Assembly: GCA_964399495.1 (NCBI GenBank)
Contig: CAYNQX010000017.1
Location: 11,591-75,590 of the forward strand
DNA from: an uncultured bacterium
GTDB taxonomy: Bacteria > Krumholzibacteriota > Krumholzibacteriia > JACNKJ01
Length of the DNA: 64,000 nucleotides
Direction: 5' to 3'
Shown: positions 1 through 64,000 of the stretch, one piece after another
Layout of the letters: the number at the start of each line of letters is the position of its first letter
Numbering within the stretch: position 1 is the stretch's first letter
Made by a program: the position numbers and the translations under genes
The notes under the pieces: model-generated
What the model was told of the DNA's origin: nothing
Database searches by the model: none
Seen by the model: only the letters and a program-made list of their open reading frames with translations

Positions 1-63
1 AGTTTCAGTCGCTGTTTCGCCGTCAGGGCGGCGAGGAATCCGTTGTGTGTCGTCCGGGTCATG
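1..63 (-). CDS. 5' end of an unknown CDS that runs off the left edge of the window
   Basis: ATG at 61-63 on the minus strand (MTRTTHNGFLAALTAKQRL...) with a GAGGTG Shine-Dalgarno 6 nt upstream. Only 21 codons fall inside the window. Confidence 0.3.
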
Positions 64-360
64 ATTTCACCTCGCGGTGGAAGGAGCGTCGGTCTCGTCT
101 CGAACACCCTGGACATTGCATCGGGCGTACCTTCCGACCCGATTGAGGGAAAACGCCATAACAAGTGCCCATGACATGAGTTACAGGATGCCCCGTTGCG
201 TCGCTCCGAATGCGGGCAGGCAAGACGTCTCCATATCACGGAGACACCTCCGGGAACTGGAGACTTTTCCGGGCATTTTTTAGGAACTTTCCCCGGCTTC
301 GGGGTTTCGCGCGGGAAGGTCGATCCTTACCTTATTGATAGCGTGAACATTCCCCCCTCC

Positions 361-390
361 TTGACAATATTTTCGGGATCAGGTAAGGAC
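361..390 (+). promoter_or_regulatory. Candidate sigma70-like promoter for carD
   Basis: TTGACA (361-366), a 17-18 nt spacer, then TAAGGA, in a lower-GC intergenic stretch. An AGGAGG RBS lies just before the ATG at 422. Confidence 0.3.
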
Positions 391-421
391 TTGTTTCACG
401 ATTCGTGAACCAGGAGGAATC

Positions 422-907
422 ATGGATTTTGCTCAGGAAGAATTCGTTGTCTACCCGCGCTACGGGGTCGGACGCGTCCTGGGAGTCACGAAGAAGGAGT
501 TCGCCGGGACGACCGAGCGCTGCCTCGGCATCACCTTCGACGAGCAGAACCTGTCCCTCTTCATTCCCGTCCACCGGCTCGAAGACGTGAAGCTGCGCAA
601 GGTCATGTCCCGCAGCATGAGCACCAAGGTGATGGGCGCCATGAAGGCGCGGGCCCGGTTCAACACCGGCGCCACCCACAAGGAGCGGGTGAAGAAGTAC
701 CAGGAAAAGTTCAACAGCGGCGACCCCGTCGAGATGGCCGAAGTGGCCCGTGATCTCGCGCGTCTGTCGAAGCGCCAGGATCTGTCCATGGAAGAGGAGG
801 GCCTCTGCCGCGACTCCATCAACCTGCTGGCCCAGGAGATCTCCATCAGCAGGGACAAGGAGATCGGCGTGGTCAAGAAGGACATCGAGCAGGTGCTCTA
901 CCGCTAG
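422..907 (+). CDS. carD: CarD/CdnL family RNA polymerase-binding transcription regulator
   Basis: 161 aa. The N-terminal segment FVVYPRYGVGRVLGV...CLGITF matches the CarD_CdnL_TRCF domain. Strong RBS. Confidence 0.85.
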   Translation: MDFAQEEFVVYPRYGVGRVLGVTKKEFAGTTERCLGITFDEQNLSLFIPVHRLEDVKLRKVMSRSMSTKVMGAMKARARFNTGATHKERVKKYQEKFNSGDPVEMAEVARDLARLSKRQDLSMEEEGLCRDSINLLAQEISISRDKEIGVVKKDIEQVLYR

Positions 908-999
908 ACGAACCACGACTACCGACGACGACGGCCTCCCCGATTCACGGGGAGGCCGTTTTTATGGAAACGCGATCCGGATTATCCTAGGATGCCCCC

Positions 1000-2559
1000 A
1001 TGACACCCAAGGTCCGACTCGTCGACCTCAGTCGGCAATCCTACAACTTCATGGTGGCGGCAGCCCGCACCTGCTACTCCGGCAAGGGAATCGTCACTCC
1101 CGAGCGTGTGGCGGTCGGACGCCCGTCGGCGCCCGACGCCGAACGCCACGCCGGCCGCGAGCGGATCGCCCGCAGCATCTACCAGGCGGGACACCACACC
1201 ACGCTCCAGCACGGCCAGGTTCAGTTCGCCCTGGAGGGCGTGAGCCGGCTCTTCATCTGGAGCTTCCTCCACGGACACCCCTTCTACAACTCCGAGCAGG
1301 TGAGCCAGCGCTACGTGCCGGTGGCCGACGAGAGCTACCACGTGCCGGAGCTCACGGCTGCGGCGGCGAACGCCTATCGGGAAACCGTGGCCCTGGCCAC
1401 CGACGCCTACTGGCGGCTGGCGAAACGCCTCGAGCCCCGCTGCGAGGCCCTCTACCTGGAGCGCTTCCCCGGCCGCAAGGGCACCGCGAACACGGCCCGC
1501 GAGGTGAGCAAGCTGGCCCTGGAGACCGCCCGCTACGTGCTGCCGCTCGCCACCACCGCCTACCTCTACCACACGGTGAGCGTGCTCACCCTGTTCCGCT
1601 ACCGCCGCCTGGCCGAGCAGCGGGACGCCGGCGCCGAGACCCGCGCCGTCCTGGACGCCATGGTCGAAGAGCTCCTGCGCGCCGAGCCCGAGTACGCCGC
1701 CCTGCTCCAGGAGCCGATTCCCCTCGACGAGACCCCCGAGGCCGCCTTCCTCGACGCCCGCGAGGCCGCGCCGGGCGAGGGCGCGCGCTTCCGCCGAGCC
1801 TTCGACGACTCCCTGGCCGGCCGCGGCAGCCGCCTCGTCTCGGCCTCTGAGAACGCCGAACAGCTCGTGGCGAGCGCCGTCCGCGAGGTGCTCGGCCTGC
1901 CGCCCGACGCCCTGTCCGACGAGGAAGCGCTCGCCCTCAGCCTCGACCCGGGCCGCAACCGGCTCTGGGGCGAGACCCTCAACCTGTCCACCCTCGACCG
2001 CCTGGCGCGCCCGCTGCATCACGTCCACTACAGCTTCCGGCGGCGCCTGAGCCACACGGCCGACAGCCAGGACCAGCGCCACCGCATGACCCCCGCCAGC
2101 CGCCCCTCGCTGCTGAGCCAGGAGGACGGCGAGCCGGACTACGTCGTCCCCACCCTCGTGGCGGAGACGCCGGGGGCCGAGGAGCTCTACCGGGAAACCA
2201 TGGAGCGAATCTGGGAGGGGATCGGCCGATTCCGAGCGGCCGGCGGCAGCGCCCAGGACGCCCTCTACCTGCTGCCCAACGCCAAGTGCGTCCGCTACAC
2301 CGAGAGCGCCGACCTGCTGAACTACCGGCACAAGGCCGCCATGCGGCTCTGCTACAACGCCCAGGAGGAGATCTGGCGGCTCACCCGCGAGGAGGTGCTG
2401 CAGATCGCCGAGCGGCATCCGCGCATCGGCGCCTACCTGCTGCCGCCCTGCGGCGCGCGCAAGCTGGCCGCGTCGAGCCCCCTCTGCCCCGAGGGTGACC
2501 GCTACTGCGGCGTGCCGGTGTGGCGGATGGAGACGTCCGAGACCGCGCGCGTTCTCTGA
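1000..2559 (+). CDS. Tandem ThyX-like (FAD-dependent thymidylate synthase fold) protein; the first domain lacks the RHR motif
   Basis: 519 aa. Domain 1: ...SFLHGHPFYNSEQVSQRYVP aligns to the ThyX segment RHRxxSxxxxSQRYV, but RHR is replaced by HGH. Domain 2 retains QRHRMTPASRPS and a second ...ALYLLPNA... helix block. Confidence 0.55.
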   Translation: MTPKVRLVDLSRQSYNFMVAAARTCYSGKGIVTPERVAVGRPSAPDAERHAGRERIARSIYQAGHHTTLQHGQVQFALEGVSRLFIWSFLHGHPFYNSEQVSQRYVPVADESYHVPELTAAAANAYRETVALATDAYWRLAKRLEPRCEALYLERFPGRKGTANTAREVSKLALETARYVLPLATTAYLYHTVSVLTLFRYRRLAEQRDAGAETRAVLDAMVEELLRAEPEYAALLQEPIPLDETPEAAFLDAREAAPGEGARFRRAFDDSLAGRGSRLVSASENAEQLVASAVREVLGLPPDALSDEEALALSLDPGRNRLWGETLNLSTLDRLARPLHHVHYSFRRRLSHTADSQDQRHRMTPASRPSLLSQEDGEPDYVVPTLVAETPGAEELYRETMERIWEGIGRFRAAGGSAQDALYLLPNAKCVRYTESADLLNYRHKAAMRLCYNAQEEIWRLTREEVLQIAERHPRIGAYLLPPCGARKLAASSPLCPEGDRYCGVPVWRMETSETARVL

Positions 2560-2589
2560 TATCCGTCCTGCGGCTCCGCTCTGCCGAAC

Positions 2590-3840
2590 TCAGACCGAAT
2601 CCCCCTCCGACTCCGCTCCCCGCACCGCCTCCGCAAGCAGCTCCGCCGGGTGCATCACCCGAGCCGAGCCGCGACGAGCCGACAGGCTCGCCTCCCACTG
2701 CAGTCGGCAGCCGGTGTTGGCCGTAAGCAGCACATCGGCGCCGGTGGCGTCGAAATCGGCGAGGCGGCTCTCGATCATGCCCCGGGAGAGCTCGGGCTGA
2801 CGCAGGAAATAGGTGCCCCCCGCGCCGCAGCAGCGGTCGGCGTGGGGAAGCTCCACGCGCTCCAGGTTTCCCACGGCGTCCAGCAGCGCTCGCGGTTCCG
2901 CGGCGATGCCCTGCACGTGGACAGCATGGCAGGGATCGTCGTAGGCCACGCGACGGGTCGCCGGCAGCGAAGCGCCCTCGAACAGGTCAGGGGTCAACAC
3001 CTCGCCGAGGTCCCGCACCCGCGCGCTGAACTCGCGGGCGCGGTCGGCCCAGTCCGGGTCGTCCGCGAGCCAATCGCCGTACTCCTTCAGGGCCGCGCCG
3101 CAGCCGGCGGCCTCGGTCACCACCGGCAGTTCGCCCTCCAGGGCCTCGATGTTCCTGCGCGCCAGCCCGCAAGCCCCCTCCAGATCGCCCAGGTGTCGAT
3201 GCACCGCGCCGCAGCAGGTCCAGTCGTCGGGCAGGGCGTAGCCGCCGGCCCTCTCGAGAAGGGTCAGGCTGGCCGCCTCCTCGTCGGGGAACAGCAGGCC
3301 GCCCACGCAGCCGGGGAAGTAGAGGAACGAGGGTTCGGCGCGGGGCGACGGCGGCGTCTTCCGGCGACCCACCGACGGCAGCCAGGCGAGGCCCCGCATC
3401 CACGAGAGCCCCGGCAACCGATGCAGACGCAGCAGCCGCAACCCCCGATGCAGACGCAGCCACGTGAACAGCCGCAGCGCCCATCGCCACTTGCGCAGCC
3501 GATCGGGCCGCGTGACCAGGTTCTCCAGGGCCCAGCGGCCGAGGCGGCTCCCCTCGCCCCGCGTCGCCGCCAGCCGTTCGCGGGCATGGTCGAGCATGCC
3601 GCCGAAGGGCGCCCCGGCGGGACAGCGCGCCTGGCAGGCCAGGCAGCCCACGCACTCGTCGAGATGATGGACCCAGCTCGCCCGCCCCTCCTCGTCCCGG
3701 CCGAGCGCCTCCATGAGACGGATCCGCCCGCGGGGACCGGACGCCTCGTCGCGCCTCAGGTCGTAGGTGGGACAGACCTCCAGGCAGAGCCCGCAGTTCA
3801 CGCACTCCAGCAGGTCGAAGGGCCGGGTGAATTCAGCCAA
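2590..3840 (-). CDS. glcF: Glycolate oxidase iron-sulfur subunit-like protein (GlcF type; 2x[4Fe-4S] plus CCG domains)
   Basis: 416 aa. Contains CVNCGLCLEVCPTYD...CVGCLACQARCPAG and C-terminal cysteine-rich CCG motifs. Overlaps the upstream FAD-oxidase gene by 8 nt. Confidence 0.75.
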   Translation of the reverse strand: MAEFTRPFDLLECVNCGLCLEVCPTYDLRRDEASGPRGRIRLMEALGRDEEGRASWVHHLDECVGCLACQARCPAGAPFGGMLDHARERLAATRGEGSRLGRWALENLVTRPDRLRKWRWALRLFTWLRLHRGLRLLRLHRLPGLSWMRGLAWLPSVGRRKTPPSPRAEPSFLYFPGCVGGLLFPDEEAASLTLLERAGGYALPDDWTCCGAVHRHLGDLEGACGLARRNIEALEGELPVVTEAAGCGAALKEYGDWLADDPDWADRAREFSARVRDLGEVLTPDLFEGASLPATRRVAYDDPCHAVHVQGIAAEPRALLDAVGNLERVELPHADRCCGAGGTYFLRQPELSRGMIESRLADFDATGADVLLTANTGCRLQWEASLSARRGSARVMHPAELLAEAVRGAESEGDSV

Positions 3841-6439
3841 AGAGCCACCTCCCGGCCGCGAGGCGTCCCTCGGGATCCAGGCTCCGCGCCACTCTCTCGA
3901 GGAAAGGTCGTCCCGCGATGCCCTCGAATTCCGCGGGGCTCTCCGTCCCCCGGCAGTTGATCCAGCAGCTGCGAACGAGCACCAGGCTCCCGGGCGAGAG
4001 GGGCTGCGCGACGTCGCCGGCCGGCGCGGCGTGGCGCAGGCGGCGCCCCGGCAGGTCGAGGGCCCATTCGCCGCCGAGATCGTCCAGCTGGGCCATGAGG
4101 CGCAGCAGCTCGCCCCTCAGCTCTCGCAGCTTGCGTCGCTCCCCGTGGGCCGGCGCGCAGGGGAAGTCGCGAATCGCGGTGTGCCAGGGCCCCCGCTCGC
4201 CCTCCTCCCGGGCCGTCTCCCGCGGCAGCAGGGCCTCCCGGCTCAGGATCTCGAGCAACCGCCGCTCCTGACTCTCGACGCTCTCCTCGCGTCCCTCGAG
4301 CGACACGGCCACCTGGGTCGCCCGCTGCAGACCGTCGAGAGCCAGGTCCGGCCCCAGCATGAGCAGGCCGGCGGGGAAATCGCAATGACGGAAGATCCGT
4401 AGCGCCGCCTCCCTCGCGCGGGCCGGATCCGCGTAGCCGAGAAGCAGCAGACGTCGATGCTCCACGCGCGGCCGCGTGCGCAGGCGCAGCTCGGTCACCA
4501 GCGCCAGGGCGCCGCGACTGCCCGCGAGGAGACGGCAGAGATCGTAGCCCGTGACGTTCTTCACCACCCGGCCGCCGGCCGTGAAGGGACTGCCGTCGGC
4601 GAGCAGGCCCGAGAGCCCGAGCAGACGATCCCGCGGACTGCGCTGTCCGCCCCGCCAGGGCCAGGACTCGTCGGCGGCCACCACCCCGCCGACGCTGCGC
4701 TGATCGGGATGGGACAGGGTCCAGTCGAGTTCGCGATCCGCCCCGGCCAGGAACTCCCGCAGCTCCTCCCAGGGCGTGCCGGCCTGCACGGTCACGTGGA
4801 AATCGTCGGGCTGGTGGTCGACGATGCCGCGCAGCGAGGCGGTGGACAGCACCCACTGCACGGGCCCCGGCAGCTGGGGCAACTCGTCCAGGAGTCGAAC
4901 GCCGCTCGGGAAGATGAGCTTCCCCTGCCCCTGCCGGTCCTCGAGGATCTCCTCGAGTTCGTCCACGCTCTCGGGCCGGAAGAAGCGCGGCTCCTCGGTC
5001 TCGCTGCTGCCCTCGGGCGTCGTGACGACTCGCAGGGGCGTGCCGCCCGGCCTGAGATCCGCCGGCGGGAAGATCTTCCCGGGATTGAGGATCCCGTGGG
5101 AATCGAGCCCCTTCTTCAGGCGCAGGAGCGGCTCCCTGTCCTCCGGGCTCAGGGCCCGGGGCAGGAAGGCCGACTTCTCGATGCCGATGCCGTGCTCGCC
5201 GCTGAGCGTGCCGTCCAGCTCCACCGCGAGATCCATGATCCCTTCGGTGAGCTCGTGGAGGCGGCGCATCTGCCTGGGATCCTCGCGGTCGAAGCCGATG
5301 TTGGGGTGCAGGTTGCCGTCGCCGGCGTGGAACACGTTGGCCACCGGGAGATCGTGCTCCAGCGCCATTTCGCCCACGCGCCGGATCGCCTCGGACAGGC
5401 GGCTGATCGGCACGCAGATGTCCTGAACGCAGATGTCGCGGTAGAGGCGGCCGAGCGCTCCGAAGGCGCCCTTGCGGCCGCGCCAGAGCAGGCGGCGCTG
5501 CTCCGGGTCTTCCGCCTCCTTCACCCAGAGCGCGCCCTGGTCCGCGAGCAGGGGCCGCAGCTCCTCGCGCGCCCGGACCACCTCGGGGTCGAGACCGTCC
5601 AGCTCCAGCAGCAGCACGGCCTCGGCCGTGGCGGGATAGCCCGCCCGGAACACCGATCCCTCGACGGCCCGGATCGCCTCCCGGTCGAGGATCTCCACCG
5701 CCGCGGGCCGATGCCCGCGCGCGAGGATCTCCGCCACCACCGCGCAGGCGCTCTCCAGGCTCGCGAAGGGGGCGAGCAGGGTCGCCACCGCCTCCGGCAG
5801 CGGGGTGAGCTGGAGTTCGAGGGCGGTCACCAGGGACAGGGTGCCCTCGCTGCCCGTGACGAGACCCGCCGCGTCGAGGGGATCGCCTCCCGGCGAGCCG
5901 CTGCCCAGGCGATGGATCTCGCCGTGCTCGTCCACGATCTCCATGCCCAGCAGGTGCTGGGTCGTCACGCCGATCTTGAAGCAGTGGGGACCGCCGGCGT
6001 TCTCCGCCACGTTGCCCCCCAGGGTCGAGACGGTCTGGCTGCTGGGATCCGGGGCGAAGTGGAGGCCGGCCGGCGCGACGAGCTCCTGCAGCTCGAGGTT
6101 CACCAGACCCGGTTCGACCCAGGCCCGCCGCGCCTGGGCGCTCCAGTCGAGCACCCGACGCATGCGGGTGAAGGAGATCAGCAGCCCGCCCTCCAGCGGC
6201 ACGGCGCCGCCGGACAGTCCGGTGCCCGCGCCGCGGGCGGTCACGGGCACGTTCTCCGCGGCGGCCAGCTTCATGATGGCCGCGCAGTCCTCGCTGCTTC
6301 TCGGGAAGAGCACGAGATCGGGTGGACGCCGGAACACCCGCTGGCTGTCGCACTCGTAGAGCGCTCTCAGGGCCGGGGCCTCCAGGATGTCCTCCGCCGC
6401 GAGGATCCTGCTCAGCTCTCTGCGGAGCCGTTCGATCAT
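3833..6439 (-). CDS. Fused FAD-linked oxidase GlcD-GlcE (two FAD-binding PCMH-type domains)
   Basis: 868 aa. N-terminal half has the FAD-binding 4 motif (TARGAGTGLSGGAVPLEGG) and a GlcD-like C-terminus. C-terminal half is GlcE-like (LIFPSGVRLL...TGYDLCRLLAGSRGALALVTE). Confidence 0.75.
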   Translation of the reverse strand: MIERLRRELSRILAAEDILEAPALRALYECDSQRVFRRPPDLVLFPRSSEDCAAIMKLAAAENVPVTARGAGTGLSGGAVPLEGGLLISFTRMRRVLDWSAQARRAWVEPGLVNLELQELVAPAGLHFAPDPSSQTVSTLGGNVAENAGGPHCFKIGVTTQHLLGMEIVDEHGEIHRLGSGSPGGDPLDAAGLVTGSEGTLSLVTALELQLTPLPEAVATLLAPFASLESACAVVAEILARGHRPAAVEILDREAIRAVEGSVFRAGYPATAEAVLLLELDGLDPEVVRAREELRPLLADQGALWVKEAEDPEQRRLLWRGRKGAFGALGRLYRDICVQDICVPISRLSEAIRRVGEMALEHDLPVANVFHAGDGNLHPNIGFDREDPRQMRRLHELTEGIMDLAVELDGTLSGEHGIGIEKSAFLPRALSPEDREPLLRLKKGLDSHGILNPGKIFPPADLRPGGTPLRVVTTPEGSSETEEPRFFRPESVDELEEILEDRQGQGKLIFPSGVRLLDELPQLPGPVQWVLSTASLRGIVDHQPDDFHVTVQAGTPWEELREFLAGADRELDWTLSHPDQRSVGGVVAADESWPWRGGQRSPRDRLLGLSGLLADGSPFTAGGRVVKNVTGYDLCRLLAGSRGALALVTELRLRTRPRVEHRRLLLLGYADPARAREAALRIFRHCDFPAGLLMLGPDLALDGLQRATQVAVSLEGREESVESQERRLLEILSREALLPRETAREEGERGPWHTAIRDFPCAPAHGERRKLRELRGELLRLMAQLDDLGGEWALDLPGRRLRHAAPAGDVAQPLSPGSLVLVRSCWINCRGTESPAEFEGIAGRPFLERVARSLDPEGRLAAGRWLFG

Positions 6440-6502
6440 AGTCCCCCAGGTTCCGGGCTCACGGGGTCCCGCCGGTCGTCGCCGGCGCTCATGGCGACTC
6501 GC

Positions 6503-8302
6503 TCAGTCGAGGAGGTCTTCGTCCAGGAGCCGTCCGTAGGAGTCGTAGACCTCCAGCCTCACACCTTCCGCGCTGTAGTCGATGATGCAGAAGTGCTGCA
6601 CCGTACTGAAGGCCGACAGCTTGTCCGCCCATGGCAGGTCGAGTTCCTGCGCGTAGAAGGGCGCGCCCACGCCGCCGCTCACGATCTGCCACACCGGCAC
6701 GGTGTAGTTCGGTCCCATGCGCGAGTCGACGCGGAGCCGGCTGTAGTTGTGCTCGTCGCCGAAGCCCACGACGCGCACGCGGTGGTCCATGAGGATCCGC
6801 CAGAAGCGGGCGCGCATCTCGAGCACGTCGGGCAGACGTCCGCTCCAGTACATGCCGTCGCCGCTGTGGCCGCCGCAGGGGAAGGCCGGTTCGTGGGCGT
6901 AGACGAACACCTCCTGCTGGCCGGCGGCGCGCGCGGCGGCAAGGTCGTCGTTCAGCCAGGCCAGCTCCTCGTCGGGCAGCCAGCCCTCGCGGTAGCCGCC
7001 GAAGCGATCCGGATGGCTCGACACGTCGTAGGTGTTGTTCATGGCGACCACGTGCACGGGCCCGATGTCGAAGGAGTAGACGTTTTCGCCGTAGGGCTGG
7101 ACGCCCTCGCCGGGAGGCTGCGCCGGCCCGTTCTCCGGCGACACGAAGGCCTCGGCGAAGAGCGTCTCGCTGCTCTCGGCGCCGGCGCGATCGCGGTAGG
7201 CGCTCGTGAGCCCACGGTCCGGATCGGAGAAGTCGTCGGCCAGCATCTCGTGGTTGCCCATGCCCTCGTAGATCGGCAGGCGCGGGCCGACGCACTCGGC
7301 GGCCTTCTTCCAGGCGGCGAGCTGGGCGGCGTAGTGGGCGGGCTTGTCGGTGTAGCCGTCGATGAGGTCGCCGCCGAAGCAGATCAGGTCGGCGCCCGCG
7401 CGCTCGGCCTGCACGAACAGGCGGCGGATCATCTTGCGGTTGGTGCCCTCGACGGCCTGGAGCGCGCCGGCGGCGGCCCCGCGGCTGTCGCTGAGAAAGG
7501 CGAGGCGCAGGTGGCCGTCCGCGGGCCAGGCGCCGACGGGGGGCGCGGTGGTGAACTCCCACCGGCGCGGCGTGACGTGGCGCCCCGCGTCGTCCATCAC
7601 CACGACGGTGTAGGCGTACCGGCGTTCGGGCTCGAGGCCGGTGAGCTCCTGCTCGGAGTGGCCGTCGCACCAGAGGATCTCCTCCCGCCAGAGCTCGGGA
7701 TCCACGTCGGCGGGGCCGTAGCGCAGGCGCACCTCGGCGGGCAGGTCGAGACTCCAGCTGATCCAGGCGGTCTCCGGCCCGACGCGGTCGAGCCAGGGAC
7801 CCGAGGTGAGGCAGGGAAGCCGCCACCAGGAGTCGCCGTCGCGCAGGTAGGCGAAGCGGAAGTAGCGGTATTCCAGCTTGCGGCTGGCGGGCACGAAGAG
7901 CTCGAGCCGTCCGCGCACGACTCCGCCGCCGGCGTCGATCTGCAGGTTCGCGTCCACTCTCGGATGCTGGACCCTGTCCAGGCGCACCGAGGCCTCGTGG
8001 AGGTCGCGAGGCTCGTCGCCCTTCTCGCGGGACGAGAAGCGGAAGCGGGGATCGCGGTAGGGATCGTCGGCCATGTCGACGCCGTAGACGAGCCGGCCGG
8101 GCGGCAGCGGCTCGACGCTTCGCCAGCGCACCGTCACGCGCCCCTCGTCCTCGAACACCAGTTCGGGATCGTCGAGGAAGACGTGACGGGCGGCCTCGGC
8201 CGTCGTAACCGGAGCGAGGATACCCGTAATCAGGATGAGGGCGCACAGGGCGCCGAGCGTGGCGGTCTTGTTGTGGTTGTTCATGCTTCCAGATAAGCGC
8301 AT
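6503..8302 (-). CDS. Secreted calcineurin-like metallophosphoesterase (purple acid phosphatase-like)
   Basis: 599 aa with a signal peptide. Motifs: LAFLSDSRG, ICFGGDLIDGY, GNHE, VYAHEP. Confidence 0.7.
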   Translation of the reverse strand: MRLSGSMNNHNKTATLGALCALILITGILAPVTTAEAARHVFLDDPELVFEDEGRVTVRWRSVEPLPPGRLVYGVDMADDPYRDPRFRFSSREKGDEPRDLHEASVRLDRVQHPRVDANLQIDAGGGVVRGRLELFVPASRKLEYRYFRFAYLRDGDSWWRLPCLTSGPWLDRVGPETAWISWSLDLPAEVRLRYGPADVDPELWREEILWCDGHSEQELTGLEPERRYAYTVVVMDDAGRHVTPRRWEFTTAPPVGAWPADGHLRLAFLSDSRGAAAGALQAVEGTNRKMIRRLFVQAERAGADLICFGGDLIDGYTDKPAHYAAQLAAWKKAAECVGPRLPIYEGMGNHEMLADDFSDPDRGLTSAYRDRAGAESSETLFAEAFVSPENGPAQPPGEGVQPYGENVYSFDIGPVHVVAMNNTYDVSSHPDRFGGYREGWLPDEELAWLNDDLAAARAAGQQEVFVYAHEPAFPCGGHSGDGMYWSGRLPDVLEMRARFWRILMDHRVRVVGFGDEHNYSRLRVDSRMGPNYTVPVWQIVSGGVGAPFYAQELDLPWADKLSAFSTVQHFCIIDYSAEGVRLEVYDSYGRLLDEDLLD

Positions 8303-8396
8303 CGACGGGTTCGGGTCAACGAATCCCGCACCCCGCGCCCTTGCGGGTACGAAGGGGAGCGCCTATCCTGGCCCGGACTCCGATCGGCGAGGAAAC

Positions 8397-9269
8397 ATGA
8401 GCCCGAAGCAGAAACCGCTGCGCCGCCCCGACTGGCTCAAGGTGAAGCTGGACACCGGCGACGACTACCGCGAACTCAAGCGCCTCGTGGGCGCCTCCGC
8501 GCTCAACACCGTGTGCGAGGAGGCGCGTTGCCCCAACCTGCACGAGTGCTGGAACGCGCGCACGGCGACCTTCCTGCTTCTGGGCGAGACCTGCACCCGC
8601 CACTGCAGCTTCTGCAGCGTGGGCAAGGGCAAGCCGGCGCCGCCCGATCCGGACGAGCCGCGCCGCGTGGCCGAGGCCGTGGCCGCCATGGGCTGCCGGC
8701 ACGCGGTGCTGACCAGCGTCGACCGCGACGACCTGCCCGACCTGGGCGCCGGCCACTGGGCCGCGACTCTGTCGGCGCTGCGCGAGCGGAACCCAGGCGT
8801 GACCGTGGAAACCCTGATCCCCGACTTCCAGGGCGAACGCGATGCGCTGGCCCTGGTGATGGAGGGGCGCCCCGAGGTGCTGAGCCACAACGTGGAGACG
8901 GTGCCGGAGCTCTACAAGCCGGTGCGCACCGACTCGAGCTGGGAGCGTTCGCTCTCGGTGCTGCGCATGGCCGCCGAGTGGCGCCAGGAATACGGCGTGC
9001 GCACGAAAACGGGGATGATGCTGGGCCTCGGCGAGACCCGCGAACAGGTGATCGCCGCCATGGAGAGCGTGCTCGCGACCGGTTGCGAGATTATCACGCT
9101 CGGCCAGTACCTTCCGCCCACGCGCGCCCACCTGCCGGTTAAGCGATTCGTGACGCCCGAGGAGTTCGCGGAGCTCAAGGCGCTGGGCGAGAAGCTGGGC
9201 TTCCGCCACGTCGAGTCCGGTCCCTTCGTGCGGTCGAGCTACCGCGCGGAGACGCACATTCACGTCTGA
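8397..9269 (+). CDS. lipA: Lipoyl synthase
   Basis: PDWLKVKL, EARCPNLHECW and the radical-SAM cluster CTRHCSFC. The start is the internal ATG at 8397 (MSPKQKPLRRPDW); the track ORF extends upstream to 8235. Confidence 0.9.
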   Translation: MSPKQKPLRRPDWLKVKLDTGDDYRELKRLVGASALNTVCEEARCPNLHECWNARTATFLLLGETCTRHCSFCSVGKGKPAPPDPDEPRRVAEAVAAMGCRHAVLTSVDRDDLPDLGAGHWAATLSALRERNPGVTVETLIPDFQGERDALALVMEGRPEVLSHNVETVPELYKPVRTDSSWERSLSVLRMAAEWRQEYGVRTKTGMMLGLGETREQVIAAMESVLATGCEIITLGQYLPPTRAHLPVKRFVTPEEFAELKALGEKLGFRHVESGPFVRSSYRAETHIHV

Positions 9270-9274
9270 GGCTC

Positions 9275-10639
9275 CTACTTCAGCAGCACAAGGCTCCGGC
9301 ACTCGCTGCCGGTGGCCGACTCCAACCGCGCCAGGAAGAAGCCGCTCGCGAGCCCCTCGGGGCGCCAGGTGATCTCCACCGGTCCCCCCGGGTGGACTCC
9401 CTCGAACAGACTCGCGACCTCACGCCCGCGGACGTCGTAGACGCGCAGTGTCGCCGGACCCGGTTCGGCGAGATCGAAGCGGAGCGTCGTGGTCGGGTTG
9501 AAGGGATTGGGCCAGGCGTGAAGCTCGGGACCGGTCGCCACGGGTGTCGCCTCGCTGTTCGTGGCGCCGCTCGGCATCACGACGTCGTAGGGCGGCAGGC
9601 CCATGTCGATCGGCCCGCCCAGCAGCGCGCCGTTCGCGGCGTCGAACACGAGCAGGCCGTCGGCGCCCGCGCTCATGTCGCCGAGGAACAGTTCGCCCGC
9701 GCCGTCGAGCTCCATGTCGTTGAAGACGAAGCCGGCGCCCGCCCTCACTGTCGATACGCCACCGCCCGTCGAGGGATCGAAGCGCTTCACGTGCGTGTCG
9801 AAGCTCGCGTCGGCGACGATCGCGTAGGCGAGCGTGTCGCCGATCCAGACGACGTCGCCGAGATCGCCGCCGAGCGCGCTCTCGCCGATGACCGCGCCGA
9901 GACTCGTGAGCGATACGGGGTCCACCAGTTCGACGTCGCCGTCCTGAAGACCGAAGCTGCCCACGCAGGAAACGTGAATCGCCTCGCCGGCCATGCCCAG
10001 TTCCCAGGTGGGATTGGTGCCGACCAGCGGGATCGCCTGCACGCCCGGCTGGCCGGGGTTGGCGTCGATCAGCGTGTCGCTGTTCATGTCGATGACGGCC
10101 AGGTAGCTGTCCCCCACCGGCGACCAGTAGAAGTTGCGGTCGAGGCGGCCCACGGCCACGAAGAGCCGGTCGCCCACGGCGAGGCACTGGCCGAGCTCGC
10201 AGGAGCCGTCGGCGTCGTTCCAGCCGCTCAGGTCGACGGCATCCAGCCACGCGCCGGTGGCCGGGTCGACCACGAGCACGTCGTCCTCGTTCTGTCGCGG
10301 CAGGTAGGCCTTCGTACCGTCGGCGGAGAAAGCGATGTTCTGGGGGTTGCTCCCGGAACCCACCGAGAACTCCAGCACCGTGGCGAAGTCCTGCTCGGGG
10401 TCGAGCACCTGCACGTTGTCCGCGCCGAGACGGTTGACGATGTAGACGAGCCCGTCGTGTTCGCGGCCCACGGCGTCGGAGTGGATGGTGGCCACGTCGG
10501 GCGTGGCGATCCACGCCGCGTTCGACTCGCAGACGCTGAACTTGCCGGTGACGTAGTCGGTGCACACCGCCCCCACGAAGGGCTGGGCGGAGGCCGCGAA
10601 GGCGATGGCGAGAAGAGTCAGAGCGAAGAGGATGCGCAT
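9275..10639 (-). CDS. Secreted protein with a T9SS-type (Por_Secre_tail / FlgD-Ig-like) C-terminal sorting domain
   Basis: Signal peptide MRILFALTLLAIAFAASA after a GGAAGG RBS. C-terminus: WPNPFNPTTTLRFDL...LVLLK. Confidence 0.6.
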   Translation of the reverse strand: MRILFALTLLAIAFAASAQPFVGAVCTDYVTGKFSVCESNAAWIATPDVATIHSDAVGREHDGLVYIVNRLGADNVQVLDPEQDFATVLEFSVGSGSNPQNIAFSADGTKAYLPRQNEDDVLVVDPATGAWLDAVDLSGWNDADGSCELGQCLAVGDRLFVAVGRLDRNFYWSPVGDSYLAVIDMNSDTLIDANPGQPGVQAIPLVGTNPTWELGMAGEAIHVSCVGSFGLQDGDVELVDPVSLTSLGAVIGESALGGDLGDVVWIGDTLAYAIVADASFDTHVKRFDPSTGGGVSTVRAGAGFVFNDMELDGAGELFLGDMSAGADGLLVFDAANGALLGGPIDMGLPPYDVVMPSGATNSEATPVATGPELHAWPNPFNPTTTLRFDLAEPGPATLRVYDVRGREVASLFEGVHPGGPVEITWRPEGLASGFFLARLESATGSECRSLVLLK

Positions 10640-10650
10640 GTCGAACCTTC

Positions 10651-12804
10651 CTAGTGGGTGCGATGGCGGCCCGCCCACTCGAGACCCAGGGTCCAGTGGC
10701 GGCCGGGGAGGGGATAGCCGAGGCGATCGCCGACGCGGGCGTCGCCGAGGTTGCGTCCCTCAACCGTGAGTCTTGTGTTCGTAAGCCGCGGCAACCGCCA
10801 GCTCAGGCCGGCGGCGTAGAGCGTCGCGGCGGGCTGGCGGTGGTCCGGGTCGTTGTAGCGGTCATAGTGGGTGGCCGAGCGGTGGTCGAGCTCGACGTCC
10901 AGGTCGAGTCCCTTCCATCCGTGTCCCATGCGCAGGAAGCGCCGGCGGGGCGTGCGGAAGGGGAGCCGCTTGCCGTCGTAGTTGGGGTCGCCCCCGCGGT
11001 CGCGGGCGTCGAGACGGGTCTCGGCGGCGGAGAGCCGCCAACGGCCCCAGGCGAGACGCAGGGAGAGCTCGTGGCCCGTGATGCGGCTCGCGTTCAGGTT
11101 TTCCGCCCGCACCGAGTACTGGCTGTTGTGCAGGAAGAGAATCTGGTCCTCGAGATCGCGGCGGAAACCGACCAGGTCGACCTCGAAGCGCAGGTCCCCC
11201 GCCGCGCCGCGCCAGGCGAGGCCCAGGTCGCGCTCCACGCCGGACTCGGGACGCAGCTCGAGGTTGGGCGACACGGAGACGTCCTGGCCGAAGAGCTCCA
11301 GCAAGGAGGGCGGGCGGTAGCTGTCGCCGACGTTCGCGCGGAGCAGCATCTCGCCCACGACGAAACCCCGTTCGCGATTCAGCAGCCGCAGCCGCAGGCC
11401 GGCGCGACGGAAGTGCGCGCGCGTGACGTGCTCGGGCTGCGGCACCGGCGGCAGCCAGGGCAGCGGCGGCGGGCCGTAGAAGTTGTCCGTGAGTTTTTCC
11501 TCGGCGTAGGAGCCGGTGGCGAGAAGGGCGTCGCCCGCCAGGAGCAGGCGCGTTTCGACCTCTCCGCGACGGCCCGAGCGCTGCCGTTCGAAGCCCTTGC
11601 CCTTGAGCGGATTCAGATTCTCGGGGAGAAAGCGGTCCTTGCGCCGCTCGGCCCGCAGCAGCAGGTGGAAGGGCGGCAGGTAGAAGTCGGCGCGACCCTG
11701 GAGGCCCAGCGTGACCAGGTGGTCGCGGGTCTCGTCGGACACGAGGAAGCTGCCGGTCTCCCCGTCGGGGTTGAGGAAGCGGGTCCAGCCGTCGCGCGCG
11801 TAGGCGTCGGCCCGCAGCACGAGGAAGCCGGGCAGCAGCGGACTCTCCCAGGCGAGGCGCATGTCGTGACCGCTGCGCAGCGAGCGGGTGGACTCGGTGG
11901 GCAGGCTCTCGGTGCCGGGCACGCCGTTCTCGCGGCGCAGGTAGCGATAGAAGAGCTCCCAGCGACCGCCGAGGCGTCCCCGCGCCGGCTCCCAGCGCAA
12001 GCGCGCGAGGAGGTCGCGGGCGTCCACGTCGGCGTTGCGGCGCAGCCGCAGCGTGTCGTCCGATGCGTTGCTCACGGTGGTGCCGTTGCGGTCGAGGTAG
12101 AGATAGTCCGACCGGGTGCGCAGCGTGCCGGCGGCGAGGAACCAGTCGAGGCCCCAGGGACCTTCGCCCCCCGAGGAGAGGCCGGCCCAGCGCGTGCCGA
12201 AGCTGCCGGCTCCCGCGCGGACGCGGAGCCGATCGTCGCCGCCGGTGACGACGTTCACCGCGCCGGAAGCGCCGCCGCCCAGTTCGCCGGGGACGCCGCC
12301 GCGGTAGACCTCGAGGCGCTCGACCCCCGCCAGGGGCAGTTCGTCCAGCAGGGCCATGCCGGTGAAGGGACTGCGCAGGTCGACGCCGTCCAGGAACACC
12401 GCGACCTCCTGCTGCCCCGAGCCGCGGATGCTCGCCGTGCTGAAACCGCCCATGCCGCCGAGGCTGCGCAGCTCGACGCCCGGCAGCTCGGCCATGAGCT
12501 CGGCCACGGTCGCGTTCCGGCGCGGGTGTTCCGCGGGCAGGATCACGTCGCCGACCAGCGCGCCCCGTTCCTCGCGGCGGAAGCGTCGCAGTCGATCGCC
12601 GCTCACCTCGACGGGCGGCAGCGTGAAGATGGAGTCGATGGGAGACCAGGCCTCCGGCGCCGGTCCGGGGTCGTCGCCTGGAGATGATTCCGGTTCAGCG
12701 CCGAGCGTCCCCATGGGCGACGCGAAGAGCAGCGCCGCCAGGAGATACCCGAACGCATGAGCCGGCCCACCGCGCGCGCGGTGTCCGCTCGAAAGTCGTT
12801 TCAT
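10651..12804 (-). CDS. TonB-dependent outer-membrane receptor; BtuB-like is inferred from the upstream cobalamin riboswitch
   Basis: 717 aa with a signal peptide. Plug-domain motifs: TonB box-like PVEVSGDR, and FSTASIRGSGQQEVAVFLDGVDL. The C-terminal region is barrel-like. Confidence 0.85.
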   Translation of the reverse strand: MKRLSSGHRARGGPAHAFGYLLAALLFASPMGTLGAEPESSPGDDPGPAPEAWSPIDSIFTLPPVEVSGDRLRRFRREERGALVGDVILPAEHPRRNATVAELMAELPGVELRSLGGMGGFSTASIRGSGQQEVAVFLDGVDLRSPFTGMALLDELPLAGVERLEVYRGGVPGELGGGASGAVNVVTGGDDRLRVRAGAGSFGTRWAGLSSGGEGPWGLDWFLAAGTLRTRSDYLYLDRNGTTVSNASDDTLRLRRNADVDARDLLARLRWEPARGRLGGRWELFYRYLRRENGVPGTESLPTESTRSLRSGHDMRLAWESPLLPGFLVLRADAYARDGWTRFLNPDGETGSFLVSDETRDHLVTLGLQGRADFYLPPFHLLLRAERRKDRFLPENLNPLKGKGFERQRSGRRGEVETRLLLAGDALLATGSYAEEKLTDNFYGPPPLPWLPPVPQPEHVTRAHFRRAGLRLRLLNRERGFVVGEMLLRANVGDSYRPPSLLELFGQDVSVSPNLELRPESGVERDLGLAWRGAAGDLRFEVDLVGFRRDLEDQILFLHNSQYSVRAENLNASRITGHELSLRLAWGRWRLSAAETRLDARDRGGDPNYDGKRLPFRTPRRRFLRMGHGWKGLDLDVELDHRSATHYDRYNDPDHRQPAATLYAAGLSWRLPRLTNTRLTVEGRNLGDARVGDRLGYPLPGRHWTLGLEWAGRHRTH

Positions 12805-12844
12805 GGATTTGTAGAAGATCGTGCCCGTGCACGCTCCCCACCCC

Positions 12845-13025
12845 TTTCAGCGAAAGAGTGACAGAGAGTGAGTCGGGGCAGGTCTCCTGACTTACGGGGG
12901 GGCTTTCGCCCGATGACCGCCGCCTTCCCGGAACGTGTCCAGTGGCTCCCTTGGCGGTCTCCCGATCACAGTGGCGCGACCGTGGCGGATTCTCACCGCG
13001 CTTCCCTATTCTACCCTCGGGACGA
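12845..13025 (-). promoter_or_regulatory. Cobalamin (AdoCbl) riboswitch in the 5' leader of the TonB-dependent receptor gene
   Basis: The minus-strand transcript carries AGGGAAgcgcGGTGAGAATCC, GCCACTG twice, and a B12-box AAGTCAGGAGACCTGCC (plus-strand 12877-12895) about 70 nt upstream of the ATG at 12804. Confidence 0.75.
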
Positions 13026-13105
13026 AACCCTCGGGTCACCTCCGACCGATGAGGCGCAAAGCATACAGCCATTGCGCCCGGCCCGCAAGGCGCATTCCTT
13101 GAGGC

Positions 13106-14050
13106 ATGGTCGCACTGCTCTCGAAACGCCAGGATCCCTGGTCCGTCACCGCGGCGCTCATCACGGTGCAGTTGCTCTTCGGCGTGCACTACATCGTCGC
13201 GAAGTGGATCGTGAGCGAGATGAGTCCCGCGGCCTGGGCCTTTCTCCGCTCCATCTCCGCCTTCGGCGTGCTCCTGCTGCTCGTGGCGCTGCGCTCGCGG
13301 CGGAAGCCCTTCGAGATGCCGGGGCCGCGGCGATTCGCGGCTCTGGGCCTCTGCGCCATCTTCGGCGTCATCCTGAATCAGGCGCTCTTCCTGGAGGGGC
13401 TTGCCCGCACCACGGCGAGCCACGCGGCCGTGATGAACAGCCAGATTCCCACCTTCGCCCTGCTGGCCGCGATTCTCTTGGGCCAGGAGAGGCTGAGCGC
13501 GCGCAAGGTTCTCAGCTTCCTGGTGGGGCTGGCGGGCGTACTCGTGCTGCTCGAGGCCGACCGCTTCGAGTTCGATTCCCAGTACCTCGTCGGCGATCTG
13601 CTCAACCTCGCCAACGCGGCCAGCTACGGCATCTTCATCGCTCTGGGCCGCAAGTTCATGAATCGGGAAGATTCGCTCACCGCCACCACGATTCTCTTCT
13701 TTTTCGCTTCGCTTGGGCTGGGGATCTATGGTATCAATGATCTTACGCTTTCCAGCCTTGATACATTGTCGGGTAAAGTCATCGGTGGAATGGTGTTCGC
13801 CGTTCTCGGGGCGACCGTTCTGACCTACTTCCTGAACATCTGGGCGGTGAGACGCACCCATGCGAGCCACGTCGCGCTGTACATTTTCCTGCAGCCGGTG
13901 GTGGCGGCCCTGCTCGGAGTGACAGTGCTGGGAGAGCGGATCGGTCCCCGTCTTCTCCTTGCCATGGCGCTCGTGTTCATCGCGCTGTTCTTGCGCGACG
14001 CCGAGCGATCGGGCAAGATGGATCCTGATACCGAGCCCGGGCAGGCTTGA
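13106..14050 (+). CDS. EamA/DMT-family permease
   Basis: 314 aa, roughly 10 TM segments, two EamA-like halves. Confidence 0.75.
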   Translation: MVALLSKRQDPWSVTAALITVQLLFGVHYIVAKWIVSEMSPAAWAFLRSISAFGVLLLLVALRSRRKPFEMPGPRRFAALGLCAIFGVILNQALFLEGLARTTASHAAVMNSQIPTFALLAAILLGQERLSARKVLSFLVGLAGVLVLLEADRFEFDSQYLVGDLLNLANAASYGIFIALGRKFMNREDSLTATTILFFFASLGLGIYGINDLTLSSLDTLSGKVIGGMVFAVLGATVLTYFLNIWAVRRTHASHVALYIFLQPVVAALLGVTVLGERIGPRLLLAMALVFIALFLRDAERSGKMDPDTEPGQA

Positions 14051-14107
14051 CTGTTTCAAGTAGTCGTTACAGACTTGAATCATACACTTACCCGCGAGGC
14101 TGGGCAC

Positions 14108-14446
14108 ATGGAACCACATGAGATGCTGAAGGATCCGAAGCTGGTCGAACTTCAGTCGGCTGTCTGCAAGATCATGAGCAATCCACGGCGCGTGCAGATT
14201 CTCCACCTGCTCGACAGCGGCGAGAAGAGCGTCGGTGAGCTCGTTGAGCTTACGGGCCTCCGCAAGGCGGCGGTGAGCCAGAATCTCGGTCTCATGCGCG
14301 ACCGGAACCTCGTCGCGGCGCGACGGGACGGCCAGAAGGTCTACTACTCGCTCAGGAGCCAGAAACTCCTCGCCGCGTGCAACAGCATGGAATCCCTGCT
14401 CAAGGAACTCGTCGAGCTGGGCCGGGAGTCGAATCCGTCGAACTGA
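14108..14446 (+). CDS. ArsR/SmtB-family transcriptional regulator
   Basis: Helix-turn-helix NPRRVQILHLLDSGEKSVGELVELTGLRKAAVSQNLGLM. The start is probably the internal Met (MEPHEM). Confidence 0.8.
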   Translation: MEPHEMLKDPKLVELQSAVCKIMSNPRRVQILHLLDSGEKSVGELVELTGLRKAAVSQNLGLMRDRNLVAARRDGQKVYYSLRSQKLLAACNSMESLLKELVELGRESNPSN

Positions 14447-14593
14447 GAGGCTTTTCGATATCGCGGACAAGAAAAGCCAGTTCTAGTCTTTTACATCATC
14501 AATGCTCATCGTACATTGTAGGGGCTCGGTCGATAGTACGGCTGAGCCCCTCATTCGTCGTGACTTCCGCATTCTCAAGCCCGGGGGTGCAGC

Positions 14594-15460
14594 GTGGGCT
14601 ACAAGATCCTCGAGAAACGCGAACTGGCGCCGAAGACCGTGCTCTTCGAGATCGAGGCGCCTCAGATCGCCAAGAAGGCGAAGGCCGGCCAGTTCATCAT
14701 CCTGCGAGTTCAGGACAGGGGTGAGCGGATTCCGCTGACCATCGCCCAGGCCGACCCCGAGCGGGGCAGCGTGACGATCGTGGTGCAGGAACTCGGCAAG
14801 ACCACCTTCGACCTGAACCGCCTGAAGCAGGGCGAGGAGATCCTGGATTTCGTCGGTCCCCTGGGCAAGCCCACCCACATCGAGGAAAACCGCACCGTGG
14901 TCTGCGTCGGCGGCGGCGTCGGCAACGCGGTCGTCTGGGCCATGGTGCAGGGCTTCAAGAAGGCGGGCAACCGGGTCGTCTCCATCATCGGCGCCCGCAG
15001 CAAGGAGCTGCTGATTCTCGAGCGGGAGATCGGCATGCTGAGCGACGAGCTCATCGTCACCACCGACGACGGCACCTACGGCCGCAAGGGCGTCGTCACG
15101 GAGCCCCTCGACGAGCTTCTCGCCAAGGAGAAGGTCGACGAGGTCGTGACCATCGGCCCGGTGATCATGATGAAGTTCGTCTGCAAGACCACCGAGAAGC
15201 ACGACGTGCCGACCCAGGCCAGCCTCAATCCGATCATGGTGGACGGCACGGGCATGTGCGGCGCCTGCCGCGTCACGGTGGGCGGCGAAACGAGATTCGC
15301 CTGCGTCGACGGCCCCGAGTTCGACGGCCACAAGGTCGACTTCGACGAGTTGATGAGCCGGCTCTCGTTCTACAAGGAGCTCGAGACGGCGGCCTACGAG
15401 CGAGCCAAGGACCACGAATGCAACCTGCTGAAGCAGGGTTCGGGGGTGAACGATGACTGA
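14594..15460 (+). CDS. NfnA/SudB-like ferredoxin-NADP reductase-type subunit (FAD/NAD binding, [2Fe-2S])
   Basis: 288 aa. Contains GQFIILRV, VGGGVGNA and the C-terminal cluster CGACRV...C. GTG start. Overlaps the next gene by 8 nt. Confidence 0.8.
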   Translation: MGYKILEKRELAPKTVLFEIEAPQIAKKAKAGQFIILRVQDRGERIPLTIAQADPERGSVTIVVQELGKTTFDLNRLKQGEEILDFVGPLGKPTHIEENRTVVCVGGGVGNAVVWAMVQGFKKAGNRVVSIIGARSKELLILEREIGMLSDELIVTTDDGTYGRKGVVTEPLDELLAKEKVDEVVTIGPVIMMKFVCKTTEKHDVPTQASLNPIMVDGTGMCGACRVTVGGETRFACVDGPEFDGHKVDFDELMSRLSFYKELETAAYERAKDHECNLLKQGSGVNDD

Positions 15461-16925
15461 TCCCAAGGGCAACGGAAACAAGGACAAGCCCAAGCGCGTG
15501 ATCAACCGGCAAAAGGAGAAGACTCCGATGCCGGAACAGGCCCCCGAGGAGCGCATCAAGAACTTCAGGGAAGTGCCCCTGGGCTACGACCCCGAGCAGG
15601 CGATCAGCGAGGCGGCGCGCTGCCTGCAGTGCAAGAAGGAGCCCTGCAGCCTGGGCTGCCCCGTGGACGTGGACATCCCCCGCGCCCTCGGCCTCATCGC
15701 CAGGGGCGAGTTCGAGGCGGCCTACCAGTCCATCAAGGAGACCAACTTCCTGCCCGCCATCTGCGGACGCGTCTGCCCGCAGGAGGACCAGTGCGAGATG
15801 CACTGCGTCCTGGGCAAGAAGGGCGAGCCCGGCGGCATCGGCCGCCTGGAGCGCTTCGTGGCCGACTGGCACATGAGCCAGCCCGACCTGGAGACCCTGC
15901 CCGTGACCGCGGAGTCGACGGGCAAGAAGATCGCCATCGTCGGCAGCGGGCCCGCCGGACTCACGGCGGCCAGCGATCTGATCCAGCTGGGCCACGAGGT
16001 GCACGTGTTCGAGGCGCTGCACAAGCCCGGCGGCGTGCTCTTCTACGGCATCCCCGAGTTCCGCCTGCCCAAGGCGATCCTCGTCAAGGAGATCGACGGC
16101 CTCGCCGAGATGGGCGTGCAGTTCCACATGAACTACGTGGTGGGCGCCACCGAGACCCTGAGCGAACTCAAGGCGCGCTTCGACGCGGTGTTCCTCGGCG
16201 TCGGCGCCGGCCTGCCCTGGTTCCTGGAGATCCCCGGCGAGAACCTGAACGGTGTCTACAGCGCCAACGAGTTCCTCACCCGCGTGAATCTCATGGGCGC
16301 CTACGACTTCCCCGACAACGACACGCCGGTGCGCGCCGGCGAGCATATCGTCGTCGTGGGAGCGGGCAACACCGCCATGGATTCGGCCCGCACGGCCAAG
16401 CGCCTCCAGCCCGAAAAGGTGACGGTGCTCTACCGCCGCAGCCGCAACGAGATGCCGGCCCGCGAGGAGGAGATCCACCACGCCGAGGAGGAGCAGATCG
16501 ACTTCAAGCTGCTCCACACCCCGCTCGAGGTTCTGGGCGACGAAGAAGGTAAAGTGCGCGGCGTGCGCGTGCAGAAGATGGAGCTCGGCGAGCCGGACGA
16601 CAGCGGCCGCCGGCGCCCCGTGCCGGTGGAGGGCAGCGAGTTCGAGTTGCCCTGCGACAGCGTGGTGATCGCGCTGGGGTGCAGCCCCAACCCGCTCATG
16701 AGCAAGGTCGAGCCCGACCTCGAGCTGACCCGTCGCGACACCGTGGTCGTGAACGAGGCCACCATGGAAACCAGCATCCCCGGCGTGTTCGCGGGAGGCG
16801 ACATCGTGACCGGCGGCGCCACGGTCATCCTGGCCATGGGAGCCGGCAGACTGGCGGCGAACGCGATGCATCGCTATGTTACCACTGGATCGGCCGCGGA
16901 ACCGGAGACGGAAGAAGTGAGCTGA
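15453..16925 (+). CDS. NfnB / GltD-like NAD(P)H-dependent oxidoreductase (glutamate synthase small-subunit family)
   Basis: 490 aa. N-terminal 2x[4Fe-4S] region (CLQCKKEPC...GCPVDVDIP, CGRVCPQEDQCE) and two Rossmann motifs (IVGSGPAGL, VVGAGNTAMD). Confidence 0.85.
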   Translation: MTDPKGNGNKDKPKRVINRQKEKTPMPEQAPEERIKNFREVPLGYDPEQAISEAARCLQCKKEPCSLGCPVDVDIPRALGLIARGEFEAAYQSIKETNFLPAICGRVCPQEDQCEMHCVLGKKGEPGGIGRLERFVADWHMSQPDLETLPVTAESTGKKIAIVGSGPAGLTAASDLIQLGHEVHVFEALHKPGGVLFYGIPEFRLPKAILVKEIDGLAEMGVQFHMNYVVGATETLSELKARFDAVFLGVGAGLPWFLEIPGENLNGVYSANEFLTRVNLMGAYDFPDNDTPVRAGEHIVVVGAGNTAMDSARTAKRLQPEKVTVLYRRSRNEMPAREEEIHHAEEEQIDFKLLHTPLEVLGDEEGKVRGVRVQKMELGEPDDSGRRRPVPVEGSEFELPCDSVVIALGCSPNPLMSKVEPDLELTRRDTVVVNEATMETSIPGVFAGGDIVTGGATVILAMGAGRLAANAMHRYVTTGSAAEPETEEVS

Positions 16926-16983
16926 TCCGCCACACTTCTCTTAGTGTTGAACTGGCCGGCGTCCCGGAAACGGGGCGCCGGTT

Positions 16984-18300
16984 TTACTTGCGCCTTAGCG
17001 CCGGCAGCAGGAACAGGTTGCTGAGCAGGCGCCCGCCCATCAGGGAGAAGCTGGCCGCGAGCGCGCCGGCGAGATGCAGGCCCTTGATGGTGAGCAGCAA
17101 TCCCGCCAGCGTCCCCCCCACTTCGAGGAACGTCGCCCAGGTGATGGGGTTGGTCTTGCGCTTGTGCATGAGGAATGCCCGCTGCAGGGAGAGCATCACC
17201 GACAGGCCCGGCATCAGCGCCAGGGCCTGGAGCGCGGGCCTCGCGAAGGTCGACAGTTCCGGCGTGAGCCCCGAGACCCCCTCGAACCAGAGCCGCGAGA
17301 GCGGCGTGAAGGCGATGAGGGTGAGCAGACCCGCGGCCCCGAACGAGAGCAGGACGGCGAAGCGGAACACCGGTCGGCGATTCTGCTCGCCCCGCCCCAG
17401 CATGGTGATGGCCACCTCCTGGTAGCTCAGCCCCGGCGTCCGGAAGATGAACACCAGCGCCCCGATCACCGGCAGCACCGCCAGCGACTCCAGGGAGGCC
17501 GGCGCCTGTCCCATGAAGAAGGTCACCATGGGGTGCACGGCCAGCGCGATGGTGGTCGTGAAGGCGAGCGGCGCGTAGAAGCGCAAGATCTCGCGGTAGC
17601 TCGGCGCGTCGTCGTCCGCCTCGGGCGGCAGCTCGCGCAGTTCCCTGAGCGCGTCCGCCACCATGAAGCGACTCGCGACGGCCTCCACGCAGACGCCGAC
17701 CGACAGCGCGATCGCGCCGAGCCAGGCCCCGGGCAGATCGGCGAGACGGTAGAGCGCGAAGGCCGTGCCCAGCATCGCCGCCAGGCGCGTGACGGTGCCG
17801 TAGGCCACGCGGCGCGTGCGTCCACTGCGGATCAGGATGCCCTGATAGAAACGACGGTAGCCGATGGCCGCCGGCCAGGGCAGCAGGATCAGCAGCGCGC
17901 GATGCGTGAGTCGCAGCACCTCGGGCTCGAGCCCGATCAGACGTCGGAACAGCTGGTCGAACACCGGCGGCAGCAGGATCAGCACCATCGCTCCGCTGAT
18001 GAACACGTTCAGCGCCATGGCGAAACGTCGCAAGCGCCGACAGGCTTCCTGGGAGTTCACCAGGGCCGTGGACGCGCTCATCATCATGATCACCGGCGCC
18101 TCGACGATGATCGCGAAGGCGAAGGCGACGCCGTGGGCGGCCAGGTTGTACTTGGGCTCGGCGAGACGCGCGATGAGGGCGGCGAGAGTGGGCCCCTCCA
18201 CGGCCATCATCAGCCAGGTCGCCGCGAGCGGCAGCCAGAAGCGGAAGATCGTGGTGAAGCGCACGGGCTGGTCGGTGTGCATTGGCCCAAGATAGCGCAC
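16984..18300 (-). CDS. Polytopic membrane protein of the MOP/MATE flippase/exporter superfamily (tentative)
   Basis: 438 aa with 12 or more predicted TM segments. No diagnostic motif is visible. Confidence 0.45.
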   Translation of the reverse strand: MRYLGPMHTDQPVRFTTIFRFWLPLAATWLMMAVEGPTLAALIARLAEPKYNLAAHGVAFAFAIIVEAPVIMMMSASTALVNSQEACRRLRRFAMALNVFISGAMVLILLPPVFDQLFRRLIGLEPEVLRLTHRALLILLPWPAAIGYRRFYQGILIRSGRTRRVAYGTVTRLAAMLGTAFALYRLADLPGAWLGAIALSVGVCVEAVASRFMVADALRELRELPPEADDDAPSYREILRFYAPLAFTTTIALAVHPMVTFFMGQAPASLESLAVLPVIGALVFIFRTPGLSYQEVAITMLGRGEQNRRPVFRFAVLLSFGAAGLLTLIAFTPLSRLWFEGVSGLTPELSTFARPALQALALMPGLSVMLSLQRAFLMHKRKTNPITWATFLEVGGTLAGLLLTIKGLHLAGALAASFSLMGGRLLSNLFLLPALRRK

Positions 18301-18322
18301 GTTGGCGATCCCGCCAGCGTCA

Positions 18323-18817
18323 TTACCCCAGGGCGTCGAGCAGCTGCTTAAGCGCGCGGCGCAGCGCTGGCGACATCGCGAGCGAGTAGTGCGCCCTGGG
18401 CGGCCGGCCGTCGTCGACGTGACGGTCGATCAGATCCGCCGCCTCCAGGTGGCGCAGGGCCAGTGCCAGCGCACGGGGCGCGGGGTTGATCAGAACACGC
18501 GCCAGGTCGCCGAAGCGCTGGGGGCCGTTCATCAGCGCGGCGAGCACGGGCAAGCTCCACTTCCTGGCGAGCAGCGGCTCCAGCCCTTCGTCCTCGCCGC
18601 GGCGTCTCAGCAGGGCGGCCGCGGCGGCGAGGCGCTCTCCCGAGGCGGCGACGAGATACTCGGGCCGGAGAGGATGCCCGTAGCCTCCCTTGCGCCGGAC
18701 GATTCCCGCCTCGACGAGATCCAGGAGGGCGTCGCGAAGCGGCTGCCGGCTCGCGGGCAGTGCCACCTGCAGCTCGGCGAAGCGGAGGCCGGGGCGGTCG
18801 TCGAAAGCCGCCAGCAC
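18323..18817 (-). CDS. HxlR-type winged-helix transcriptional regulator (two HxlR-like halves)
   Basis: Repeated motifs: RFAELQVALPASRQPLRDALLDLVEAGIV and KWSLPVLAAL...RFGDL...LALALRHLEAADLIDR. Confidence 0.6.
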   Translation of the reverse strand: MLAAFDDRPGLRFAELQVALPASRQPLRDALLDLVEAGIVRRKGGYGHPLRPEYLVAASGERLAAAAALLRRRGEDEGLEPLLARKWSLPVLAALMNGPQRFGDLARVLINPAPRALALALRHLEAADLIDRHVDDGRPPRAHYSLAMSPALRRALKQLLDALG

Positions 18818-18892
18818 GGCCAGGGCCCAGCGGCGGTGGCAGAGGGAGACGAGGCGTGTCAGGGGCGAGGCGGGGATGGCGGCGCTCCGGGG

Positions 18893-18921
18893 TTGACTTG
18901 TTTTTATAGTTAGTATATTAT
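18893..18921 (+). promoter_or_regulatory. Near-consensus sigma70 promoter in an AT-rich island (TTGACT-17-TATTAT) driving the VOC gene
   Basis: ggTTGACTtgtttttatagttagtaTATTATcg, located 60 nt upstream of the ATG at 18980. It is divergent from the HxlR-like gene. Confidence 0.5.
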
Positions 18922-18979
18922 CGCATGCATCGACCCGGCCCGCAAGGGCCGATCCCTCTCACCACACTCAGGAGAAGCA

Positions 18980-19366
18980 ATGAGCCAGGAGATCAAGTAC
19001 AGGGGCGACGTCACCCTGACCTTCGAGGTCAGCGACATCGACGCCTCGATCGAGTGGTACACCAGCCGTCTGGGCTTCGAGCTCATCTACAAGGTCGACG
19101 CCATGGCCTGGTGCGAGATGAAGGCCCCGACCGATTCCATCACCGTGGGCCTCTCCCAGCGCGAAGAGGTGAACACCGGTGGCGGCGGAGGCTGCGTGCC
19201 CGTGTGGGGCGTGGAGGACATCGACGCCGCGCGCGCGAGCCTGGAGGCGAAGGACGTGAAGTTCGACGGCGAGACCCAGGTGATTCCGGACATGGTCAAG
19301 CTGGCCACGTTCTACGACCCGGACGGCAACGCGCTCATGCTGTTCCAGCCCCTGAAGGAGGGCTAG
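18980..19366 (+). CDS. VOC-family (glyoxalase/bleomycin-resistance/dioxygenase) protein
   Basis: 128 aa; paired beta-alpha-beta-beta-beta modules, ending DPDGNALMLFQP. Confidence 0.75.
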   Translation: MSQEIKYRGDVTLTFEVSDIDASIEWYTSRLGFELIYKVDAMAWCEMKAPTDSITVGLSQREEVNTGGGGGCVPVWGVEDIDAARASLEAKDVKFDGETQVIPDMVKLATFYDPDGNALMLFQPLKEG

Positions 19367-20703
19367 GCCGGCGTCTCGTCGCCCGGATTGGGGGCCGGAT
19401 CCGCCGCCGCGGGTCCGGCCTTCTCCTTGCGCGGCGTGAGGAAGGGAATCATGAGGATCGGGATGAACGCGATCCAGGCGTCCAGGCGCAGCGTGGCGAA
19501 GTAGCCGTGGGCGTCGGCGAACTGCCCCTGCCACGCGGAGGAGTAGCTGTACATGAGGTTGCGCAGTGCCATGTAGCCCGAGAACTGCGTCGCCGCCACC
19601 AGCGGCGAGGTGAGTCCCATGAACACGGCCGCGGAGGTGCCGGCGATCAGCCCGGAGAACAGGCTGTAGGCCACCGCGACATTGCGATAGCTCTCCAGCG
19701 TCACGCCCTCCATGCCCGCGGCTCCCGTGAACTGGCCCGAGAGCCAGAAGGTCGGCAGGGTCGTGGCGGCGTACCAGATCGCGAGCATCTTGCGGTGACC
19801 CAGCCGGTCGGACACCCAGCCGCCGACCACGCAGCCGATCGCCGCGGCCACGGTGGAGTAGACGCCCAGCGCGGCGATCTGCTCCTCGGTCATGCCGAGA
19901 TCCACCTGCATGGTGCTGCCGAGCGCGAGCCCCAGGGCGAGCGCGCCGTTGGGCACCACGGCGAAGATCACGCCGAGCAGCGGACCCTTGCCGGAGCGGA
20001 AGAAGCCGCGACCCAGTTCGATCACGTAGGTCTTGAACTGGAGCCAGATGGCGTGAACCAGCTCCGCGCCGCTCTTCACCGCCTCGCCCGTCGCCACCAG
20101 GGCGCGCTGGGGTTCCTCGAGGCGCATCGACACGGCGAAGAGAATCAGAGCCAGCATGCCGCAGACGAAGGGGTAGCTGGCGCTGAAACCGAAGGTGCCC
20201 GCGATCCACAGCGCTCCGCTGCCGCCGATGGCCTGGCCCAGGTAGCTCGCGCCGAACATGAAGCCGTTGGCCACCCCCCGCTCCTTCTCGGGCAGCACGT
20301 TCACCGCCAGCGCGTCGATGGCGATGTCCTGGGTGGCCGCGAACACGTTGTGCACGATGATGAGCAGGGTGAGCAGCTTCAGGTTCGCGCCGGGGTCGAT
20401 GAACCAGACCAGCAGCAGCGTGAGGATCATCATCGTCTGGGCCGAGACGATCCAGAAGCGGAAGTGTCCGAAGCGACGCAGGTTCACCAGGTCGACGATC
20501 GGCGCCCACAGCGGCTTGAAGGCCCAGGGAGCGTAGAGGCTGCCGATGAACAGGCCGATCTCCGTCAGGCCCACGCCTGACTGCCGCAGGTAGGTGGCGA
20601 GCGCGGTGGCGCTGAAGCCGAAGGGGATCCCCTCGGTGAGGTAGAGCAGGCTGAAGGCCGTCAGGCGGCCGCGGCGGCTGGCGAGTACGTTCTTGGGCAG
20701 CAT
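19363..20703 (-). CDS. AmpG-family MFS transporter (muropeptide permease-like)
   Basis: LYLTEGIPFGFSATALATYLRQSGVGLTEIGLF...PWAFKPLWAPIVD matches the AmpG signature; about 12 TM segments. Confidence 0.7.
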   Translation of the reverse strand: MLPKNVLASRRGRLTAFSLLYLTEGIPFGFSATALATYLRQSGVGLTEIGLFIGSLYAPWAFKPLWAPIVDLVNLRRFGHFRFWIVSAQTMMILTLLLVWFIDPGANLKLLTLLIIVHNVFAATQDIAIDALAVNVLPEKERGVANGFMFGASYLGQAIGGSGALWIAGTFGFSASYPFVCGMLALILFAVSMRLEEPQRALVATGEAVKSGAELVHAIWLQFKTYVIELGRGFFRSGKGPLLGVIFAVVPNGALALGLALGSTMQVDLGMTEEQIAALGVYSTVAAAIGCVVGGWVSDRLGHRKMLAIWYAATTLPTFWLSGQFTGAAGMEGVTLESYRNVAVAYSLFSGLIAGTSAAVFMGLTSPLVAATQFSGYMALRNLMYSYSSAWQGQFADAHGYFATLRLDAWIAFIPILMIPFLTPRKEKAGPAAADPAPNPGDETPA

Positions 20704-20756
20704 CCGGGGAATCTAGCCCATGGGCGTCCGAAGTCGGAAGCACAATCCCCGCGGGC

Positions 20757-22724
20757 TCAGGCCCGCGTGTTCACGAAGTTGCCCAGGGAGCCCATGCGCG
20801 CGCCCAGGTCGCGCAGCGCCTGGTCGATCACCGCCCGCATCTCCGTCAGGCTTCCCTCGCCCCCGCCCTCGCCCTGCACCATCGTGACGAGACGCTGCGT
20901 GCCCTCGTGGCTCGAGAGTTCGCGGGCGAGCCGCCCGCGGTCGAGGCTCAGGCGCGGCCGGTCGCCCGGCAGGCCCGCGCTCGTCCTGATGGTGTTGCCG
21001 ACGCCGGTCCGCATCAGGGATCGGATGCTGGACTGCACCATTCCCATGAGGTCGGCGCTCGCGCCCCAGGAACTCGAGCCGAGCTCGCTGAGCGGCTCGA
21101 GCGCCGCCGAGAGCGACGAGGCGATGCGGGACGAGGCCGCGGGCGGCAGGCGCCCGGCCCGCAGATCGCCGCGGGGCCGATGGCGCCCCTCCTCGATGTG
21201 CAGCGCGGTGAACAGGCCCGTCCCCTGGCTGTCGAGGTCCAGGTTCTCGCCGGCGTCCCCCCCCACGATCCGGATGCGCTGCCCGTCGGCGCTCCAGCTC
21301 GCGATGACGTCCGCGCTCGAGGCGTTGATGCGGTCGACCAGGTCGACGAGGCTGTCGGCGTTCACGTCGAGCGCGATACTCTCCCCGTTCACCAGGAAGG
21401 CCCCCGAGCTGACCCCCGCGAACATGGGCAGCTCGGCCAGAGCCTGATCCTGGCTGCCGTCCTGCCCGGGAATGGCGACGGCCGTGGTGAGCTTCATGGC
21501 GGCGAGGAAGCCGGAGCTGTCGCCGGCGAGTACGATGTCGTGGCTCGAGCCCATGGACTCGTGGGTGAAGAACACCGTCTCGGTGAACGCGTCGAAGGCC
21601 GCGATGACGTTCGCGTCGGCCAGATTGATGCGGCCCAGCACGTCGTGGATGCTGTCGGAGGCGCTCACCGCGATCTCGACGCCGTTCACGAAGAAGGAGC
21701 CGTCCGCGACGGCAAGGCCGTCCTGGAGGAGCGCATCCTCCGAGCCCACGCCGTCCATCGCCCGGGTGGGATCGACCTGGGTGGCCGAGCTCGCGTCGAC
21801 GTCGAGCGTGAAGGAGGATCCCTCGGCGAGGGAGCCCGCGCCGAGCTGGAAGGTGATGCCGTTGTCCAGGGTGTAGACCGCGTCGATGGCGTCGCCGGCG
21901 TTCACGTTGATCGTGTCGATCCGGGTGGAGGCGCCGTCGTAGACGTAGAGCCGCAGGTTGTCCGCGCCGTGCTCGCCGCCCGTGTCCACCTCGATGCGCA
22001 GGGTGTCCGTGCCGTTCGTGCCGTCGTAGACGCCGTCGAGAACCGCCGCGGCGGTGTTGCCCTGCCACGCCGGAGCGAGCGGCGTGGTGGCGCCGGGATC
22101 GGTCGCGTCCACGCTCACCTTGAACAGATCGCCCTCCAGCATGTCACCCGCGCCGAAGGTGAGTTCGAGGCCGTTGCCCAGCGTGTAGACGCGATCGATC
22201 GCGTGATTCCGGTGCACGACGATCTGCTCGACGAAGGCCATGCCGGGATCGTAGACGTCGATGCGGATGTTCGCCGAACCGTGGGTGCCGCCCTGGTCCA
22301 CCTGGAACGTGAGATCCCCGGTGCCGTCGGAGCCGTCGTAGTTGCCGCCGACCGCGACCGACGCCGTCGACCCGCTCCAGTCCGGCCCCCGATCGCCCAT
22401 GGAGGTGGCCTCCATGTTGATCTCCTCGGTCGACCGCAGGGTCGTGGCCCGGGTGACGGAGCCGAGCCCGAGATCCATGGCGGACGAAACCCTGGCCGGC
22501 TTCGACGCGCTCCCGGAACGCGGTGCGGTGTCCCGCACGATCCGGTCGAGAGAGGCGAGCCGCAGGGAGAGTTCGCCCAGAGTGCCGCGCGCGCGGATCA
22601 GGCTCGACCAGTCCTGCCCCACCGCGGTCGCGTCCACCTGCCGGGACGACGCGTAGGGAGCCGGGGGCTTCACCTGGATGAATCCCCTCGAGAAGGGCGA
22701 CACCGTGTCGGTGAGAAACCTCAT
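20757..22724 (-). CDS. Secreted/filament-cap-like protein with two flagellin-hook 'IN' motifs (FliD-like; no other flagellar genes in this window)
   Basis: Repeats FFVNGVEIAVSASDSIHDVLGRINLADANVIAAF and FLVNGESIALDVNADSLVDLVDRINASSADVIASW match the Flagellin_IN / FliD repeat. The likely start is the ATG at 22724, preceded by AGGAG; the track ORF extends to 22958. Confidence 0.35.
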   Translation of the reverse strand: MRFLTDTVSPFSRGFIQVKPPAPYASSRQVDATAVGQDWSSLIRARGTLGELSLRLASLDRIVRDTAPRSGSASKPARVSSAMDLGLGSVTRATTLRSTEEINMEATSMGDRGPDWSGSTASVAVGGNYDGSDGTGDLTFQVDQGGTHGSANIRIDVYDPGMAFVEQIVVHRNHAIDRVYTLGNGLELTFGAGDMLEGDLFKVSVDATDPGATTPLAPAWQGNTAAAVLDGVYDGTNGTDTLRIEVDTGGEHGADNLRLYVYDGASTRIDTINVNAGDAIDAVYTLDNGITFQLGAGSLAEGSSFTLDVDASSATQVDPTRAMDGVGSEDALLQDGLAVADGSFFVNGVEIAVSASDSIHDVLGRINLADANVIAAFDAFTETVFFTHESMGSSHDIVLAGDSSGFLAAMKLTTAVAIPGQDGSQDQALAELPMFAGVSSGAFLVNGESIALDVNADSLVDLVDRINASSADVIASWSADGQRIRIVGGDAGENLDLDSQGTGLFTALHIEEGRHRPRGDLRAGRLPPAASSRIASSLSAALEPLSELGSSSWGASADLMGMVQSSIRSLMRTGVGNTIRTSAGLPGDRPRLSLDRGRLARELSSHEGTQRLVTMVQGEGGGEGSLTEMRAVIDQALRDLGARMGSLGNFVNTRA

Positions 22725-23056
22725 CGCGGAACCCGCTCCTTCCCGGTTCGGGGTCGATTCTTCCGCTCTCCCACCCGCGCCCGCGACTCCCGGTGGCTTC
22801 GAGTCGCGGTTCGACCTGTCCGGCAAGGGCCGGAGCAGAGCGGGTTTCGCACCGGTGGGAAGGATTTGCCTCGCAGAGCACGTACCCGGGAACCCGGTTC
22901 CTCCTGGCGTCGCCTGATGGCGGAGCGCGGCCCCGGCGCGGGCAAGCTGCAATCGCATCTGATGCTAAAGGCATGGGCGCCGGACAATGATTACATTTAT
23001 TTAATATACCCGGGTCCAGGGCAGACGTACGGACTGGCAACGAACGCGATCCGGGA

Positions 23057-23452
23057 TCAGTCCTCGCTCGGGGCGATGACCTCCAGCTTGATCCGGTCGG
23101 GATCCTCGCAGAACAGGGCGTAGTAGTCCGGGGCGGTGGCGAAGGGGTAGCGATCGTCGTAGAGCAGCGTGTGGCCGGACTCCGCCACCCACTTCCTCAT
23201 CTCGTCGACGTGCTCGCGCGACCTCGCCCTGAAGGCCAGGTGGTTCATCCCCACGCGCTTCCGGTGGTAACCGGCTGCGAGATGCTCGTCCGGCGCCTGA
23301 AGCAAGCAGAGGTAGGGACCCTCCTCCCCCGCGAAGTAGTTGATGCCGCCCGACCATCGCTCGGCCGTGTAGCCGAGCCGCTCCAGGAACGGCGACCAGA
23401 ACGCGACGGCGCGCTCCAGGTCGCTCACGTAAAGCTCGACGTGATGCAGCAT
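23057..23452 (-). CDS. VOC-family protein (glyoxalase-like)
   Basis: 131 aa. HHVELYVSDLERAVAFW ... HLAF...; two beta-alpha-beta-beta-beta modules. Confidence 0.75.
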   Translation of the reverse strand: MLHHVELYVSDLERAVAFWSPFLERLGYTAERWSGGINYFAGEEGPYLCLLQAPDEHLAAGYHRKRVGMNHLAFRARSREHVDEMRKWVAESGHTLLYDDRYPFATAPDYYALFCEDPDRIKLEVIAPSED

Positions 23453-23544
23453 CTAGGACCTCCGCTCCTCGCCGGTTCGGCACCTTGTACACGAAGGGCC
23501 GCGTCTCACGGCGCGGCCCTTCGCGGATAGTTCACGGGATGCCG

Positions 23545-24720
23545 CTAGGGCTTGGCGGTGAGATGCGCGGGCAGCTCCGCCTCGGCGGGCCAGTCCGCGG
23601 GCAGGTTCTGGTCGGGCGTCTCCCCCAGCTTCTCCTTTTTCCTGGCCAGGCCGGGCCGGCCGAACTTCGGATGGCCCTCCTTCAGCGTCCGACCGTTGAT
23701 CGGCGCCTCGGCGCGGGTGCGGAAGCCGACGGTCTTGTCCATCTGGCGGCCGAGCTTCAGGATCTTGTCCACGTCCCAGCCGTGCTCGATGCCCATCTCG
23801 TCGATCTGCACGAGCAGGTCCTCGGTGCAGATCAGGCCGACGTAGCGCGGGTCGTCGTAGTAGTACTCGCCGGTGCCGGGCACGGGGCTGTCGTCGAGGA
23901 AGTTGGCCGGCTGTCCGCCGAGGCCGCCGATCGTCGACTCGAAGTGGTTGATGCCCGCCTGCAGCGCCGCCAGCACGGAGGCGGAGGCCACGCGCTTCGT
24001 CTCGTGGAAATGCGCGATGTGCAGCGCGGGGTCGGGCAGGGCGTCCAGGGTCATGGCGAAGTAGCGGTAGACGTCCGGCGCCGAGGCGCTGCCGTCGTGG
24101 TCGGCATGCTCGATGTCGGTGGCGCCGATCGACAGCCAGCGCTTGGTGAACTCGACCGCATCGGCGAGTTCCGTCGCTCCACCAATGGGGCTGCCCCAGA
24201 TCGTGCTCACGGTGCCGCACATCTGCATGCCGGCGTCGCGGCACTTCTTGATGCTGCGCTCGCACTCCTTCCAGTACTCGGGCAGGGTGCAGCCGCTGTT
24301 GGCGAAGTGGTGCTGCTCCTCGGTGGACACCATCATCAGCAGGCGGTCGGGGCCGATGCCCTTCTCCTTCAGCTCGATGGCGCGGTCCACGGCGGTCTCG
24401 CGGATCGTGATGCAGGTCATCACCACATCGTCGATGTTGATGCCGCGCTTCTCGCAGCGCTTCCGGAAGCGGTCGCTCTTCAGGTGCGTCAGCAGCTCCT
24501 CCGCGTCCTCGAACTGCGGCATGAGGTAGGGATTGCCGAGGTTGGTGACCTCGAGGTTCCTGCAGCCGGCGAAGATGAGCTGCTCGAGGTAGTACTTCTT
24601 CGCCCGCGTGGAGATGAAGGTCTCCAGGTGCTGAAAGCCGTCGCGCACGGTGATGTCGCCGATGGTGACCCGCTTCGGCATGCGGGGGAAAACCTTCCAG
24701 AAATCGTACTCGGTGCTCAT
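23545..24720 (-). CDS. HMGL-like / pyruvate carboxyltransferase (DRE-TIM) domain protein
   Basis: 391 aa. VTIGDITVRDGFQ and HFHETKRVASASVLAALQAG are typical of the HMG-CoA lyase / 4-hydroxy-2-oxovalerate aldolase family. Slightly lower GC than its neighbours. Confidence 0.7.
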   Translation of the reverse strand: MSTEYDFWKVFPRMPKRVTIGDITVRDGFQHLETFISTRAKKYYLEQLIFAGCRNLEVTNLGNPYLMPQFEDAEELLTHLKSDRFRKRCEKRGINIDDVVMTCITIRETAVDRAIELKEKGIGPDRLLMMVSTEEQHHFANSGCTLPEYWKECERSIKKCRDAGMQMCGTVSTIWGSPIGGATELADAVEFTKRWLSIGATDIEHADHDGSASAPDVYRYFAMTLDALPDPALHIAHFHETKRVASASVLAALQAGINHFESTIGGLGGQPANFLDDSPVPGTGEYYYDDPRYVGLICTEDLLVQIDEMGIEHGWDVDKILKLGRQMDKTVGFRTRAEAPINGRTLKEGHPKFGRPGLARKKEKLGETPDQNLPADWPAEAELPAHLTAKP

Positions 24721-24820
24721 GTCCTCTCCTTGTCCCTTCTTGTCCCTACCCCGCGTGGTTTCGCGCCGGGGAAGAGCATTTTAATCACTGCGCGGGCGCA
24801 GGTCAATCGGGTGCGAAAGA

Positions 24821-25357
24821 CTACCAGCGCGCATCGACGCGCAGCCCCAGGGCTCCCGGCTCCACGAACGGCATGAGAGCGAGATCGTGATGCCGGTCCG
24901 CCAGCAGCATGCTGCACAGGACGCCCAAGGCGGCGCCGGCCAGGACGTCCTCCACGTAGTGCTTCTCGGCGTCGACCCGGCTGTAACCGGTGAAGGCCGC
25001 GCCCAGATACAGGGGCCCGGCGTACATCAGGCCGTAGCGGATATGAACGAAGGAAGCGCCCTGGAAGGACACCGAGGTGTGGCCCGAGGGGAAGGAGTAG
25101 GGCTCGCCGTTCGGCCGCTCCTTGTTCACGGCGTATTTCAGGGCGTAGGTCGCGGCCATGTTGGCGGCGAAGGAGAAGTAGAGCTGGCGGCGGCCCTCGG
25201 CGTCGTCCGCGAGGAAGGTCGCCCCGTAGGCGGCGGCGGGAATGGCGATGCGCAGGGCGTCGCCGGTGGTCTCGACGCCGCTCTTCGCCGCGGCGCTCCC
25301 CGCCGGCGTCAGGAAGAGGGCGAGCGCCAGGAGGAGAGTCAGTCGCAAGCCTTGCAT
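24821..25357 (-). CDS. PAP2-family acid phosphatase (secreted)
   Basis: Motifs KERPNGEPYSFPSGHTS and SRVDAEKHYVEDVLAGAALG. The start is the internal Met MQGLRLTLLLALALF (signal peptide); the track ORF is over-extended to 25735. Confidence 0.75.
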   Translation of the reverse strand: MQGLRLTLLLALALFLTPAGSAAAKSGVETTGDALRIAIPAAAYGATFLADDAEGRRQLYFSFAANMAATYALKYAVNKERPNGEPYSFPSGHTSVSFQGASFVHIRYGLMYAGPLYLGAAFTGYSRVDAEKHYVEDVLAGAALGVLCSMLLADRHHDLALMPFVEPGALGLRVDARW

Positions 25358-25791
25358 CCCCTGTCGAAGATCACGCGCCAGGCGCCGTCGGGCTCGAGAC
25401 GCCAGATCGAGTTGAATATGGCGATCACCTCGCCCTCGGCGTTGCGCACGGGGCCGGAACTCAGCGCGAGGGTGCCGGAGTCCAGCACCTCCACGACCTC
25501 CGGCTCCCAGGAGAAAGGTGCCTCCTCGCCCTCGTACAGACTCCTCCAGGCCTCGGCCACCCGCTCCCTGCCGCGCAGCGGCGCATCGCCGGAGAAGAAG
25601 ATCGTCTCCTCGGCGAGGAATGAACGGAAGGCCTCGTGGTCGCGGTCGGCCATCGTCTTCGCGAAGGCCCGTTCCGTTTCGCGCACCTGCCGGGCGAGGT
25701 CGTCGATATCCAGTCTGGGGGTCATGGATGCACATCCCGTGAGTGTGAACAGGCCGACAATCGCACAGATGACAGCCAGACGCATGAGCAT
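25339..25791 (-). CDS. Lipoprotein with an NTF2-like/SnoaL-like (DUF4440-type) fold
   Basis: Lipobox LTGC in MLMRLAVICAIVGLFTLTGC. About 130 aa, with the alpha+beta cone pattern typical of NTF2-like proteins. Confidence 0.45.
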   Translation of the reverse strand: MLMRLAVICAIVGLFTLTGCASMTPRLDIDDLARQVRETERAFAKTMADRDHEAFRSFLAEETIFFSGDAPLRGRERVAEAWRSLYEGEEAPFSWEPEVVEVLDSGTLALSSGPVRNAEGEVIAIFNSIWRLEPDGAWRVIFDRGCKACD

Positions 25792-25818
25792 TCCTCCTCC
25801 TCGGGTGATGACCAGGGC

Positions 25819-26277
25819 TCAGTCCTCGTGCTCCCGCCGGATCTTCTGGATCATCTGGTCGAGCTGCTGCAGGAACATCGAGCGGTCCTGCTTCTTCAGG
25901 GGCGGCGGGCCGCTCGTCTTCTCGCCCATGTCACGGAGCCCCGTCATCAGGTCGCGCAGCGCCAGCGCCGTGCTGATGTTCTCCTCCGTGAATGGCCGGC
26001 CGCTCGTGCCGAGGGCCTGCGCGCCCGCCTTGATGCAGCGATCGGCCAAGGGGATGTCCGCCGTGATGACGATGTCGTTCGTCTCCACCTGCTCGGCGAT
26101 CCAGTCGTCGGCCGCGTCCGCGCCCTTCTCCACCACCTCCAGCTTGAGCCAGGGCTCACGCGGCGTGCGCATCCAGGAGTTGGCCACCAGGGTGACCTGC
26201 AGCCCGTAGCGCGCCGCGACGCGGTAGACCTCGTCCTTCACGGGGCAGGCGTCGGCGTCGATGTAGATGTGCAGCAT
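25819..26277 (-). CDS. YaiI/YqxD (UPF0178, DUF188) family protein
   Basis: N-terminal MLHIYIDADACPVKDEVY is diagnostic of UPF0178. Confidence 0.75.
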   Translation of the reverse strand: MLHIYIDADACPVKDEVYRVAARYGLQVTLVANSWMRTPREPWLKLEVVEKGADAADDWIAEQVETNDIVITADIPLADRCIKAGAQALGTSGRPFTEENISTALALRDLMTGLRDMGEKTSGPPPLKKQDRSMFLQQLDQMIQKIRREHED

Positions 26278-26292
26278 CTTCGAGGGTCTCCC

Positions 26293-26772
26293 TCAGGGCG
26301 AGGAACGAGGTTTCCAGGTCTTCGGTCGCGCCGAGCCCGGCTGATAGAGCGGATGCGCCGGCTCGCCCGACTTGTTCATCTTCAGGCATCTCATCTCGGG
26401 AATCGCCGCACCCACGATCCGCGAGCGATCCAGAAACGCGCCGTCGTTGCCCCAGGCGGCCACGACGAGCTCCGCCTCCGCGGCAAGCTTTCCCAACCAG
26501 CGATCGTTCTCGGGGCCGACCGGATCGGCCGCGGCCTTCAGGTCCGCAGGGTAGGTGGCGCGAAAGGCGAAGAGGTTCGCCACGGTGACGCCCCCGTAGC
26601 CCCAGTCGCGGGCGAAGCCGATGCAGCGGCGGATCGTGGGGTCGTCCCGCGCCTCGTCGGCGGTCGAGGGATTGAGACCGATGAACAGCGCCCGGGGGAG
26701 CGCCTCGTCCCAGACCCGCCAGAGGGCGTAGCGGTAGGTCCTGCAATTCGAAAACGCGGCGTCGGTGCGCAT
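26293..26772 (-). CDS. DUF1643-family protein
   Basis: CRTYRYALWRVWDE...LFIGLNPSTADE...VAAWG pattern. Start taken at MRTDAAF (GGAGG upstream); the alternative MASAGL start is at 26841. Confidence 0.5.
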   Translation of the reverse strand: MRTDAAFSNCRTYRYALWRVWDEALPRALFIGLNPSTADEARDDPTIRRCIGFARDWGYGGVTVANLFAFRATYPADLKAAADPVGPENDRWLGKLAAEAELVVAAWGNDGAFLDRSRIVGAAIPEMRCLKMNKSGEPAHPLYQPGSARPKTWKPRSSP

Positions 26773-27047
26773 CGTCCTCCCGGGTGGATCCGAGTACCGG
26801 AGGGCGAAGGTATCAGGAATCGCGAGGCCGGCGGAAGCCATGAAACGAAAACGACCCCGCCACTCCGAACATGACCGGGGCCGAATCCTCACATCGGTCA
26901 TGCGATCGACGGGAAAAAAAAGGAACCCGACCCACCGGGGGAAAACGGCGTGACGCGAGCGGTCCATCGTCGCGACGTGGTCGGGAACCTTGTGTAGAGG
27001 ATGGCGGAAATCCGGCCCGCCGACCATTCGGCAGATGACCTATTCGC

Positions 27048-27707
27048 TCAGATGAGGCGGTGACGCGAGGCCTTCTTCACGGCCCGCATCTTGTTGTTCA
27101 CCTGCAGCTTCCGGTAGATGTTCTCGATGTGCTTGCGCACGGTGGAGGGCGAGATGAAGAGGTTCGCCGCGATCTCCTTGTACTCGAGGCCCTGGCTGAG
27201 CTGCTCGAGCACCTCGATCTCCCGCGGGCTGAGGCCGAACTCCTCGCCCTCGGCCTCCTTCTGCGCCTCGGCGCGCGTGGGATCCCGGAGCAGATCCAGG
27301 GACTTCGCGGCGATGGTGGGAGACATCGGCGCGCCGCCCTCCATGAGCAGGCGCAGGCCGTCGCGGATCGCCTCGGGCGGCTCGTCCTTGAGCAGGTAGC
27401 CCATGGCCCCCGCCTGGATGGCCTGCAGGATCCGCTGGTCGTCGTCGAAGACCGTGAGCATCATCACCTTCACGTGGGGGAAGCGCTCGGTCACGGCGGC
27501 GGTGGCGGCGATGCCGTCGACGTCGGGCATCTCGATGTCCATCAGGATCGCGTCCACGCCCGCGTGCTCCTCCAGGCGCTCGAGCAGCTCCCGGCCGTTG
27601 CCGGCATGGAAGCGGAACTCGATCTCGTCCGCGAAGAGCGCGAGCTTCTCCTTGATGGCGCGGGCGAGAAACGACTTGTCCTCGGCGAGGGCGACGCGCA
27701 ACTTCAT
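27048..27707 (-). CDS. NarL/LuxR-family response regulator
   Basis: Receiver domain (LAEDK...DAILMDIEMPDVDG...MLTVFDD) followed by LuxR helix-turn-helix (LSPREIEVLEQLSQGLEYKEIAANLFISPSTVRKHIENIYRKL). Start at MKLRV with a GAAGGAG RBS. Confidence 0.85.
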   Translation of the reverse strand: MKLRVALAEDKSFLARAIKEKLALFADEIEFRFHAGNGRELLERLEEHAGVDAILMDIEMPDVDGIAATAAVTERFPHVKVMMLTVFDDDQRILQAIQAGAMGYLLKDEPPEAIRDGLRLLMEGGAPMSPTIAAKSLDLLRDPTRAEAQKEAEGEEFGLSPREIEVLEQLSQGLEYKEIAANLFISPSTVRKHIENIYRKLQVNNKMRAVKKASRHRLI

Positions 27708-27774
27708 CCTGGGCTCCTTCATGCTTCCCCCAAGTGTAGGCGAAGACGCGAGACCGGGCCATCCGGCAGATGGC

Positions 27775-29541
27775 CTATTCCAGCGGGATTCGGCACTGCA
27801 CGGCCGTTCCCCGCGCGAGACGTTTCACCGAGAAGGCGCCGCCCAGCTCCTCGCAGCGGTGCCGCATGTTCGCGACTCCGCTGCCATCCCCGCCCTCGAT
27901 CTCGCCCAGGCCCCGGCCGTCGTCCTCGACGCGAAGGCGCAGCGCGTCGGCTCCGGCTTCCAGGCGCAGGGTGATCCGCTCCGCGCCCGCGTGCTTGAGG
28001 GCGTTCTGCACCGCCTCCTGGGCGATGCGGTAGATGTTCAGCATGCGCACGGAGCCGAGAACCGGCTCCGCGTCCCCTTGCCGCGTCACGTCCAGCTCCA
28101 CCGCGACGCCGGCACCGGCGCACTGGCGCTTGAGCTGACTCAACCTCAGCTCCAGTGCGTCGAACCCCGCCTCCTCGCTCTTGAGCGCCCAGACCGTCTG
28201 GCGCAGCTCGCCGAGGGTATCGCGGCCGAAGTCCCCGAGAGCCGAGAGCTTCGTCCCGGATTCGCCCGCCCACGTCCCGTGTGCGAGGTTGTCGAGGGAG
28301 CTGATCAGGAAGGTGAGCTGCGCGCCGATGTTGTCGTGCAGCTCGCGGGAGATCCTGAGCTTCTCGCCGGAGAGTCGCTGCTCCACCTCGACCCGCCGCA
28401 GCCGATCGCGAAGCTCCAGCTCCCGCCTGAGCTGCCGCCGCTTCAGGTGCTGGTAGCGGACGATGCCGAAGCCCACGACCAGCAGGACGAGCAACACGCC
28501 CACGAGCAGCAGCACCAGGCGTGTGCGGGCCTCGATCTCCAGACGGTTCTCGGCCAGCTCGCGATCCTTCTTCTCCGTCTCGTACTCGATCTCCAGAGCG
28601 GCGATGCGGGAGTTGGTTTCCACGTTGACGAGGCTGTCCCGGAACGTGCTCATCAGTCCCCGCATGGCGAAGGCGCGCCGGAAGTCGCCCCTCTCCTCGT
28701 AGATCGCGACGAGCTGCTCGTAGCAGTAGCTCTTCAGGTAGTTCTGCTCGGCCGCGCCGGGCAGCTCCAGGCTCCGCCGGTAGCGGCGCTCCGCGGCCTC
28801 CAGATCACCCCTGCCCAGGTGGAAGTCCCCCCACTGCACGCTGTTCACGAGCAACCCGTAGGCGTCGCCGAGGTTTTCGCGGTAGGCGTCGGACCGGATC
28901 AGCAGCGACTCGGCCGCCGCGTACTCCTGCGCGGCGAGATGGAGGCCGGCCAGGTTGTTGAGGCTGTAGGGAATCCCGATCGAGTCGTTCCGCGCCCTCT
29001 TCATGTCGAGGGCCTTCCGGTAGTAGAAAGCGGCGCTGTCGGGAGCGGAGTTCATCTCCATGAGCACGCCGTACTTGTCGTAGAGGCCGCCCGGATCCGC
29101 GACGTCGACGCCGCTCTCGACGAGCCCGATCCCCTGCCGCATGTACTCGAGAGCCCTGGGCAGATCTCGCCGCTTGAGCTGATAGCCGAGGTCCCCGTAG
29201 GCGATCGCCAGCTCCTCGCGCATTCCGATCCGCTCATAGATGCGAATGGCCTCGTACTGCGCCTCGGCGCTCTCGTCGTATCGGCCCCGGAGATAGAGCG
29301 CGATCCCCAGGTTCTGCAGCGCCCGCGCCTCGCCCCGCGCATACCCGAGCCCCCGCGCCTCGCCGGCCAGGTCGCGGTAGACCAGGGCCGAGCGCGTCAC
29401 GTTCGAGAAGATGAACTCGTGGCCGATCGCGTTCACGGAATCCACCCGCGCGATATCCGCGACGGCGGGGCCCGCCAGCAGCATCAGCAGCAGGGGCAGA
29501 TGCCGGGCAGCGCCCGCGTTCATGCCGCGGATCCACTTCAT
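27775..29541 (-). CDS. Periplasmic TPR-repeat sensor histidine kinase (HisKA_3/NarX-type), partner of the adjacent LuxR regulator
   Basis: Signal peptide, multiple TPR repeats, a TM segment, then H-box RISRELHDNIGAQLT and an HATPase_c domain. The start ATG at 29541 overlaps the upstream gene stop. Confidence 0.8.
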   Translation of the reverse strand: MKWIRGMNAGAARHLPLLLMLLAGPAVADIARVDSVNAIGHEFIFSNVTRSALVYRDLAGEARGLGYARGEARALQNLGIALYLRGRYDESAEAQYEAIRIYERIGMREELAIAYGDLGYQLKRRDLPRALEYMRQGIGLVESGVDVADPGGLYDKYGVLMEMNSAPDSAAFYYRKALDMKRARNDSIGIPYSLNNLAGLHLAAQEYAAAESLLIRSDAYRENLGDAYGLLVNSVQWGDFHLGRGDLEAAERRYRRSLELPGAAEQNYLKSYCYEQLVAIYEERGDFRRAFAMRGLMSTFRDSLVNVETNSRIAALEIEYETEKKDRELAENRLEIEARTRLVLLLVGVLLVLLVVGFGIVRYQHLKRRQLRRELELRDRLRRVEVEQRLSGEKLRISRELHDNIGAQLTFLISSLDNLAHGTWAGESGTKLSALGDFGRDTLGELRQTVWALKSEEAGFDALELRLSQLKRQCAGAGVAVELDVTRQGDAEPVLGSVRMLNIYRIAQEAVQNALKHAGAERITLRLEAGADALRLRVEDDGRGLGEIEGGDGSGVANMRHRCEELGGAFSVKRLARGTAVQCRIPLE

Positions 29542-30317
29542 CGGCGGAAACGATCGTCCAGGGGAAGCGGCGATTCGCCGGTGCGATGCGCGAGCCACCA
29601 GACGCGGGCGGCCTTCTCCAGCATCTCCAGGCGGTCCAGGGCCTCGCCGAGGGTCGCGCCGGCGGTCATGGCGCCGTGGTGCTGCCATATCACCGCGTCC
29701 GCCTCGCGCATGGCGGCCCCGCTGGCCCAGGCCAGCTCCTCGCCGCCGGGATCGGCGAAGGGCAAGCGCCTCACCCCTCCGGGCAGGAAGGCGCGGATCT
29801 CCGGCATGTGGTCCATGAGCACCGACTCGAGCGCGCCCTCCGCGCGCAGGCCGGGCAGCAGGCTGAGGGCCACCAGGAAGTCCGTGTGGGCATGAACGAG
29901 CGCGCCGGGTCCGCCGCGGGTCATGTGCACCGCGAGATGGCAGGGCAGCTCGCTGCTGGGTGGCCCGCCGCCCGTGGAGTGGCCGTCGCGCAGCAGGAAC
30001 AGACCGTCACGTCCGCGGCCGATCAGGCGCATGCCGGCGGCCGGATTCTCGGCGAGATCGCGCATGCGCACGCCGCGCGCGGTGATGAGCAGGTAGCGCC
30101 CCTCGTCGAGCTGGCCGGGAAAGGCGACCGACAGCCCCAGCTCCAGCGCCTCGCCGCCGAACACGGGGCGCTGCAGAGAGGAGGCGTCGAGCATCAGCGA
30201 CAGGTTGCCCGCCCCCGCTTCCGCCCAGCCCAGGGCGTCGATGCGCGCGGCGGTGGCGGCCAGCTCGTCGAGCACTTTGCCGTGAACGGGAAGCTGCAAG
30301 GAATCTCCTAGGGCCAA
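29538..30317 (-). CDS. Class II aldolase/adducin-family protein
   Basis: 259 aa. Zn-ligand histidines in HLAVHMTRGGPGALVHAHTDF, plus N-terminal GNLSL. Confidence 0.7.
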   Translation of the reverse strand: MALGDSLQLPVHGKVLDELAATAARIDALGWAEAGAGNLSLMLDASSLQRPVFGGEALELGLSVAFPGQLDEGRYLLITARGVRMRDLAENPAAGMRLIGRGRDGLFLLRDGHSTGGGPPSSELPCHLAVHMTRGGPGALVHAHTDFLVALSLLPGLRAEGALESVLMDHMPEIRAFLPGGVRRLPFADPGGEELAWASGAAMREADAVIWQHHGAMTAGATLGEALDRLEMLEKAARVWWLAHRTGESPLPLDDRFRR

Positions 30318-31312
30318 CGTCTCACGATGCGAAAGCCGGTGCGGTCATCCGCCACCTCGGGGATCTCGCGATCTCGGTTCCAGGCGCGCAGGTGGCCATA
30401 GGGCCCCCACCAGCTCCCGCCGCGCGCGCTGCGCTCGTGTTCGATCTCCACGCCGATGTCCCAGGGGTCGACCAGCGGCTCGAAGTTCTCCCATTCACCG
30501 TACCAGTCCTGGCACCACTCGCGCAGGTTGCCGGCCAGGTGCGCGAATCCATAGTAGGAGTCGCCGACCGGCGAGTGGGAGCCGGCGGGGAGCGGCCCGG
30601 CCTCGCAGGGACTGCCGCCCTCTTCGTCGAGGCCGTTGGCGAGCGAGCAGTCCGGGCTCAGATCGCCCCAGGGGTAGACCCGCTGGTCCGGAGCCCGGGC
30701 GGCGCACTCCCACTCGGCCTCGGTGGGCAGGCGCCAGCCGACGGCATCGTAGGGATTGCCCAGGGGACCGCACTCCCAGTCATGCGCGCTGCGAAAGTAG
30801 CTCTCGGGCAGGTCCTCCGCGCGATTGCGCCAGTCGCAGTAGAGCGCCGCGCCGAACCAGCTCACGTGCCGCAGGGGATCGAACGACGAGGCGCCGGGCG
30901 CGAGCGCGAAGGAGTCGGCGGGCAGATCGTGGCGCAGTTCGTCGCAGGCATCCAGATGCAGCAGGTTGGCTCCGCTGAGATCGTCCCAGATCCAGCCGTC
31001 CTCCACGGACAGCTCCCCGGCGCGCCAGGCCTCGTTCAACAGGGGCAGGTACTCGCCCAGGCCGAGTTCGCCGTGGGCCATGATCAGCGGGCGCGTCAGC
31101 TCCACGCGCCGGCCGCCCGGAGGATCCCAGATGTCGGGCTCGCCCATGTGGAAAGTCGCGGAGTAGACGAGATGGAAGCCGCTCGGGGCCTGAGGCAGGG
31201 CGCCGTCGCCGTCGCCGAAGCAGCTCAGGGAGCTTGCGGCGAGGGCGAAAAGGAGAGCCAACTGTCTGATAGCGCGGAACATCCACCACCTCGGGTCTTT
31301 CACCAGTCCCAT
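30308..31312 (-). CDS. Formylglycine-generating enzyme (FGE/SUMF1) family protein, secreted lipoprotein
   Basis: Motifs GNLREWCQDWY, RGGSW and WRLPTEAEWECAA. Lipobox LSC. The start may instead be MFRAIRQ at 31282. Confidence 0.7.
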   Translation of the reverse strand: MGLVKDPRWWMFRAIRQLALLFALAASSLSCFGDGDGALPQAPSGFHLVYSATFHMGEPDIWDPPGGRRVELTRPLIMAHGELGLGEYLPLLNEAWRAGELSVEDGWIWDDLSGANLLHLDACDELRHDLPADSFALAPGASSFDPLRHVSWFGAALYCDWRNRAEDLPESYFRSAHDWECGPLGNPYDAVGWRLPTEAEWECAARAPDQRVYPWGDLSPDCSLANGLDEEGGSPCEAGPLPAGSHSPVGDSYYGFAHLAGNLREWCQDWYGEWENFEPLVDPWDIGVEIEHERSARGGSWWGPYGHLRAWNRDREIPEVADDRTGFRIVRRWP

Positions 31313-31355
31313 TCGATTGGTATGTTAGCAGCCACTCCGTCCCAGGGAAAGATCC

Positions 31356-34005
<2,650 letters not shown>

Positions 34006-34022
<17 letters not shown>

Positions 34023-34338
34023 TCTCAAGCTTCTGATATCGACCCTGCCCGAACGCGATGTCGCCGAGCGGATCGCCGAGATCATGGTGGAGGAGCGCCT
34101 GGCCGCCTGCGTGCAGGTGCTGCCCGGGCTCACGAGCATCTACCGCTGGGAGGGAAAGATCGAGCGGGGCGAGGAACTGCTGCTGCTCGTCAAGACGACA
34201 CGGCCGGGAGCCTGCATGGCGCGGCTGGAAACACTTCATCCCTACGACGTACCCGAGATCCTGGTGGTCGACGTCGATGGCGGGTTGACCGCCTACCTCG
34301 ACTGGGCCTCCTCGGAGTGCGACCCGGAAAAGCACTGA
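34006..34338 (+). CDS. cutA: Divalent-cation tolerance protein CutA
   Basis: Core CutA1 fold: LLISTLPERDVAERIAEIMVEERLAACVQVLPGLTSIYRWEGKIERGEELLLLVKT. Probable GTG start at 34006, 17 nt inside the upstream gene; the track ORF begins at 33967. Confidence 0.65.
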
Positions 34339-34404
34339 TTCCCGACTGGCCCCGCCCCCTCGAATTCCCTACCATGTCCCCTGCCCGAGCTTGGAGGTGA
34401 GGAC

Positions 34405-35796
<1,392 letters not shown>

Positions 35797-35852
35797 GCGG
35801 CCCGGCCCGCAGAGATCACACCGAGGGCAGCGTCATCGGCGCCGTGACGCGG

Positions 35853-37151
35853 ATGGGCCTGCCCTCGATGATCGGCTTCGGCGCGGCCTCGATCTACGAC
35901 ATCGTCGACATGCTCTGGGTGAGCCGCTTGGGCGGCGCGCCCGTGGCCGCGCTCACCTTCTTCTTTCCCTTTCTCTGGGTCATCACCAGCGTCAACCAGA
36001 TCGCCGGCTCGGGCTCGGTGGCGGTGATAAGCCGTCGCTACGGCGAAAAGGACAAGGCGGGCAGCGAGGCGGCGATCAAGGAGGCGATTCTCCTCAAGCT
36101 CATGCTCGCGTTCCTGGTGGGCGGCCTCGGCTACCTGATCCTCGAGCCGGGCCTGAAGCTCATCGGCACCACGCCGGACGCCTGGGACCAGGCCGTGGCC
36201 TACGGACGCATCTCCCTGCTCGGTCTCGGCGCGAGCTTCTCGAGCTACACGGTGTTCACGGCCCTGCGCGGCGTGGGCGACCCCAACCGCGCCATGGCCC
36301 TGATGCTCGCCGGCAACCTGCTCAACATGCTGCTCGATCCGCTGCTGATCTTCGGCGTCGGCCCCCTGCCTGCCCTCGGCGTGCAGGGCGCGGCGCTGGC
36401 TTCGGTGATCGCCTACGGCTTCACCTTCGCCGTGGGGCTCTGGATCTTCTTCACGGGTCGCACGAACGTGCGGCTGCGCCTGCGCGGATCGCTGGGCATC
36501 TCCGCGAAACGGATGTGGACGATGCTCCGCATCGGCGCGCCCTCGGGCATGAGCTCCCTCTCCTTCTCCCTGGGCCGCACGGTCATCATGCCCTGGATCG
36601 CCACTTACGGCACCGAGGTCGTGGCCGCCTACGGCATGGCGCAACGGGTGATCGGATTCGGGATCATGCTGATCGTGGGCATGGGCCTCGGCCTGTCGGC
36701 CCTCATCGGCCAGACCCTCGGCGCGCGCAAGCTCGAACGGGCCTGGGAGACGGCGATCCGCAGCCTGCAGTTCAGCGGCGTTTCCATGGGCCTCTACTCG
36801 GCGGCGCTGCTGCTGGCGGCCCCGCTCATCGCCCGCGCCTTCTTCGGCGTGGGTCCCGAGGTGGAGCCGGCCGTCATGACCCTGCGCATCATCGCGCTGG
36901 CGCTGCCCTTCACCGGCGTGGGGATCATGCTGGACATGACCTGCTCCGGCGCCGGCGAGACGCGCGTGCCCCTGGCCTTCAGCGTCTTCCACACCTGGGT
37001 GCTGCAGGTGCCGGGCGTGTTCATCGCCGCCCGCTGGCTGGAGCTGCCCTACTCGGCGCTCTGGTGGGTGTTCGTCATCGCCGCGGCGATACCGCCGATG
37101 ATCTTCGGCTTCTACTTCCGCACCCGGCACTGGATGCGGTGCTCGGTCTGA
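35853..37151 (+). CDS. MATE-family efflux transporter
   Basis: About 432 aa, 12 TM segments, two MatE repeats. The track ORF from 35181 is an upstream over-extension overlapping lpd. Confidence 0.75.
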   Translation: MGLPSMIGFGAASIYDIVDMLWVSRLGGAPVAALTFFFPFLWVITSVNQIAGSGSVAVISRRYGEKDKAGSEAAIKEAILLKLMLAFLVGGLGYLILEPGLKLIGTTPDAWDQAVAYGRISLLGLGASFSSYTVFTALRGVGDPNRAMALMLAGNLLNMLLDPLLIFGVGPLPALGVQGAALASVIAYGFTFAVGLWIFFTGRTNVRLRLRGSLGISAKRMWTMLRIGAPSGMSSLSFSLGRTVIMPWIATYGTEVVAAYGMAQRVIGFGIMLIVGMGLGLSALIGQTLGARKLERAWETAIRSLQFSGVSMGLYSAALLLAAPLIARAFFGVGPEVEPAVMTLRIIALALPFTGVGIMLDMTCSGAGETRVPLAFSVFHTWVLQVPGVFIAARWLELPYSALWWVFVIAAAIPPMIFGFYFRTRHWMRCSV

Positions 37152-37391
37152 TCCCCGCCGTTTCGGCCCCATTCCCCTGTTTCCTGCCAGGTTTAAGCGC
37201 TTCGGGTCCTTTCCTCCGGTTCCTGGATCATCCCCGAGTGGTACGGGCGTTGCTGTTCCCCCACGGATCGGGAATGGAACGATTGCGGCATTGGCCACAA
37301 TGCCGCCAATCCCCGATCCGAATCGGCGATACCCCGGCTCTCGCTGGGGGGACAAGCCCTCTACGATCGAGCGTAAAGAACGGAAGGTTCG

Positions 37392-39116
37392 ATGCTCAAG
37401 AGCACCCCCACACTGGGCAACCTCTTGATTCAGGCGGATTTGGTCACCGAGGAGCAGGTTCAGACGGCCCTTGCCGAGCAGGCGAGGACCCATGAGCGCA
37501 TCGGTGAGATACTGAGCCGCCTGACATCTCTGAGCACGGATCAGATCCAGGATGCCCTGGGTCGACAGCTTGGCCTCAAACGGTTCAATCCGGCAAAAAA
37601 ACAGTCAGATCCTGCCGCCCTGGAACTCATCCCGGTAGAATTTTCCCGTCGCCACAACCTTCTGCCCATCCACCTGGGTCCGGAAACCCTCATCGTGGCG
37701 ATGGCGGACCCGCTCGATGTGGAGGCCCGAGACCAGCTCGAGCAGATCGCGAAGCAGCATCAGGTGATGCTGGAGATCTAGATCGCCACCGCCAAGGAGC
37801 TGGCCGAGGCCTGCGAAACGCGCTACGCGCAGGTCAGCGGCAGCCGCCAGGTGAACCAGCTCATCGAGCTCGTCGTGGACGAACTCGGCGACGAGGGCGA
37901 CGAGGAGGAAGCCGGCGACGAGGACGAGGCGCAGAAGCGCGCCGAGGACGCGGGCATCGTCAACCTGGTGAACCGGATCTTCGCGCAGGCCATTCAGGAG
38001 CGGGCGACGGACATCCATATCGAGCCCCTCGAACACGGGCTCGTGATCCGCTTCCGCGTGGACGGCATTCTCCAGGACGCCCTGAGCCCGCCCCTGGCGG
38101 TGTACACGGGCGTGGTTAGCCGCATCAAGATCCTGGCGCACATGGACATCGCCGAGCGGCGGATGACGCAGGACGGGCGCCTCACCCACCGCGGCGCTGG
38201 CCGCGAAATCGATATCCGCGTTTCGGCGATACCCACCATTCATGGCGAAAAGCTGGTCCTGCGACTCCTGGACAAGTCCAACTTCGACTACAAGCTGGTG
38301 GATCTCGGCTTCTCCGAGGACGACTACCGCACCATCACGGAGGCGATCCACCACCCCCACGGCATGATTCTCCTGTCGGGCCCCACCGGCTCCGGCAAGA
38401 CCACCACGCTCTACGCGAGCCTCCTCGAGCTGCACGACAACTCGCTGAACATCACGACCGTCGAGGACCCCGTGGAGTACCAGATCGACCGGATCAACCA
38501 GGTCCAGCTGAACCCGCGGAAAAAGGTCACCTTCGCCTCGGCATTGCGCGCCTTCCTGCGTCAGGACCCGGACGTAATCATGCTCGGCGAGATCCGCGAT
38601 CAGGAGACGGCCGAGATCTCGATACGCGCCGCCCTGACCGGTCACCTGGTCTTCAGCACGATTCACGCGAACGACGCGCCCTCGACGGCCGTCCGGCTCA
38701 TCGCCATGGGCGTCGAGCCCTTCATGTCGGCGAGCGCGCTCACGCTGGTGGCGGCCCAGCGCCTGATCCGGCGCAACTGCCCGCACTGCCTCGAGGAGTA
38801 CCGGCCCACGGACGAGGTGCTCGCGGCCATCGAAGATCCCAGTTTCGGCGACGAGAGCGCGCCCGTGTTTCGACGCGGAGCGGGCTGCGCGGCCTGCAAG
38901 GACCGCGGCTACCTGGGCCGGGTCGCCATCGTGGAACTGATGTCGCTCACCGCGCCGTTGCGCCAGGCGATCGCCAGCGGAGAGCCGGCATCGTCGATCC
39001 GGCGACTCGCGATGGCCGACGGCATGGTTCCCCTGCGCCAGGCCGGTCTGCGGAAGGTGCGCGAGGGCGTCAGCACGGTCGAAGAAGTATTGAGGGTATG
39101 CCTGAGCGACGACTGA
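37392..39116 (+). pseudogene. pilB: Type IV pilus assembly ATPase PilB (GspE family) interrupted by a single in-frame TAG at 37779-37781
   Basis: An N-terminal T2SSE_N domain fragment (37392-37781, 129 aa) and the ATPase fragment (GTG at 37851-39116) lie in the same frame. The ATPase fragment has Walker A GPTGSGKTT and the Zn tetracysteine CPHC...CAAC. Read through the TAG, they give a normal 574-aa PilB. Confidence 0.8.
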
Positions 39117-39134
39117 TCGCTCGGCCAATGAACG

Positions 39135-40385
39135 GTGGAGAGAATGACGACCGTCTCCTACATCGCCAAGGATGAACGCGGCGAGGAAATCATCGGACAG
39201 AAGTCCGGGAGCAGCATGGACGAGATCATCGCCGAGCTCCACGGTCAGGGACTCGCGATCCTGCACGTCAGCGAGGATCGCGGCGGCGTCCACGGCGGGT
39301 GGCGCGAGCGCCTCAAGGCGGGAATGCTCGGCACGGCCAAGACGCGCGACCTCGCGCTCTTCAGCCGGCAGTTCGCCACGATCCTGGAGGCGGGCATTCC
39401 CCTCAACCGGGGACTGCGCGGCCTGGCCACCGATTCCACGAACCGTATTCTCGGTCGCGCCGTGGGCGACATCGCGGATCGCATCGAGAAGGGCGAATCG
39501 CTTTCGGACGCCATGGAGGCCCACCCCGAGGCCTTCAACAAGATGTACCTGAGCATGATTCGCGCGGGCGAGCAGGCGGGCACGCTGGATCAGATGATCG
39601 AGCAGGTCGCCGTCTACCTGGAGAAAGTGGACACGATCAAGACCAAGGTGCGGGGCGCCATGTCCTACCCGGTCTTCACCCTGGGCTTCGCGATCCTCGC
39701 CGTGCTGTTCCTGCTGCTCAAGATCGTCCCGACCTTCGCGGAGATCTACGCGGACATGAATCAGCAGTTGCCCGCGCTCACGCGGAGCATCATCGCCGTC
39801 TCCAACGCCATCACCAGCAACTTCCTCATGGCCGTGATGGTGACCGTGACGGTGACCGCCGGCTTCATCTTCTGGGGTCAGACCCAGTCCGGCAGGTACC
39901 TGCGGGACAGGATGGTCCTGCGATTGCCGGTGTTCGGGCCGATCGTGCGCAAGGCGGTCATGAGCCGTTTCGCCCGCACCTTCGGCGTGCTGCTGAAGAG
40001 CGGCCTGCCGATTCTCGAGAGCCTCACCCTGGTGGGCGCGGCCTCGGGCAATCTCGTGGTGTCCAGGGCTCTGGACAAGGTGAAGGAGCAGATCGGCAGC
40101 GGCAAGGAGATCACGCAGTCGTTCCGCAACACCGGGAAGTTCCCCGAGATGGTGCTGCAGCTCATGGCCACCGGCGAGGAATCCGGCGAGATGGACGGCA
40201 TGCTGATCAAGGCCTCGGACTTCTACGACCGCCAGGTCGAGGCGTCCGTGAACGGAATCGCATCGCTGATCGAACCCCTGATGATCGTGATCGTGGGCGC
40301 CCTGATCGGCGTCATCGTGGTGAGCGTCTTCCTGCCGGTGTTCTACCTGGGCGACGCGGTCATGAAGGGCGGATTCAATCTTTGA
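39135..40385 (+). CDS. pilC: Type IV pilus inner-membrane platform protein PilC (GspF family)
   Basis: 416 aa, two T2SSF repeats, three TM segments. Confidence 0.9.
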   Translation: MERMTTVSYIAKDERGEEIIGQKSGSSMDEIIAELHGQGLAILHVSEDRGGVHGGWRERLKAGMLGTAKTRDLALFSRQFATILEAGIPLNRGLRGLATDSTNRILGRAVGDIADRIEKGESLSDAMEAHPEAFNKMYLSMIRAGEQAGTLDQMIEQVAVYLEKVDTIKTKVRGAMSYPVFTLGFAILAVLFLLLKIVPTFAEIYADMNQQLPALTRSIIAVSNAITSNFLMAVMVTVTVTAGFIFWGQTQSGRYLRDRMVLRLPVFGPIVRKAVMSRFARTFGVLLKSGLPILESLTLVGAASGNLVVSRALDKVKEQIGSGKEITQSFRNTGKFPEMVLQLMATGEESGEMDGMLIKASDFYDRQVEASVNGIASLIEPLMIVIVGALIGVIVVSVFLPVFYLGDAVMKGGFNL

Positions 40386-40477
40386 GTTTCGTCGGCGGCG
40401 AACGTCGCGGACGAACGAGAGGCAGTGTTTGGTTTGGTTCGTTGTTAGTTAGCGGAATCCACAAGGAGGTCACGACA

Positions 40478-40912
40478 ATGGCTTGGTTCCGTAGGAAGTC
40501 CGATCAGAAGGGCTTCACCATGATTGAGTTGATGGTCGTCGTAGTGATCGTCGGCGTGCTCGCCGCGATCGCCATCCCGCTGTACGGGAGCTACATCAAG
40601 AACGCCAGGATCACGGAGGCCACCGCCCGCATCGGCGAGGTCATCACGGCATCCAAGGCCTGGGCGCTCGAGAACCCGAACGCGACCGGCGACCCGATGT
40701 GGCCCGCCGCCGCGGGCGGCATCGTCGACCTGGGGGCTTCGGACAACTTCACCTACGCGATCACCGCGGGTGGAGGCGCGAACGCGACGACGTCGCCCTA
40801 CACCATCACGGCCACCGGCGCCGCCGGCGGCAAGCTGGCCGGCGTCACCGTCGCTGTGACGGTGCAGTCGATCAACCAGAACGGGAGCCCGCCGCTCGTG
40901 AGCGGTCTCTAG
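40478..40912 (+). CDS. pilA: Type IVa major pilin
   Basis: Leader MAWFRRKSDQKG | FTMIELMVVVVIVGVLAAIAIP: class III signal with G-1/F+1/E+5. Perfect AAGGAGGT RBS. The promoter region upstream is lower in GC. Confidence 0.85.
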   Translation: MAWFRRKSDQKGFTMIELMVVVVIVGVLAAIAIPLYGSYIKNARITEATARIGEVITASKAWALENPNATGDPMWPAAAGGIVDLGASDNFTYAITAGGGANATTSPYTITATGAAGGKLAGVTVAVTVQSINQNGSPPLVSGL

Positions 40913-40982
40913 AGTCTCGCGGCACGGGACGGGAGCCGGCATGACGCCGGCTCCCTCTCCGGCCACCGAGAAAGGCGATTCG

Positions 40983-41414
40983 ATGCGGCACGAAGCGAGG
41001 AAAGTGGTTCGGCGGAACCGGGCGTTCGACTCGGCGGGGTTCACCCTGCTCGAGGTCGTCGTCGCGGCCACGCTCATCCTGATCCTCTTCTTCGGCCTCG
41101 CGCAGATCTACACGCGCGGACGCGCCCAGATCGACATGGAGGAGAGCCGGCGCAAGGCGACGGCCCTCGTCCAGTCCCGCCTGGAGGGTATCCGCAGCGA
41201 CTTCACCTTCGACACCCTCACCGGTGTCGGCAACGCGGACGGCCAGACGGTCGTCGACAACCGCAGCTTCCAGATCAGCCACACGGCCACGCCCCTGCCC
41301 TCCGGGGAAGAGGCGGCGACCGTCACCGTGGTCGTTTCCTGGGTCGTTCCCGTGAACGGCGGCGTGACGCGATCGGTGAGCGGCACGACCGTGCTGGCCA
41401 GGGGGATGCCGTGA
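40983..41414 (+). CDS. Minor pilin/pseudopilin (prepilin-type N-terminal methylation domain; FimT/PilV-like)
   Basis: ...DSAG|FTLLEVVVAATLILILFFGLAQI. Confidence 0.7.
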   Translation: MRHEARKVVRRNRAFDSAGFTLLEVVVAATLILILFFGLAQIYTRGRAQIDMEESRRKATALVQSRLEGIRSDFTFDTLTGVGNADGQTVVDNRSFQISHTATPLPSGEEAATVTVVVSWVVPVNGGVTRSVSGTTVLARGMP

Positions 41415-41899
41415 ACGAACGCGCACGCGGCATTCCACCCGGCCGCGGAGGCTTCGCCCTCCTCGAGTTGATGATCGCCCTGGTCCTCGGCCTCGTCGTC
41501 GTGCTGGCCATGGGGCGGATCATCCTCGTCAATCAGTCATCCTGGAACATGGGTCGCGACAAGGCCGTGCTCCAGCAGAACGTGAGCGAATCGATGGAGT
41601 GGATGCTCCGGTCGATCCGGGAAGCGGGATCGATCGATCTCGTGAGCAACCAGGAGTTCCGCACCTACGACCGCCAGGCGAACCTGCTCCATGTCTACCG
41701 GCTGGACACGGGCGCCGCGCCCCCCATGCTGCTGCGAGACGGCACCGCGCTGATCGATCGCCGCTGCACCCAGTTCAACGTGGCCGCGAACTCGGACACC
41801 ACCTGTCTCACCATCGATCTCGAGTTCGCCGACGCAACGGACACGCGAGTGGCCGCGTCCGTTCGCGGCACCCTTCGCAATGCGACCCTGGAGTTCTAG
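41411..41899 (+). CDS. Minor pilin PilW-like
   Basis: GG|FALLELMIALVLGLVVVLAMG prepilin motif; 4-nt overlap with the neighbouring genes. Confidence 0.6.
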   Translation: MNERARGIPPGRGGFALLELMIALVLGLVVVLAMGRIILVNQSSWNMGRDKAVLQQNVSESMEWMLRSIREAGSIDLVSNQEFRTYDRQANLLHVYRLDTGAAPPMLLRDGTALIDRRCTQFNVAANSDTTCLTIDLEFADATDTRVAASVRGTLRNATLEF

Positions 41900-41900
41900 C

Positions 41901-43235
41901 ATGGGAACCCGACTTCGCTTCGCATCGCGCATCACCCGCTGGCCGCGGGAGGGCTACGCCCTGCTCACCGCCATGATCTTCGCGCTCGTCATCACCCTGG
42001 CCGGGTTGGCCTTCTTCAGCATCGCCACCTACGAGACGCGCAGCTCGATCAACGCCCATCGCTCGCAGCAGGCCTTCCATATCGCCGACGGCGCCATCGA
42101 ACGCGCCAGGGCCATGCTGCTCGATGACATCACCTGGCAGGCCGGCTGGACCGCCGAAGCCCTGGGCCAGGGAGAGTTCGATCTCACCGTCACGCCGACC
42201 ACCCACCTCGGCCAGCCCGCCCTGAACATGGTGGCCGAAGGCCGGATCGCGAACGCCGCGCGCAGCATCGAGGCGGTGGTGCGCGCCACGCCGAGCGCAT
42301 TCGGCCTGAACGTCCTGGTGGCTGGAGACGCCGACGTGAACGGAAACCTCTGCCTCACCGGCGCGGTGCACGTGGGCGGCGACGGCGATTTCGGCCCCGG
42401 CGACGTCCACCTGGCCTGCGGCGAATACACGGAGGGGTTCGAGGTGTCCCCGCCCCCGGTCCGCACGGAAGCGGGTCAGTACCCCGACGCCACCTACTAC
42501 GAGGTCCGGGGCACGAAGATCGGCAACCAGTATCAGGCCCGCATCTTCGACGGCAACGGCGTCGACATCACCTCCGCCCTGGGCGACAGCCTCGTGGGCG
42601 TGACCTCCTATCACAACGGCTCGAAGAGCTTCACCTTCGACTTCGGCAACAACGCCACCATCCGGAACTACTTCGACGAATCCACCGGCATCTTCCGGCG
42701 GGCGCCCGGCGACCTGGGCGTGGTCGTCAACTTCGGCAGCCCGCCGGTGACGGATCCGCCCGGCATCCTGGGCGTGAGCAACGTCATCCTGGACGGCAAC
42801 GCATCGACCACGGTCACCAGCACCCTCATCAACACACGCTTCACCGGCATCACGGCGGAGCAGCGCCTCGATGCTGCCTTCTGGCAGGGCGGACTGACGA
42901 CGGTGAAGCAGATCACCTTCGAGCCGAGCATGGGCATCGCGCTCATCACCAAGGAGTTCATGAAGTCCGGCGGCTCGCAGGTGGATATCGGCACCTCGGA
43001 CTATCCCGCCCTCGTCTACACCACGGGAGACGTGGTCTCCCTGAACTCGAACTTCGAGCTCTCCGGCAGCCTGATCTGCCTGGGAGACTGGAACAGCTCC
43101 GGGGGTCCGAATCTGTTCTTCGACCCGAGTTTCCAGGCCAACCTGCCCGGCTACCTCGCGTCCTCCTGGAACGCGGGCGTGTCGGGCACCATGCACATTC
43201 TCTCCTGGCGCGAGATCGCCAGCGCGGGGAACTGA
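41901..43235 (+). CDS. PilX-like pilus assembly protein (PilX_N domain)
   Basis: EGYALLTAMIFALVITLAGLAFFSIATYETRSS is typical of the PilX N-terminus. Confidence 0.6.
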   Translation: MGTRLRFASRITRWPREGYALLTAMIFALVITLAGLAFFSIATYETRSSINAHRSQQAFHIADGAIERARAMLLDDITWQAGWTAEALGQGEFDLTVTPTTHLGQPALNMVAEGRIANAARSIEAVVRATPSAFGLNVLVAGDADVNGNLCLTGAVHVGGDGDFGPGDVHLACGEYTEGFEVSPPPVRTEAGQYPDATYYEVRGTKIGNQYQARIFDGNGVDITSALGDSLVGVTSYHNGSKSFTFDFGNNATIRNYFDESTGIFRRAPGDLGVVVNFGSPPVTDPPGILGVSNVILDGNASTTVTSTLINTRFTGITAEQRLDAAFWQGGLTTVKQITFEPSMGIALITKEFMKSGGSQVDIGTSDYPALVYTTGDVVSLNSNFELSGSLICLGDWNSSGGPNLFFDPSFQANLPGYLASSWNAGVSGTMHILSWREIASAGN

Positions 43236-43247
43236 CGGGAGGAACCG

Positions 43248-44201
43248 TTGCGCGGTTCACGAAACATCAGGACGGGCATCGACATCGGGTCGCACAGCGT
43301 CAAGCTGGTGCGCGGCCTCGGCGACCGCGGCCTCGAATCCCTCACCCACCACGGCATCGAGACCTGGGAGGGCGGACGCGACGTCGATCGCGCCGCCGCC
43401 GCGCTCGCATCGCTCATGGAGCGCCTGGAGCTCGACCGACGCAAGCTCGGCCGCCTGGCCACGGCCGTCGACGGCTGGGACGGCAGCTGCCGGGAGGTAG
43501 TGACTCAGGCTCTCGAGGACGAGGAGTTCGCGCGCGCGCTTCCCTACGAGGCCAGGCGGCACCTGAATCTCGAGGGCATGGAGCACCCGGTGATCGCGGG
43601 CCAGGTTCTGGGCCCCGTGGTCGGCGGTCAGGCCGAGGAGGGCAATCGCAACCGCGTGCTGTTGGCCGCCGTGCCGAGGGCCCGCAGGGAGTACGCGCTC
43701 TCGGTGCTCGAACGGATCGGGCTCGAGCCCGAGCTGGTCGATCTCGAGCCGCTGGCGGGACTCAACGCGCTCTTCGCCTCGGGCATCGAGGACGATGGGG
43801 GCAAGGAGGCCATCGGCCTCCTCGATCTCGGCGCGGGGGCCGTCGGCTTCGCCGTGGGTTGCCGCAGCGGCGGCCTGATGAGCCGGGTCGTGGGTTCCGG
43901 TCTCGGGGGGCTGTCGGAGCCCGAGCGTCAGACCTTCATCGCGGCGCTCGTGGATCGCGTCGCGGAGACGATCACCTACTTCCGGGGCCGCTTTCACCGC
44001 AAGGTGCGGTCCGTCGTCCTGTCCGGCAACGGAGCCGGGCTGACCGAGCTCGTGGACAACCTGTCGACCGCGCTGGACTGCGGGGTGCAGGTCGCCGATC
44101 CGCTCGCGCCCTTCGGGTTCGTCCCCGACACCGAGGGCGAGGGCGCGCTCTACGTCACCGCCTGCGGTCTGTGTCAGCGGGGAGGCGCCGCGAATGTATG
44201 A
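43248..44201 (+). CDS. pilM: Type IV pilus assembly protein PilM (actin-like ATPase fold)
   Basis: GIDIGSHSVKLV ... GLLDLGAG ... VVLSGNGAGL; TTG start. Confidence 0.8.
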   Translation: MRGSRNIRTGIDIGSHSVKLVRGLGDRGLESLTHHGIETWEGGRDVDRAAAALASLMERLELDRRKLGRLATAVDGWDGSCREVVTQALEDEEFARALPYEARRHLNLEGMEHPVIAGQVLGPVVGGQAEEGNRNRVLLAAVPRARREYALSVLERIGLEPELVDLEPLAGLNALFASGIEDDGGKEAIGLLDLGAGAVGFAVGCRSGGLMSRVVGSGLGGLSEPERQTFIAALVDRVAETITYFRGRFHRKVRSVVLSGNGAGLTELVDNLSTALDCGVQVADPLAPFGFVPDTEGEGALYVTACGLCQRGGAANV

Positions 44202-44751
44202 GATCAACCTCTACCCCGAGTACGAGCGCAAGCTGAGGGAGTCCCGCCACCAGCGGATCCATGGGGCGATCTTCGGCGCGAGCTTCGGCGTCTCGGCGCT
44301 GATTCTCCTCGTTCTGTTCCTGAGCTCCCACCTGCTTCGCGAGCGCGTGGAGATTCTGCGCGAGTCTACCGCCAGGATGGCCGCGCTCGTCGAGGGCAGC
44401 GCGCAGAACGAGCCCGAACTGCCCGCGGCCAAGGAGCTCCTGAGGCTCCGCCAGCGGAGGATCGACTGGTCGCCCAAGCTTGCGGCACTGGCCGAGGTCA
44501 CGGATCCCACCATCACGCTGACCCGCGTGGACGGGCGACTGCCGGCCAAGGGAATCTCCGCCTCCCTCGAACTGATGGGCGAGCTGGGACCCAGGGCCAC
44601 GCATCTCGAACAGGTCTCCGCGTTCATGAACTCATTGGCCAGCGACCAGCGCGTCTCGCTGCAGTTGCCCGCCGTCGAACTCGGCAACCTCAAGGGTTCA
44701 GAGGACGGACGGTTCATGGTCACCTGCGCCCCCGGCGAAGGGGGTTCCTGA
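44194..44751 (+). CDS. pilN: PilN
   Basis: EINLYPEY followed by a TM segment (PilN N-terminal signature). Confidence 0.7.
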   Translation: MYEINLYPEYERKLRESRHQRIHGAIFGASFGVSALILLVLFLSSHLLRERVEILRESTARMAALVEGSAQNEPELPAAKELLRLRQRRIDWSPKLAALAEVTDPTITLTRVDGRLPAKGISASLELMGELGPRATHLEQVSAFMNSLASDQRVSLQLPAVELGNLKGSEDGRFMVTCAPGEGGS

Positions 44752-45281
44752 TGAATCCGCTCGGCAAGGACAGGCTGCTCTTCGCGGGAACGGGCCTGCT
44801 GCTGCTTCTGGGTCTCGTCGTCGATCTGGCCCTGAACCAGCCGGCGGTCAAGGAGATCCGCCGACTGGAGGCCTATCAGGGGCAACTCATGGGCCAGATG
44901 GCCCAACTCGGCGACCAGCACCATTCGAATCGTGACCTGGCGAAAGCGCTCAAGATCAGCACCCTCGCCGACCTCTCCTCGGAGGGCATGAACGAGGACC
45001 CGGTAGCCTACATCGGCCGATTGCTGGAGCGGTCCGGACTCGAGCGCCTGGAGCTGACGGCCCGGGGCGTCGCCGAAACCGATGTCCTGCGCCTTCATCG
45101 ATTCACGCTGCGAACCCTCGGCGGGTACTCGGCCGTGCAGGGATTCGTGCGCGACCTGGAACTCGGAGAACGACTGGCGACGGTGGACGCGTTCAGCATC
45201 GAAGGCACGGACCGCAGGGAGCGGCTGGAAGGCCGATTCAACCTGACCCTCTACAGCATGATCTCGAAGGGGACGCCATGA
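44751..45281 (+). CDS. pilO: PilO
   Basis: N-terminal TM segment and coiled coil, at the conserved position between pilN and pilP. Confidence 0.6.
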   Translation: MNPLGKDRLLFAGTGLLLLLGLVVDLALNQPAVKEIRRLEAYQGQLMGQMAQLGDQHHSNRDLAKALKISTLADLSSEGMNEDPVAYIGRLLERSGLERLELTARGVAETDVLRLHRFTLRTLGGYSAVQGFVRDLELGERLATVDAFSIEGTDRRERLEGRFNLTLYSMISKGTP

Positions 45282-45775
45282 AGCAGAAGACGCACGGCGA
45301 CCGCTTCTTCTGGCTGGGCTGCGGTCTGGTGGGAATCGTCCTGCTGATCCTCGTGTTCCGCTGCGAGCGCGCCGTCACATCGGTGGTCAGCACGCACTCC
45401 GCCGCGGAGCAGCAGGCGCTTGCGCCCGCCTCCAGCGGAGGAACGATCTACGCCATGGTGGCGATGAAGGACAGCCTCATCGCCAGCGCGGGATCCGTGG
45501 AGAGGGATCCCTTCCTGGTGGTCGAGGCGCCGAAACCGAAGCCGGCGCCACGCAAGGCCAGACCGGCCAAGAAACGTCGACTTCCCGCACCTCCGCGGTT
45601 AACGGCGATCCTGTTCGAGGAAGCCGATCCCATGGTGAAGATCACCGTGGGCTCCACCGTCTCGGGCTGGCTGAGAAACGGAGAAGTCTACAAGGGCTGG
45701 ACGATCGTGAAGATCGAGGAGACGACCGTCGAGGTCCACGACAAACACCGCACTGTGAACCTCAGTGCACGTTAG
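45278..45775 (+). CDS. pilP: PilP-like lipoprotein
   Basis: N-terminal membrane anchor, proline/lysine-rich linker, C-terminal beta domain; assigned mainly by position. Confidence 0.5.
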   Translation: MKQKTHGDRFFWLGCGLVGIVLLILVFRCERAVTSVVSTHSAAEQQALAPASSGGTIYAMVAMKDSLIASAGSVERDPFLVVEAPKPKPAPRKARPAKKRRLPAPPRLTAILFEEADPMVKITVGSTVSGWLRNGEVYKGWTIVKIEETTVEVHDKHRTVNLSAR

Positions 45776-45786
45776 GAGGGCAAGAA

Positions 45787-47097
45787 ATGAAATCTCTGCG
45801 CGATAGGGGACGTCATGCCGCCACCACGGCGCTGGCGATCGGTTTGACCCTGGCGGTGCTGCCGCTGTGGGTCTCGGCGTCGGACGCGACCGAACCCGGA
45901 CTGATCTCCCTGCACGCCAACAATACCCAGGTGAGCGAGATCCTGGAGATCCTGGCCGACCGCAGCGGGCTGAATATCGTGGCCGGTCCGGCGATCCAGA
46001 ATCAGATGATCTCGATCCGGCTCCAGGACACTCCCTTCGAGGAGGCGTTGAACCTGGTGGTGAGGACCATGGGCCTCGGTTACGAGCGGGTGGGCAACTC
46101 GATTCTCGTTACCGACATCCAGTCGCTCGCCGTCAAGACCGGTTTGATCGTCCGCATCTTCGACCTGCAATTCGCCTCCGCGACGAAGGTCGCCGAGATC
46201 CTCGAGATCCTCAGCCGCGACGTCTCCGCGGAAGCCAAGGGCAACCACGTCATCTTCCGCGGCCCCCAGGCGGCGATCCAGCAGGCCGAGGTCATCGTGG
46301 CGCAGCTCGACCGGAAACCCGGCCAGGTGATTCTCGAGGCGCGCCTGATCGAGGTGAACACCACGGCGCTGCTCGAAGCCGGTATCGACTGGGAGTCGAT
46401 CACCGACTGGAGCACCATCATCACCGAGGGCGACCACGGAGCCTCTCCGAAGGGCACCTTCCCCACGGAGATCGCCTACGGCCCCGTCGATGACGGAGTG
46501 CAGCTTCACCGGCAGCTCACGGCTTTCGAACTGGCCGTCGAGGCCCTGATCGCCGACGGCAACGCGCGCCTGCTCTCCAACACGAAGGTCGTGACCCTCG
46601 ACGGTGAACCGGCCGAGATCTTCGCGGGCGACACCGTGCCCGTGGTCATCTCCTCCGTGCAGTCGCCGCAGTCGGCCGGCGCGTCGTTCCAGACCGTCCA
46701 GGTCGAGAAGATCGACGTGGGCGTGCGCCTCGCGATCACGCCGCGCATCAGCGACGACGGCACGGTCACGATGCTCGTCGAGCCCGAGGTCTCCCGCATC
46801 GTCGGCTACGTCGGCCAGTACGAGGATCTGCCCCAGACCTCCACCCGTCGGGCGCGCACCCTGCTGCGCACCGGAGACGGCGAGAAGATCTACATGGGCG
46901 GGCTGATCATCGACGAGGAGCGGGAGACCATCCGAAAGGTGCCCCTGCTCGGCGACATTCCCGTTCTGGGCCACCTGTTCCGTCACGTGAAGCGCGACGT
47001 GAATCGCTTCGACCTGGTCATCGAGATCACCCCGAAGATCGTCGGCGACATGGGCAGCCTGCTGCCCGTGGCTCCCGATATCCTCGGTGGAGAATGA
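45787..47097 (+). CDS. pilQ: PilQ secretin (short form lacking AMIN domains)
   Basis: Secretin domain (VVTLDGEPAEIFAGDTVPV...GGLIIDEE...VPLLGDIPVLGHLF) with a signal peptide. Confidence 0.8.
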   Translation: MKSLRDRGRHAATTALAIGLTLAVLPLWVSASDATEPGLISLHANNTQVSEILEILADRSGLNIVAGPAIQNQMISIRLQDTPFEEALNLVVRTMGLGYERVGNSILVTDIQSLAVKTGLIVRIFDLQFASATKVAEILEILSRDVSAEAKGNHVIFRGPQAAIQQAEVIVAQLDRKPGQVILEARLIEVNTTALLEAGIDWESITDWSTIITEGDHGASPKGTFPTEIAYGPVDDGVQLHRQLTAFELAVEALIADGNARLLSNTKVVTLDGEPAEIFAGDTVPVVISSVQSPQSAGASFQTVQVEKIDVGVRLAITPRISDDGTVTMLVEPEVSRIVGYVGQYEDLPQTSTRRARTLLRTGDGEKIYMGGLIIDEERETIRKVPLLGDIPVLGHLFRHVKRDVNRFDLVIEITPKIVGDMGSLLPVAPDILGGE

Positions 47098-47146
47098 GCC
47101 GACCCGGACGATCGCGTCCGGCCCGGCCAAGGAAGGAAGCACAGGC

Positions 47147-48214
47147 ATGAAGATCGACGACATTCTACGTGAAAGCGTGCGCCAGGACGCCTCGGACATC
47201 ATCATCTCCGCGGGCGCGCCGGTCACCTATCACGTGCACGGCGCGCTGGTGCAGTACGAGCCGGGGAACATCCTCTCGCCGGAGATGAGCCGGGATCTGG
47301 TGTACAGCCTGCTCGACGAGAAGCAGAGACGCCAGTTCGAGGAAGACCTCGAACTCGACATGTCCTACGAGATGGAGCACGTGGCGCGATTCCGCCTGGC
47401 GGTGTACCACCAGCGAGGCACCATCGCGGCGGTGCTGCGGGTGATTCCCATCCAGATCCCCCACTACACCGACGTCGGGCTCAGCACCAACCTGATGAGC
47501 CGGCTGGCGCATATCCCCAACGGACTCGTCCTGGTGACGGGCCCCACGGGCGCCGGCAAGTCCACGACCATCGCGAGCTGGCTCCAGTACCTGAACACCG
47601 AAGGCGAGCGGGCGAAGCACATCATCACCATCGAGGACCCGGTCGAGTACGACTTCGACTCGGAGGTCTGCGTCATCGACCAGCGGGAGCTGGGCACCGA
47701 CACGAAGAGCTACGTCGCGGGGTTGAGGAGCGCCCTCCGCCAGATGCCCCACATCATCTTCGTCGGCGAGATGCGCGACCGCGAGACGATGGAGGTGGCC
47801 CCGACGGCCGCCGAGACGGGCAACCTCGTCATCAGCACGCTCTCGACCCAGTCGTCGGCGAAGACGATCAATCGCATCATCGACGTCTTCCCCCTGAACG
47901 ACCAGGCGGAGATACGCACACGGCTCGCCCTCAGCCTCCGCTGCGTCATCTCCCAGGTGCTGCTCGGCCGACAGGACGAGCCCGGCCGCGTCGCGGCGCG
48001 GGAACTCCTGTTCGTGACGAACTCGGTGGCCAATCTCATCCGTGAGGGAAAGATCCATCAGATCAACAACGTCATTTCCAGCAGCGCGAAGGACGGAATG
48101 GTTCTCCTGGACGACTCGATGATCGAGCTCCAGCGCCTGGGCTTCGTGGCCCGGGCGGACATCCTCCCTCGCTTCCAGGACGCGGACAAGGCCCGCACCC
48201 TGCTGGAGGTTTGA
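47147..48214 (+). CDS. pilT: Twitching-motility retraction ATPase PilT
   Basis: Walker A GPTGAGKST and the PilT-specific AIRNLIRE-like motif VANLIREGKIHQI. Start at MKIDDIL with a GGAAGGA RBS. Confidence 0.9.
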   Translation: MKIDDILRESVRQDASDIIISAGAPVTYHVHGALVQYEPGNILSPEMSRDLVYSLLDEKQRRQFEEDLELDMSYEMEHVARFRLAVYHQRGTIAAVLRVIPIQIPHYTDVGLSTNLMSRLAHIPNGLVLVTGPTGAGKSTTIASWLQYLNTEGERAKHIITIEDPVEYDFDSEVCVIDQRELGTDTKSYVAGLRSALRQMPHIIFVGEMRDRETMEVAPTAAETGNLVISTLSTQSSAKTINRIIDVFPLNDQAEIRTRLALSLRCVISQVLLGRQDEPGRVAARELLFVTNSVANLIREGKIHQINNVISSSAKDGMVLLDDSMIELQRLGFVARADILPRFQDADKARTLLEV

Positions 48215-48235
48215 ACACTTCGACGAGGTGAAGCC

Positions 48236-48967
48236 ATGCTGGCGAATTTCAAGAAACGATATCAGGTGAAGTCGTTCATCCGTTCCTGGCTGGAATATCG
48301 GGCCATCGTGACCCAGGCCATGCAGGATACGGTGACGACGCCGGAGGCGGAGATGCGCTTCCTCAAGCTCAAGGGACGCCTGGCGACGCAGCTGCAGGTG
48401 CTGGCCGAGTCGGCTCCGCCCTCGCTGGCCGCCGAGAATCACCAGGCCTATCGCGAGATCACCGCGATGTTGAGCGCGCAGCGAAGCGTGACGGGCGACG
48501 AAAGCCGCAAGGAGTTCGACGAGGAGGAGTTCGTGCGCACCTGGCACGAGCACTACATCTTCCTGAACAAGCTCCTGGGGGCGCTCCGGATGCAGCGCGA
48601 GGCGGACCACCGCCCCCTGCCCGACGCCCTGCCGACCTGGATGGGCAAGAAGCGGGGACGCTTCCTGTTCAGGCTGGGCAGCCCCGTTCGCAACCTGCTC
48701 GTGGCCGCGGTGCTGATCACCGTGGTCGCCCTGCTCGGCCTGGGCCTCGCGACGCGCTGGGACCCCGGACACGGCCACTTCGTCGCGAAGAGCGACTCCC
48801 CGGTGGCCGAGGCCTACACCGCCGCCTTCAACAGCACCTACGATCTCTGGCAGGGCGTGGTCGGACTCATGGATCCCGTCGTCACGACCTACGGCGCGGC
48901 ATGGACGATGACGCTGCTCATCCTGCTCGCGGCGAGCAGCACGTTCTATCTGATTCTCAAGGTCTAA
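48236..48967 (+). CDS. Hypothetical membrane-anchored protein at the end of the pilus operon
   Basis: 243 aa; soluble N-terminal region, two C-terminal TM segments; no recognisable family. Confidence 0.4.
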   Translation: MLANFKKRYQVKSFIRSWLEYRAIVTQAMQDTVTTPEAEMRFLKLKGRLATQLQVLAESAPPSLAAENHQAYREITAMLSAQRSVTGDESRKEFDEEEFVRTWHEHYIFLNKLLGALRMQREADHRPLPDALPTWMGKKRGRFLFRLGSPVRNLLVAAVLITVVALLGLGLATRWDPGHGHFVAKSDSPVAEAYTAAFNSTYDLWQGVVGLMDPVVTTYGAAWTMTLLILLAASSTFYLILKV

Positions 48968-49043
48968 CCGAGATCCCGGTCGGGATCTCGGGAGGATACG
49001 GGCGCACGACGGATTCCGCCGCGCGCCCGTTTTCCGTTCCGGT

Positions 49044-49190
49044 TCAGCCCGTCTTCTTCTCGGGCAGCGGCCGCACGCTGTTGCTGTGACAGCCCGGGCA
49101 GCTCCGCTCCACCGGTTTCCGGCTGTCGTAGGAACCGGCGTACTCGTGCCCGCAGCGCAGGCAGCGGAAGGTCACCGTCTTCTCAGCCAA
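49044..49190 (-). CDS. Small zinc-ribbon protein (C-x2-C ... C-x2-C), possibly translationally coupled to hdrA
   Basis: ...TFRCLRCGHEY...SCPGCHS... with a TTG or GTG start overlapping the hdrA stop; about 45 aa. Confidence 0.3.
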   Translation of the reverse strand: MAEKTVTFRCLRCGHEYAGSYDSRKPVERSCPGCHSNSVRPLPEKKTG

Positions 49191-51681
49191 GGGGCACCTC
49201 CCTCCTGCTTGACTCGGCCCGGTCCGCGAGCATCTTCGCGCGCTGTTTCTCGCGGCGCTCGTTGATACGCTGGAACTCGGTCGCCACGATCTCCCGCGTC
49301 TCATCGGTCTCCTCGCGCCGGACCGACTTCAGCATCGTCTCGAGCTCCTTCATCACCTTGGCGAACTTGGCGCCCTGGGCGGCGCTGATCCATTCGAGCT
49401 GCAGGCGCTCGGGGCGGATGCCCAGCTTCTCGAGGCGGTTCCACAGCTTCTCGACGCGCTTCTGGGTCCACTGCACCGCGTTGATGTAGTGGCAATCGGC
49501 GAAGTGGCAGCCGCTCACCAGCACCATGCCCGCCCCCTTGCCGAAGGCCTCGAGGACGAAGTCCTCGTCCACGCGGCCGCTGCACATGGTGCGGATGAGC
49601 CGCGAGTGGGCCGGGTACTGGCTGCGGTTCGTGCCGGCCAGGTCGGCGCCCGGATAGGAGCACCAGTTGCAGGCGAAGGTGACCACCTTCTCCCAGGGCT
49701 TCTCCTCGCAGATGGCGTCGATCTGGGCCATGATCTGCTCGTCGGTGTAGTGGCGCATGGCCACCATGTCCGTCGGGCACTCCGCCGCGCAGGTGCCGCA
49801 GCCGGAGCAGGCCGCCTCGATCACCTCGGGGAACCTGCCGGCCTTGCGGTCCGGATCGGTGATGGCGCCGTAGGGGCAGACCTTGCTGCAGATGCCGCAC
49901 TGGGTGCAGAACTCGGTGTCGATGATCGACGTGATCGCCTCGATCTGCACCATGCCCGCGTTCAGCAGGATGCTGGCGCGGCTGGCCGCGGCTCCGGCCT
50001 GGGTGACCGAGTCCTTCACGTCCTTGGGGAACTCGTTGCAGCCGGCGAAGAAAACGCCCCGCGTGGGCGCGTCCACCGGTTTGAGCTTCGGATGGCTCTC
50101 CATGTAGAAGCCGTCGGAGGTGTTGCTCAGGTTGAGCAGCTTCTTCACGATGCCGCCGTCCCGCCGCGGAATCATGCCGCAGGCCAGCACCACCATGTCG
50201 AGTTCGTACTTGCCGAGCGCGTTGGTGGCCGTGTTCTCCACGTCGAGCCACAGGTTCCCCGTGTTCGGATCCTCCCTCACCTCGCCGGGCAGGCCGCGCA
50301 CGTAGCGCACACCCTCCTCCTTGCTGCGGCGGTAGAGGTCCTCGAAGCCCTTGCCGAAGGCGCGCATATCCATGTAGAACACCGTGCTCTCGACATCGGG
50401 GTAGTGGTCGGCGAGCAGCAGCGTGCTCTTGACCGTGTTCATGCAGCAGATGTTGCTGCAGTAGGGGTTGCCCTTCTCACTGAGGGAACGGGAGCCGACG
50501 CACTGGATGAAGCCGATGCGCAGCGGCCGCTCCATGTCGCCCGGCCGCACGAAGTGACCCTCGGTGGGTCCGCCGGCGCAGATGAGCCGCTCGAACTCCA
50601 TGCTCGTGATCACGTTGGGAAAACGCGTGTAGCCGTACTCGTCGTACTCGGTGGGGTCGTACACCTCCGCCCCCGTCGCCACGACCACCGCCCCCACCTC
50701 CACGTTCACGAACTCGTCCTTGGCGTCGTAGTCGATGCAGCGTTTCTCGCACACCTCCTTGCACTTGCCGCAGGCGATCGGGTTGTTGCCGAGGCAGGCG
50801 TCCATGTCGATGAGGAAGCTCGACGGCACCGCCTGCGGGAAGGGCATGTAGATCGCCTTGCGGCTGGAGAAGCCCTGCTGGTAGGCGTCGGGCACCGCGA
50901 CCGGGCACACCTCGGCGCAATCCCCGCAGGCGTTGCAGGCGGTCTCGTCGACGTACTTCGCCCGCCTGCGCACGGTCACGTGGAAGTTGCCCACGAAACC
51001 CGTGACGTTCTCGACCTCGCTATTCGTGAAGAGCTGAATCCGGGGATGTCGACCGACATCCATCATTTTGGGTCCCAGGATTCATATAGAGCAGTCCATC
51101 GTCGGGTAGGTCTTGTCCAGTGCGGCCATGACCCCGCCGATGCTCGCCTCCTTCTCCACGAGATAGACCTGATGGCCCGCGTCGGCCAGATCCAGCGCGG
51201 ACTGGATGCCGGCCACTCCACCGCCGATCACCAGCGCCGCCTTCGTCACCGGCACGCGGGTCTCGGTCTGGGGCTCCAGAAGACGAACGCGGGCGACGCC
51301 CGAGGCCACCAGATCCTTGGCCTTCTGCGTGGCGTCCTCCTTCTGGTCCTGATGCACCCAGCTCACGTGCTCCCGGATGTTCACCATCTCCAGGAGGTAG
51401 GGATTGAGCCCCGCTTCGGAGAGACAGTTCCGGAAGGTGGGCTCGTGGATCTTGGGCGTGCACGACGCCACCACGACGCGGTTGAGCTTGTACTCCTCGA
51501 TCGCGGACTGGATCTCCATCTGACCCGGATCCGCGCAGGTGTACTTGCTCTGCTTCACCACCACCACGTCGGGCAGGGTGGCGGCGAACTCGCTCACCGC
51601 TCCGCAGTCCACCGTGCCGGCGATGTTCTTTCCGCATTCGCAGACGAACACGCCGACGCTGAGATCTCGCATCTTCACCAC
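49183..51681 (-). CDS. hdrA: Heterodisulfide reductase subunit A-MvhD fusion; putative selenoprotein (in-frame TGA at 51082-51084)
   Basis: The N-terminal fragment (51082-51681) has the FAD motif [21 protein letters not shown] and stops as ...TYPTMDCSI[TGA]ILGPKMMDV. The downstream fragment (49183-51066) continues in the same frame. The TGA sits where HdrA homologues have DCSxCILxPK. The C-terminus carries ferredoxin clusters and an MvhD domain ([13 protein letters not shown]...). Confidence 0.8.
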
Positions 51682-52847
51682 GGGTTCTCACCTCCATCCA
51701 TGGCCTCGGCCGCAACCGTCGCAAGGTCGCGGACCTTGAGGCCTTTCAGTTCATCGTCCGCGTCGCCCTCCTGGGCGCAGCGGAAATGGAGCTGGCACTT
51801 GGGGCAGGCGGTGACGAGGGTCTCGGCCCCCCGCTCCACCGCCTCCTTGAGTCTTGTCTCCTGCAAATGTCGGCTCACCGCGTCGCAGTGCAGCCAGCCG
51901 TTGGTTCCGCAGCAGGGCGCCTCCTCGCCGTGCCGCTCGAACTCGCGAAAATCGTCACCGTAGATCCTGTTCAGCACGGCGCGCGCCGCGTCGCCGGCTC
52001 GGAGCTGGCGGCTCAGGCGGCAGGAGTCGTGGAAGCTCACCGTTTCCGCCAGAGGTCTCAGGCTCAGCTCACCGGTCTCGAGTTTGCCCGCCAGGTACTC
52101 GCTGAGGTGCATGACCTCGACGTCCAGCGAGACGCCGAGCGTGGGGTAGACGTCGCGGAGCATGTGCGCGCACTCGGGGCAGGAGGCCACGAGACGGGTC
52201 GCGCCCGTGGCGGCGATCGACTCGGCGTTGCGGCGGGCCAGCTCGGCGGCGGTGGCCTCGTCGCCGCTCCAGTAGAGGTCGTGTCCGCAGCAGCGTTCGC
52301 GGGACATCAACGCCGGCGTCTCGCCGAGGCCGGACAGCAGACGCAGGCTGCTTCTCGCGATCGCGCTGCTGTCGGACTCGAGGTGCGTGAAGTAGGCGTC
52401 GAAGAAAGGCAAGCAGCCGCTGAAGTAGACGAGATCCCCCGTCTCGGCCGCGGGCGCGCCCTTCGGCACCCAGTCGAGCCGACGCTGACCCTTGCCGTCC
52501 CGCGCCATCAGCCGGTGCAGGCTCTCGAGGGCGCCGCCGTGAGAGCAGGGAAAGGGAGTACCGGCGCCCGCAAACTCCTCGCCGCGGCTAAGGCGAGCGA
52601 AGCCGTTGTAGTCCACGTCCGAGGGGCAACGACGCGTGCAGAGCCCGCAGGTCAGACACTGTGCGAGTCGATGGGGAGCCTTCTCCGCCGCCTCGCCGCG
52701 GTCCGCCTGTCCGCTCACCCGGGTGTAGACCAGCAGGCGCGGCGAGAAGTTCTCGTCGTGAAGGGCCACGGGACAGACCGCGGTGCACTTGCCGCAATCG
52801 AGGCAGTAGTAGGCGCGGCTTTCGCGGATACTCGGCGCGAGGCTCAC
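51675..52847 (-). CDS. HdrD/HdrCB-like subunit (2x[4Fe-4S] ferredoxin plus two CCG domains)
   Basis: [25 protein letters not shown], then CCG motifs (...CCGHD..., ...CPKCQ...). Confidence 0.75.
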
Positions 52848-55261
52848 GAGGACACCTCCTGCTCTGCCGGAGCGGGATCGAGGTCGAGGCGTCCCCGACC
52901 GCGCACGCCTTCGATGAAGTCGCCGAGGATCTCGGGCAGCACGTGGATCTCGCCGCGGTGGAAGAGCCTCATGTCGAATCGCTCGGAGTCAACACCCAGC
53001 AGGCCGAGGATCCCCTGGAGCCTGGCGACGTGTCCGAGGAAGGTCTGGTTGCCCGTGCGATAGTGGCACTCCCCCTCGGCGCAGCCGGTGACGAAGACCC
53101 CGTCGGCCCCCGCCTCGAAGGCCGAGAGGATGAAGGCCGGGTGGATCCGACCGGTGCAGAGCGTGTCCATGATTCGCAGGGAGGGCGGCATCTCGTCCAG
53201 ACGAGACGCGGCCAGCGGGAAGCACCAGTTGCAGGAGAGCAGGAGAATGCGCGAGGCGCCCAGGGGCGGATCGGGTGCGAGCAGCGCGGAGATCTCGTCG
53301 ATCATGCCCTGGTGACCGTAGTGGTCCGCGATCATGGCGCCGGTCGGGCAGACCGACGCGCAGCTGCCGCAGCTCTTGCAGAACTCGGGGAACACCCTCG
53401 CCGCCGAACCTCCACCGGTGCCCTCCATGATCCGGATGGCGTCGTAGGGACAGGCGGTCACGCAATCCCCGCAGGCGCGGCAGAGCCGTTCGTCCACCTT
53501 GCACAGCAGGGGCGAGAGCTCCCACTCGCTGCGGTGATCGCCGCCGGCGGCCAGGCCCTGCCCCGGCCAGGTGAGGCTCACCGGACGCGGCTCGAGGGCC
53601 AGGGGGAACTCCTCGGGGTCGTTGGGCACGCGCACCAGCGTAGGTCCCATGGGATGGCCGTTCGTCTCGCCGGCGGGACGCAGGAGCGCGATGCGGTGGC
53701 GGCACTCGTCGGCGCAGCTGCCGCACTCCTGGCAGGGCCCGCAGCGGAGGCAGCGCAGGGCCTCCTCCCTGGCCGCATCCTCGTGGTAGCCGAGCTCCAC
53801 CTCCCGGAACCCTTTGCGCTCCTCGACCGGCAGCACCTGCTGCTGCCTGCGCAGTCGTTTCCGGGGCGAGCGGGGCAGGATGCCCAGTTCCATCGGTCGC
53901 GGCGGCGAGGGCCCCAGCAGAGGACGCCCACGCAGGTAGGCATGAATCGACTCCGCGGCGCGATGGCCCTGAGCGATGGCGCCGATGACGGTGTCGGGGC
54001 CGAGCACGAGGTCGCCGGCGGCGAACACCCCCTCCACGCCGGTGGCCAGCGTGTCCTCGTCGGCCACCAGGGTTCCCCACTTGCTGCGCTCGAAACCGTC
54101 GCCCTTGGGCAGCAGCGAGAAGTCCGCCTCCTGGCTGATGGCGGTGACGATGAGGTCGGCCTTCAGGTCGAAGAACTCGCCTCGGATCGGCACGGGGCGC
54201 GGCCGCCCGCTCTCGTCGGCGGCCACCAGCTTCATGGCCTGGCAGCGCAGGCCCTTGACGCGACCGCCCTTGCCCAGGACCTCCGTGGGCGCGGCGAGGA
54301 AGCGGAACTTCACGCCCTCGCGCTCGGCGTCCTGCACCTCGTCGATGACAGCCGGCATCTCCGAGCGCGTGCGGCGGTAGACCACCGTCACTTTGAGCCC
54401 GAGACGCTTGCCCGTGCGGGCCGCGTCCATGGCGCTCATGCCGCCGCCCACCACGAGCAGGCTCTTGCCCGAAGGCAGGGGCAGCTTGCGCTCGATCATC
54501 CGGAGAAACTGCACGCAGTCGAAGACACCCAGATTCTCCCGCTCGCCGTCCACGCCCAGGCGCTTGCCGAGCTGGGCGCCCACCGCCAGAAGCACGGCGC
54601 CGAAGCCCTCGTCGTGGAGGTCGTCCAGGCTCAGATCGCGACCGAAGGTGACGCCCGTGCGGAACTCGACGCCGAGCTGCGCGATGTGGTTCACCTCTTT
54701 GTGAATCACCCTGCGCGGCAGACGGAACGACGGGATACACTGGTTGAGCATGCCGCCCGGCTCGTCGGCCATCTCGAACAGGGTGACGCCGTAGCCCTCG
54801 CGCACGAGGTCGAAGGCCGCCGCCAGGCCCGCGGGACCGCCGCCCACCACCGCCACGCGCTCTTCGTGGTGGCGAGGCGCCGGGCGCGGAGGCACGCTGG
54901 GGTGTTCGTCCTCCCAGTCGGAGACGAAGCGCTTGAGCAGGCGGATCGCCACGGCCTCGTCCTGTTCGGAGCGCTGGCAGGCCAGCTCGCAGGGGTGGGT
55001 GCAGACCCGGCCGCAGATGCCGGGCAGAGGGCAGCGCTCCCGCACCAGATCCACCGCCTCCTGCATGCGGCCCTGGGCGATGAGTCCGATGTAGCCCTTC
55101 ACGTCCACGCCGGCGGGGCAGGCCGCGTGGCAGGGCGAGTCGGCGAGACGGTGCAGCGAGTAGTTGTGGCCGCCGCCGGGGAACTCGAGCTTCACCGCGC
55201 CGGCGTCCAGGGCATCCCCGAACCCTCCTCGCGACATCGATGTTCCCGCTCCGCCGTACAC
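52844..55261 (-). CDS. HdrL-like large flavoprotein: GltD-type NAD(P)H oxidoreductase fused to a 2x[4Fe-4S] ferredoxin and an MvhD domain
   Basis: 805 aa. Two Rossmann motifs (VVGGGPAGL, VVGGGMSAMD), then CLRCGPCQECGSC / CRACGDCVTACP, and a C-terminal MvhD (LLLSCNWCFPLAASRL...GCAEGECHY). Confidence 0.75.
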   Translation of the reverse strand: MYGGAGTSMSRGGFGDALDAGAVKLEFPGGGHNYSLHRLADSPCHAACPAGVDVKGYIGLIAQGRMQEAVDLVRERCPLPGICGRVCTHPCELACQRSEQDEAVAIRLLKRFVSDWEDEHPSVPPRPAPRHHEERVAVVGGGPAGLAAAFDLVREGYGVTLFEMADEPGGMLNQCIPSFRLPRRVIHKEVNHIAQLGVEFRTGVTFGRDLSLDDLHDEGFGAVLLAVGAQLGKRLGVDGERENLGVFDCVQFLRMIERKLPLPSGKSLLVVGGGMSAMDAARTGKRLGLKVTVVYRRTRSEMPAVIDEVQDAEREGVKFRFLAAPTEVLGKGGRVKGLRCQAMKLVAADESGRPRPVPIRGEFFDLKADLIVTAISQEADFSLLPKGDGFERSKWGTLVADEDTLATGVEGVFAAGDLVLGPDTVIGAIAQGHRAAESIHAYLRGRPLLGPSPPRPMELGILPRSPRKRLRRQQQVLPVEERKGFREVELGYHEDAAREEALRCLRCGPCQECGSCADECRHRIALLRPAGETNGHPMGPTLVRVPNDPEEFPLALEPRPVSLTWPGQGLAAGGDHRSEWELSPLLCKVDERLCRACGDCVTACPYDAIRIMEGTGGGSAARVFPEFCKSCGSCASVCPTGAMIADHYGHQGMIDEISALLAPDPPLGASRILLLSCNWCFPLAASRLDEMPPSLRIMDTLCTGRIHPAFILSAFEAGADGVFVTGCAEGECHYRTGNQTFLGHVARLQGILGLLGVDSERFDMRLFHRGEIHVLPEILGDFIEGVRGRGRLDLDPAPAEQEVSS

Positions 55262-55285
55262 TGCGCACCTCCCCGGCGCTCGTGG

Positions 55286-55840
55286 TCAGACCACGGCCGT
55301 CATCTGGGCCCGGCCGTGGGCCAGGCCGGCCTCGAAGGCCTTCAGGTTGAGTTCCTCGGTGCCCGACGGCACCGACGCCGCCACCGCCTTCCTGGCCGCC
55401 TCCTCGTCGACGATCCCGGTGACGGCCGTGAAGAAGCCCACCATCACGATGTTCTGGATCAACTTGCGGCCCAGCTCTTCGGCCATCCGCGTGGAGGGAA
55501 TGCGGAACACGTGAACGCCGGCCGGCGGGTCGTCGACCTGCACGAGCTCCTCCTCGATGAGCAGCAGACCGCCCTCCTTCAGCTCGGGGCTGAACTTGCT
55601 GTACGCCTCCTGGCTCATGCAGATGAGCACGTTCGGCGCGCTGACGTAGGGGTAGAGGATCGGATCCGTGTTCACGACGAGCTGCGCGCTGCAGGCGCTG
55701 CCCCGCGCCTCGGGCCCGAAGCTCTGCGTGAGCGTGGCGTGACCCTCGTCGAAGATGGACGCGGCCTTGCCGATGATGATGCCCATCAGGATCACGCCCT
55801 GGCCGCCGAAGCCGCCGATCTTAACTTCGCTGGTCTGCAC
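55286..55840 (-). CDS. 2-oxoacid:ferredoxin oxidoreductase gamma subunit
   Basis: 184 aa; IGGFGGQGVILMG...; GTG start overlapping the beta-subunit gene. Confidence 0.85.
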   Translation of the reverse strand: MQTSEVKIGGFGGQGVILMGIIIGKAASIFDEGHATLTQSFGPEARGSACSAQLVVNTDPILYPYVSAPNVLICMSQEAYSKFSPELKEGGLLLIEEELVQVDDPPAGVHVFRIPSTRMAEELGRKLIQNIVMVGFFTAVTGIVDEEAARKAVAASVPSGTEELNLKAFEAGLAHGRAQMTAVV

Positions 55841-56720
55841 AGCAGCAACCTCCGTACTCCTCGTACGCGTCGCCGAACCGCGACCGGTACTGGTCGTTCA
55901 TCCGCTCCAGGAAAGTGGGACGGCTCTTCTCCACGAACTCGCCGCAGATGATCTTCTGCTGGTAGTCGATGTCCACGTCCCGCGTGTTCGCCCCGTGCTT
56001 GATCTCCGTGGAGTCCTGGTAGAATTTCAGCAGGCTGCGTCCGTCGCCGAGCTTGTTCCGGCGTCCGTAGAGCGTGGCGCAGGGAGCGATGACCTCGAGA
56101 AAGGTGAAGCCGGGCAGCGTCAGGGCCTTCACCATCGAGTCGATGAGGCGCCGGAAGTGCAGCACCGTCCAGCGCGCCACGTACACCGCCCCGCAGGACT
56201 CGGCGAGGAAGGGCAGGTTGAAGGGCGCGTCGTAGCTGCCGAAGGGCGCCGTGGAGGCGATGGCCGTCGTGGGCGTGGTCGGCCCCTGCTGGCCGCCGGT
56301 CATCGCATAGGTGAAGTTGTTCACGCAGATGCAGACGAGATCCTGGTTGCGCCTCGCGGCATGGATGAAGTGGTTGCCGCCGATCGCCGTGAGATCGCCG
56401 TCGCCGCTGAACACCACCACCTTGAGCTCCGGCCGCGACAGCTTGAGCCCCGTGGCGAAGGGGATCGGACGGCCGTGGGTGGTGTGGTAGGAATCCAGGT
56501 TCATGTAACCCGCCACGCGCCCCGTGCAGCCGATTCCCGACACGATGGATACCATGTCGGGATCGAGCCCCGCCTTCTCGACGGCCGCCGCGAAACAGTT
56601 CACCGCGGTGCCGATGCCGCAGGAGGGGCACCAGATGTGCGGCATCCGGTCCATGCGCAGCATGGATTCCATGGGATGCTCGGGACTCGCCTCGATTTCG
56701 CTCAGGATGTCTGTCGACAC
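55821..56720 (-). CDS. 2-oxoacid:ferredoxin oxidoreductase beta subunit (TPP-binding)
   Basis: WCPSCGIG ... GDGD..AIGGNH (TPP motif). GTG start with GGAGG. The track ORF is over-extended into the alpha-subunit gene. Confidence 0.85.
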   Translation of the reverse strand: MSTDILSEIEASPEHPMESMLRMDRMPHIWCPSCGIGTAVNCFAAAVEKAGLDPDMVSIVSGIGCTGRVAGYMNLDSYHTTHGRPIPFATGLKLSRPELKVVVFSGDGDLTAIGGNHFIHAARRNQDLVCICVNNFTYAMTGGQQGPTTPTTAIASTAPFGSYDAPFNLPFLAESCGAVYVARWTVLHFRRLIDSMVKALTLPGFTFLEVIAPCATLYGRRNKLGDGRSLLKFYQDSTEIKHGANTRDVDIDYQQKIICGEFVEKSRPTFLERMNDQYRSRFGDAYEEYGGCCCADQRS

Positions 56721-57874
56721 GCGTTCGCCTCCCTGATTTGCTCGAGGATCTGCTCCGGCTCGTGCACGGTGCCGCCGCCGTGACCGGCGAGGAAGGTCTT
56801 CGCCCGCCCGGCGGCGCAGCGCTCCACCTCGTAGAAGATCTGTCCGTAGTTGAGTTCGGCGACGACGAAGGCGTCGACCCGTTCGGCGAGCTCGGCGATG
56901 CGGCGTTCGGGGAAGGGCCACAGGGTGACGAGCCGCAGGGTCCCCACGCGGATCCCCTCCTCCTTCGCGAGCTGCACGGCCCTCTCGGTGACGCGGCTCG
57001 TGATGCCGTAGGACAGCACCACGACGTCGGCGTCCTCGACCTCCCGCTCCTCGATCCGGATGATCTCCTCGGCGCTCAGGCGGATCTTGTCCACCAGGCG
57101 CCGCACCAGTTTCTCCTGGGCCTCGGGCGTCACCACCGGGTAGCCGCGCTCGTCGTGGGTGAGGCCGGTCACGTGCATGCGGTGGCCGTCGCCGGCCTTG
57201 CCCATGGGCGGCACCATGTCCGCGTCCGCCGCAAAGGGCAGGTAGTCCTTGCCCTTCTTGTCCGTCCAGCGGCGGGGCTCCACCGTGAGCGTTTCCGCCT
57301 CGGGAATCACGACCTTCTCGGTCATGTGGCCGACGCACTCGTCCATCATGAACATCACCGGCACGCGATAGCGCTCCGACAGATTGAAGGCGTCGATCAT
57401 CAGGTCGAAGCACTCCTGAGGCGAGCTGGGCGAGATCGCGATGATCTCGTAGTCGCCGTGGCTGCCCCAGCGCGCCTGCATGACGTCGGCCTGGCCCGTG
57501 AGCGTGGGCAGGCCGGTCGACGGCCCGCCGCGCTGCACGTTGACGAACACGCAGGGCGTCTCGGTCATCACCGCCAGGCCGATGTGCTCCATCATCAGGG
57601 AGAAGCCGGGGCCGCTGGTGACGGTCATCGCCTTCGCCCCGCCCCACACCGCGCCCTGGATGGCGATGGAGCTGGCGAGCTCGTCCTCCATCTGGATGAA
57701 CATCGCGCCCACCTCGGGGGCGCGGGCGCTGTAGCGTTCCACGACCTCGGTGGAGGGCGTGATGGGATAGCCGGCCACGAAGCGGCAGCCCGCGGCCAGC
57801 GCGCCCTCGCAGGCGGCGTGGTCGCCGTCGAGGAAGTGGATGCCGGTGAGCACGCCCTTGGGGTCCGCCTTCAT
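56702..57874 (-). CDS. 2-oxoacid:ferredoxin oxidoreductase alpha subunit
   Basis: About 390 aa from MKADPKG (GGAGG RBS); GYPITPSTEV and TSGPGFSLM motifs. Confidence 0.85.
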   Translation of the reverse strand: MKADPKGVLTGIHFLDGDHAACEGALAAGCRFVAGYPITPSTEVVERYSARAPEVGAMFIQMEDELASSIAIQGAVWGGAKAMTVTSGPGFSLMMEHIGLAVMTETPCVFVNVQRGGPSTGLPTLTGQADVMQARWGSHGDYEIIAISPSSPQECFDLMIDAFNLSERYRVPVMFMMDECVGHMTEKVVIPEAETLTVEPRRWTDKKGKDYLPFAADADMVPPMGKAGDGHRMHVTGLTHDERGYPVVTPEAQEKLVRRLVDKIRLSAEEIIRIEEREVEDADVVVLSYGITSRVTERAVQLAKEEGIRVGTLRLVTLWPFPERRIAELAERVDAFVVAELNYGQIFYEVERCAAGRAKTFLAGHGGGTVHEPEQILEQIREANACRQTS

Positions 57875-58155
57875 CGCGCCACCTCCTCGGCCGCCGCGTC
57901 GGGGGCGGGATCGCAGAAGATCGCGAACTCCGGGCAGATCATCTCGCAGAGATCGCAGTTGACGCAGAGTTCGGCCTGTTTGGTGAAGGGCGGGTGATAG
58001 CCCTTGGCGTTGAACTCCTCGGAGAGCTCGAGGACGTCTCGCGGGCAGTAGTCGACGCAGAAGCCGCAGCCCTTGCATCGCTCGCGGATGATCGTGACCT
58101 CGCCTCGCGGCAGGTTCAGCTTGTCGCTGTCGAAGGGCTCTCGCCAGAGTTTCAT
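57871..58155 (-). CDS. 2-oxoacid:ferredoxin oxidoreductase delta subunit (2x[4Fe-4S] ferredoxin)
   Basis: 94 aa from MKLWREP: CKGCGFCVDYCP and CVNCDLCEMICP; GGAGG RBS. Confidence 0.8.
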   Translation of the reverse strand: MKLWREPFDSDKLNLPRGEVTIIRERCKGCGFCVDYCPRDVLELSEEFNAKGYHPPFTKQAELCVNCDLCEMICPEFAIFCDPAPDAAAEEVAR

Positions 58156-58181
58156 GCAGGACCTCCGCGCACTTCCAGGCA

Positions 58182-58208
58182 TGAAAAAACCCCGGGGTGG
58201 CCCGGGGT
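58182..58208 (-). terminator. Rho-independent terminator/attenuator 35 nt upstream of the korD start
   Basis: Minus strand: CCCCGGGCCACCCCGGGG followed by TTTTTTC. It directly abuts the TGA of a 34-codon ORF. Confidence 0.6.
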
Positions 58209-58312
58209 CAGAACACGTCTGCCTTGGTTTCGGTCTTCTCCTCGACCACACCGACACGACCCGAATAGGCCGATCGATAGCCGGGACAGGCAAGGAGCAG
58301 CAGTCGTTTCAT
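58208..58312 (-). CDS. Small ORF (34 aa, MKRLLLLACPGYRSAYSGRVGVVEEKTETKADVF); candidate leader peptide or small lipoprotein
   Basis: ATG with a weak RBS; the stop codon is fused to the terminator hairpin. Confidence 0.3.
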   Translation of the reverse strand: MKRLLLLACPGYRSAYSGRVGVVEEKTETKADVF

Positions 58313-58431
58313 CGTATTCCGCTCGGTGATGCGTACTGCGTTCGTCCAGGGTTTTCCTTCATTCAGGATAATCTTGCCTTTATTCGGAGGATCTGGCAAG
58401 GGGCCCACGCGGTATTTTGAGGAGTTTCGGG

Positions 58432-58465
58432 AAACGTAAAACCCTCCCCGGGAGACGGGGAGGGC
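58432..58465 (-). terminator. Rho-independent terminator
   Basis: Minus strand: CCCTCCCCG-TCTCC-CGGGGAGGG followed by TTTTACGTTT. Confidence 0.6.
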
Positions 58466-58549
58466 GAATAGGGTCGGCATCGGTGACGTTGGGTTTCCCC
58501 CGGCGGGGTGATCCCAAGTCAGCGTCAGACGACGCTTGGGAGATATCCC

Positions 58550-58594
58550 CTATGGGGACGTCACCTCCACCAAGCCAAATCTGTCTGAACTCAC
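58550..58594 (-). CDS. 14-codon ORF with a perfect extended Shine-Dalgarno (AGGAGGTGATCA)
   Basis: GGAGAGGAGGTGATCAA-GTG AGT TCA GAC AGA TTT GGC TTG GTG GAG GTG ACG TCC CCA TAG. Could be a leader peptide or regulatory ORF. Confidence 0.25.
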   Translation of the reverse strand: MSSDRFGLVEVTSP

Positions 58595-58746
58595 TTGATC
58601 ACCTCCTCTCCGGGCGTACCGACGATTGGTGAGACCCAACTCACCCGGCCTCTTATCCGCCCGAGCCTTCGAGGCCGCCGCACTGGCGTGCGAACGAAGT
58701 CCCGAGAATGATGAGTGATTCCTCGGAAGCTGTACAGCGAAAAAGA

Positions 58747-59115
58747 TCAGTCCTCGCTGGGCCGACCGCGCAGCCGCTTGCGCTCGCCCTTGCGACGCTT
58801 GGCCTCCAGGCGCCGGTGCCGCGCCGCCGCGGTGACCTTCGTGGGCTTGCGCCGCTTCGGTTTGCGATTGAGAAGACGGAGCCGCTCGATGAGCCGTTCC
58901 ATGGCGAGCTTGCGGTTGCGCAGCTGGGAGCGATGGTCGGCCGCGATCACCGTGACGCCGCTGGGCGGGTGGTGCAGGCGCACCGCGCTGTCGCTGGTGT
59001 TGCGATGCTGCCCGCCTGGGCCGGACGCGCGGTACACGGTGACCTCCACCTCGCGGGCGAGCTGGTCGGGATCGGTGCTGTAGGGCGGTGCTTGATGGGA
59101 CATGGCGACCGGCAC
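58747..59115 (-). CDS. arfB: Alternative ribosome-rescue factor ArfB (class I release-factor GGQ domain, peptidyl-tRNA hydrolase)
   Basis: GPGGQHRNTSDSAVRLHH followed by a basic C-terminal tail. Confidence 0.8.
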   Translation of the reverse strand: MPVAMSHQAPPYSTDPDQLAREVEVTVYRASGPGGQHRNTSDSAVRLHHPPSGVTVIAADHRSQLRNRKLAMERLIERLRLLNRKPKRRKPTKVTAAARHRRLEAKRRKGERKRLRGRPSED

Positions 59116-59217
59116 AGGCTGAAGGTCCGAAACGGCGAAGGCGCCGCCCGATCCGGGCGACGCCCCGCAGCTTATCCGGCCCGCCGAAAGCGCGCAAGCG
59201 CTCGGGCGGGAAGGCGA

Positions 59218-60891
59218 TCAGAGCAGGTAGAGGGAGTCCAGGGCGTCGAAGAGCTCGTCCTTCTCGGCCTCGAGTTCCCTCAGCTTGGCCAGGGCCGTGC
59301 GCTCGTCGCCCTGATTGTGCGCCTGCACGATCTCGCGGGCGATTCCGTGCACCTTCTCGTGGTGACGTCCCACCGTGGCGAATACTTTGGATTCGGAGAG
59401 CGGATCGCCGAGGAGGCCGTCGTACCACTTGCCGAAGTCGCACTCGTGATGGGACTTCAGTTCGCCCTCATGCATGGCGCCGACGCCCTGGAGGAGCTTC
59501 GTCAGGCGAACCCACCAGGCGTTGTGGGCCTGCTTCACCATGTTGATGTCGAAGCGCCCTTCGGCCAGTTCGTACTGATCGAGGATCTCCTCGAGGCGCC
59601 CGGAGATGCGCGACAGCTCGACGGCGAAACGGTGGGTCTCCCCGGCGCCGACCGCCGTGTTCGCGGCGCCCTGATTGACCTCGGCGATGCTGGCGGAGAT
59701 CTCCTCCACGCCGGCGGTGACTGTCTGCACCGTCGTCGCGATCTGCTCCGCGGCGTCCGATACCGTCGAGATGCTGCGCGTGATCTCGTTCGTCGTGGCG
59801 GCCTGCTCCTCCACCGCGCTGGCGATGGACTGGGAGGCCACGTTCACCTCGCCGATCGTCCCGGAGATCGTGTTGATGGATTCCAGCACCTTGCGGGTGT
59901 TGGACTGCATGTTCTCGATGCGGTGCGCGATCTCCTCGGTGGCCTGCGCGGTCTGCCGCGAGAGTTCCTTGACCTCGTTGGCCACCACCGTGAAGCCCTT
60001 GCCGGCGTCACCCGCGCTGGCGGCTTCGATGGTGGCGTTCAGGGCGAGCAGATTCGTCTGGTCGGCGATGTTCTTGATGGTGTCGAGAACGATGCCGATA
60101 TCACTGGAGGATGCATCCAGTTCGGACATGGCCTCTCGGGTTTCGTTTACCTGGGACTCCGCGGCGTTGGACACCATTGAAGCGTGATTGCAGTTCTTGG
60201 CCACCTCGGCGAGCGAGGTGTCCATTTCCTCGATGGCGGTCGCGATGGTGGCGACCGACCCCGACATCTCGTCGGCGGAACCGGCCACGGTGATCATGCT
60301 GTTGCTGATGCCCTCGGAGGATTCACGGACGGCGTGGGTCTGGCTCTTGGATTGATCGGCCAGAGCCACCATCTCGGTGGATGTGGAGGAGAGCCTGTCC
60401 GAGGCCTCTCCGAGCGTGGCGCGGGTGTTCACCAGTTCCCTGAACACCAGGTTCAGGCTGCCGGTCATGGTGCCCATCGCCTTGCTGAACTCGCTCTTCT
60501 CCGATGCCAGATCCTCTTCCAGTGAGGCGGCCGTGGAGAAGCGTCCTTCCGACAGGATCTGGAGCATGCGCGTGCCCTCCATGAACGATCGGTTGTGGAT
60601 CCTGGAAAGCCAGGCCATCACACCGAACGCGAGGACGATGCAGACGCCTCCCATCGCAAGGGAGTTGCGCGCTCGCGCGCCCTGGTCGCTCATCATCTCG
60701 GCCAGCGCCGCGTCATCGCCGTGGGAATGCGCCGCGAACTCCGCGCGCGTCTGCCGGTGCGCCCACTCGACCGTGACGACGCCCCCCACCAACAGCAGAC
60801 AGAGAACGCCGATGCCCATCCACATCCGGGTCTTGATACTCAGTTCGATCCTCATCTCCAACCTCGTGCCAGTTGAGCTGGTGTGGTTCAT
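59218..60891 (-). CDS. Methyl-accepting chemotaxis protein with a C-terminal hemerythrin-like domain (DcrH-like)
   Basis: TM segments, HAMP, the MCP signalling domain, then H...[10 protein letters not shown]...HEKVH...; the His/Glu spacing matches a hemerythrin Fe-binding site. Confidence 0.75.
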
Positions 60892-61144
60892 GGCGAACCG
60901 GGGCCGTCCGCGGTGGTCTCGATGCCACCCAAGAGGAATCGGCCACTCGGCCGTTGCGGTTGAGTGATTTCAGCCCGTTATATATCCGTTTTACAACAAT
61001 TTGCGTCGATGTGTCGCTTGTGGATGCCCGATTCCGGCGCTACGGATCCACTAGTCTATTATGCAATTAGATTTGCATTCCCTCGGCCCGGCAAGTTCGG
61101 TAGGATTCTTTGTGCTGCTCTGCGGAAACAAGGGGAGGTCCGCA

Positions 61145-62416
61145 ATGAAACACGCCGCACTGGCCCTCGCGCTCCTGACCTTCATCTCGCCATCAGTTCT
61201 CGCACTCTGGGAACCGGTACCCGATCCGGGCGAGTTCGACGGCATCGAGCTCTTCCTGCCGGCCGACGACGCCCTCTACGCGGGCACCTTCATGGGCCAG
61301 GTCTACTCCAGCATCGATCATGGCGACAGCTGGCAGACCGTCGGCACCGGCCTGCCGGAGGAGTACGCACCGATCGCGAGCATGATCTTCGTCGGCGACC
61401 ACCTGGTCGCGAGCCGGATGGTGGGTCCGACCCACAACTACCGCTGCCTTCGCGTGAACGGCGCCTGGACCACCTGGGAACCGCTCCCCTATCAGGAGGG
61501 TCAGATCGACGCCTTCACGGTGATCGGCGAAACGCTCTTCGCGAGCCTCGCGGGCATCGTCCATCGCAGTGACGACCACGGCACGAGCTGGGTGGAGGTC
61601 ACGCAACCCGCGAGCGACCCGCTCTGGCAGATCTTCTCCACCGAGGGACGGCTCTTCGCCTCCGAGATGGAGACGAACGACGGCATGATCTACCGATCGG
61701 ACGATCTCGGCGAAAGCTGGACGCCGGTCGGCGCGGGCCTGGGCTCGTCCTATCTCTGCTCCTGGATCCACTTCCGGGGCACGCTCTACGTCTGCGTCTA
61801 TCACATGGGCGGCGACGGCACCTTCTGGGCCTCGAGCGACTTCGGCGACGGCTGGGAACTCGTCACGAACCTGCCGAGCACCTACAACATCAACGGGCTG
61901 GCCATCGCGGGCAACCAGCTCGTGTTCGGTGCATCGAGCGGTTACGCGGGGCCGCTGGGCAGCGTGTTCATGACCGATGACTTCGTGGACTACGAAACCT
62001 ACACCTACGATCTGCCCCAGGCCGCCCAGTCGGTGAACGATCTGTGGGTCCAGGACGGTTGGCTCTTCAAGAGCGGCGGCACCACCACCAAGTATCGCGC
62101 GGAGCTGCCATCGATGACCGCGGCGCCCGCTCTCCCCGCGGCGGGTATCGCGCTCGTCTCTCACCCCAATCCCTTCAATCCGAAGACACGGATCCGTTTC
62201 ACGCTCGATGAACCGGGCGTCGTCGAGCTCATGATCTTCGACGTCTCCGGGCGCGCCGTCGCCACCCTGATCGATGGCGAGCGTGCGGCCGGCGAGCATG
62301 CCGTCGACTGGTCGGCAAAGGACGAGTTCGGCCAAGCACTGGCCGGCGGGGTCTACCTGGCGCGGATTCTCACGCACGAGGGAGCCTCGAGTCGTAAGCT
62401 CGTTCTGCTGGAGTAG
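61145..62416 (+). CDS. Secreted BNR/Asp-box repeat protein with a T9SS-type C-terminal sorting domain
   Basis: Signal peptide. Four Asp-box repeats (SIDHGDSW, SDDHGTSW, SDDLGESW, SSDFGDGW). C-terminus HPNPFNPKTRIRF...LVLLE. Confidence 0.7.
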   Translation: MKHAALALALLTFISPSVLALWEPVPDPGEFDGIELFLPADDALYAGTFMGQVYSSIDHGDSWQTVGTGLPEEYAPIASMIFVGDHLVASRMVGPTHNYRCLRVNGAWTTWEPLPYQEGQIDAFTVIGETLFASLAGIVHRSDDHGTSWVEVTQPASDPLWQIFSTEGRLFASEMETNDGMIYRSDDLGESWTPVGAGLGSSYLCSWIHFRGTLYVCVYHMGGDGTFWASSDFGDGWELVTNLPSTYNINGLAIAGNQLVFGASSGYAGPLGSVFMTDDFVDYETYTYDLPQAAQSVNDLWVQDGWLFKSGGTTTKYRAELPSMTAAPALPAAGIALVSHPNPFNPKTRIRFTLDEPGVVELMIFDVSGRAVATLIDGERAAGEHAVDWSAKDEFGQALAGGVYLARILTHEGASSRKLVLLE

Positions 62417-62656
62417 TGATTCAAAGCGGCCTCATGGCCGCCCATCTCGTTGCATTCATGCAACATATCGCCAATTCGACTTGGAGTTCGTCTTGGTGAT
62501 TTTTTTTCCACTCGGGACTTGGTTCGGCAGCCGAACATAGTGTATACTCTGGTGCATCGGAATCCGCTCTCGAGCCGTGCTCGGAATGCTCAAGATCATG
62601 CGAGGGAGGATTCGTAAAATCGACACCTCCCGAAGCACACAACAAGGAGTCTCACT

Positions 62657-63349
62657 ATGAAGATTCGTGCTATCGCTCTCCTGGTCGCGCTGCTGATCCC
62701 GGTCGCGGCTCTCGCCCAGGCCCCCTACATGCAGGACTTCGAGTCCCTCCTCCCGGTCGACGGCCAGATGGCCGGCGACGGCTGGCTCGCCTATCACCAC
62801 CTCTTCGATGACGGCGGCAACTGGGTTGCCGGTTGGGGACATCCCACGCCCAACAACACCGGCGCCATCTGCGACATCGTCTCCGGCGAGGGCGGCCCGG
62901 ATCAGGGCGCCCAGCAGCTCGTCGCTTACAGCAACTACGGTGTCGCCGAGCACGGCAATCCCGGCTGGGTCCTCGAGACCAACCTGTACAAGGAGTGGCC
63001 CGTCGCCGCCGGCGAGGGCTACTGGTACTTCGCCTTCGACGCCAAGATGGGCAACCTAGAGGGCTCCAGCGAGGCCTACGCCTTCATCAAGGTCCTCGAT
63101 CCGGGCGCCGGCTGGGCCACCACCCAGTTCATCACGGCCGACATGACCAGCACGCCGTCCACCTGGACGCGCTACGGCCTCGAAGTGGACCTGTCCGGCA
63201 GCGCCGGCCAGATCGTCCAGATCGGCTTCATGAACCTGGCCGGCGGCTACGAGGGCTCCGGCATCTTCTACGACAACCTCGACTTCGGCGACGACCCCGC
63301 GGTCGCCACCGAGGACAACAGCATGAGCTCGATCAAGGCGCTGTACTAG
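62657..63349 (+). CDS. Secreted hypothetical protein
   Basis: Signal peptide MKIRAIALLVALLIPVAALA; no recognisable family; acidic and aromatic-rich. Confidence 0.4.
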   Translation: MKIRAIALLVALLIPVAALAQAPYMQDFESLLPVDGQMAGDGWLAYHHLFDDGGNWVAGWGHPTPNNTGAICDIVSGEGGPDQGAQQLVAYSNYGVAEHGNPGWVLETNLYKEWPVAAGEGYWYFAFDAKMGNLEGSSEAYAFIKVLDPGAGWATTQFITADMTSTPSTWTRYGLEVDLSGSAGQIVQIGFMNLAGGYEGSGIFYDNLDFGDDPAVATEDNSMSSIKALY

Positions 63350-63418
63350 GAACTGCCTCCGATGATCACGTCTCCATGCGTACGTGGACAGTGATCCGAT
63401 TGATAAGCTGTCACGAAA

Positions 63419-63456
63419 CCCCTCCACGAGATCTCGCGGAGGGGTGTTTCGTTTGC
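63419..63456 (+). terminator. Rho-independent terminator between convergent genes
   Basis: CCCCTCCACGAGATCTCGCGGAGGGG followed by TGTTTCGTTTG. Confidence 0.55.
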
Positions 63457-63485
63457 CGGTGTTGGCGAAGGTCGATGCTGTCCGC

Positions 63486-63854
63486 CTAGCCTTCGCCGAG
63501 CGCCGCGAGGGCCCCATCGACGCTCTCCGCCTTCTTCACGAGATCCCAGAGCATGATGACCGACAGACCCTCCCGCAGCCTGTCGCCCGCGCCGACGATC
63601 GTCACCGTACCTTCCGCGGTCTTGGCGAAGTTGTACATCGAGGCGAGGATGCCCATGCCGCTGCTGTTGGCGAACTCCAGACCGCCGAGATCGAGCACGA
63701 CGTGACGCCGGCCCTCATCGATGTCGACCTCCACGCGTTCGAGAAGGCCGTAGCCCTCCGGGGTTCCCAGGAGACGGCCGGCCAGGCGGTGGACGCCCAC
63801 GGCGAGATCCTCGGGGTACTCACTCTCGATTTTCAGGAGGGGACGCTTCGCCAT
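63486..63854 (-). CDS. STAS-domain anti-sigma-factor antagonist (SpoIIAA-like)
   Basis: 122 aa; LDLGGLEFANSSGMGILASM (phosphorylatable Ser motif). Confidence 0.75.
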   Translation of the reverse strand: MAKRPLLKIESEYPEDLAVGVHRLAGRLLGTPEGYGLLERVEVDIDEGRRHVVLDLGGLEFANSSGMGILASMYNFAKTAEGTVTIVGAGDRLREGLSVIMLWDLVKKAESVDGALAALGEG

Positions 63855-64000
63855 TGGAGGGTTCCTTTGCGGAGAGATGGGTTGGTGAAGGGAACGAAAC
63901 GCGCGAGTCCCGGCCCGGGAACCCGCCCGGGTCGGATCGAGAGGTTAACAGGTGGCAGGCGTCGCGCCAAGCTCATCCTACGCAGCGGACGGTACGAGTT

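Follow-up and report, generated by a model that had tools for sequence, protein, structure and literature searches.

An amber codon at position 130 of pilB, present in every assembly found of an uncultured Krumholzibacteria-like population, probably leaves the cell without a functional pilus extension motor

The window, i.e. the whole 64-kb stretch of DNA analysed here, carries a pilus gene cluster in which pilB is interrupted by one stop codon. From the ATG at 37392 to the TGA at 39114-39116, the sequence, the ORF list and the translation give a single frame, and its sole internal stop is the TAG at 37779-37781. The stop is read directly from the sequence; it is not a pattern derived from statistics, and chance need not be considered. 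A sequence-only reading of the same DNA had described two ORFs in a common frame parted by a lone TAG, a PilB of canonical length (574 aa) on reading through, a Walker A and a tetracysteine motif, and an otherwise intact pilus cluster; all of this was borne out, and the ten downstream pilus genes are free of disruption. The parts of pilB and the genes that follow it are given below.

37392..37778, + strand: 5' part of pilB, a 129-codon ORF covering roughly two thirds of the MshEN/GSPII (N1) domain, with the c-di-GMP motif region at residues 8-59
37775..37784, no strand: perfect 10-bp palindrome GATCTAGATC around the amber codon, containing CTAG
37779..37781, + strand: amber codon TAG, pilB codon 130
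37782..37850, + strand: stretch from the stop to the next start, 23 in-frame codons (IATAKELAEACETRYAQVSGSRQ) encoding the end of the N1 domain
37851..39116, + strand: 3' part of pilB, with the acidic linker, N2 and the C-terminal ATPase domain (CTD); 421-aa ORF from GTG
39144..40385, + strand: pilC, platform protein, intact (Pfam T2SSF, 196 bits in two stretches)
40478-40912, + strand: pilin, intact, with an N_methyl motif match
40941-41414 and 41411-41899, + strand: two minor-pilin-like genes, intact, with N_methyl motif matches
41901..43235, + strand: PilX-like minor pilin or tip protein of 444 aa, intact (weak PilX_N match of 19.5 bits, below cutoff), syntenic with the sister locus L007
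43248-44201, + strand: pilM (PilM_2, 51 bits)
44194-44751, 44751-45281 and 45278-45775, + strand: three small ORFs, pilN/O/P-like by position and L007 synteny only
45787..47097, + strand: pilQ secretin, intact (Secretin, 151 bits, with Secretin_N and STN)
47147..48214, + strand: pilT retraction ATPase, intact (TIGR01420 pilT_fam, 392 bits vs a cutoff of 319)

The three small ORFs in the pilN/O/P positions gave no Pfam match, and the start of pilT was taken from the JGI gene call. When the window was searched by tblastn with the ATPase part of PilB, pilT was the single further T2SSE-type ATPase to emerge. In the sister locus L007, the genes follow in identical order through the secretin, beyond which its contig does not extend.

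Over its entire length, the 574-aa readthrough product can be aligned to intact PilB homologues. Against Pfam, the 129-aa ORF scored 57.3 bits for MshEN (profile positions 1-66 of 90) and the 3' part 433.9 bits for T2SSE (PF00437; positions 3-370 of 370); the 421-aa ORF is called alike by the JGI, ENA and Logan gene callers, all of which predict two ORFs. The translation contains the Walker A motif (GPTGSGKTT), the Asp box (EDPVEY), the Walker B motif (DPDVIMLGEIRD) and the His box (TGHLVFSTIHAN), together with a tetracysteine zinc-binding motif in the CTD, whose Cys pairs CPHC and CAAC occupy nearly invariant columns of the alignment. With the type IVa PilB proteins (TIGR02538; Myxococcus xanthus, Geobacter metallireducens 5TSH, Pseudomonas aeruginosa), the readthrough protein shares its length, the domain order of N1 (MshEN/GSPII), acidic linker, N2 and CTD, the full set of these CTD motifs, and a gene placed in a pilB-pilC-pilin...pilM-secretin-pilT cluster. 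The window gene, which comes from an uncultured Krumholzibacteria-like lineage, differs from them in the TAG at codon 130 and in a TIGR02538 score below cutoff. TIGR02538 is the top-scoring family for the readthrough protein (576.8 bits, positions 2-562 of 564), with GspE second at 562 bits, and the equivalog cutoff of 675.65 is not reached. Because four intact relatives (P0001, P0003, P0005 and P0060) likewise stay under this cutoff with 573-582 bits, the shortfall is a trait of the lineage and not a sign of decay.

Alignments to 5HTL, 5TSH and 3JC8 identified the N1 (GSPII/MshEN) domain, which is split by the TAG. Reading through extends the MshEN match across the stop (positions 1-85 of 90, 63.8 bits), and the crystallised MshEN 1-145 (5HTL) aligns to residues 6-142 of the readthrough protein; the stop cuts inside the N1 fold and not at a domain boundary. 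The 23 codons behind it are translated only upon readthrough of the TAG or reinitiation at the ATC at 37782, and in the PilB alignment they keep the family-invariant Y145 and the nearly invariant R152. On comparison with known MshE/MshEN domains (Vibrio cholerae MshE 5HTL; Thermus PilF GSPII-B), residues 6-142 align to MshEN 8-142, and the tandem 24-residue c-di-GMP motifs were recognised at residues 8-59 (NF053729, 51 bits vs a cutoff of 38). Apart from its truncation by the stop, the domain differs at residue 16 in the first motif, where Asp replaces a conserved Gly that the sister keeps, and in having Thr in place of the first Arg. The lineage-specific G16D exchange could weaken the predicted c-di-GMP binding. 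Extension ATPases are set apart by the N1 domain, which is believed to engage the PilM/stator platform, and several species depend on c-di-GMP binding at N1 for function (PMC11656802).

Whether related pilB genes carry a sense codon at the position of the stop, a check proposed with the sequence-only reading, could be answered from 115 full-length PilB relatives. All 115 have a sense residue in the codon-130 column (L in 73, M in 16, V in 12, I in 9, H in three, Y and R in one each), and the homologous codon of the sister locus L007 is CAT (His). An ancestral TTG (Leu) codon would give GATCTTGATC. The palindrome GATCTAGATC occurs only once within the 64-kb window, where CTAG was seen 16 times vs about 191 expected from base composition, i.e. 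about 12-fold depleted.

The first matter to be decided is whether the TAG exists in nature. The exact 129-aa product was followed through 31 indexed collection blocks, with 24 contigs read and 13 assemblies checked. It is identical in at least 13 independent assemblies, comprising seven JGI metagenomes, three ENA biosamples and three Logan runs. Runs and samples with the contig include SRR8062351, SRR8062346 and SRR8062323 and JGI 3300013112, 3300013111, 3300008954 and 3300007510; a literature search on sample and run accessions, aimed at the environment, gave no match. The 13 assemblies are 99.67-99.99% identical to the window, differ in their SNP haplotypes on both sides of the codon and all have the TAG. 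No full-length pilB allele of more than 78% identity is present among 5.8 billion protein clusters, and the GTDB species-representative genomes scanned contained only relatives of at most 55% identity; the nearest relative of the source bacterium is a Krumholzibacteria MAG. Searches of metagenome_contigs with the flanks and NNN, or with the downstream flank alone, gave no match, the known TAG allele included, the population not being in that collection. An uninterrupted pilB frame of full length was found in none of the assemblies examined, all of which have the TAG at 37779-37781, and the codon is fixed in every assembly found of this near-clonal natural population.

That the gene truly has a sense codon, and the TAG stems from an error of sequencing, consensus calling or assembly (a chimeric join included), could be suspected from the location of the stop in a palindrome and from the lower GC3 of the N-terminal part (0.74 vs 0.90). 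The intact sister gene, however, shows a GC3 dip at the same residues, and the two genes are colinear before as well as after the stop. This and the independent assemblies led to the rejection of a chimeric assembly as the cause of the GC3 drop. The protein database is without a sense allele, and the identical TAG was obtained through differing pipelines (JGI, ENA re-assemblies and Logan) with differing flanking SNPs; an artefact is highly improbable, and the error considered in the sequence-only reading is effectively refuted. The nonsense mutation proposed there fared differently in its two parts: the mutation is real, being found in at least 13 assemblies on several SNP haplotypes, but it is no minor population variant, as every assembly has it.

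TAG is an ordinary stop in this DNA and not a reassigned codon. The gene for CarD (422-907, with both CarD domains) ends at TAG, as do about ten other coding-like ORFs in the window, in keeping with the earlier opinion that pyrrolysine is unlikely. A window-wide search found no other in-frame TAG with coding signal on both sides; it otherwise returned two chance same-frame gene neighbours and a TGA in hdrA. The latter is probably a selenocysteine codon, which would be one form of recoding in this genome. Besides that TGA, only the in-frame TAG itself speaks for pyrrolysine or a reassigned TAG in the source bacterium. Against it stand the natural termination of carD and many other genes at TAG and the place of codon 130 at an ordinary hydrophobic core position among PilB relatives. 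Pyrrolysine is hardly known outside methylamine methyltransferases, and no such enzyme was seen here; there is next to no chance that this explanation is correct.

Leaky or conditional readthrough, in which near-cognate decoding or a suppressor tRNA from the genome or a phage would yield a little full-length PilB, is a more serious alternative. Low or conditional piliation of this kind would keep the cluster under selection. The conserved residues in the 23 post-stop codons, the continuation of the MshEN profile and the fixation of the allele across haplotypes and samples are all as expected for it, and the range of residues tolerated in relatives (L, M, V, I, H, Y, R) implies that several inserted amino acids would be acceptable. 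A positive signal is nevertheless missing where one was sought: the 64-kb window has no tRNA gene, no Rfam element was detected at the stop, and no stimulatory RNA structure was found there, the local fold being an ordinary GC-rich one (z = -2.4) that is unremarkable for its GC content. The stop is also without evolutionary conservation; it is confined to one population of at least 99.67% identity and no diverged relative has it. Programmed readthrough, the third possibility of the sequence-only reading, accordingly gained no positive support, TAG being a common stop and no other gene in the window being interrupted by it. We regard leaky readthrough as unlikely, at a low though real probability.

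The translation signals around the stop bear on whether the ATPase part could be made independently. The ATG of pilB is preceded by a Shine-Dalgarno-like GGAAGG with an anti-SD energy of -6.4 kcal/mol, and, of the 16 called gene starts tested, 14 gave -6 to -12 kcal/mol, the start of matE and a tentative one of pilT being weaker. The first canonical in-frame start past the TAG is the GTG at 37851. Its anti-SD duplex energy is -2.7 kcal/mol, where internal start-like codons have a median of -3.0 kcal/mol, which confirms the earlier remark that it lacks a Shine-Dalgarno sequence. This GTG is the codon for the nearly invariant Val154 and reads GTC in the sister locus. A search within pilB found no sigma-70-like promoter, internal promoter or terminator. 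These features suggest that the ATPase part is not equipped with a separate start and that independent initiation would be poor or nil.

A functional split gene would require a different course, namely a stand-alone c-di-GMP-binding protein of 129 aa and an N1-less ATPase made by termination-reinitiation at the ATC at 37782 or the GTG at 37851, so that c-di-GMP sensing would be uncoupled from the motor. In agreement with this, the c-di-GMP motif region lies wholly within the 129-aa ORF, every gene caller predicts two ORFs, and a GGAG placed 6 nt upstream of ATC 37782 has an anti-SD energy of -6.4 kcal/mol, the same as the pilB and pilC starts. N1-less PilB constructs (N2 + CTD; structures 5TSH and 5TSG) form active hexamers in vitro, which would also fit. 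However, ATC is a very poor start codon, the GGAG arises merely from conserved Leu-Glu codons, and the GTG is the start just described as having no Shine-Dalgarno. The 129-aa fragment, ending inside the N1 fold, is without the last strand and helix of the domain, and N1 is thought to be necessary for platform coupling (PMC11656802).

If expressed from GTG 37851, the 3' ORF would resemble the natural N1-less PilT/PilU-type ATPases in consisting of N2 and CTD without GSPII, but the acidic linker and the zinc tetracysteine motif, both PilB-specific, set it apart from them, and over 141 aa its identity to the PilT of the cluster is no more than 39%; the sequence contains no sign of its expression. 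Among the 120 best homologues listed, three are short (P0102, P0094 and P0109) and none has a split architecture, P0094 and P0109 still having an MshEN domain. P0102 (460 aa), with an apparent start at the position of the stop, was considered as a second natural split and rejected, its gene beginning 13 nt from a contig end. A functional split gene is in our estimate improbable.

In having a premature stop, confirmed as real, where its orthologues are intact, pilB has the mark of a pseudogene, and the degree of further decay was assessed against the sister protein P0001, which is intact, 574 aa long and 78% identical. The two align without a gap at the stop; the only gaps are a pair of one residue each, near residues 1 and 166, which compensate each other. 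At 205 highly conserved columns, the window protein deviates at 11 and the intact sister at 10, and the window branch shows no excess of amino-acid change in any segment of pilB; constraint is hence not visibly relaxed relative to the sister. The sole extra changes in pilB are a D310G polymorphism and a 1-nt deletion in the short contig L024 near the contig end. In none of the assemblies compared is another pilus gene broken by a stop or frameshift, and the SNPs in these genes are synonymous in 20 cases and non-synonymous in 13. This mostly synonymous pattern may be compatible with ongoing constraint, and old or imported variants could also give rise to it. Since the allele lies on several haplotypes, it must have been in the population for some time. 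The absence of secondary decay in pilB and the ten downstream genes is consistent with either a young lesion or residual function; it is also predicted by continued function such as leaky readthrough, and a young mutation accounts for it equally well.

It is likely, in view of the above, that pilB owes its interruption to a true nonsense point mutation in codon 130, which is fixed in the population and leaves no functional extension motor. The TAG would have arisen from a sense codon of the hydrophobic or His/Tyr/Gln type, and the change would have created a CTAG where CTAG is strongly avoided. The creation of this tetranucleotide amid its 12-fold depletion may be counted among the signs of a young lesion, and the mutation appears to be fairly young in evolutionary terms. 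Translation would end at the TAG with a 129-aa fragment that lacks the last 15-20 residues of N1, while the ATPase part, with no ribosome-binding site of its own, would give little or no product. Pilus assembly would then be abolished or greatly reduced, and the cell would be non-piliated or very weakly piliated with its other pilus genes intact.

Such an event would most likely be of a known kind, an ordinary loss-of-function mutation. Loss of pilB function is a frequent outcome of selection by pilus-dependent phages and is also found in clinical isolates, and the mutants are viable and can persist (PMC13170266). In phage-selected and clinical Pseudomonas aeruginosa pilB mutants, there is likewise one disruptive mutation with the other pilus machinery intact (PMC13170266); the present case differs in that the allele occurs in every assembly, in a free-living environmental population and across many samples. 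A selective cause, e.g. escape from pilus-dependent phages or the saved cost of assembly, might have favoured it. It is quite unlikely that the amber codon is kept as something useful, whether through TAG suppression acting as a dimmer of piliation or through a role for the MshEN fragment together with a reinitiated N1-less motor; if it were, the pilus cluster would not be heading for decay.

Should the nonsense mutation be the correct reading, the locus would be a routine but clean case of a loss-of-function allele that became fixed in nature, here in the motor of a surface appendage from an uncultured lineage. Greater interest would attach to it only upon proof of readthrough or of function in the split products. 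Annotators should mark the two ORFs as a single disrupted pilB and not as two genes, and in the inference of traits from MAGs a complete pilus cluster should not be equated with a piliated cell. In population genomics, the allele is a candidate marker for phage- or cost-driven loss of pili in the environment.

The SNP density around pilB was low and a selective sweep was considered on this ground; it was dropped, as SNPs are spread very unevenly over the entire 20 kb, with none in 27392-34396 and a dense distribution in the PilX-like gene and pilM.

The pilB frame runs from ATG 37392 to TGA 39114-39116, and in the window sequence, the ORF list and the translation its single interruption is the TAG at 37779-37781 (...QHQVMLEI*IATAKELAEACETRYAQ...), in agreement with the sequence-only reading of two ORFs in one frame. 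The 5' ORF product has 129 aa, and GTG 37851, the first canonical in-frame start past the TAG, gives 421 aa. Read through, the gene encodes a canonical PilB, as had been stated: it matches the equivalog TIGR02538 end to end (positions 2-562 of 564, 576.8 bits), and its translation contains Walker A, the Asp box, Walker B, the His box and two Cys pairs, the Walker A and tetracysteine motifs having been noted earlier. The 3' part matches T2SSE over the full profile length (434 bits), and the 5' ORF matches Pfam MshEN at profile positions 1-66 of 90 only. When a sense residue is put in place of the TAG, the MshEN match runs across the stop to position 85 of 90; residues 6-142/156 can be aligned with the crystallised MshEN 1-145 (5HTL) and with the N-terminal ends of PilB proteins of solved structure. 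Judged by these alignments, the stop at codon 130 falls within the N1 domain and not at the interdomain boundary. The MshE-type c-di-GMP-motif model matches residues 8-59 with a score above its curated cutoff.

A public assembly collection indexes exactly this 129-aa product in 31 of its blocks. The 13 contigs examined came from seven JGI metagenomes (3300013112, 3300013111, 3300013120, 3300008954, 3300007510, 3300007770, 3300009431), three ENA biosamples (SAMN10231914, SAMN10231911, SAMN10231892) and three Logan runs (SRR8062351, SRR8062346, SRR8062323), and all 13 carry the TAG. Over as much as 20 kb they share 99.67-99.99% identity with the window. They are mutually distinct, with isolated SNPs and small clusters of SNPs to either side of pilB, and hence are not copies of one read set. 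Among 5.8 billion protein clusters, no full-length protein was more than 78% identical to the read-through PilB, which implies that no sense allele of this population was ever assembled; the clusters of both half-products hold near-identical members only. The sequencing or assembly error considered earlier is therefore contradicted by many independent assemblies that agree on TAG, and is excluded for practical purposes.

The closest homologue of the read-through PilB is an intact protein of 574 aa (78% identity; here the sister), from a contig labelled Krumholzibacteria VGXI01 whose gene order is that of the window as far as it extends (matE-pilB-pilC-pilin-...-pilM-...-secretin). The alignment of the two proteins needs just two one-residue gaps, which compensate each other and lie near residues 1 and 166; there is none at the stop. 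Orthologous genes, which had been proposed for comparison, carry a sense codon here: CAT (His) in the sister, and in 115 full-length relatives Leu 73, Met 16, Val 12, Ile 9, His 3, Tyr 1 and Arg 1. The sense codons one step from TAG include TTG (Leu), TAC/TAT (Tyr) and CAG (Gln). The window genome was absent from the GTDB species representatives scanned. GC3 is 0.74 in the 5' part of pilB against 0.90; the idea of a chimeric join drawn from this was ruled out, as the sister gene mirrors the dip at the same residues. Two non-conservative, lineage-specific changes lie at highly conserved positions of the N-terminal region, at residues 16 and 141 (37437-37439, 37812-37814): G16D within the first c-di-GMP-binding motif and R141C among the 23 codons past the TAG, where the sister retains Gly and Arg, respectively.

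By sequence measures, pilB is free of decay. The TIGR02538 score lies within the 573-582 bits of intact relatives, and of 205 highly conserved columns 11 depart from the consensus, compared with 10 in the sister. In a relative-rate comparison of the window and sister branches (N-terminal part 7 vs 14, 23 codons past the TAG 1 vs 2, ATPase 16 vs 28), none of the parts had changed in excess on the window branch. Within the population, pilB has one non-synonymous SNP, D310G, in two assemblies. The rest of the pilus cluster is intact, as had been claimed: the ten other genes have 20 synonymous and 13 non-synonymous SNPs, and no stop or frameshift in any assembly. The mutation made a CTAG inside a perfect 10-bp palindrome, GATCTAGATC (37775-37784), unique in the window; CTAG is about 12-fold under-represented there (16 observed, where base composition predicts ~191), in keeping with a recent origin. 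GATC, with 570 occurrences, is about 3-fold over-represented. The short JGI 3300013120 contig, Ga0171657_1191262, has besides the TAG a 1-nt deletion at codon 122 of pilB (~37756 equivalent; ...AKRIR*). Lying 45 nt from the contig end, it may be an error due to low coverage, or else a second lesion carried by a subpopulation. Elsewhere, SNPs lie in short patches common to subsets of assemblies, at 42344-42749 (PilX-like gene) and 43565-43662 (pilM), which look like imported recombination tracts rather than evenly spread mutations; 27392-34396 has no within-population SNPs.

TAG is a stop codon in this organism. CarD (422-907), which has both CarD domains and its natural length, is terminated by TAG, as had been observed earlier, and about ten other coding-like ORFs also end in TAG; this normal use contradicts pyrrolysine insertion or reassignment, already thought unlikely. 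A window-wide scan of in-frame stops found no further TAG with coding signal on both sides. Low-level readthrough would also explain why the gene has not decayed and why the allele is fixed across haplotypes, but the stop is conserved in no diverged relative and neither decoding apparatus nor stimulatory element is in view: the 64-kb window has no tRNA genes, no Rfam element lies near the pilB TAG, and the RNA fold at the site is not unusual for this GC content. Readthrough, programmed readthrough included, is thus left without positive evidence.

The same two observations would follow if pilB functioned in two pieces, although the stop is neither at a domain boundary nor conserved in any diverged relative, and this arrangement likewise lacks positive evidence. 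For most of the called starts in the cluster and its surroundings, the anti-SD duplex energy lies between -6 and -12 kcal/mol, with weaker values at the matE start and a tentative pilT start at 47087. GTG 37851, described earlier as lacking a Shine-Dalgarno sequence, does not, at -2.7 kcal/mol, surpass the median of internal start-like codons (-3.0); it is the codon of the nearly invariant Val154, GTC in the sister. No sigma-70-like promoter was found inside pilB. The sole SD-like element near the stop is a GGAG from Leu-Glu codons, 6 nt before ATC 37782, and ATC is a very poor initiator. Nothing favours termination-reinitiation, and separate production of the 3' part finds no support in these sequence features.

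These findings are most simply explained by a true nonsense mutation that is fixed in a near-clonal population from the environment and is young compared with the divergence from the nearest sampled relative. Of the earlier proposal, the nonsense mutation is supported and the population variant is not, the allele being fixed in every assembly found. The N1 domain sets extension motors apart and is thought to couple the motor with the PilM/stator platform; in several species, function depends on its binding of c-di-GMP (PMC11656802). With a product ending prematurely inside N1 and an ATPase part that has no start signal, the cell should lack a working extension motor; the window encodes just one further ATPase of this family, PilT (47147-48214). 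A single disruptive pilB mutation in otherwise intact machinery is a common viable outcome of pilus-dependent phage selection, and such mutations also occur in clinical isolates (PMC13170266); a similar selective cause is plausible here, as an inference only. The case is an event of a known kind, a nonsense-disrupted gene, in a new lineage, and is of low interest unless the stop is shown to be read through or the split products to function.

Another in-frame stop is a TGA at 51082-51084 (...YPTMDCSI[TGA]ILGPKMMD...) in the gene of an HdrA-like heterodisulfide reductase subunit (49183-51687, minus strand). Past it, a 627-aa ORF covers HdrA2 profile positions 199-775 of 777; before it, a 202-codon in-frame segment (~195 aa if counted from the first ATG) roughly equals the unmatched part of the profile in length. 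HdrA is a known selenoprotein, and the TGA is probably a selenocysteine codon. A hairpin, GGAUGUC-GGUC-GACAUCC, lies ~21 nt 3' of the UGA, with a fold z-score of only -1.2. Two further features were annotated:
10651-12804, minus strand: TonB-dependent-receptor-like gene with a Plug domain, cobalamin riboswitch upstream
12860-13059, minus strand: cobalamin riboswitch (RF00174), full-length match at 94 bits

Follow-up and report, generated by a model that had tools for sequence, protein, structure and literature searches.

The window, a stretch of 64,000 nucleotides from an uncultured bacterium, carries eight closely spaced genes on the minus strand at 49044-58155. A sequence-only reading had placed eight genes here, and all of them were confirmed at their positions. 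The gene order is korD, korA, korB, and korG, followed by a fusion of an NfnB/GltD-like flavoprotein with ferredoxin and MvhD domains, a soluble hdrD-like gene, a selenocysteine-encoding hdrA-mvhD, and a gene for a zinc ribbon of 48 aa. The same reading had described the genes as chained by overlaps of 4-20 nt, which holds for six of the seven junctions: korD/korA (4 nt, ATGA), korA/korB (19 nt), korB/korG (20 nt), fusion/hdrD-like (4 nt, GTGA), hdrD-like/hdrA-mvhD (7 nt), and hdrA-mvhD/zinc ribbon (8 nt). It does not hold between korG and the fusion, where a gap of 24 nt was found, or 48 nt with the ATG start of the public gene caller. No convincing candidate for a promoter or terminator was found within the eight-gene unit, and the eight genes are one operon. 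In the leader, a GC-rich hairpin followed by T6 (58182..58209, minus strand) lies 27 nt before the ATG of korD; only L086 and L087 conserve it, with compensatory changes in the stem, and it could be an attenuator or else the terminator of an upstream unit. All features below are on the minus strand.

Pfam and NCBIfam searches agreed with the products assigned by the earlier reading in every case except the HdrL label. Judging from these matches, the four Kor genes clearly belong to the KorDABG/OorDABC-type 2-oxoacid:ferredoxin oxidoreductase (OFOR) family. KorD, the delta subunit (94 aa, 57871..58155), has two [4Fe-4S] motifs (Pfam Fer4/Fer4_7). KorA, the alpha subunit (390 aa, 56702..57874), has the POR_N and PFOR_II domains and an intact YPITP motif, readable as GYPITPSTE in the translation, as is typical of this family, and it passed the curated cutoff of NF006412 (2-oxoacid:acceptor oxidoreductase alpha; 558 bits against 411). 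The role of the YPITP motif has been described (PMC5020499). Relatives of KorA in the PDB are 1yd7, 8ys5 (2-oxoglutarate synthase alpha), and 6n2n. KorB, the beta subunit (299 aa, 55821..56720; Pfam TPP_enzyme_C), has the TPP-binding GDG...NN pattern and Cys ligands, and its closest PDB match is 8ys5_C, a 2-oxoglutarate ferredoxin oxidoreductase beta subunit. KorG, the gamma subunit (184 aa, 55286..55840), matches Pfam POR. The beta, gamma, and delta subunits reached none of the 2-oxoglutarate-specific equivalog cutoffs, although OGOR/Oor models were still the best for them: 2-oxoglutarate ferredoxin oxidoreductase beta for KorB (228 bits, cutoff 364), NF006323 for KorG (208 bits, cutoff 235), and OGOR_delta for KorD (71 bits, cutoff 125). 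2-oxoglutarate is the putative substrate, with succinyl-CoA as the putative acyl-CoA. KorA is 73-75% identical to KorA of stand-alone KorDABG operons, whose partner is presumably free ferredoxin; this Kor is not a specialised clade. Among five close KorA homologues sampled, one was Hdr-linked (L174), with kor, NfnB-like, MvhD, and HdrD genes and without HdrA.

The gene following korG encodes a protein of 805 aa (52844..55261), in which Pfam identified Fer4_20, Pyr_redox_2, Fer4_7, and FlpD, corresponding to an NfnB/GltD-like NADPH flavoprotein, a 2x[4Fe-4S] ferredoxin domain, and an MvhD [2Fe-2S] domain. It is colinear with NfnB of T. maritima (4ylf_B, 316 bits), including the GGGxxAMDAAR and VYRR motifs, and shows the two-cluster Fer4_20 domain, the FAD and NADPH Rossmann folds, and the VYRR typical of NfnB/GltD proteins. 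Some Cys, Gly, and YRR positions are invariant in the alignment. VYRR is an NADPH-type motif, and the predicted hydride donor is NADPH, not NADH. NfnB is the Nfn subunit that bears the bifurcating FAD. An NfnA-like gene was not found in the operon, so the protein is not half of an NfnAB pair; a canonical pair lies elsewhere in the window at 14564-16922 (NfnA at 14564-15457, with a separate NfnB adjoining). The presence of an NAD(P)H-binding flavoprotein was verified, but its designation as HdrL had to be abandoned. HdrL is an HdrA/GltD fusion (Strittmatter 2009), and the HdrA2 model covers only residues 578-786 here, leaving the HdrA-like flavin domain missing.

The HdrD-like protein (390 aa, 51675..52847) is soluble and joins an HdrC-like 2x[4Fe-4S] part to an HdrB-like double CCG part (Pfam CCG x2 and Fer4_8/17). 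Disulfide-reducing subunits of the HdrBC/HdrD type are recognised by CX31-40CCX34-36CxxC, occurring twice, together with a 2x[4Fe-4S] HdrC-like part. Both were found, the two complete CCG motifs reading C-X(35-40)-CC-X(34-35)-CxxC, and the profile matches include HdrC and HdrB of 5ODC and 8RVU. The last Cys of CCG motif 1 is not universal, being replaced by Gly in HdrD of L091. Within the operon, no candidate gene for a thiol/disulfide carrier was found; the hosts, judged by their nearest named relatives, are non-methanogenic bacteria.

HdrA (832 aa, 49183..51681) carries a C-terminal MvhD fusion and selenocysteine at residue 200. The protein exceeded the cutoff of NF040770 (HdrA2; 1160 bits against 1100) and is colinear with 5odc_A (771 bits, residues 6-657), with few gaps and all cluster Cys kept, while its C-terminus matches MvhD 5odc_D. 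The N-terminal cluster domain, the TrxR-like FAD domain, and the inserted and C-terminal ferredoxin domains with their Cys ligands are all present. The selenocysteine is encoded by an in-frame TGA (51082..51084, DCSI-U-ILGPK), aligns with Cys197 of 5odc_A, and is found at the identical codon in all eight loci examined, which belong to different lineages. A SECIS-like hairpin (GGAUGUC-GGUC-GACAUCC, 51044..51061) lies 23-40 nt past the UGA and is kept in eight loci, with one stem pair varying from U-A to U.G to C-G; its single-sequence fold was not significant alone (z = -1.1). Bacterial selenoprotein genes have an in-frame UGA where Cys is otherwise conserved, with a stem-loop downstream, and this gene fits that pattern. 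Both Sec-HdrA and the CCG domains of the earlier reading were upheld along with its operon structure. From the conserved ligands, all cofactor sites of the cluster proteins appear intact. The last gene (49044..49190) has a TTG start overlapping the hdrA stop and encodes the CxxC...CxxC zinc-ribbon protein, with weak matches to Pfam Zn_ribbon_8/DUF4379; its motif, F[KR]CLRCGHE...ER.CP.C.SNSVR, is conserved in >20 loci, each time at the cluster's 3' end.

A search for the same gene order in other genomes, as the earlier reading had proposed, showed that it recurs across several bacterial phyla. The order was found in MAGs of Krumholzibacteriota, Eisenbacteria, Phycisphaerae-labelled bacteria, and Desulfobacterota (Desulfatitalea), and in unbinned contigs, with the flavoprotein 39-69% identical across these loci. 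As such lineages are distant, the arrangement is not a product of chance. The order was present in 23 of the 80 metagenome loci retrieved through HdrD; of the 24 loci with an HdrD homologue whose 9-kb upstream flank was complete, 14 were Kor-linked, as were all seven flavoprotein homologues sampled. The invariant core consists of Kor, MvhD, HdrD, and Sec-HdrA-MvhD. The NAD(P)H flavoprotein, which had been placed in this core, is instead the variable part: it is missing in L097, L107, and L112, and a large true HdrL (~1100 aa) takes its position in L083 (Desulfatitalea) and in L122, L125, and L171. In minimal clusters of the form kor-mvhD-hdrD-hdrA/mvhD, a free-standing MvhD comes straight after korG. 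Hdr complexes are modular, with exchangeable modules, and the swapping of a middle module around a fixed core follows this pattern.

KorD has an N-terminal extension, KLWREPFD. The motif W[RK]xPxD was found at the N-terminus of all 19 distinct Hdr-linked KorD scanned, as well as in L174, and was missing from all four stand-alone KorD, although KorA of those four operons nests inside the Hdr-linked clade. The KorD motif tracks Hdr linkage, not KorA phylogeny; the stand-alone side comprises four examples, and the KorA tree is an NJ tree without bootstrap.

Because it recurs in several bacterial phyla, the Kor-Hdr linkage is probably the signature of an as yet uncharacterised enzyme complex in which 2-oxoacid/CO2 chemistry is coupled to NADPH and a disulfide. 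The genes may encode a complex that bifurcates electrons at a flavin, in which Kor would be the low-potential arm, NADPH would form the hydride arm, and a disulfide would serve as the high-potential arm; we assign this reading a probability of about 0.45. This would be a modular Hdr-type system of flavin-based electron bifurcation (FBEB) with Kor as its dedicated low-potential partner. The NfnB-like flavoprotein would receive hydride from NADPH, and its ferredoxin and MvhD [2Fe-2S] domains would relay the electrons to the HdrA flavin, where the pair would be split. The downhill electron would reach the double-CCG site of HdrD by way of the HdrC-like clusters and reduce a putative disulfide (or other high-potential acceptor), while the uphill electron would use the ferredoxin domain inserted in HdrA to reach KorD and then the TPP site. 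The reversible net reaction would be 2 NADPH + acyl-CoA (probably succinyl-CoA) + CO2 + RSSR <-> 2 NADP+ + 2-oxoacid (probably 2-oxoglutarate) + CoA + 2 RSH. Physical contact, electron path, direction, and substrate identities are what we infer from the genes. The standard potentials rise from Kor through NADPH to the disulfide, which is the order that FBEB requires. Bifurcation or confurcation fits this thermodynamic order and is strengthened by the cross-phylum synteny and the KorD motif; the PDB matches also include the Hdr-Fdh-Fmd and Hdr-Fwd assemblies (7bkb, 9sw6), in which HdrA is directly wired to a CO2-reducing enzyme.

However, several observations weigh against the complex, and some of them suit an arrangement without any supercomplex. 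In that arrangement, which we consider somewhat unlikely, a normal ferredoxin-dependent Kor and an autonomous soluble FBEB enzyme (NfnB-like/MvhD/HdrD/HdrA) that uses NADPH, ferredoxin, and a disulfide, as in Flx-Hdr/Nfn, would trade free ferredoxin, and co-transcription would only match their expression. The closeness of KorA to stand-alone KorDABG speaks for this and against the complex, as does the wide occurrence of HdrL/HdrA-MvhD-HdrD modules without Kor. The shuffling of modules among loci, the small ferredoxin genes adjoining the cluster in L091 and L092, and the NfnAB pair in the window, a sign of a ferredoxin-based redox economy, favour free exchange as well. The complex is further weakened by the single Hdr-linked case among the five KorA homologues, itself without HdrA, by the three loci without the flavoprotein, by the lack of a candidate disulfide carrier in the operon, by the small stand-alone sample and unbootstrapped tree behind the KorD contrast, and by the homologous Syntrophobacter fumaroxidans cluster, which was undetected in proteomes under the conditions tested. 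Free exchange, in turn, does not readily explain why stop and start codons overlap in a gene order that stays fixed across phyla, why the Hdr partner is always a Kor-type OFOR, or why the KorD motif follows Hdr linkage.

Two other routes for the Kor electrons were judged very unlikely. They could pass straight to NADP+ through the NfnB-like subunit, with HdrA/HdrD as a side branch or redox valve. NAD(P)-linked relatives of OFORs are known, namely, phenylglyoxylate:NAD+ oxidoreductase PadEFGHI and the Azoarcus 2-oxoglutarate:NADP+ oxidoreductase; the NfnB-like gene lies immediately downstream of korG, NCBIfam Pad subunit models weakly match KorA, KorB, and KorG, and L174 has this gene set without HdrA. 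Yet it is HdrD and Sec-HdrA-MvhD that are invariant and the NfnB-like module that varies, and direct transfer would waste ~200 mV and leave the CCG clusters needless. Alternatively, Kor could replace Mvh hydrogenase or formate dehydrogenase as the input module, feeding electrons of ~-500 mV through MvhD into the HdrA flavin. Bifurcation there would send electrons downhill to a disulfide or NADP+ and also to an acceptor of lower potential than ferredoxin, with a logic like that of BamB-I. The minimal clusters, with MvhD right after korG, and the similar set of modules in the Bam complex agree with this, but OFORs reduce ferredoxin unaided, and none of the loci examined has a gene for an acceptor enzyme of very low potential.

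When 2-oxoacid:ferredoxin oxidoreductases carry out reductive carboxylation, they require electrons near -500 mV, and the supply of these in anaerobes without hydrogenase or photosystems is understood only in part. If Kor is wired to the Hdr core as proposed, one more reaction would join the few flavin-based bifurcating systems, CO2-fixing TPP enzymes could be direct clients of HdrA, and a share of the numerous orphan HdrA/HdrD/MvhD clusters in bacteria would gain a function. A bolder version, which we regard as unlikely, is a 2-oxoglutarate (2-oxoacid) synthase that is driven by NADPH and independent of ferredoxin, in which a specialised KorD would hard-wire the Hdr core to the carboxylating TPP enzyme and a disulfide would be co-reduced. 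This would be a new FBEB reaction class, widespread in anaerobic sediment bacteria, with CO2 fixation into a 2-oxoacid paid for by simultaneous disulfide reduction, and it would be the bacterial equivalent of the Hdr-Fmd supercomplex in methanogens. The hosts span several little-studied sediment phyla and also include cultured relatives, namely, Syntrophobacter and, as a MAG, Desulfatitalea; the hypothesis is thus open to direct biochemistry.

Among known systems, class II benzoyl-CoA reductase BamBCDEFGHI joins a low-potential catalytic module to HdrD-like CCG, Sec HdrA/MvhD-like, and NAD(P)H modules. Here, the NAD(P)H module is NfnB-like, not NuoEF-like, and the low-potential module is Kor; BamB (tungsten AOR) was found in neither the operon nor any related locus, and this identity was rejected. 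In comparison with NfnAB/StnABC (4YLF, 5JCA, 8OH5, 9BOV), the first 480 residues of the flavoprotein fusion match NfnB/StnC over their whole length, with the Cys/Glu cluster pattern and the NADPH-type motif, whereas the operon has no NfnA partner and the C-terminus adds an HdrA-type ferredoxin domain and MvhD. Desulfobacterium autotrophicum HdrL (PMC2702500) likewise brings a GltD-like NAD(P)H module together with MvhD and Hdr genes, but the fusion found here lacks the HdrA-like flavin domain by which HdrL is defined. The earlier view that the synteny is not a described complex needs a qualification: 'HdrAL/POR (Sfum_0012-0018)' is listed as a genome-predicted complex, not detected, in a proteome paper on S. 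fumaroxidans (PMC5947623). By this listing, not by gene order, it likewise places HdrA/HdrL-type genes beside a 2-oxoacid:ferredoxin oxidoreductase, which is named POR and given without biochemistry or comparative analysis. Compared with MvhAGD-HdrABC and HdrA2B2C2 of methanogens (5ODC, 8RVU), HdrA is colinear and ~58% identical and retains every cluster ligand; the MvhD fusion resembles that of HdrA2B2C2, and HdrC-like and HdrB-like (CCG) parts are also present. Unlike in methanogens, HdrB and HdrC are merged into one soluble HdrD, an NfnB-like NADPH flavoprotein replaces the hydrogenase or F420 site as the predicted electron input, the bacterial hosts lack CoM/CoB, and Kor lies in the same operon. 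The conceptual analogue is Hdr-Fdh-Fmd/Hdr-Fwd (7BKB, 9SW6), in which low-potential electrons from HdrA reach the CO2-reducing enzyme through poly- or di-cluster ferredoxin subunits, bypassing free ferredoxin. In the proposed Kor-Hdr complex, the CO2-fixing partner would be a TPP/[4Fe-4S] 2-oxoacid synthase in place of the W/Mo formylmethanofuran dehydrogenase.

The operon on the minus strand (window 49044–58155) comprised korD (57871–58155, 94 aa), korA (56702–57874, 390 aa), korB (55821–56720, 299 aa), korG (55286–55840, 184 aa), a flavoprotein gene (52844–55261, 805 aa), an hdrD-like gene (51675–52847, 390 aa), hdrA-mvhD (49183–51681, 832 codons, one of them an in-frame TGA at 51082–51084), and a zinc-ribbon gene with a TTG start (49044–49190, 48 aa), all on minus; the GC content of the window was approximately 0.63–0.73. 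The chain of eight genes was as the sequence-only reading had described it, but the overlap claimed for every junction was not. Six junctions overlapped by 4, 19, 20, 4, 7, and 8 nt, while korG and the flavoprotein gene were separated by 24 nt that include a ribosome-binding site, GGGGAGG. A promoter consensus scan inside the operon returned a single weak promoter-like site, and no convincing internal terminator was found in the operon region scanned. The operon boundaries matched the publicly available gene calls for the source metagenome scaffold (SAMN10231912).

The family assignments of the operon products were made with Pfam and NCBIfam. KorD carried two [4Fe-4S] motifs, KorA combined POR_N with PFOR_II and passed NF006412 (558 bits; curated cutoff 411), KorB had a TPP-binding domain, and KorG had a POR gamma domain. 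For each of the four subunits, the best or next-best specific models were those for 2-oxoglutarate (Kor/Oor) and not Por, Vor, or Ior, although KorB, KorG, and KorD (beta, gamma, and delta) scored below the 2-oxoglutarate equivalog cutoffs. The closest solved relatives were 2-keto-acid/2-oxoglutarate enzymes (1yd7, 8ys5, and 6n2n). Taken together, these matches point to a Kor-type enzyme with 2-oxoglutarate as the likely substrate. Distinguishing pyruvate from 2-oxoglutarate by active-site residues was given up because the specificity residues given in the accessible literature are restricted to Sulfolobus enzymes and offer no transferable rule. Thus, the best-scoring family models were the sole basis for the substrate call.

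The 805-aa flavoprotein consisted of Fer4_20 and Pyr_redox_2, a conserved Cys-rich stretch, a 2x[4Fe-4S] ferredoxin domain, and an MvhD/FlpD domain. Over their whole extent, its first ~480 residues aligned with Thermotoga maritima NfnB and with StnC-type proteins, retaining the pattern of cluster ligands and the nucleotide-binding signature GGGxxAMDAAR...VYRR. HdrL was originally defined as an HdrA/glutamate-synthase fusion in the Desulfobacterium autotrophicum genome paper (PMC2702500). Since domain searches of the 805-aa protein returned no HdrA-like flavin domain, the label HdrL, which had been given to it from the sequence alone, was dropped. A homologue of the NfnB-like-MvhD protein (P0074, 1023 aa) also carried a CCG domain, and this natural fusion to the HdrD part supports a probable physical association of the two subunits. 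Elsewhere in the window, a canonical pair of NfnA-like (DHODB Fe-S domain; 14564–15457, plus) and NfnB-like (Fer4_20 + Pyr_redox_2; 15450–16922, plus) genes was encoded; thus, the organism has a separate Nfn-type transhydrogenase beside the NfnB-like fusion of the operon.

The HdrD/HdrCB-like assignment of the 390-aa protein was borne out by Pfam and a motif check, which gave a soluble HdrC+HdrB fusion with two complete CCG motifs and the eight Cys expected to ligate two cubane clusters. The 832-aa protein aligned colinearly with 5odc_A (771 bits) with all cluster cysteines kept, scored above the NF040770 'HdrA2' cutoff, and ended in a C-terminal MvhD fusion; it is a bona fide HdrA. Its in-frame TGA lay inside the motif DCSI-U-ILGPK, at a position matching Cys197 in the HdrA of known structure, and was found at the identical codon in all eight loci examined from different lineages. 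A hairpin, GGAUGYC-GGUC-GRCAUCC, was located 23–40 nt 3' of the TGA, with one pair varying from U-A through U.G to C-G among loci. The single-sequence fold of this SECIS region was not significant, so the case for selenocysteine rests on cross-locus conservation. The proposed Sec-containing HdrA-MvhD fusion was confirmed by NF040770, the 5odc_A alignment, and the TGA conservation across the eight loci; Sec-HdrA was already known (PMC2702500).

Other genomes were searched for the same gene order, which was found to recur across phyla. The search seeded with the flavoprotein retrieved kor-flavoprotein-hdrD-hdrA in every context, namely, a Krumholzibacteriota MAG (L086), two unbinned contigs (L087 and L089, the latter with a separate MvhD), a contig carrying a protein that NCBI labels Phycisphaerae (L091), an Eisenbacteria MAG (L092), a JGI contig (L093), and Desulfatitalea sp. 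UBA4791 (L083), in which the flavoprotein was a true large HdrL; the taxon labels are the MAG depositors' own. The flavoprotein identity across linked loci was only 39%–69%, and the window and L086 shared 83% identity in KorA and 84% in the HdrA core; the organism of the window is probably a relative of Krumholzibacteriota. The zinc-ribbon gene was next after hdrA in L086, L091, L092, and L093 by gene calls and in L087 and L089 by tblastn, and none was found in L083. Its motif, F[KR]CLRCGHE...ER.CP.C.SNSVR, was kept in >20 loci. In the HdrD-seeded metagenome search, Kor was present in 23 of 80 loci among the matches listed, and in 14 of the 24 listed with a complete 9-kb upstream flank; these counts stem from pattern-seeded scans and should not be read as unbiased frequencies. 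The remaining loci were arrays of HdrL/HdrA-MvhD-HdrD units without Kor. A scan of a genome collection with an HdrL alignment was informative for one of 80 listed loci (L083), as its degenerate patterns mostly matched generic GltD/NfnB genes.

The Kor-linked architectures differed solely in what lay between korG and mvhD-hdrD. This intervening module was an NfnB-like fusion (the window type), an NfnB-like part with an extra HdrA-like flavoprotein (true HdrL), or a second HdrA-like flavoprotein (~960 aa) that lacked the NfnB part, or it was missing, giving kor-mvhD-hdrD-hdrA/mvhD (L097, L107, and L112). Since only this part varied, the conserved core in nearly all linked loci is Kor, MvhD, HdrD, and Sec-HdrA-MvhD, and the zinc ribbon usually comes next. 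These variants ruled out the NAD(P)H module as a core part. In a Deltaproteobacteria MAG (CP070770; L174 8730–15081), korDABG-NfnB-like (654 aa)-mvhD-hdrD occurred without hdrA, which suggests that the NfnB-like flavin alone can serve the Kor/HdrD pair. Another kor-hdr cluster (L098) was interrupted by an Mrr-type restriction endonuclease gene (6924–7904) and a DUF4258 gene (10159–10455); insertions between modules are tolerated.

On the 3' side, the operon faced a convergent plus-strand type IV pilus/type II secretion block ending at 48967, whose genes (37782–48214) encoded a GspE/PilB-like ATPase, a PilC-like protein, pilins, PilM, a secretin, and a PilT-like protein. On the 5' side, ~590 nt of non-coding sequence preceded an ArfB-like gene and a chemoreceptor gene. 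Rfam was searched with the full window and, under permissive settings, with the leader, and returned nothing relevant; thus, no known riboswitch controls the operon. A cobalamin riboswitch (12860–13059, minus, 94 bits) was located 5' of a TonB-dependent receptor gene (10654–12846, minus). An intrinsic-terminator-like hairpin with T6 (58182–58209, minus) had counterparts with compensatory stem changes in L086 (about 2750–2790) and L087 (about 7060–7100), 27–39 nt 5' of the korD start codon across the three, and may either act as an attenuator in the leader or terminate the upstream unit. As it was kept in the three closest lineages only, it was rejected as a general attenuator and not counted as a general part of the system. 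Directly 3' of the ArfB-like gene, a ~270-nt non-coding block (58435–58703, minus), ~88% identical to L087 6475–6740 and absent from L086, was predicted to be highly structured with a terminal GC hairpin and U-run (58441–58465); it matched no Rfam family and may be an unclassified small RNA. Regulator genes stood directly 5' of the cluster in L091 (MarR-family, 5211–5855), L093 (MarR-family, 5365–5952), and L087 (Rrf2-family, 5628–6059), and no MarR/Rrf2-type gene was found at the matching spot in the window.

KorA is part of a very large and strongly conserved family. Among five close homologues (73–75% identity) checked for context, four were stand-alone korDABG operons (L175–L178) and one was Hdr-linked (L174), so the catalytic subunits are ordinary and a specialised Kor clade was rejected. 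KorD differed in that an N-terminal arm, (K/R)xW(R/K)xP(L/F)D, was present in 19/19 distinct Hdr-linked proteins scanned and also in L174, but absent from 4/4 stand-alone ones (89–118 aa for linked versus 78–82 aa for stand-alone). As stand-alone KorA was nested inside the Hdr-linked sequences, beside L174 and the window clade, the arm appears to track linkage and not simple ancestry in this small sample and unbootstrapped neighbour-joining tree. The arm, the sole sequence-level sign found, hints at an adaptation for docking. Coupling of Kor and the Hdr module through free ferredoxin, with no supercomplex, is favoured by three observations: KorABG is ordinary, modules are shuffled among loci, and Hdr modules that lack Kor are widespread. 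It is considered somewhat less likely than the bifurcating system described next.

The best explanation would be an Hdr-type bifurcating system with Kor as the low-potential partner, to which we assign a probability of roughly 0.45. The standard potentials of 2-oxoacid/acyl-CoA + CO2 (~-500 mV), NADP+/NADPH (-320 mV), and biological disulfides (~-150 to -290 mV) give exactly the low, middle, and high order needed for flavin-based electron bifurcation, and all cofactor sites along the proposed path appear intact. HdrA is thought to release the low-potential electron via its inserted ferredoxin domain. The PDB matches 7bkb and 9sw6 are the Hdr-Fdh-Fmd and Hdr-Fwd assemblies, in which this electron passes straight into a CO2-reducing enzyme. 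On the most economical reading, Kor would take the place of that enzyme, and the net reaction would be 2 NADPH + acyl-CoA + CO2 + RSSR <-> 2 NADP+ + 2-oxoacid + CoA + 2 RSH. The direction could be anabolic 2-oxoglutarate synthesis or 2-oxoacid and thiol oxidation yielding NADPH. A simple 2-oxoacid:NADP+ oxidoreductase in which the NfnB-like subunit reduces NADP+ is improbable because that module is the dispensable part of the cluster. We consider it just as improbable that, by Bam-like logic, Kor donates electrons to HdrA, which would bifurcate them to an acceptor below ferredoxin, as the enzyme for such an acceptor was not encoded. For the bifurcating system with Kor as partner, the operon has two candidate bifurcation sites, since the flavin responsible for bifurcation in Nfn, located there in NfnB, is also present in the NfnB-like subunit; two sites have likewise been suggested for HdrA-NfnB fusions of ANME. 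Lipoyl proteins are dithiol/disulfide carriers in sulfur-oxidising Hdr-like systems; a lipoyl-synthase-like radical SAM gene (8187–9266, plus) and a dihydrolipoamide-dehydrogenase-like flavoprotein gene (34339–35793, plus) were encoded away from the operon.

In the sequence-only reading, the gene order had not been recognised as that of a described complex. No biochemical, structural, or comparative account of Kor-Hdr linkage was found in the full-text literature outside subscription journals, but a single earlier mention of the linkage was found, in a sentence on 'HdrAL/POR (Sfum_0012-0018)' of Syntrophobacter fumaroxidans as a genome-predicted, undetected complex (PMC5947623). Text matches to 'KorA' in two HdrA papers referred to Korarchaeota and not to the Kor subunit. 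All parts of the operon are known families and its logic is that of the known Hdr complexes, while the Kor partner and the breadth of its conservation are new.

Follow-up and report, generated by a model that had tools for sequence, protein, structure and literature searches.

Two open reading frames (ORFs) on the minus strand of a contig from an uncultured marine bacterium very probably (we put it at roughly 0.93) constitute one gene for an HdrA2-type HdrA-MvhD flavoprotein, in which codon 200, a UGA, is translated as selenocysteine (Sec). The contig was analyzed over a stretch of 64,000 nucleotides, referred to as the window here, and the features on which this reading is based are the following.

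49183 to 51681, minus strand: coding sequence of the HdrA-MvhD fusion (HdrA2-type), read through, 832 codons including the UGA, from the translation
51082 to 51084, minus strand (read 51084-51082): UGA probably read as selenocysteine, residue 200, the U of the CxxU motif C-S-I-U
51044 to 51061, minus strand: putative SECIS hairpin GGAUGUC-GGUC-GACAUCC, with a 7-bp stem here and a GGUC tetraloop
51035 to 51084, minus strand: possible extended lower helix around the SECIS, formed by UGAAUCC (51084-51078) and GGAUUCA (51041-51035) and seen in this organism only

The hdrA gene and its in-frame UGA

As the initial annotation had proposed, ORFs 51082-51681 (199 amino acids) and 49183-51066 (627 amino acids) share one frame and are parted by a TGA only, which was borne out by the ORF list and the translation. 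The minus-strand letters at the junction are GAC TGC TCT ATA TGA ATC CTG GGA CCC AAA ATG ATG GAT GTC GGT CGA CAT CC. The called start of hdrA is a GTG at 51681, with an ATG at 51672 as an alternative, and the 832 codons of the read-through frame contain this one in-frame TGA. The joined protein is homologous to HdrA/HdrA2 along its full length: phmmer matched it to the HdrA chain of structure 5ODC (5odc_A) over residues 6-657 (E=1.7e-229) and matched its residues 663-785 to MvhD chains, and a Pfam scan placed FlpD (PF02662) at residues 666-785, along with Fer4 and FAD domains. With the NCBIfam HdrA2 model NF040770 (NF040770.1), whose curated cut-off is 1100 bits, the read-through protein scored 1155.4 bits over profile positions 2-775 of 777. 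As far as sequence homology can tell, we consider the identity of the gene established.

Aligning the read-through protein to HdrA homologs confirmed that the TGA falls on a conserved Cys of the HdrA motif. The codon lies opposite Cys197 of 5odc_A in an ungapped block with the motif DCSI-C/U-ILxPK, so that the UGA occupies the U of CxxU where Cys homologs carry their Cys. When 80 other species representing about ten phyla are compared, 77 sites have TGA at this codon and 4 have TGT or TGC (L059, L063, L074, and L085), with TAA or TAG at none; the codon thus swaps with Cys codons only. The coding frame is conserved on both sides of the UGA; in the 80 related loci, the part downstream of the TGA stays open in the same frame, with 60-70% identity. 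All of the best 120 database homologs of the N-terminal piece (120/120) end at ...DC[SY]I. The AUA-UGA-A context is nearly frozen across the TGA forms, and Sec prevails over Cys across Zixibacteria, Calditrichota, Marinimicrobia, Planctomycetota, Acidobacteriota, Chloroflexota, and Gemmatimonadota. We take the alignment of the UGA with Cys and the alternation of Sec and Cys between species as demonstrated by these comparisons.

If the TGA were instead a true stop, the locus would hold either a pseudogene or a split gene, with a 199-amino-acid N-terminal protein and a separately initiated protein of 627 amino acids starting from ATG 51066. This agrees with the annotation in all source assemblies, where gene callers split hdrA into two genes of 199 and 627 amino acids, and with the presence of that ATG 15 nt downstream of the TGA. 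However, the break would then interrupt the FAD-binding domain at a Cys that ligates a cluster, and the five codons from the TGA to ATG 51066, encoding ILGPK, are kept as protein in all species compared. Moreover, the stop is always TGA and is exchanged for Cys codons only, and the hairpin described below is under purifying and compensatory selection and confined to TGA forms, making a genuine stop highly improbable.

A sequencing or assembly error, with the TGA standing for TGC or TGT, had nothing beyond its a priori possibility in its favor, and its probability is close to nil. An 84-nt stretch around the TGA is identical in JGI samples 3300013112, 3300007511, 3300007770, and 3300007510 and in two ENA assemblies, i.e., in at least six independently assembled samples, and hdrA is carried on 23 contigs in all, from several separate metagenome assemblies. 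Since the same TGA is found on all 23 of these, it is not a base-call error; 76 other species share it as well.

The codon could also be read through with an amino acid other than Sec, either because TGA is a sense codon (for Trp or Gly) or because near-cognate suppression inserts Cys or Trp. Near-cognate suppression of UGA is known to occur in bacteria, and the gene content of the window is compatible with an absence of Sec machinery: no selA, selB, or selD turned up among about 40 reading frames of the 64-kb window scanned against Pfam, and ARAGORN found no tRNA-Sec there. On the 109-kb ENA scaffold, the 10 kb upstream of the window likewise contain no sel genes, and in 60 related loci no tRNA-Sec adjoins hdrA. 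Against a reassigned or suppressed TGA stands its ordinary use as a stop elsewhere in the window, which the initial annotation had noted; most genes end at TGA, and this holds for most of the reading frames with high GC3 and for lipA, whose 290-amino-acid product has the length of its homologs. In addition, the TGA in hdrA is a single one among 832 codons, the residue aligned with it is Cys rather than Trp or Gly, and the conserved GGUC hairpin at SECIS distance would be left unexplained. We therefore regard read-through without Sec as very unlikely.

Other same-frame TGA junctions in the window (near 6502, 25818, 26292, 34338, 43235, 48214, 55285, and 59217) were considered as selenoprotein candidates and rejected, since each of these eight parts two unrelated Pfam families, as expected for ordinary neighboring genes.

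The hairpin downstream of the UGA

The initial annotation had described GGAUGUC-GGUC-GACAUCC 20 nt after the UGA; the hairpin is present with its 7-bp stem in this organism, but only the inner 6 bp are conserved across relatives, the outer G-C pair being formed in 50 of the 74 distinct sequences. The 5' arm GGAUGUC spans 51061-51055 of the minus strand and is followed by the GGUC loop (51054-51051) and the 3' arm GACAUCC (51050-51044), so that the 20-nt spacer together with the 7-nt 5' arm gives a distance of 27 nt from the UGA to the loop. Bacterial SECIS elements have been defined by a loop of 3-9 nt, a stem of 4-16 bp, a UGA spacing of 16-37 nt, and a minimum free energy (MFE) of ≤ -7.5 kcal/mol, with a G in one or both of the two leading loop positions (pattern G[G/U]) (PMC13188914). 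The hdrA hairpin lies within all four consensus constraints, with a 4-nt loop, a 7-bp stem (6 bp conserved), the 27-nt distance, and an energy of -9.4 kcal/mol for the hairpin alone (-11.5 kcal/mol for a GCC/GGC variant), and its loop opens with GG followed by U.

The single sequence carries a modest signal. The 71-nt fold has a z score of -1.21, which is not statistically exceptional, and, judging by its frequency in the 64-kb window, a perfect 7-bp hairpin with an early loop G would occur at an allowed position by chance about 1.8% of the time. It is the comparative evidence, and not the single-sequence fold, that we find decisive. Among 76 TGA-form sequences, the hairpin is kept with 95.4% of cells paired, and the GGUC loop hardly varies, its positions G43, G44, and T45 being invariant. 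Pair 41-48 covaries (CG in 36, UA in 33, UG in 4, and unpaired in 1), a change that at the codon level couples Val GUC with Arg CGA and Ala GCC with Arg CGG. Third positions inside the hairpin (Asp, Val/Ala, Gly, and His codons) have an entropy of 0 bits, and flanking four-fold sites (adjacent Gly, Pro, Arg, and Leu codons) one of about 1.9 bits. All four Cys forms encode the same DVGRHP peptide with scrambled codons and have lost the hairpin, their equivalent segments folding with only -0.6 to -3.7 kcal/mol. The structure is thus tied to the presence of the UGA and disappears exactly in the Cys forms, as expected of a SECIS, and we regard selection on the RNA structure as evident from the alignment. 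A reusable SECIS consensus for the clade can be written as UGA-N21-GAUGYC-GGUC-GRCAUC.

Like the E. coli fdhF element and the bSECISearch model, the hdrA element is a stem-loop within the ORF right after the UGA, with a small loop starting G-G/U. Its GGUC loop is presumably the same as the apical GGUC of fdhF. The fdhF loop lies about 18 nt from the UGA, in contrast to the 27 nt in hdrA; the upper stem of the hdrA hairpin also lacks a bulged U, and its stem sequence is set by the conserved peptide D-V/A-G-R-H-P.

A search of Rfam with positions 50950-51150 returned no match to the hairpin at a permissive E ≤ 10, indicating that Rfam holds no model recognizing this SECIS; at the gathering threshold, the sole match in the whole window was a cobalamin riboswitch. 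Two further structures were rejected. The extended lower helix listed above is part of the MFE fold (-19.2 kcal/mol), but with 57.7% of cells paired across species and no real covariation it is probably not conserved and was not counted as part of the element. A second GGUC-loop hairpin in hdrA, with 6 bp near 49684 on the minus strand, has no in-frame TGA upstream and was dismissed as a chance occurrence.

Genetic neighborhood and proposed role of Sec

The genes upstream of hdrA all lie on the minus strand.

51675 to 52847, minus strand: HdrC/HdrB-like fusion with a 4Fe-4S dicluster and two CCG domains (Pfam CCG PF02754 and Fer4 families)
52844 to 55261, minus strand: fusion of a GltD/NfnB-like NAD(P)H flavoprotein, a ferredoxin domain, and MvhD (Pfam Fer4_20, Pyr_redox_2, Fer4_7, and FlpD)
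55286 to 58155, minus strand: delta, alpha, beta, and gamma subunits of a 2-oxoacid:ferredoxin oxidoreductase (Pfam POR, POR_N, and PFOR_II), upstream

The end of the HdrCB-like gene overlaps the start of hdrA, and 66 of the 80 related loci have such a gene directly 5' of hdrA. The GltD-like fusion, which matches the NCBIfam NAD(P)-binding protein model NF009410 with 497 bits, was matched by tblastn in 77 of the 80 loci, often partially. At the 2-oxoacid:ferredoxin oxidoreductase, the genes called on L001 carry Fer4, POR_N, TPP_enzyme_C, and POR domains. An HdrA is thus encoded together with a CCG-domain HdrB/HdrC-type partner and an MvhD-type 2Fe-2S module, as in flavin-based electron-bifurcating complexes of the HdrABC type. 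Judging from domain content, HdrA-MvhD would presumably form a complex with the HdrCB-like protein encoded upstream and with the GltD-like NAD(P)H flavoprotein that is fused to MvhD. CoM-S-S-CoB is not expected to be the disulfide substrate in a bacterium.

From the features of the hairpin, the structure of an archaeal homolog, and the domain content of the neighboring genes, we infer SelB-dependent insertion, a cluster-ligand role for Sec, and the composition and substrates of the complex. The hairpin would act as a bacterial SECIS while the ribosome sits on the UGA, with SelB binding the G and U that are exposed in the apical loop and bringing Sec-tRNA(Sec) to the A site, where it competes with release factor 2. 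In structurally solved HdrA, Cys197 spans the dimer and provides the fourth ligand of the partner protomer's N-terminal [4Fe-4S] cluster (PMC9012536). At this position, the selenolate of Sec would be an iron-sulfur cluster ligand in the low-potential (ferredoxin) branch of a flavin-based electron-bifurcating complex; this is the most likely role, transferred by alignment from the archaeal Cys enzyme.

A more speculative possibility, which we hold only tentatively and consider somewhat less probable than its opposite, is that Sec in this bacterial HdrA2 clade is not a catalytic redox residue but serves as the trans-dimer ligand of the N-terminal [4Fe-4S] cluster, giving a Se-ligated cluster on the low-potential branch of bifurcation. 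Ligation by selenium would then be needed for function, and lateral transfer would have carried gene and SECIS together, as one cassette, among uncultured anaerobes. The retention of Sec at 77 of 81 sites in about ten phyla, with the SECIS and the AUA-UGA-A context almost frozen, fits this possibility.

Relation to known HdrA selenoproteins

In methanogens, Deltaproteobacteria, and Clostridia, HdrA is established as a selenoprotein family with a CxxU motif (PMC1794560, PMC13188914; see also PMC9312934), as the initial annotation had noted in part, and descriptions of bacterial Sec-HdrA date back to 2006. Reviews name the NF040770 model as the CxxU selenoprotein family. Sec-HdrA occurs, for example, in Methanococcales, Syntrophobacter fumaroxidans, Syntrophus, Moorella, and Carboxydothermus. 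The gene described here shares with this family the domain order, a single Sec in C-x-x-U at the Cys197 position, and the existence of Sec/Cys homolog pairs, and with the bacterial members also a SECIS within the coding sequence just 3' of the UGA. It differs in its host, a high-G+C (about 68%) uncultured marine bacterium whose LipA is closest, among named lineages, to that of Krumholzibacteriota (65% identity), and in its neighborhood: in the classical archaeal/deltaproteobacterial operon, frhD/frhG/frhA hydrogenase genes adjoin hdrA, whereas here it adjoins the HdrCB-like fusion, the GltD-like-MvhD fusion, and the 2-oxoacid:ferredoxin oxidoreductase.

HdrA2 of Methanosarcina acetivorans (MA2868) is an HdrA-MvhD fusion subunit of the ferredoxin/F420H2-dependent bifurcating HdrA2B2C2 complex (PMC5296606). 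The two proteins have in common the MvhD domain at the HdrA C terminus, the full-length match to NF040770, and the predicted cofactors (FAD, 4Fe-4S clusters, and one 2Fe-2S cluster). In contrast, PMC5296606 makes no mention of Sec for the M. acetivorans protein, and in the present locus the partner subunits comprise one HdrCB-like fusion protein plus a flavoprotein of the NAD(P)H type. The HdrABC-MvhAGD complex of Methanothermococcus thermolithotrophicus (5ODC) shares HdrA from end to end, with conservation of the Fe-S domain at the N terminus and of the residue at the Cys197 position, but its HdrA carries Cys instead of Sec and associates with a [NiFe] hydrogenase and with MvhD, HdrB, and HdrC as separate subunits.

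Given that HdrA has been a recognized selenoprotein family for about two decades, the locus is an ordinary case: a real selenoprotein gene of a known family, with nothing in it that speaks against current understanding. For annotation, joining the pieces of 199 and 627 amino acids restores a complete flavoprotein of the HdrA2 type, predicted to be electron-bifurcating; the 120 best database matches to the N-terminal piece stop at the Sec codon too. The comparative data contribute the SECIS consensus of the clade and the dominance of the Sec form across phyla. For the organism itself, the joined gene would mark it as a selenium user.

The interrupted hdrA reading frame

As the initial annotation had read from the sequence, two minus-strand ORFs of the window lie in one frame and are parted only by a TGA codon:

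51082-51681, minus strand: ORF of 199 aa, in frame with 49183-51066
51084-51082, minus strand: in-frame TGA, seen in the sequence
49183-51066, minus strand: ORF of 627 aa, in frame with 51082-51681

Read through, hdrA comprises 832 codons with this TGA (codon 200) as the sole internal stop, and the minus-strand sequence at the junction is GAC TGC TCT ATA TGA ATC CTG GGA CCC AAA ATG ATG GAT GTC GGT CGA CAT CC. Residues 6-657 of the read-through protein match 5odc_A (E=1.7e-229), the HdrA chain of the Methanothermococcus thermolithotrophicus HdrABC-MvhAGD complex (5ODC), and the C-terminal 120 residues match MvhD chains; Pfam places FlpD/MvhD at residues 666-785, in addition to ferredoxin and FAD domains. 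The protein scored 1155.4 bits along the entire profile of NCBIfam NF040770 (“HdrA2”; curated cutoff, 1100 bits). The HdrA2 subclass, in which MvhD is fused to HdrA, was first characterized in Methanosarcina acetivorans and also has bacterial homologues (PMC5296606). Recent reviews give this curated NCBI model for the family of HdrA selenoproteins (Sec-HdrA), “heterodisulfide reductase alpha subunit, CxxU, one Sec” (PMC13188914; PMC9312934). The TGA does fall on a conserved cysteine, as had been proposed: residue 200 lines up with Cys197 of 5odc_A (...ndcsiCilapkm...) in a stretch free of alignment gaps, and the local motif C-S-I-U fits CxxU.

The initial annotation had raised the concern of a base-call error, which is now removed. 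The 199 + 627 aa split is present on 23 contigs, including ones from JGI 3300013112, 3300007511, 3300007770, and 3300007510 and two ENA assemblies, and the 84 nt surrounding the TGA are identical on contigs from these separate assemblies, ruling out a sequencing error. With the N-terminal part as query, the best 120 database matches (77-96% identity) are each ∼200 aa long and end in ...DC[SY]I (120/120 listed cluster representatives), so that gene callers stop at the same place in each. In a scan with a single genome for each species, 80 related loci were retained, from Zixibacteria, Calditrichota, Marinimicrobia, Planctomycetota/Phycisphaerae, Acidobacteriota, Chloroflexota, Gemmatimonadota, Ignavibacteria, and others. 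Across these 80 loci, 77 sites have TGA as the homologous codon (TGA forms) and four have TGT or TGC (Cys forms), with neither TAA nor TAG at any, and the frame stays open past the site with 60-70% identity downstream. This alternation is the signature classically seen at Sec/Cys positions, and together with the conserved downstream frame it rules out a pseudogene. A reassigned genetic code is likewise excluded, since TGA is the usual terminator within the window, as had been noted, and ends lipA, whose 290-aa product has a normal length among LipA homologues. The comparison shows the two ORFs to be one gene with UGA at a cysteine position.

One of the Cys forms, L074 from a Chloroflexia MAG, has an apparent frame shift right after the motif (∼4620-4660). 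Its peptide reads ...GKHPQHRADG, the nucleotides still resemble ...AACATCGAGCTGATGG of other loci, and tblastn coverage downstream is 174 aa only; an indel, a pseudogene, or an assembly error may account for the shift.

The hairpin downstream of the UGA

The hairpin GGAUGUC-GGUC-GACAUCC described earlier as resembling a bacterial SECIS is present exactly as claimed, starting 20 nt past the TGA:

51061-51055, minus strand: 5' arm, GGAUGUC, from the sequence
51054-51051, minus strand: loop, GGUC, from the sequence
51050-51044, minus strand: 3' arm, GACAUCC, from the sequence

The resemblance holds for 4/4 features of the published bacterial consensus (PMC13188914): an apical loop of 4 nt (consensus, 3-9 nt) on an upper stem of 7 bp (4-16 bp), a G among the first two loop positions (GG here), a UGA-to-loop distance of 27 nt (16-37 nt), and a minimum free energy of -9.4 kcal/mol (≤ -7.5 kcal/mol). 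No Rfam family matches the hairpin. Given that the local fold has a z of only -1.21 and that an equally good hairpin would arise in the right position with a chance of ∼1.8%, the window sequence alone is weak evidence, and it is the comparison across species that settles the identity of the predicted SECIS.

Across 76 TGA forms, of which 74 are distinct, 95.4% of the helix cells are paired. Alignment columns 41-48 form a CG pair in 36 sequences, a UA pair in 33, a UG pair in 4, and no pair in 1; where Val is replaced by Ala (GUC to GCC), a synonymous change of the Arg codon (CGA to CGG) compensates in the stem. Apart from two sequences with GGUA, the loop is GGUC; the inner 6 bp of the stem are universal, and the outermost G-C pair, which makes the stem 7 bp long in the window, occurs in 50/74 sequences. 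Third-codon positions of Asp, Val/Ala, Gly, and His within the hairpin have zero entropy, versus ∼1.9 bits for the adjoining Gly, Pro, Arg, and Leu codons. Other codons specify the same D-V/A/I-G-R/K-H-P peptide in the four Cys forms, whose equivalent segments fold at -0.6 to -3.7 kcal/mol only. These covariation and codon patterns show an RNA structure under selection and coupled to UGA; the hairpin is, on this comparative evidence, the SECIS. A longer lower helix in the minimum-free-energy fold of the window (UGAAUCC/GGAUUCA) was rejected as not conserved (57.7% paired).

In 70/74 distinct TGA forms, the Sec-UGA is preceded by AUA, a rare Ile codon (51079-51087, minus strand; alignment columns 10-18), even in this 68% G+C genome, and the following base is always A (Ile, AUH). 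In the four Cys forms, Val (GUN) follows Cys, and AUA precedes it in only two. The AUA-UGA-A context may be an extra sequence requirement for Sec insertion. A Candidatus Sulfomarinibacteraceae MAG (L045) has two Sec-type hdrA copies ∼4 kb apart (4582 and 8522), both carrying TGA and a GAUGCC-GGUC-GGCAUC hairpin.

By analogy with established bacterial Sec decoding, SelB, together with GTP and Sec-tRNA(Sec), would bind the apical loop and then bring Sec to the UGA located in the A site of the ribosome. Neither the window nor the 10 kb preceding it upstream on a longer ENA scaffold was found to contain selA, selB, selD, or tRNA-Sec, and no tRNA-Sec was found next to hdrA in 60 related loci. Since the window is a small part of the genome, their absence from the searched region does not count against the Sec reading.

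Operon and surrounding genes

hdrA is the final gene of a same-strand run, preceded, in order of transcription, by an oxidoreductase (delta/alpha/beta/gamma) and two fusion proteins, assigned by domain content:

55286-58155, minus strand: 2-oxoacid:ferredoxin oxidoreductase, four subunits
52844-55261, minus strand: GltD-like NAD(P)H flavoprotein fused to a ferredoxin domain and MvhD
51675-52847, minus strand: HdrCB-like fusion

The HdrCB-like neighbor is kept in 66/80 related loci, and both fusion proteins gave subthreshold matches to NCBIfam NF045663 (“diclust_near_Sec”). These partners suggest a putative bifurcating or confurcating complex that would be linked to NAD(P)H and ferredoxin and would use a disulfide substrate. 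Judging from the 5ODC structure, Sec200 would be a ligand of the partner protomer's N-terminal [4Fe-4S] cluster, which would lie on the path to ferredoxin.

Elsewhere in the window, a perfect 8-bp palindromic hairpin, GAGATCCC-GGTC-GGGATCTC (48970-48989), lies between the convergent ends of gene 48236-48967 (plus strand) and hdrA (stop at 49183, minus strand) and is probably a bidirectional terminator; it has a GGUC loop like the SECIS but no in-frame TGA before it. Directly downstream of hdrA, and on the other strand, is a large type IV pilus/type II secretion cluster (37000-48967; PilM, secretin, T2SSE ATPase, T2SSF, and N-methyl pilin). Two adjacent genes at 14564-16925 (plus strand), one with a DHODB-type Fe-S binding domain and the other GltD/NfnB-like (Fer4_20 + Pyr_redox_2), resemble NfnAB or sulfide dehydrogenase and make up a second NAD(P)H/ferredoxin module of the window. 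The region 2590-6502 (minus strand) encodes another CCG-domain Fe-S protein, GlcF/HdrD-like and 416 aa long, and after it a large FAD-linked oxidase (GlcD/GlcE-like fusion, 868 aa) that contains two FAD_binding_4 stretches; the pair resembles a glycolate or D-lactate oxidase system. The gene for a TonB-dependent receptor with a Plug domain (10651-12846) has a riboswitch directly upstream:

12860-13059, minus strand: cobalamin riboswitch (Rfam RF00174, 94 bits)

Relation to known Sec-HdrA proteins

Sec-HdrA was catalogued in 2006 in Deltaproteobacteria and Clostridia, with 16 bacterial selenoproteins of this family in Table 1 of that work (PMC1794560), and is included in current reviews (PMC13188914; PMC9312934). 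A 2025 survey found that hdrA looks partial in some methanogen genomes, where Sec is misread as a stop (PMC12054007). The observation made from the sequence is thus confirmed and its selenocysteine interpretation supported: the window hdrA is predicted to be a genuine selenoprotein gene of this known family, a new member from a high-G+C marine lineage whose LipA has its closest named match in Krumholzibacteriota, at 65% identity. The operon context of the window hdrA, in contrast to that of known Sec-HdrA, is nonclassical. What it adds is modest, namely, a precise SECIS consensus for this clade, Sec as the majority state across many uncultured phyla, and a near-invariant AUA-UGA-A context.

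Follow-up and report, generated by a model that had tools for sequence, protein, structure and literature searches.

Two putative units between arfB and korD in a Krumholzibacteriota genome: a conserved structured RNA element and a kor leader with a terminator

In the pyrBI attenuator of Escherichia coli and in the trp and leu attenuators, a leader ORF runs to an intrinsic terminator located before the first structural gene, and the trailing ribosome prevents formation of the hairpin. Other terminated small transcripts, such as SgrS/SgrT, RNAIII/hld and SR1/SR1P, combine a short translated ORF with conserved RNA structure. In the rnTrpL/peTrpL system, the RNA ends at the attenuator terminator and the peptide peTrpL comprises 14 residues (PMC7298713, PMC7968998). 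CC2171 (Rfam RF01867) is an expressed alphaproteobacterial sRNA (bioRxiv 10.1101/2022.01.24.477521). Here we describe a spacer with likenesses to each of these systems. It lies in a stretch of 64,000 nucleotides (contig CAYNQX010000017.1, assembly GCA_964399495.1), referred to as the window, from an uncultured bacterium of the Krumholzibacteriota.

Layout of the arfB-korD spacer

The spacer between arfB and korD on the minus strand comprises 591 nt by direct reading of the sequence, one more than given in the sequence-only reading of the window that preceded this analysis. The four elements listed in that reading were all found where it had placed them: a Shine-Dalgarno (SD) sequence with a 14-codon ORF, a structured region with the terminator T1, a 34-codon ORF and the terminator T2. 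We propose that they belong to two separate units, a small RNA gene (unit A) and the kor operon's own leader (unit B, ~58399-58156, minus strand), an explanation which, judged jointly for both units, we hold to be rather likely. The elements are as follows.

58749-58747, minus strand: stop codon TGA of the arfB-like gene (direct read)
58708..58744, minus strand: promoter-like element of unit A with a T-tract (58744-58740), -35 hexamer TGTACA (58736-58731), 17-nt spacer and -10 hexamer CATCAT (58713-58708)
58437..58701, minus strand: unit A, a predicted conserved structured small RNA of ~265 nt (blastn, DNA pattern scan, covariance model R1, alignment A6)
58628..58693, minus strand: 5' domain of unit A with the three hairpins H1 (58693-58678), H2 (58677-58646) and H3 (58645-58628) (alignment A6)
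58612..58616, minus strand: invariant CGCCC, with the H2-loop GGGCG (pseudoknot) or the SD as alternative partners
58597..58607, minus strand: extended SD AGGAGGTGATC; invariant SD site of unit A AGGAGGTG (direct read and alignment)
58550..58594, minus strand: 14-codon mini-ORF from GTG (58594-58592) to TAG (58552-58550), MSSDRFGLVEVTSP (direct read)
58474..58573, minus strand: long-range helices LR1 (58573-58569/58478-58474) and LR2 (58565-58558/58489-58482) (alignment A6)
58441..58465, minus strand: T1, predicted intrinsic terminator of unit A, a 10-bp stem followed by TTT (pattern scan)
58371..58399, minus strand: candidate kor promoter, TTGCCA (58399-58394), 17-nt spacer and CAAGAT (58376-58371)
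58208..58312, minus strand: 34-codon ORF from ATG (58312-58310) to TGA (58210-58208), MKRLLLLACPGYRSAYSGRVGVVEEKTETKADVF (direct read)
58182..58209, minus strand: T2, a strong putative intrinsic terminator with a 9-bp stem (58209-58188) and a T-run to 58182 (pattern scan)
58153..58166, minus strand: ribosome-binding site GGAGG (58166-58162) and start codon ATG (58155-58153) of korD (direct read)

The flanking genes encode an ArfB-like protein with an RF-1 domain, a 2x[4Fe-4S] delta subunit and the alpha subunit of a 2-oxoacid:acceptor oxidoreductase; the korD protein matches 4Fe-4S families. Since the arfB-like protein remained below the cutoff of the NCBIfam equivalog NF006718 (77.2 bits, cutoff 100) and passed that of the Pfam RF-1 domain (81 bits, cutoff 35), ArfB-like GGQ protein is the safe name. 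The pattern scan counted three terminators compared to 1.2 +/- 1.0 in shuffled sequences, which by itself is not beyond chance, and the consensus scan found no consensus promoter anywhere in the spacer. The features are significant because of their conservation, T1 and the mini-ORF being kept in 22 distinct homologues and a T2-type terminator in five lineages. Three other contigs of the same organism carry the identical spacer sequence and thus add no information. Samples in which this organism occurs include JGI 3300013112 and 3300007754 and ENA ERZ23498639. ARAGORN detected no tRNA or tmRNA (tRNA-like domain plus tag frame) in the window, by which a tmRNA identity of unit A is ruled out. In public assemblies, gene callers have placed a spurious ORF of 63 or 90 residues on the leader, the 90-residue call crossing T1; the region is therefore currently mis-annotated.

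Unit A: homologues, fold and mini-ORF

Homologues of unit A were located by blastn and a DNA pattern scan, yielding 22 distinct versions, all on contigs with Krumholzibacteriota as their nearest named relatives. The order arfB-element-korD is present in the window and in loci L081 and L082, element-arfB in L001, L087, L089 and L099, element-98aa-arfB in L090, L091 and L105, and element-ahpC-...-arfB in L085, L086 and L098, with unit A kilobases away in L085 and L086. Other neighbours are genes for a GDSL hydrolase, a nitroreductase, a Pyr_redox_2 protein, PDH E1, a lipoprotein and an IS91 transposase. The element of L082 is 86% identical to that of the window and is embedded in intergenic DNA that cannot be aligned. 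An obligatory partnership with arfB was rejected, as about ten metagenome loci carry unit A with no arfB nearby; three further arfB lineages (61-69% identity) had no unit A in the 4 kb upstream and 0.2-4 kb downstream that were covered. A phage origin was likewise discarded: a relaxed pattern returned six viral contigs, none of which matches the covariance model, identifying them as chance hits.

Judged from its sequence, unit A appears to be a self-contained RNA gene consisting of a promoter-like element, 5' hairpins, SD, mini-ORF, 3' domain and T1, with a transcription start expected near 58701. In 19 of 20 distinct homologues, 14-17 nt separate the best sigma-70-like hexamer pair from H1 downstream of it, the hexamers themselves differing in sequence; those of the window match the consensus at 8 of 12 positions and were not listed by the consensus scan. 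The predicted fold of 58701-58437 has a z-score of -4.4, and none of 200 shuffled sequences was as stable. Covariance model R1 detected one copy per locus with scores of 200-277 bits. In alignment A6, 88% of the cells are paired compared to 37-51% in slid controls, and two-sided changes occur in 22 pairs, values reached by none of 500 shuffles.

The helices H1, H2 and H3 are 95%, 98% and 100% paired, with two-sided changes in three, four and two pairs, respectively, as in the exchange of GGUGAG/CUCACC for GGUGUU/AACACC in L081. The loops GGGCG in H2 and UGGGU in H3 are invariant. The downstream CGCCC and both of its possible partners are invariant in all 21 rows, with no two-sided changes; RNAalifold pairs CGCCC with GGAGGUG, and neither candidate pseudoknot showed two-sided covariation in the alignment of homologues. 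Further downstream, LR1 and LR2 pair the 3' half of the mini-ORF with the segment just before T1, thereby enclosing the stop-codon hairpin (58557-58547) and two more hairpins. LR1 is 98% paired, one of its pairs occurring as GC in 11 and AU in 9 sequences, and LR2 is 100% paired, with one pair distributed over GC (9), GU (7) and AU (6). A longer protein on either strand was dismissed, as spacings outside the mini-ORF vary by non-multiples of three and the covariation is RNA-like.

The sequence-only reading had named an Rfam search of the spacer as a check. Run over the whole window with the 4227 models of Rfam 15, such a search yielded nothing at gathering thresholds apart from a cobalamin riboswitch at another place. 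Searches with unit A alone (E<=10) and with four homologous loci (E<=5) returned nothing relevant, CC2171 appearing below threshold only, and nothing relevant was found in the literature on arfB leaders and Krumholzibacteriota RNA. Unit A is probably a new RNA family.

T1 has the G+C-rich hairpin and U-tract of an intrinsic terminator, 8 of its 10 pairs being GC; across the homologues the stem is 96% paired, with two-sided changes in 9 of 10 pairs. No antiterminator emerged when the RNA was folded with its stop codon occupied by a ribosome or its entire ORF masked, and T1 stayed in all 20 sequences. This finding argues against unit A being a cis leader, that is, a riboswitch-like sensor or translation-dependent attenuator in which conditional termination at T1 controls the downstream gene. 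What resembles a cis leader is the short distance of 17-50 nt between T1 and the next gene together with a poor U-tract in some lineages (L001, L096, L097): in L001/L087, 17 nt separate the start of arfB from a T1 without a good U-tract, in L099 arfB follows T1 after ~45 nt, and in L096, L097, L101 and L103 a gene for a GDSL hydrolase begins ~45 nt past T1 with a poor U-tract. Moreover, the 5' domain with its invariant loops beside the SD is reminiscent of an aptamer plus expression platform, and several downstream genes are redox-related (ahpC, nitroreductase, Pyr_redox_2, PDH E1, KOR). Nevertheless, the genes located downstream are of mixed kinds, with a transposase among them; L085, L086 and the window have separate promoter-like sites past T1; and korD of the window is set apart from T1 by 285 nt and a second terminator. 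We consider a cis leader unlikely, though it is the alternative that survives best.

The SD of unit A, AGGAGGTGATC, is complementary to the canonical bacterial 16S rRNA 3' end, ...GAUCACCUCCU. Its core GGAGGTG is invariant across all aligned homologues. GAUCACC (58513-58507) is a possible sequestering partner; the complementarity is present, and the changes in the homologue alignment are one-sided and of the wobble type only, with no two-sided changes. The frame of the mini-ORF is open in all 18 distinct versions, and all 17 distinct tails have an in-frame stop (TAG, TGA or TAA) at codon 15 or 16, where the other two frames have none; this stop is located in the loop of a hairpin. A second GGAGGTG inside the mini-ORF follows the SD at a distance of 38 nt in 20 of 22 versions and 37 nt in two, and other spacings vary by non-multiples of three. 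On this pattern of SD, start, frame and stop, the mini-ORF is presumably translated. Stalling at a Pro-stop motif was rejected as a conserved feature, several versions ending in -SPL, -SPR or -SLR.

Unit A might then be the mRNA of a functional 14-residue micropeptide, with the structure serving mRNA stability or translation control only. The maximal SD and the start, frame and in-frame stop conserved in all versions would fit such a role, as would the invariant E-V core of the peptide and the retention of Ser3 in L102 by a switch from TCN to AGT. The substitutions point elsewhere: the mini-ORF shows no third-position excess and no coding-type pattern, and entropies of 2.52, 4.13 and 3.59 for the three positions of codons 2-7 identify the second position as the most variable. 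In addition, the invariant residues coincide with helix LR2, and ~220 nt of non-coding sequence are conserved at least as strongly as the ORF. A micropeptide gene is therefore quite unlikely.

Unit B: the probable kor leader and T2

The sequence-only reading had taken the whole spacer as one kor leader, in which T1 and T2 act as attenuators and the 14- and 34-codon leader peptides tie kor expression to translation or redox state. All elements do share the strand of kor and fall between arfB and korD, no consensus promoter was detected anywhere in the spacer, and the position of T2 is conserved. This reading did not withstand the comparison of loci and is very unlikely: the module of SD, mini-ORF and T1 is independent, shifting in position and lying, in most lineages, apart from kor and, in several, ahead of arfB; L002 has arfB-korD with a T2-type terminator and no module; the module carries a promoter-like site of its own; and no structure competes with T1. 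The conservation on which the single leader had been made to depend was divided between the two units, as the 14-codon ORF is present in all distinct versions and the 34-codon ORF only in the nearest relative, while T1 covaries in 9 of 10 pairs and T2 is kept in place with unrelated stems. As to a switch between terminator and antiterminator, T1 formed in every constrained fold, and the minimum-energy folds of the five kor leaders yielded no antiterminator.

In the two-unit explanation, unit B starts from the candidate kor promoter. L081, the nearest relative, has TTGCCA-17-CACGAT at the same place, and in L082 and L001 hexamer pairs read by eye would give similar leaders of ~210-225 nt; the site in the window was not listed by the consensus scan. 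The leader ends with T2, whose stem (7 of 9 pairs GC, then TTTT(TT)) starts inside the TGA of the 34-codon ORF; the 40 nt preceding the T-run fold with ~-18.8 kcal/mol. Between T2 and the korD ATG there are 26 nt counted from its T-run, or 32 nt counted from the end of its stem, somewhat less than the ~35 nt first given and indeed too little for an ordinary promoter. A comparable strong terminator hairpin, its T-run beginning 32-39 nt ahead of the korD start codon, recurs in each of the five related lineages (window, L081, L082, L001/L087, L002), with hairpin sequences unrelated between them. Among ~74 kor loci of other phyla, only nine have a terminator-like site within 150 nt upstream, scattered at 23-99 nt.

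Since T2 is too near korD for an ordinary promoter and a strong equivalent is kept in all related lineages, it is most likely, as far as can be read from the DNA, a conditional or leaky leader terminator. An alternative in which T2 constitutively ends a short transcript from further upstream, such as that of a gene for a 34-residue lipoprotein-like peptide, and the kor promoter overlaps T2 and its T-run is highly improbable: the start MKRLLLLAC is loosely lipobox-like, the N-terminal half shows a synonymous bias against L081 and the T-runs could supply part of a -10 element (e.g. TTTAAT in L082), but by sequence reading the G+C-rich hairpins hold no acceptable -35, a signal peptide would need more than the eight residues that precede the Cys, no homologues of the peptide were found, and the terminator-ATG distance of 32-39 nt is kept in five lineages with unrelated upstream ORFs.

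The stop of the 34-codon ORF abuts T2 as originally described, the TGA overlapping the base of the stem in the window and in L081. With T2 between the ORF stop (58208) and korD (58155), presumably on a single transcript, the arrangement is of the attenuator type, and the overlap makes occlusion of T2 by a ribosome geometrically possible. The ORF contains four consecutive Leu codons and is kept in L081 without indels; six of seven substitutions in its first 17 codons are synonymous, and the C-terminal half diverges. As a conserved peptide it is absent from L082, L001 and L002, where the ORFs are unrelated. No homologue was found among 5.8 billion proteins, a 90-residue query of the extended frame returning the same organism only. 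Its SD is weak, as are all SDs of leader ORFs in the compared lineages. Every lineage has an ATG-initiated ORF of at least 34 codons whose end falls at, within or directly past T2. DNA so rich in G+C commonly contains long open frames.

Minimum-energy folds of the five leaders contained no antiterminator, the fold of the kor leader is unremarkable (z = -1.65), and a conserved aptamer was rejected, the leaders of L082, L001 and L002 not aligning with the window upstream of T2. Of the conditional termination at T2 through a leader peptide that the sequence-only reading proposed, the terminator side is supported by the conserved position; the peptide side is weakened by an ORF that is conserved in L081 alone and has a weak SD and no homologue, and by the lack of an antiterminator in the folds. 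Because the ORF is conserved only in the nearest relative, ribosome occlusion of T2 by its translation is plausible only as a hypothesis.

Proposed model and comparison with known systems

In the model we propose, unit A would be transcribed from its own promoter and terminated at T1, which would act constitutively. The RNA would begin with the three-hairpin 5' domain, followed by the maximal SD and the 14-codon ORF. Ribosomes would load on this SD, access to which may be gated by alternative pairing with CGCCC or GAUCACC; translating the mini-ORF, they would unwind the long-range helices and have to terminate in a hairpin loop. The act and place of translation, rather than the peptide, would thus matter, translation remodelling the RNA. 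The output could be an action in trans or, where T1 is weak, a modulation of read-through. In unit B, a leader of ~180 nt would extend from the candidate promoter to T2, 26-32 nt before korD, and T2 would set how much transcription enters kor. In the window genome and in that of the nearest relative, a ribosome that reaches the end of the 34-codon ORF would cover the 5' arm of T2 and could suppress termination by a coupling of the pyrBI type. Against the two-unit model it counts that both promoters are poor in consensus matches and known from sequence alone, the transcript ends being deduced; the T1-gene arrangement of L001, L096 and L097 speaks against a free-standing unit A.

Going further, unit A might represent a new class of ribosome-engaging regulatory RNA, in which a sensor-like 5' domain gates a maximal SD and translation switches the 3' domain, a proposal to which we assign a small chance. 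In such an RNA, pseudoknots could arise from pairing of the loops GGGCG and UGGGU with CGCCC and ACCCA, respectively, both of them invariant, and the stop in a hairpin loop together with the unzipped helices would convert a cellular signal into RNA conformation. This signal might be redox state or translational status, as suggested by the neighbouring genes for AhpC, nitroreductase, NADH-oxidase-like, KOR, PDH and ArfB-like proteins. CC2171 may be a second, simpler example of the design.

If unit A has been read correctly as a small RNA gene, a structured RNA family that is both new and well supported has come to light in an uncultivated phylum. This would further imply selection on the sites of ribosome start and stop and not on the peptide, a design little studied outside the classical attenuators. 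For unit B, the data suggest that, in the Krumholzibacteriota lineage studied, a leader terminator controls how much transcription passes into a central 2-oxoacid:ferredoxin oxidoreductase / Hdr-like operon. To our knowledge, no leader-terminator control of such operons has been described.

Unit B resembles pyrBI and the trp and leu attenuators in having a short leader ORF that extends up to a terminator just before the first structural gene, and the leu leader in its four consecutive Leu codons. It differs from them in that no antiterminator hairpin was found, the SD of the ORF is weak and the peptide is conserved in the nearest relative only; a conserved and efficiently translated ORF, as in leader-peptide attenuators, is at odds with conservation in L081 alone and weak SDs. 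Moreover, the regulated genes encode a 2-oxoacid:ferredoxin oxidoreductase and not a biosynthetic operon.

Unit A is comparable to dual-function and attenuator-derived sRNAs in its predicted independent termination and its combination of a short ORF with conserved structure, and its mini-ORF matches peTrpL in its 14 residues. As in dual-function sRNAs, an own promoter and terminator are indicated by sequence, with hexamers in 19 of 20 homologues, covariation in 9 of 10 pairs of T1 and varying neighbours. Unlike in these RNAs, the ORF lies midway in a much larger conserved fold, the peptide is weakly constrained, and there are no regulatory codons.

CC2171 is the sole Rfam family that matched unit A repeatedly on the correct strand, with scores for RF01867 of 14.4 bits in the window, 31.1 in L096, 28.2 in L100 and 18.0 in L102, none of which comes near the gathering score of 75. 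The alignments are confined to model positions 1-27 and 135-159, with the SD/start region and the terminator, and skip the interior; CC2171, with its 159 positions, lacks an equivalent of the 100-nt three-hairpin 5' domain and comes from a different phylum. Nevertheless, its consensus begins with GAAAGGAGGUGAUCCAGUG, a maximal SD and a GUG at equal spacing, for which the window has AGGAGGUGAUCAAGUG and 12 of 22 distinct aligned homologues have exactly AAGGAGGUGATCCAGTG; most of this common 5' string follows from complementarity to the universal 16S 3' end and hence does not establish homology. As in unit A, a long-range helix starts a few codons past the GUG, encloses sub-elements and closes just before the terminator. 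If the reading of unit A is true, it provides a testable hypothesis for this uncharacterised alphaproteobacterial sRNA.

Two units in the arfB-korD spacer

The features that a sequence-only reading had described at 58156-58746 of the minus strand were all confirmed on reading that strand. Two units are distinguished here: unit A, a conserved structured small RNA, and unit B, the kor leader (~58399-58156).

Features of the spacer and its upstream gene
59115-58747 (-), arfB-like gene upstream of the spacer, encoding an RF-1-domain, ArfB-like protein
58736-58708 (-), promoter-like pair TGTACA-17-CATCAT of unit A, from a hexamer scan
58607-58597 (-), maximal Shine-Dalgarno (SD) sequence AGGAGGTGATC, read from the sequence, with the 14-codon ORF next
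58594-58550 (-), 14-codon mini-ORF, read from the sequence
58573-58558 (-), 3' half of the mini-ORF, pairing with 58489-58474 in the long-range helices LR1 and LR2, from covariation
58465-58441 (-), terminator T1, from a terminator pattern scan
58399-58371 (-), candidate kor promoter TTGCCA-17-CAAGAT, in the sequence after T1
58312-58208 (-), 34-codon ORF, with a TGA that overlaps the T2 stem at its base
58209-58188 (-), terminator T2, from a terminator pattern scan

The arfB-like product passed the Pfam RF-1 model and missed the NCBIfam ArfB equivalog (77 bits vs. a cutoff of 100). This short GGQ protein has a basic tail and is named in public sources only as a "peptide chain release factor-like protein". 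A gene for a methyl-accepting chemotaxis protein with a C-terminal CZB zinc-binding domain lies upstream of arfB (59218-60891, minus strand), as does a chemotaxis-protein gene in the nearest relative, L081; in L082, another related locus, its place is taken by an Rrf2 regulator overlapping the arfB start. Downstream of the spacer, four genes encode a 2-oxoacid:acceptor oxidoreductase with delta, alpha, beta and gamma subunits; its alpha subunit matches the generic model NF006412 above cutoff, a substrate-unspecific assignment. The fold of the whole spacer is more stable than those of its shuffles (z = -2.9).

Unit A as an independent structured module

A KorA scan of representative genomes yielded L001 and L002 as the nearest two loci (83% identity), the latter labelled Candidatus Krumholzibacteriota. 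By blastn of the spacer, 58698-58465 matched L001 at 76%, where the counterpart sits upstream of arfB and not in the arfB-korD gap; L002 has arfB and korD and lacks unit A. Further loci were gathered via ArfB homologues and by scanning metagenomes with a pattern made of the invariant blocks, giving 25 sequences (22 distinct).

Gene order around unit A (the element)
arfB-element-korD: window, L081, L082
element-arfB: L001, L087, L089, L099
element-98-residue ORF-arfB: L090, L091, L105
element-ahpC-...-arfB: L085, L086, L098

On the remaining metagenome contigs the element has no arfB nearby and is followed by a gene for a GDSL hydrolase, nitroreductase, Pyr_redox_2 oxidoreductase, pyruvate dehydrogenase E1, coiled-coil lipoprotein or IS91 transposase. 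In three more ArfB lineages it is absent from the flanks searched (4 kb upstream, 0.2-4 kb downstream). Between L082 and the window the element is 86% identical, while the DNA on both sides cannot be aligned. Together with the varied position and neighbours, this comparison indicates that unit A moves, and is conserved, as one module.

Among this small number of loci, redox-related neighbours are common, comprising AhpC peroxiredoxin, nitroreductase, Pyr_redox_2 oxidoreductase, pyruvate dehydrogenase E1 and KOR/Hdr-like genes (L085 435-1031; L086 8911-9609; L100, reverse strand, 773-1444; L104 3042-4382; L102, reverse strand, 4798-7551; window 52844-58155). We regard this theme and the arfB linkage as leads rather than findings. 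In one clade the space between the small RNA and arfB is occupied by a conserved 98-residue ORF that lacks a Pfam match and overlaps the arfB start (L090 9715-10011; L091 2424-2720; L086 9715-10011; L105 1925-2221).

A covariance model built on a nested structure specified by hand detected exactly one copy in each positive locus, and none in about 23 kor loci of other phyla or in chance viral pattern matches. In the model-based alignment, 88% of cells were paired, compared to 37-51% with partners slid by 1-3 columns; 22 of 54 pairs showed two-sided changes, and none of 500 shuffles attained any observed covariation measure. Good support was obtained for the 5' hairpins H1, H2 and H3, for LR1 and LR2, and for T1, which changes on both sides in 9 of its 10 pairs. 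Three inner hairpins of variable length were poorly captured in the alignment. The H2-loop GGGCG is complementary to CGCCC and might pair with it, both partners being invariant. The SD extension GGUGAUC is likewise complementary to GAUCACC, with no two-sided changes and at most wobble variation; this helix crosses LR1 and LR2, so that the two would be alternative states or else form a pseudoknot. The invariant UGGGU of the H3 loop (58628-58645, minus strand) is exactly complementary to the invariant ACCCA of the 3' domain (58490-58494) and could make a long-range loop contact, neither side of which varies.

The GGAGGTG of the SD is invariant and is followed by GTG or TTG at optimal spacing, and the SD-to-ORF distance is constant, compared to variation of 1-8 nt in other spacings of unit A. 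The mini-ORF frame is open in 18/18 distinct versions, whereas stops interrupt the other two frames in 17 and 8 of these. An in-frame TAG, TGA or TAA occurs at codon 15 or 16 in all 17 distinct tails, and in no other frame there; it falls in a hairpin loop whose sequence varies widely. No coding pattern was found in the unpaired codons 2-7, where the second position is the most variable (entropies 2.52, 4.13 and 3.59), and the invariant residues coincide with LR2, which counts against a functional peptide. In our reading, it is ribosome loading and the site of termination, rather than the peptide, that would be under selection.

As to the transcript ends, a distance of 14-17 nt separates the best sigma-70-like hexamer pair from H1 in 19 of 20 distinct sequences, with differing hexamers. 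A G+C-rich hairpin closes every version at the 3' end, mostly with a U-tract next. In each of the 20 sequences the minimum-energy fold kept the T1 hairpin when a ribosome was placed at the stop codon or the whole ORF was masked; this persistence, with the other evidence on this end, leads us to read T1 as the putative constitutive terminator of the small RNA, which would span ~58701-58437 (265 nt; fold z = -4.4). In L085 and L086 a good promoter-like site, TTGCAA-16/17-TACAAT or TACAGT, was read by eye between the equivalent hairpin and ahpC. The U-tract of L001, L096 and L097 is poor, with the following gene beginning 17-50 nt away, and there the element may double as a 5' leader.

We favour reading unit A as a translation-engaged regulatory RNA: alternative pairings would set SD access, ribosomes translating the mini-ORF would disrupt LR1 and LR2 and terminate in the hairpin loop, and the resulting conformational change would be the signal.

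The kor leader and T2

The sequence-only reading had taken the whole 590-nt spacer for a single kor leader with two terminators and two leader ORFs. T1 as an attenuator of that leader can be dismissed, as it is kept in all constrained folds and the element moves away from kor; T1 and the 14-codon ORF belong to the independent module. For T2 the reading is partly right.

The candidate kor promoter has the counterpart TTGCCA-17-CACGAT in L081, and hexamer pairs read by eye in L082 and L001 imply leaders of similar length (~210-225 nt); none of the four is a strong consensus match. A stable hairpin with a following T-run, which begins 32-39 nt ahead of the korD ATG, is present in 5/5 related lineages (window, L081, L082, L001/L087 and L002). 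The window, L081 and L082 share related hairpins, to which those of L001 and L002 are unrelated. About 74 kor loci of other phyla, where start-codon placement is less certain, showed nine terminator-like sites scattered at 23-99 nt. In L001 the leader (3528-3700) has two hairpin and T-run terminators in tandem, of which the second lies 27 nt from korD. A shared aptamer is unlikely, since leader sequences of different lineages cannot be aligned upstream of T2.

The best-supported statement is that T2 would be a conditional or leaky terminator metering transcription into kor, because it is strong (9 bp, four-base loop, six to eight U), lies too close to korD for a normal promoter and is conserved in position. 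In the trigger proposed by the sequence-only reading, a ribosome terminating at 58208 would cover the T2 5' arm, in resemblance to pyrBI coupling; this is physically sound, and we judge it rather improbable. The 34-codon ORF has a weak SD. It is kept without indels in L081, with six of seven substitutions synonymous over the first 17 codons and a diverged C-terminal half, and was found nowhere beyond L081 in other lineages or the protein database. In each lineage an ATG-ORF of 34 codons or more ends at, in or just after T2, which is weak evidence in DNA this G+C-rich. Four consecutive Leu codons (CTG CTG CTC CTT; 58292-58303, minus strand; TTG CTG CTC CTA in L081) recall leu-type leader peptides; the run is absent from the leader ORFs of the other lineages.

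Identity of unit A and its likeness to CC2171

Searches with Rfam covariance models returned no family at threshold for the spacer or for unit A, and ARAGORN detected neither tRNA nor tmRNA in the window. The sole family above threshold across the window was the cobalamin riboswitch aptamer RF00174 (12860-13059, minus strand; 94 bits, E = 4e-22). Public assemblies of the same organism carry a 63- or 90-residue ORF call (L107 2205-2396, L108 2124-2396; window 58208-58480), which is the 34-codon frame extended upstream, the longer call running across T1. With no Pfam match and no homologue, it is probably spurious. Unit A is probably a new RNA family, at present unannotated in public assemblies or shown only as this spurious ORF beside it.

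The only recurrent weak Rfam match was RF01867, the Caulobacter sRNA CC2171 (14-31 bits vs. a gathering score of 75; e.g., L096 309-487, minus strand); membership was rejected at these scores, the resemblance being in design only. CC2171 is expressed in Caulobacter and Methylorubrum (10.1101/2022.01.24.477521). Its consensus starts with GAAAGGAGGUGAUCCAGUG, and a long-range helix closes just before the terminator. The maximal SD with GUG, AAGGAGGUGAUCCAGUG, is common to this 5' end and to 58597-58618 (minus strand) of the window, and unit A and CC2171 may be instances of one design shared by two phyla.
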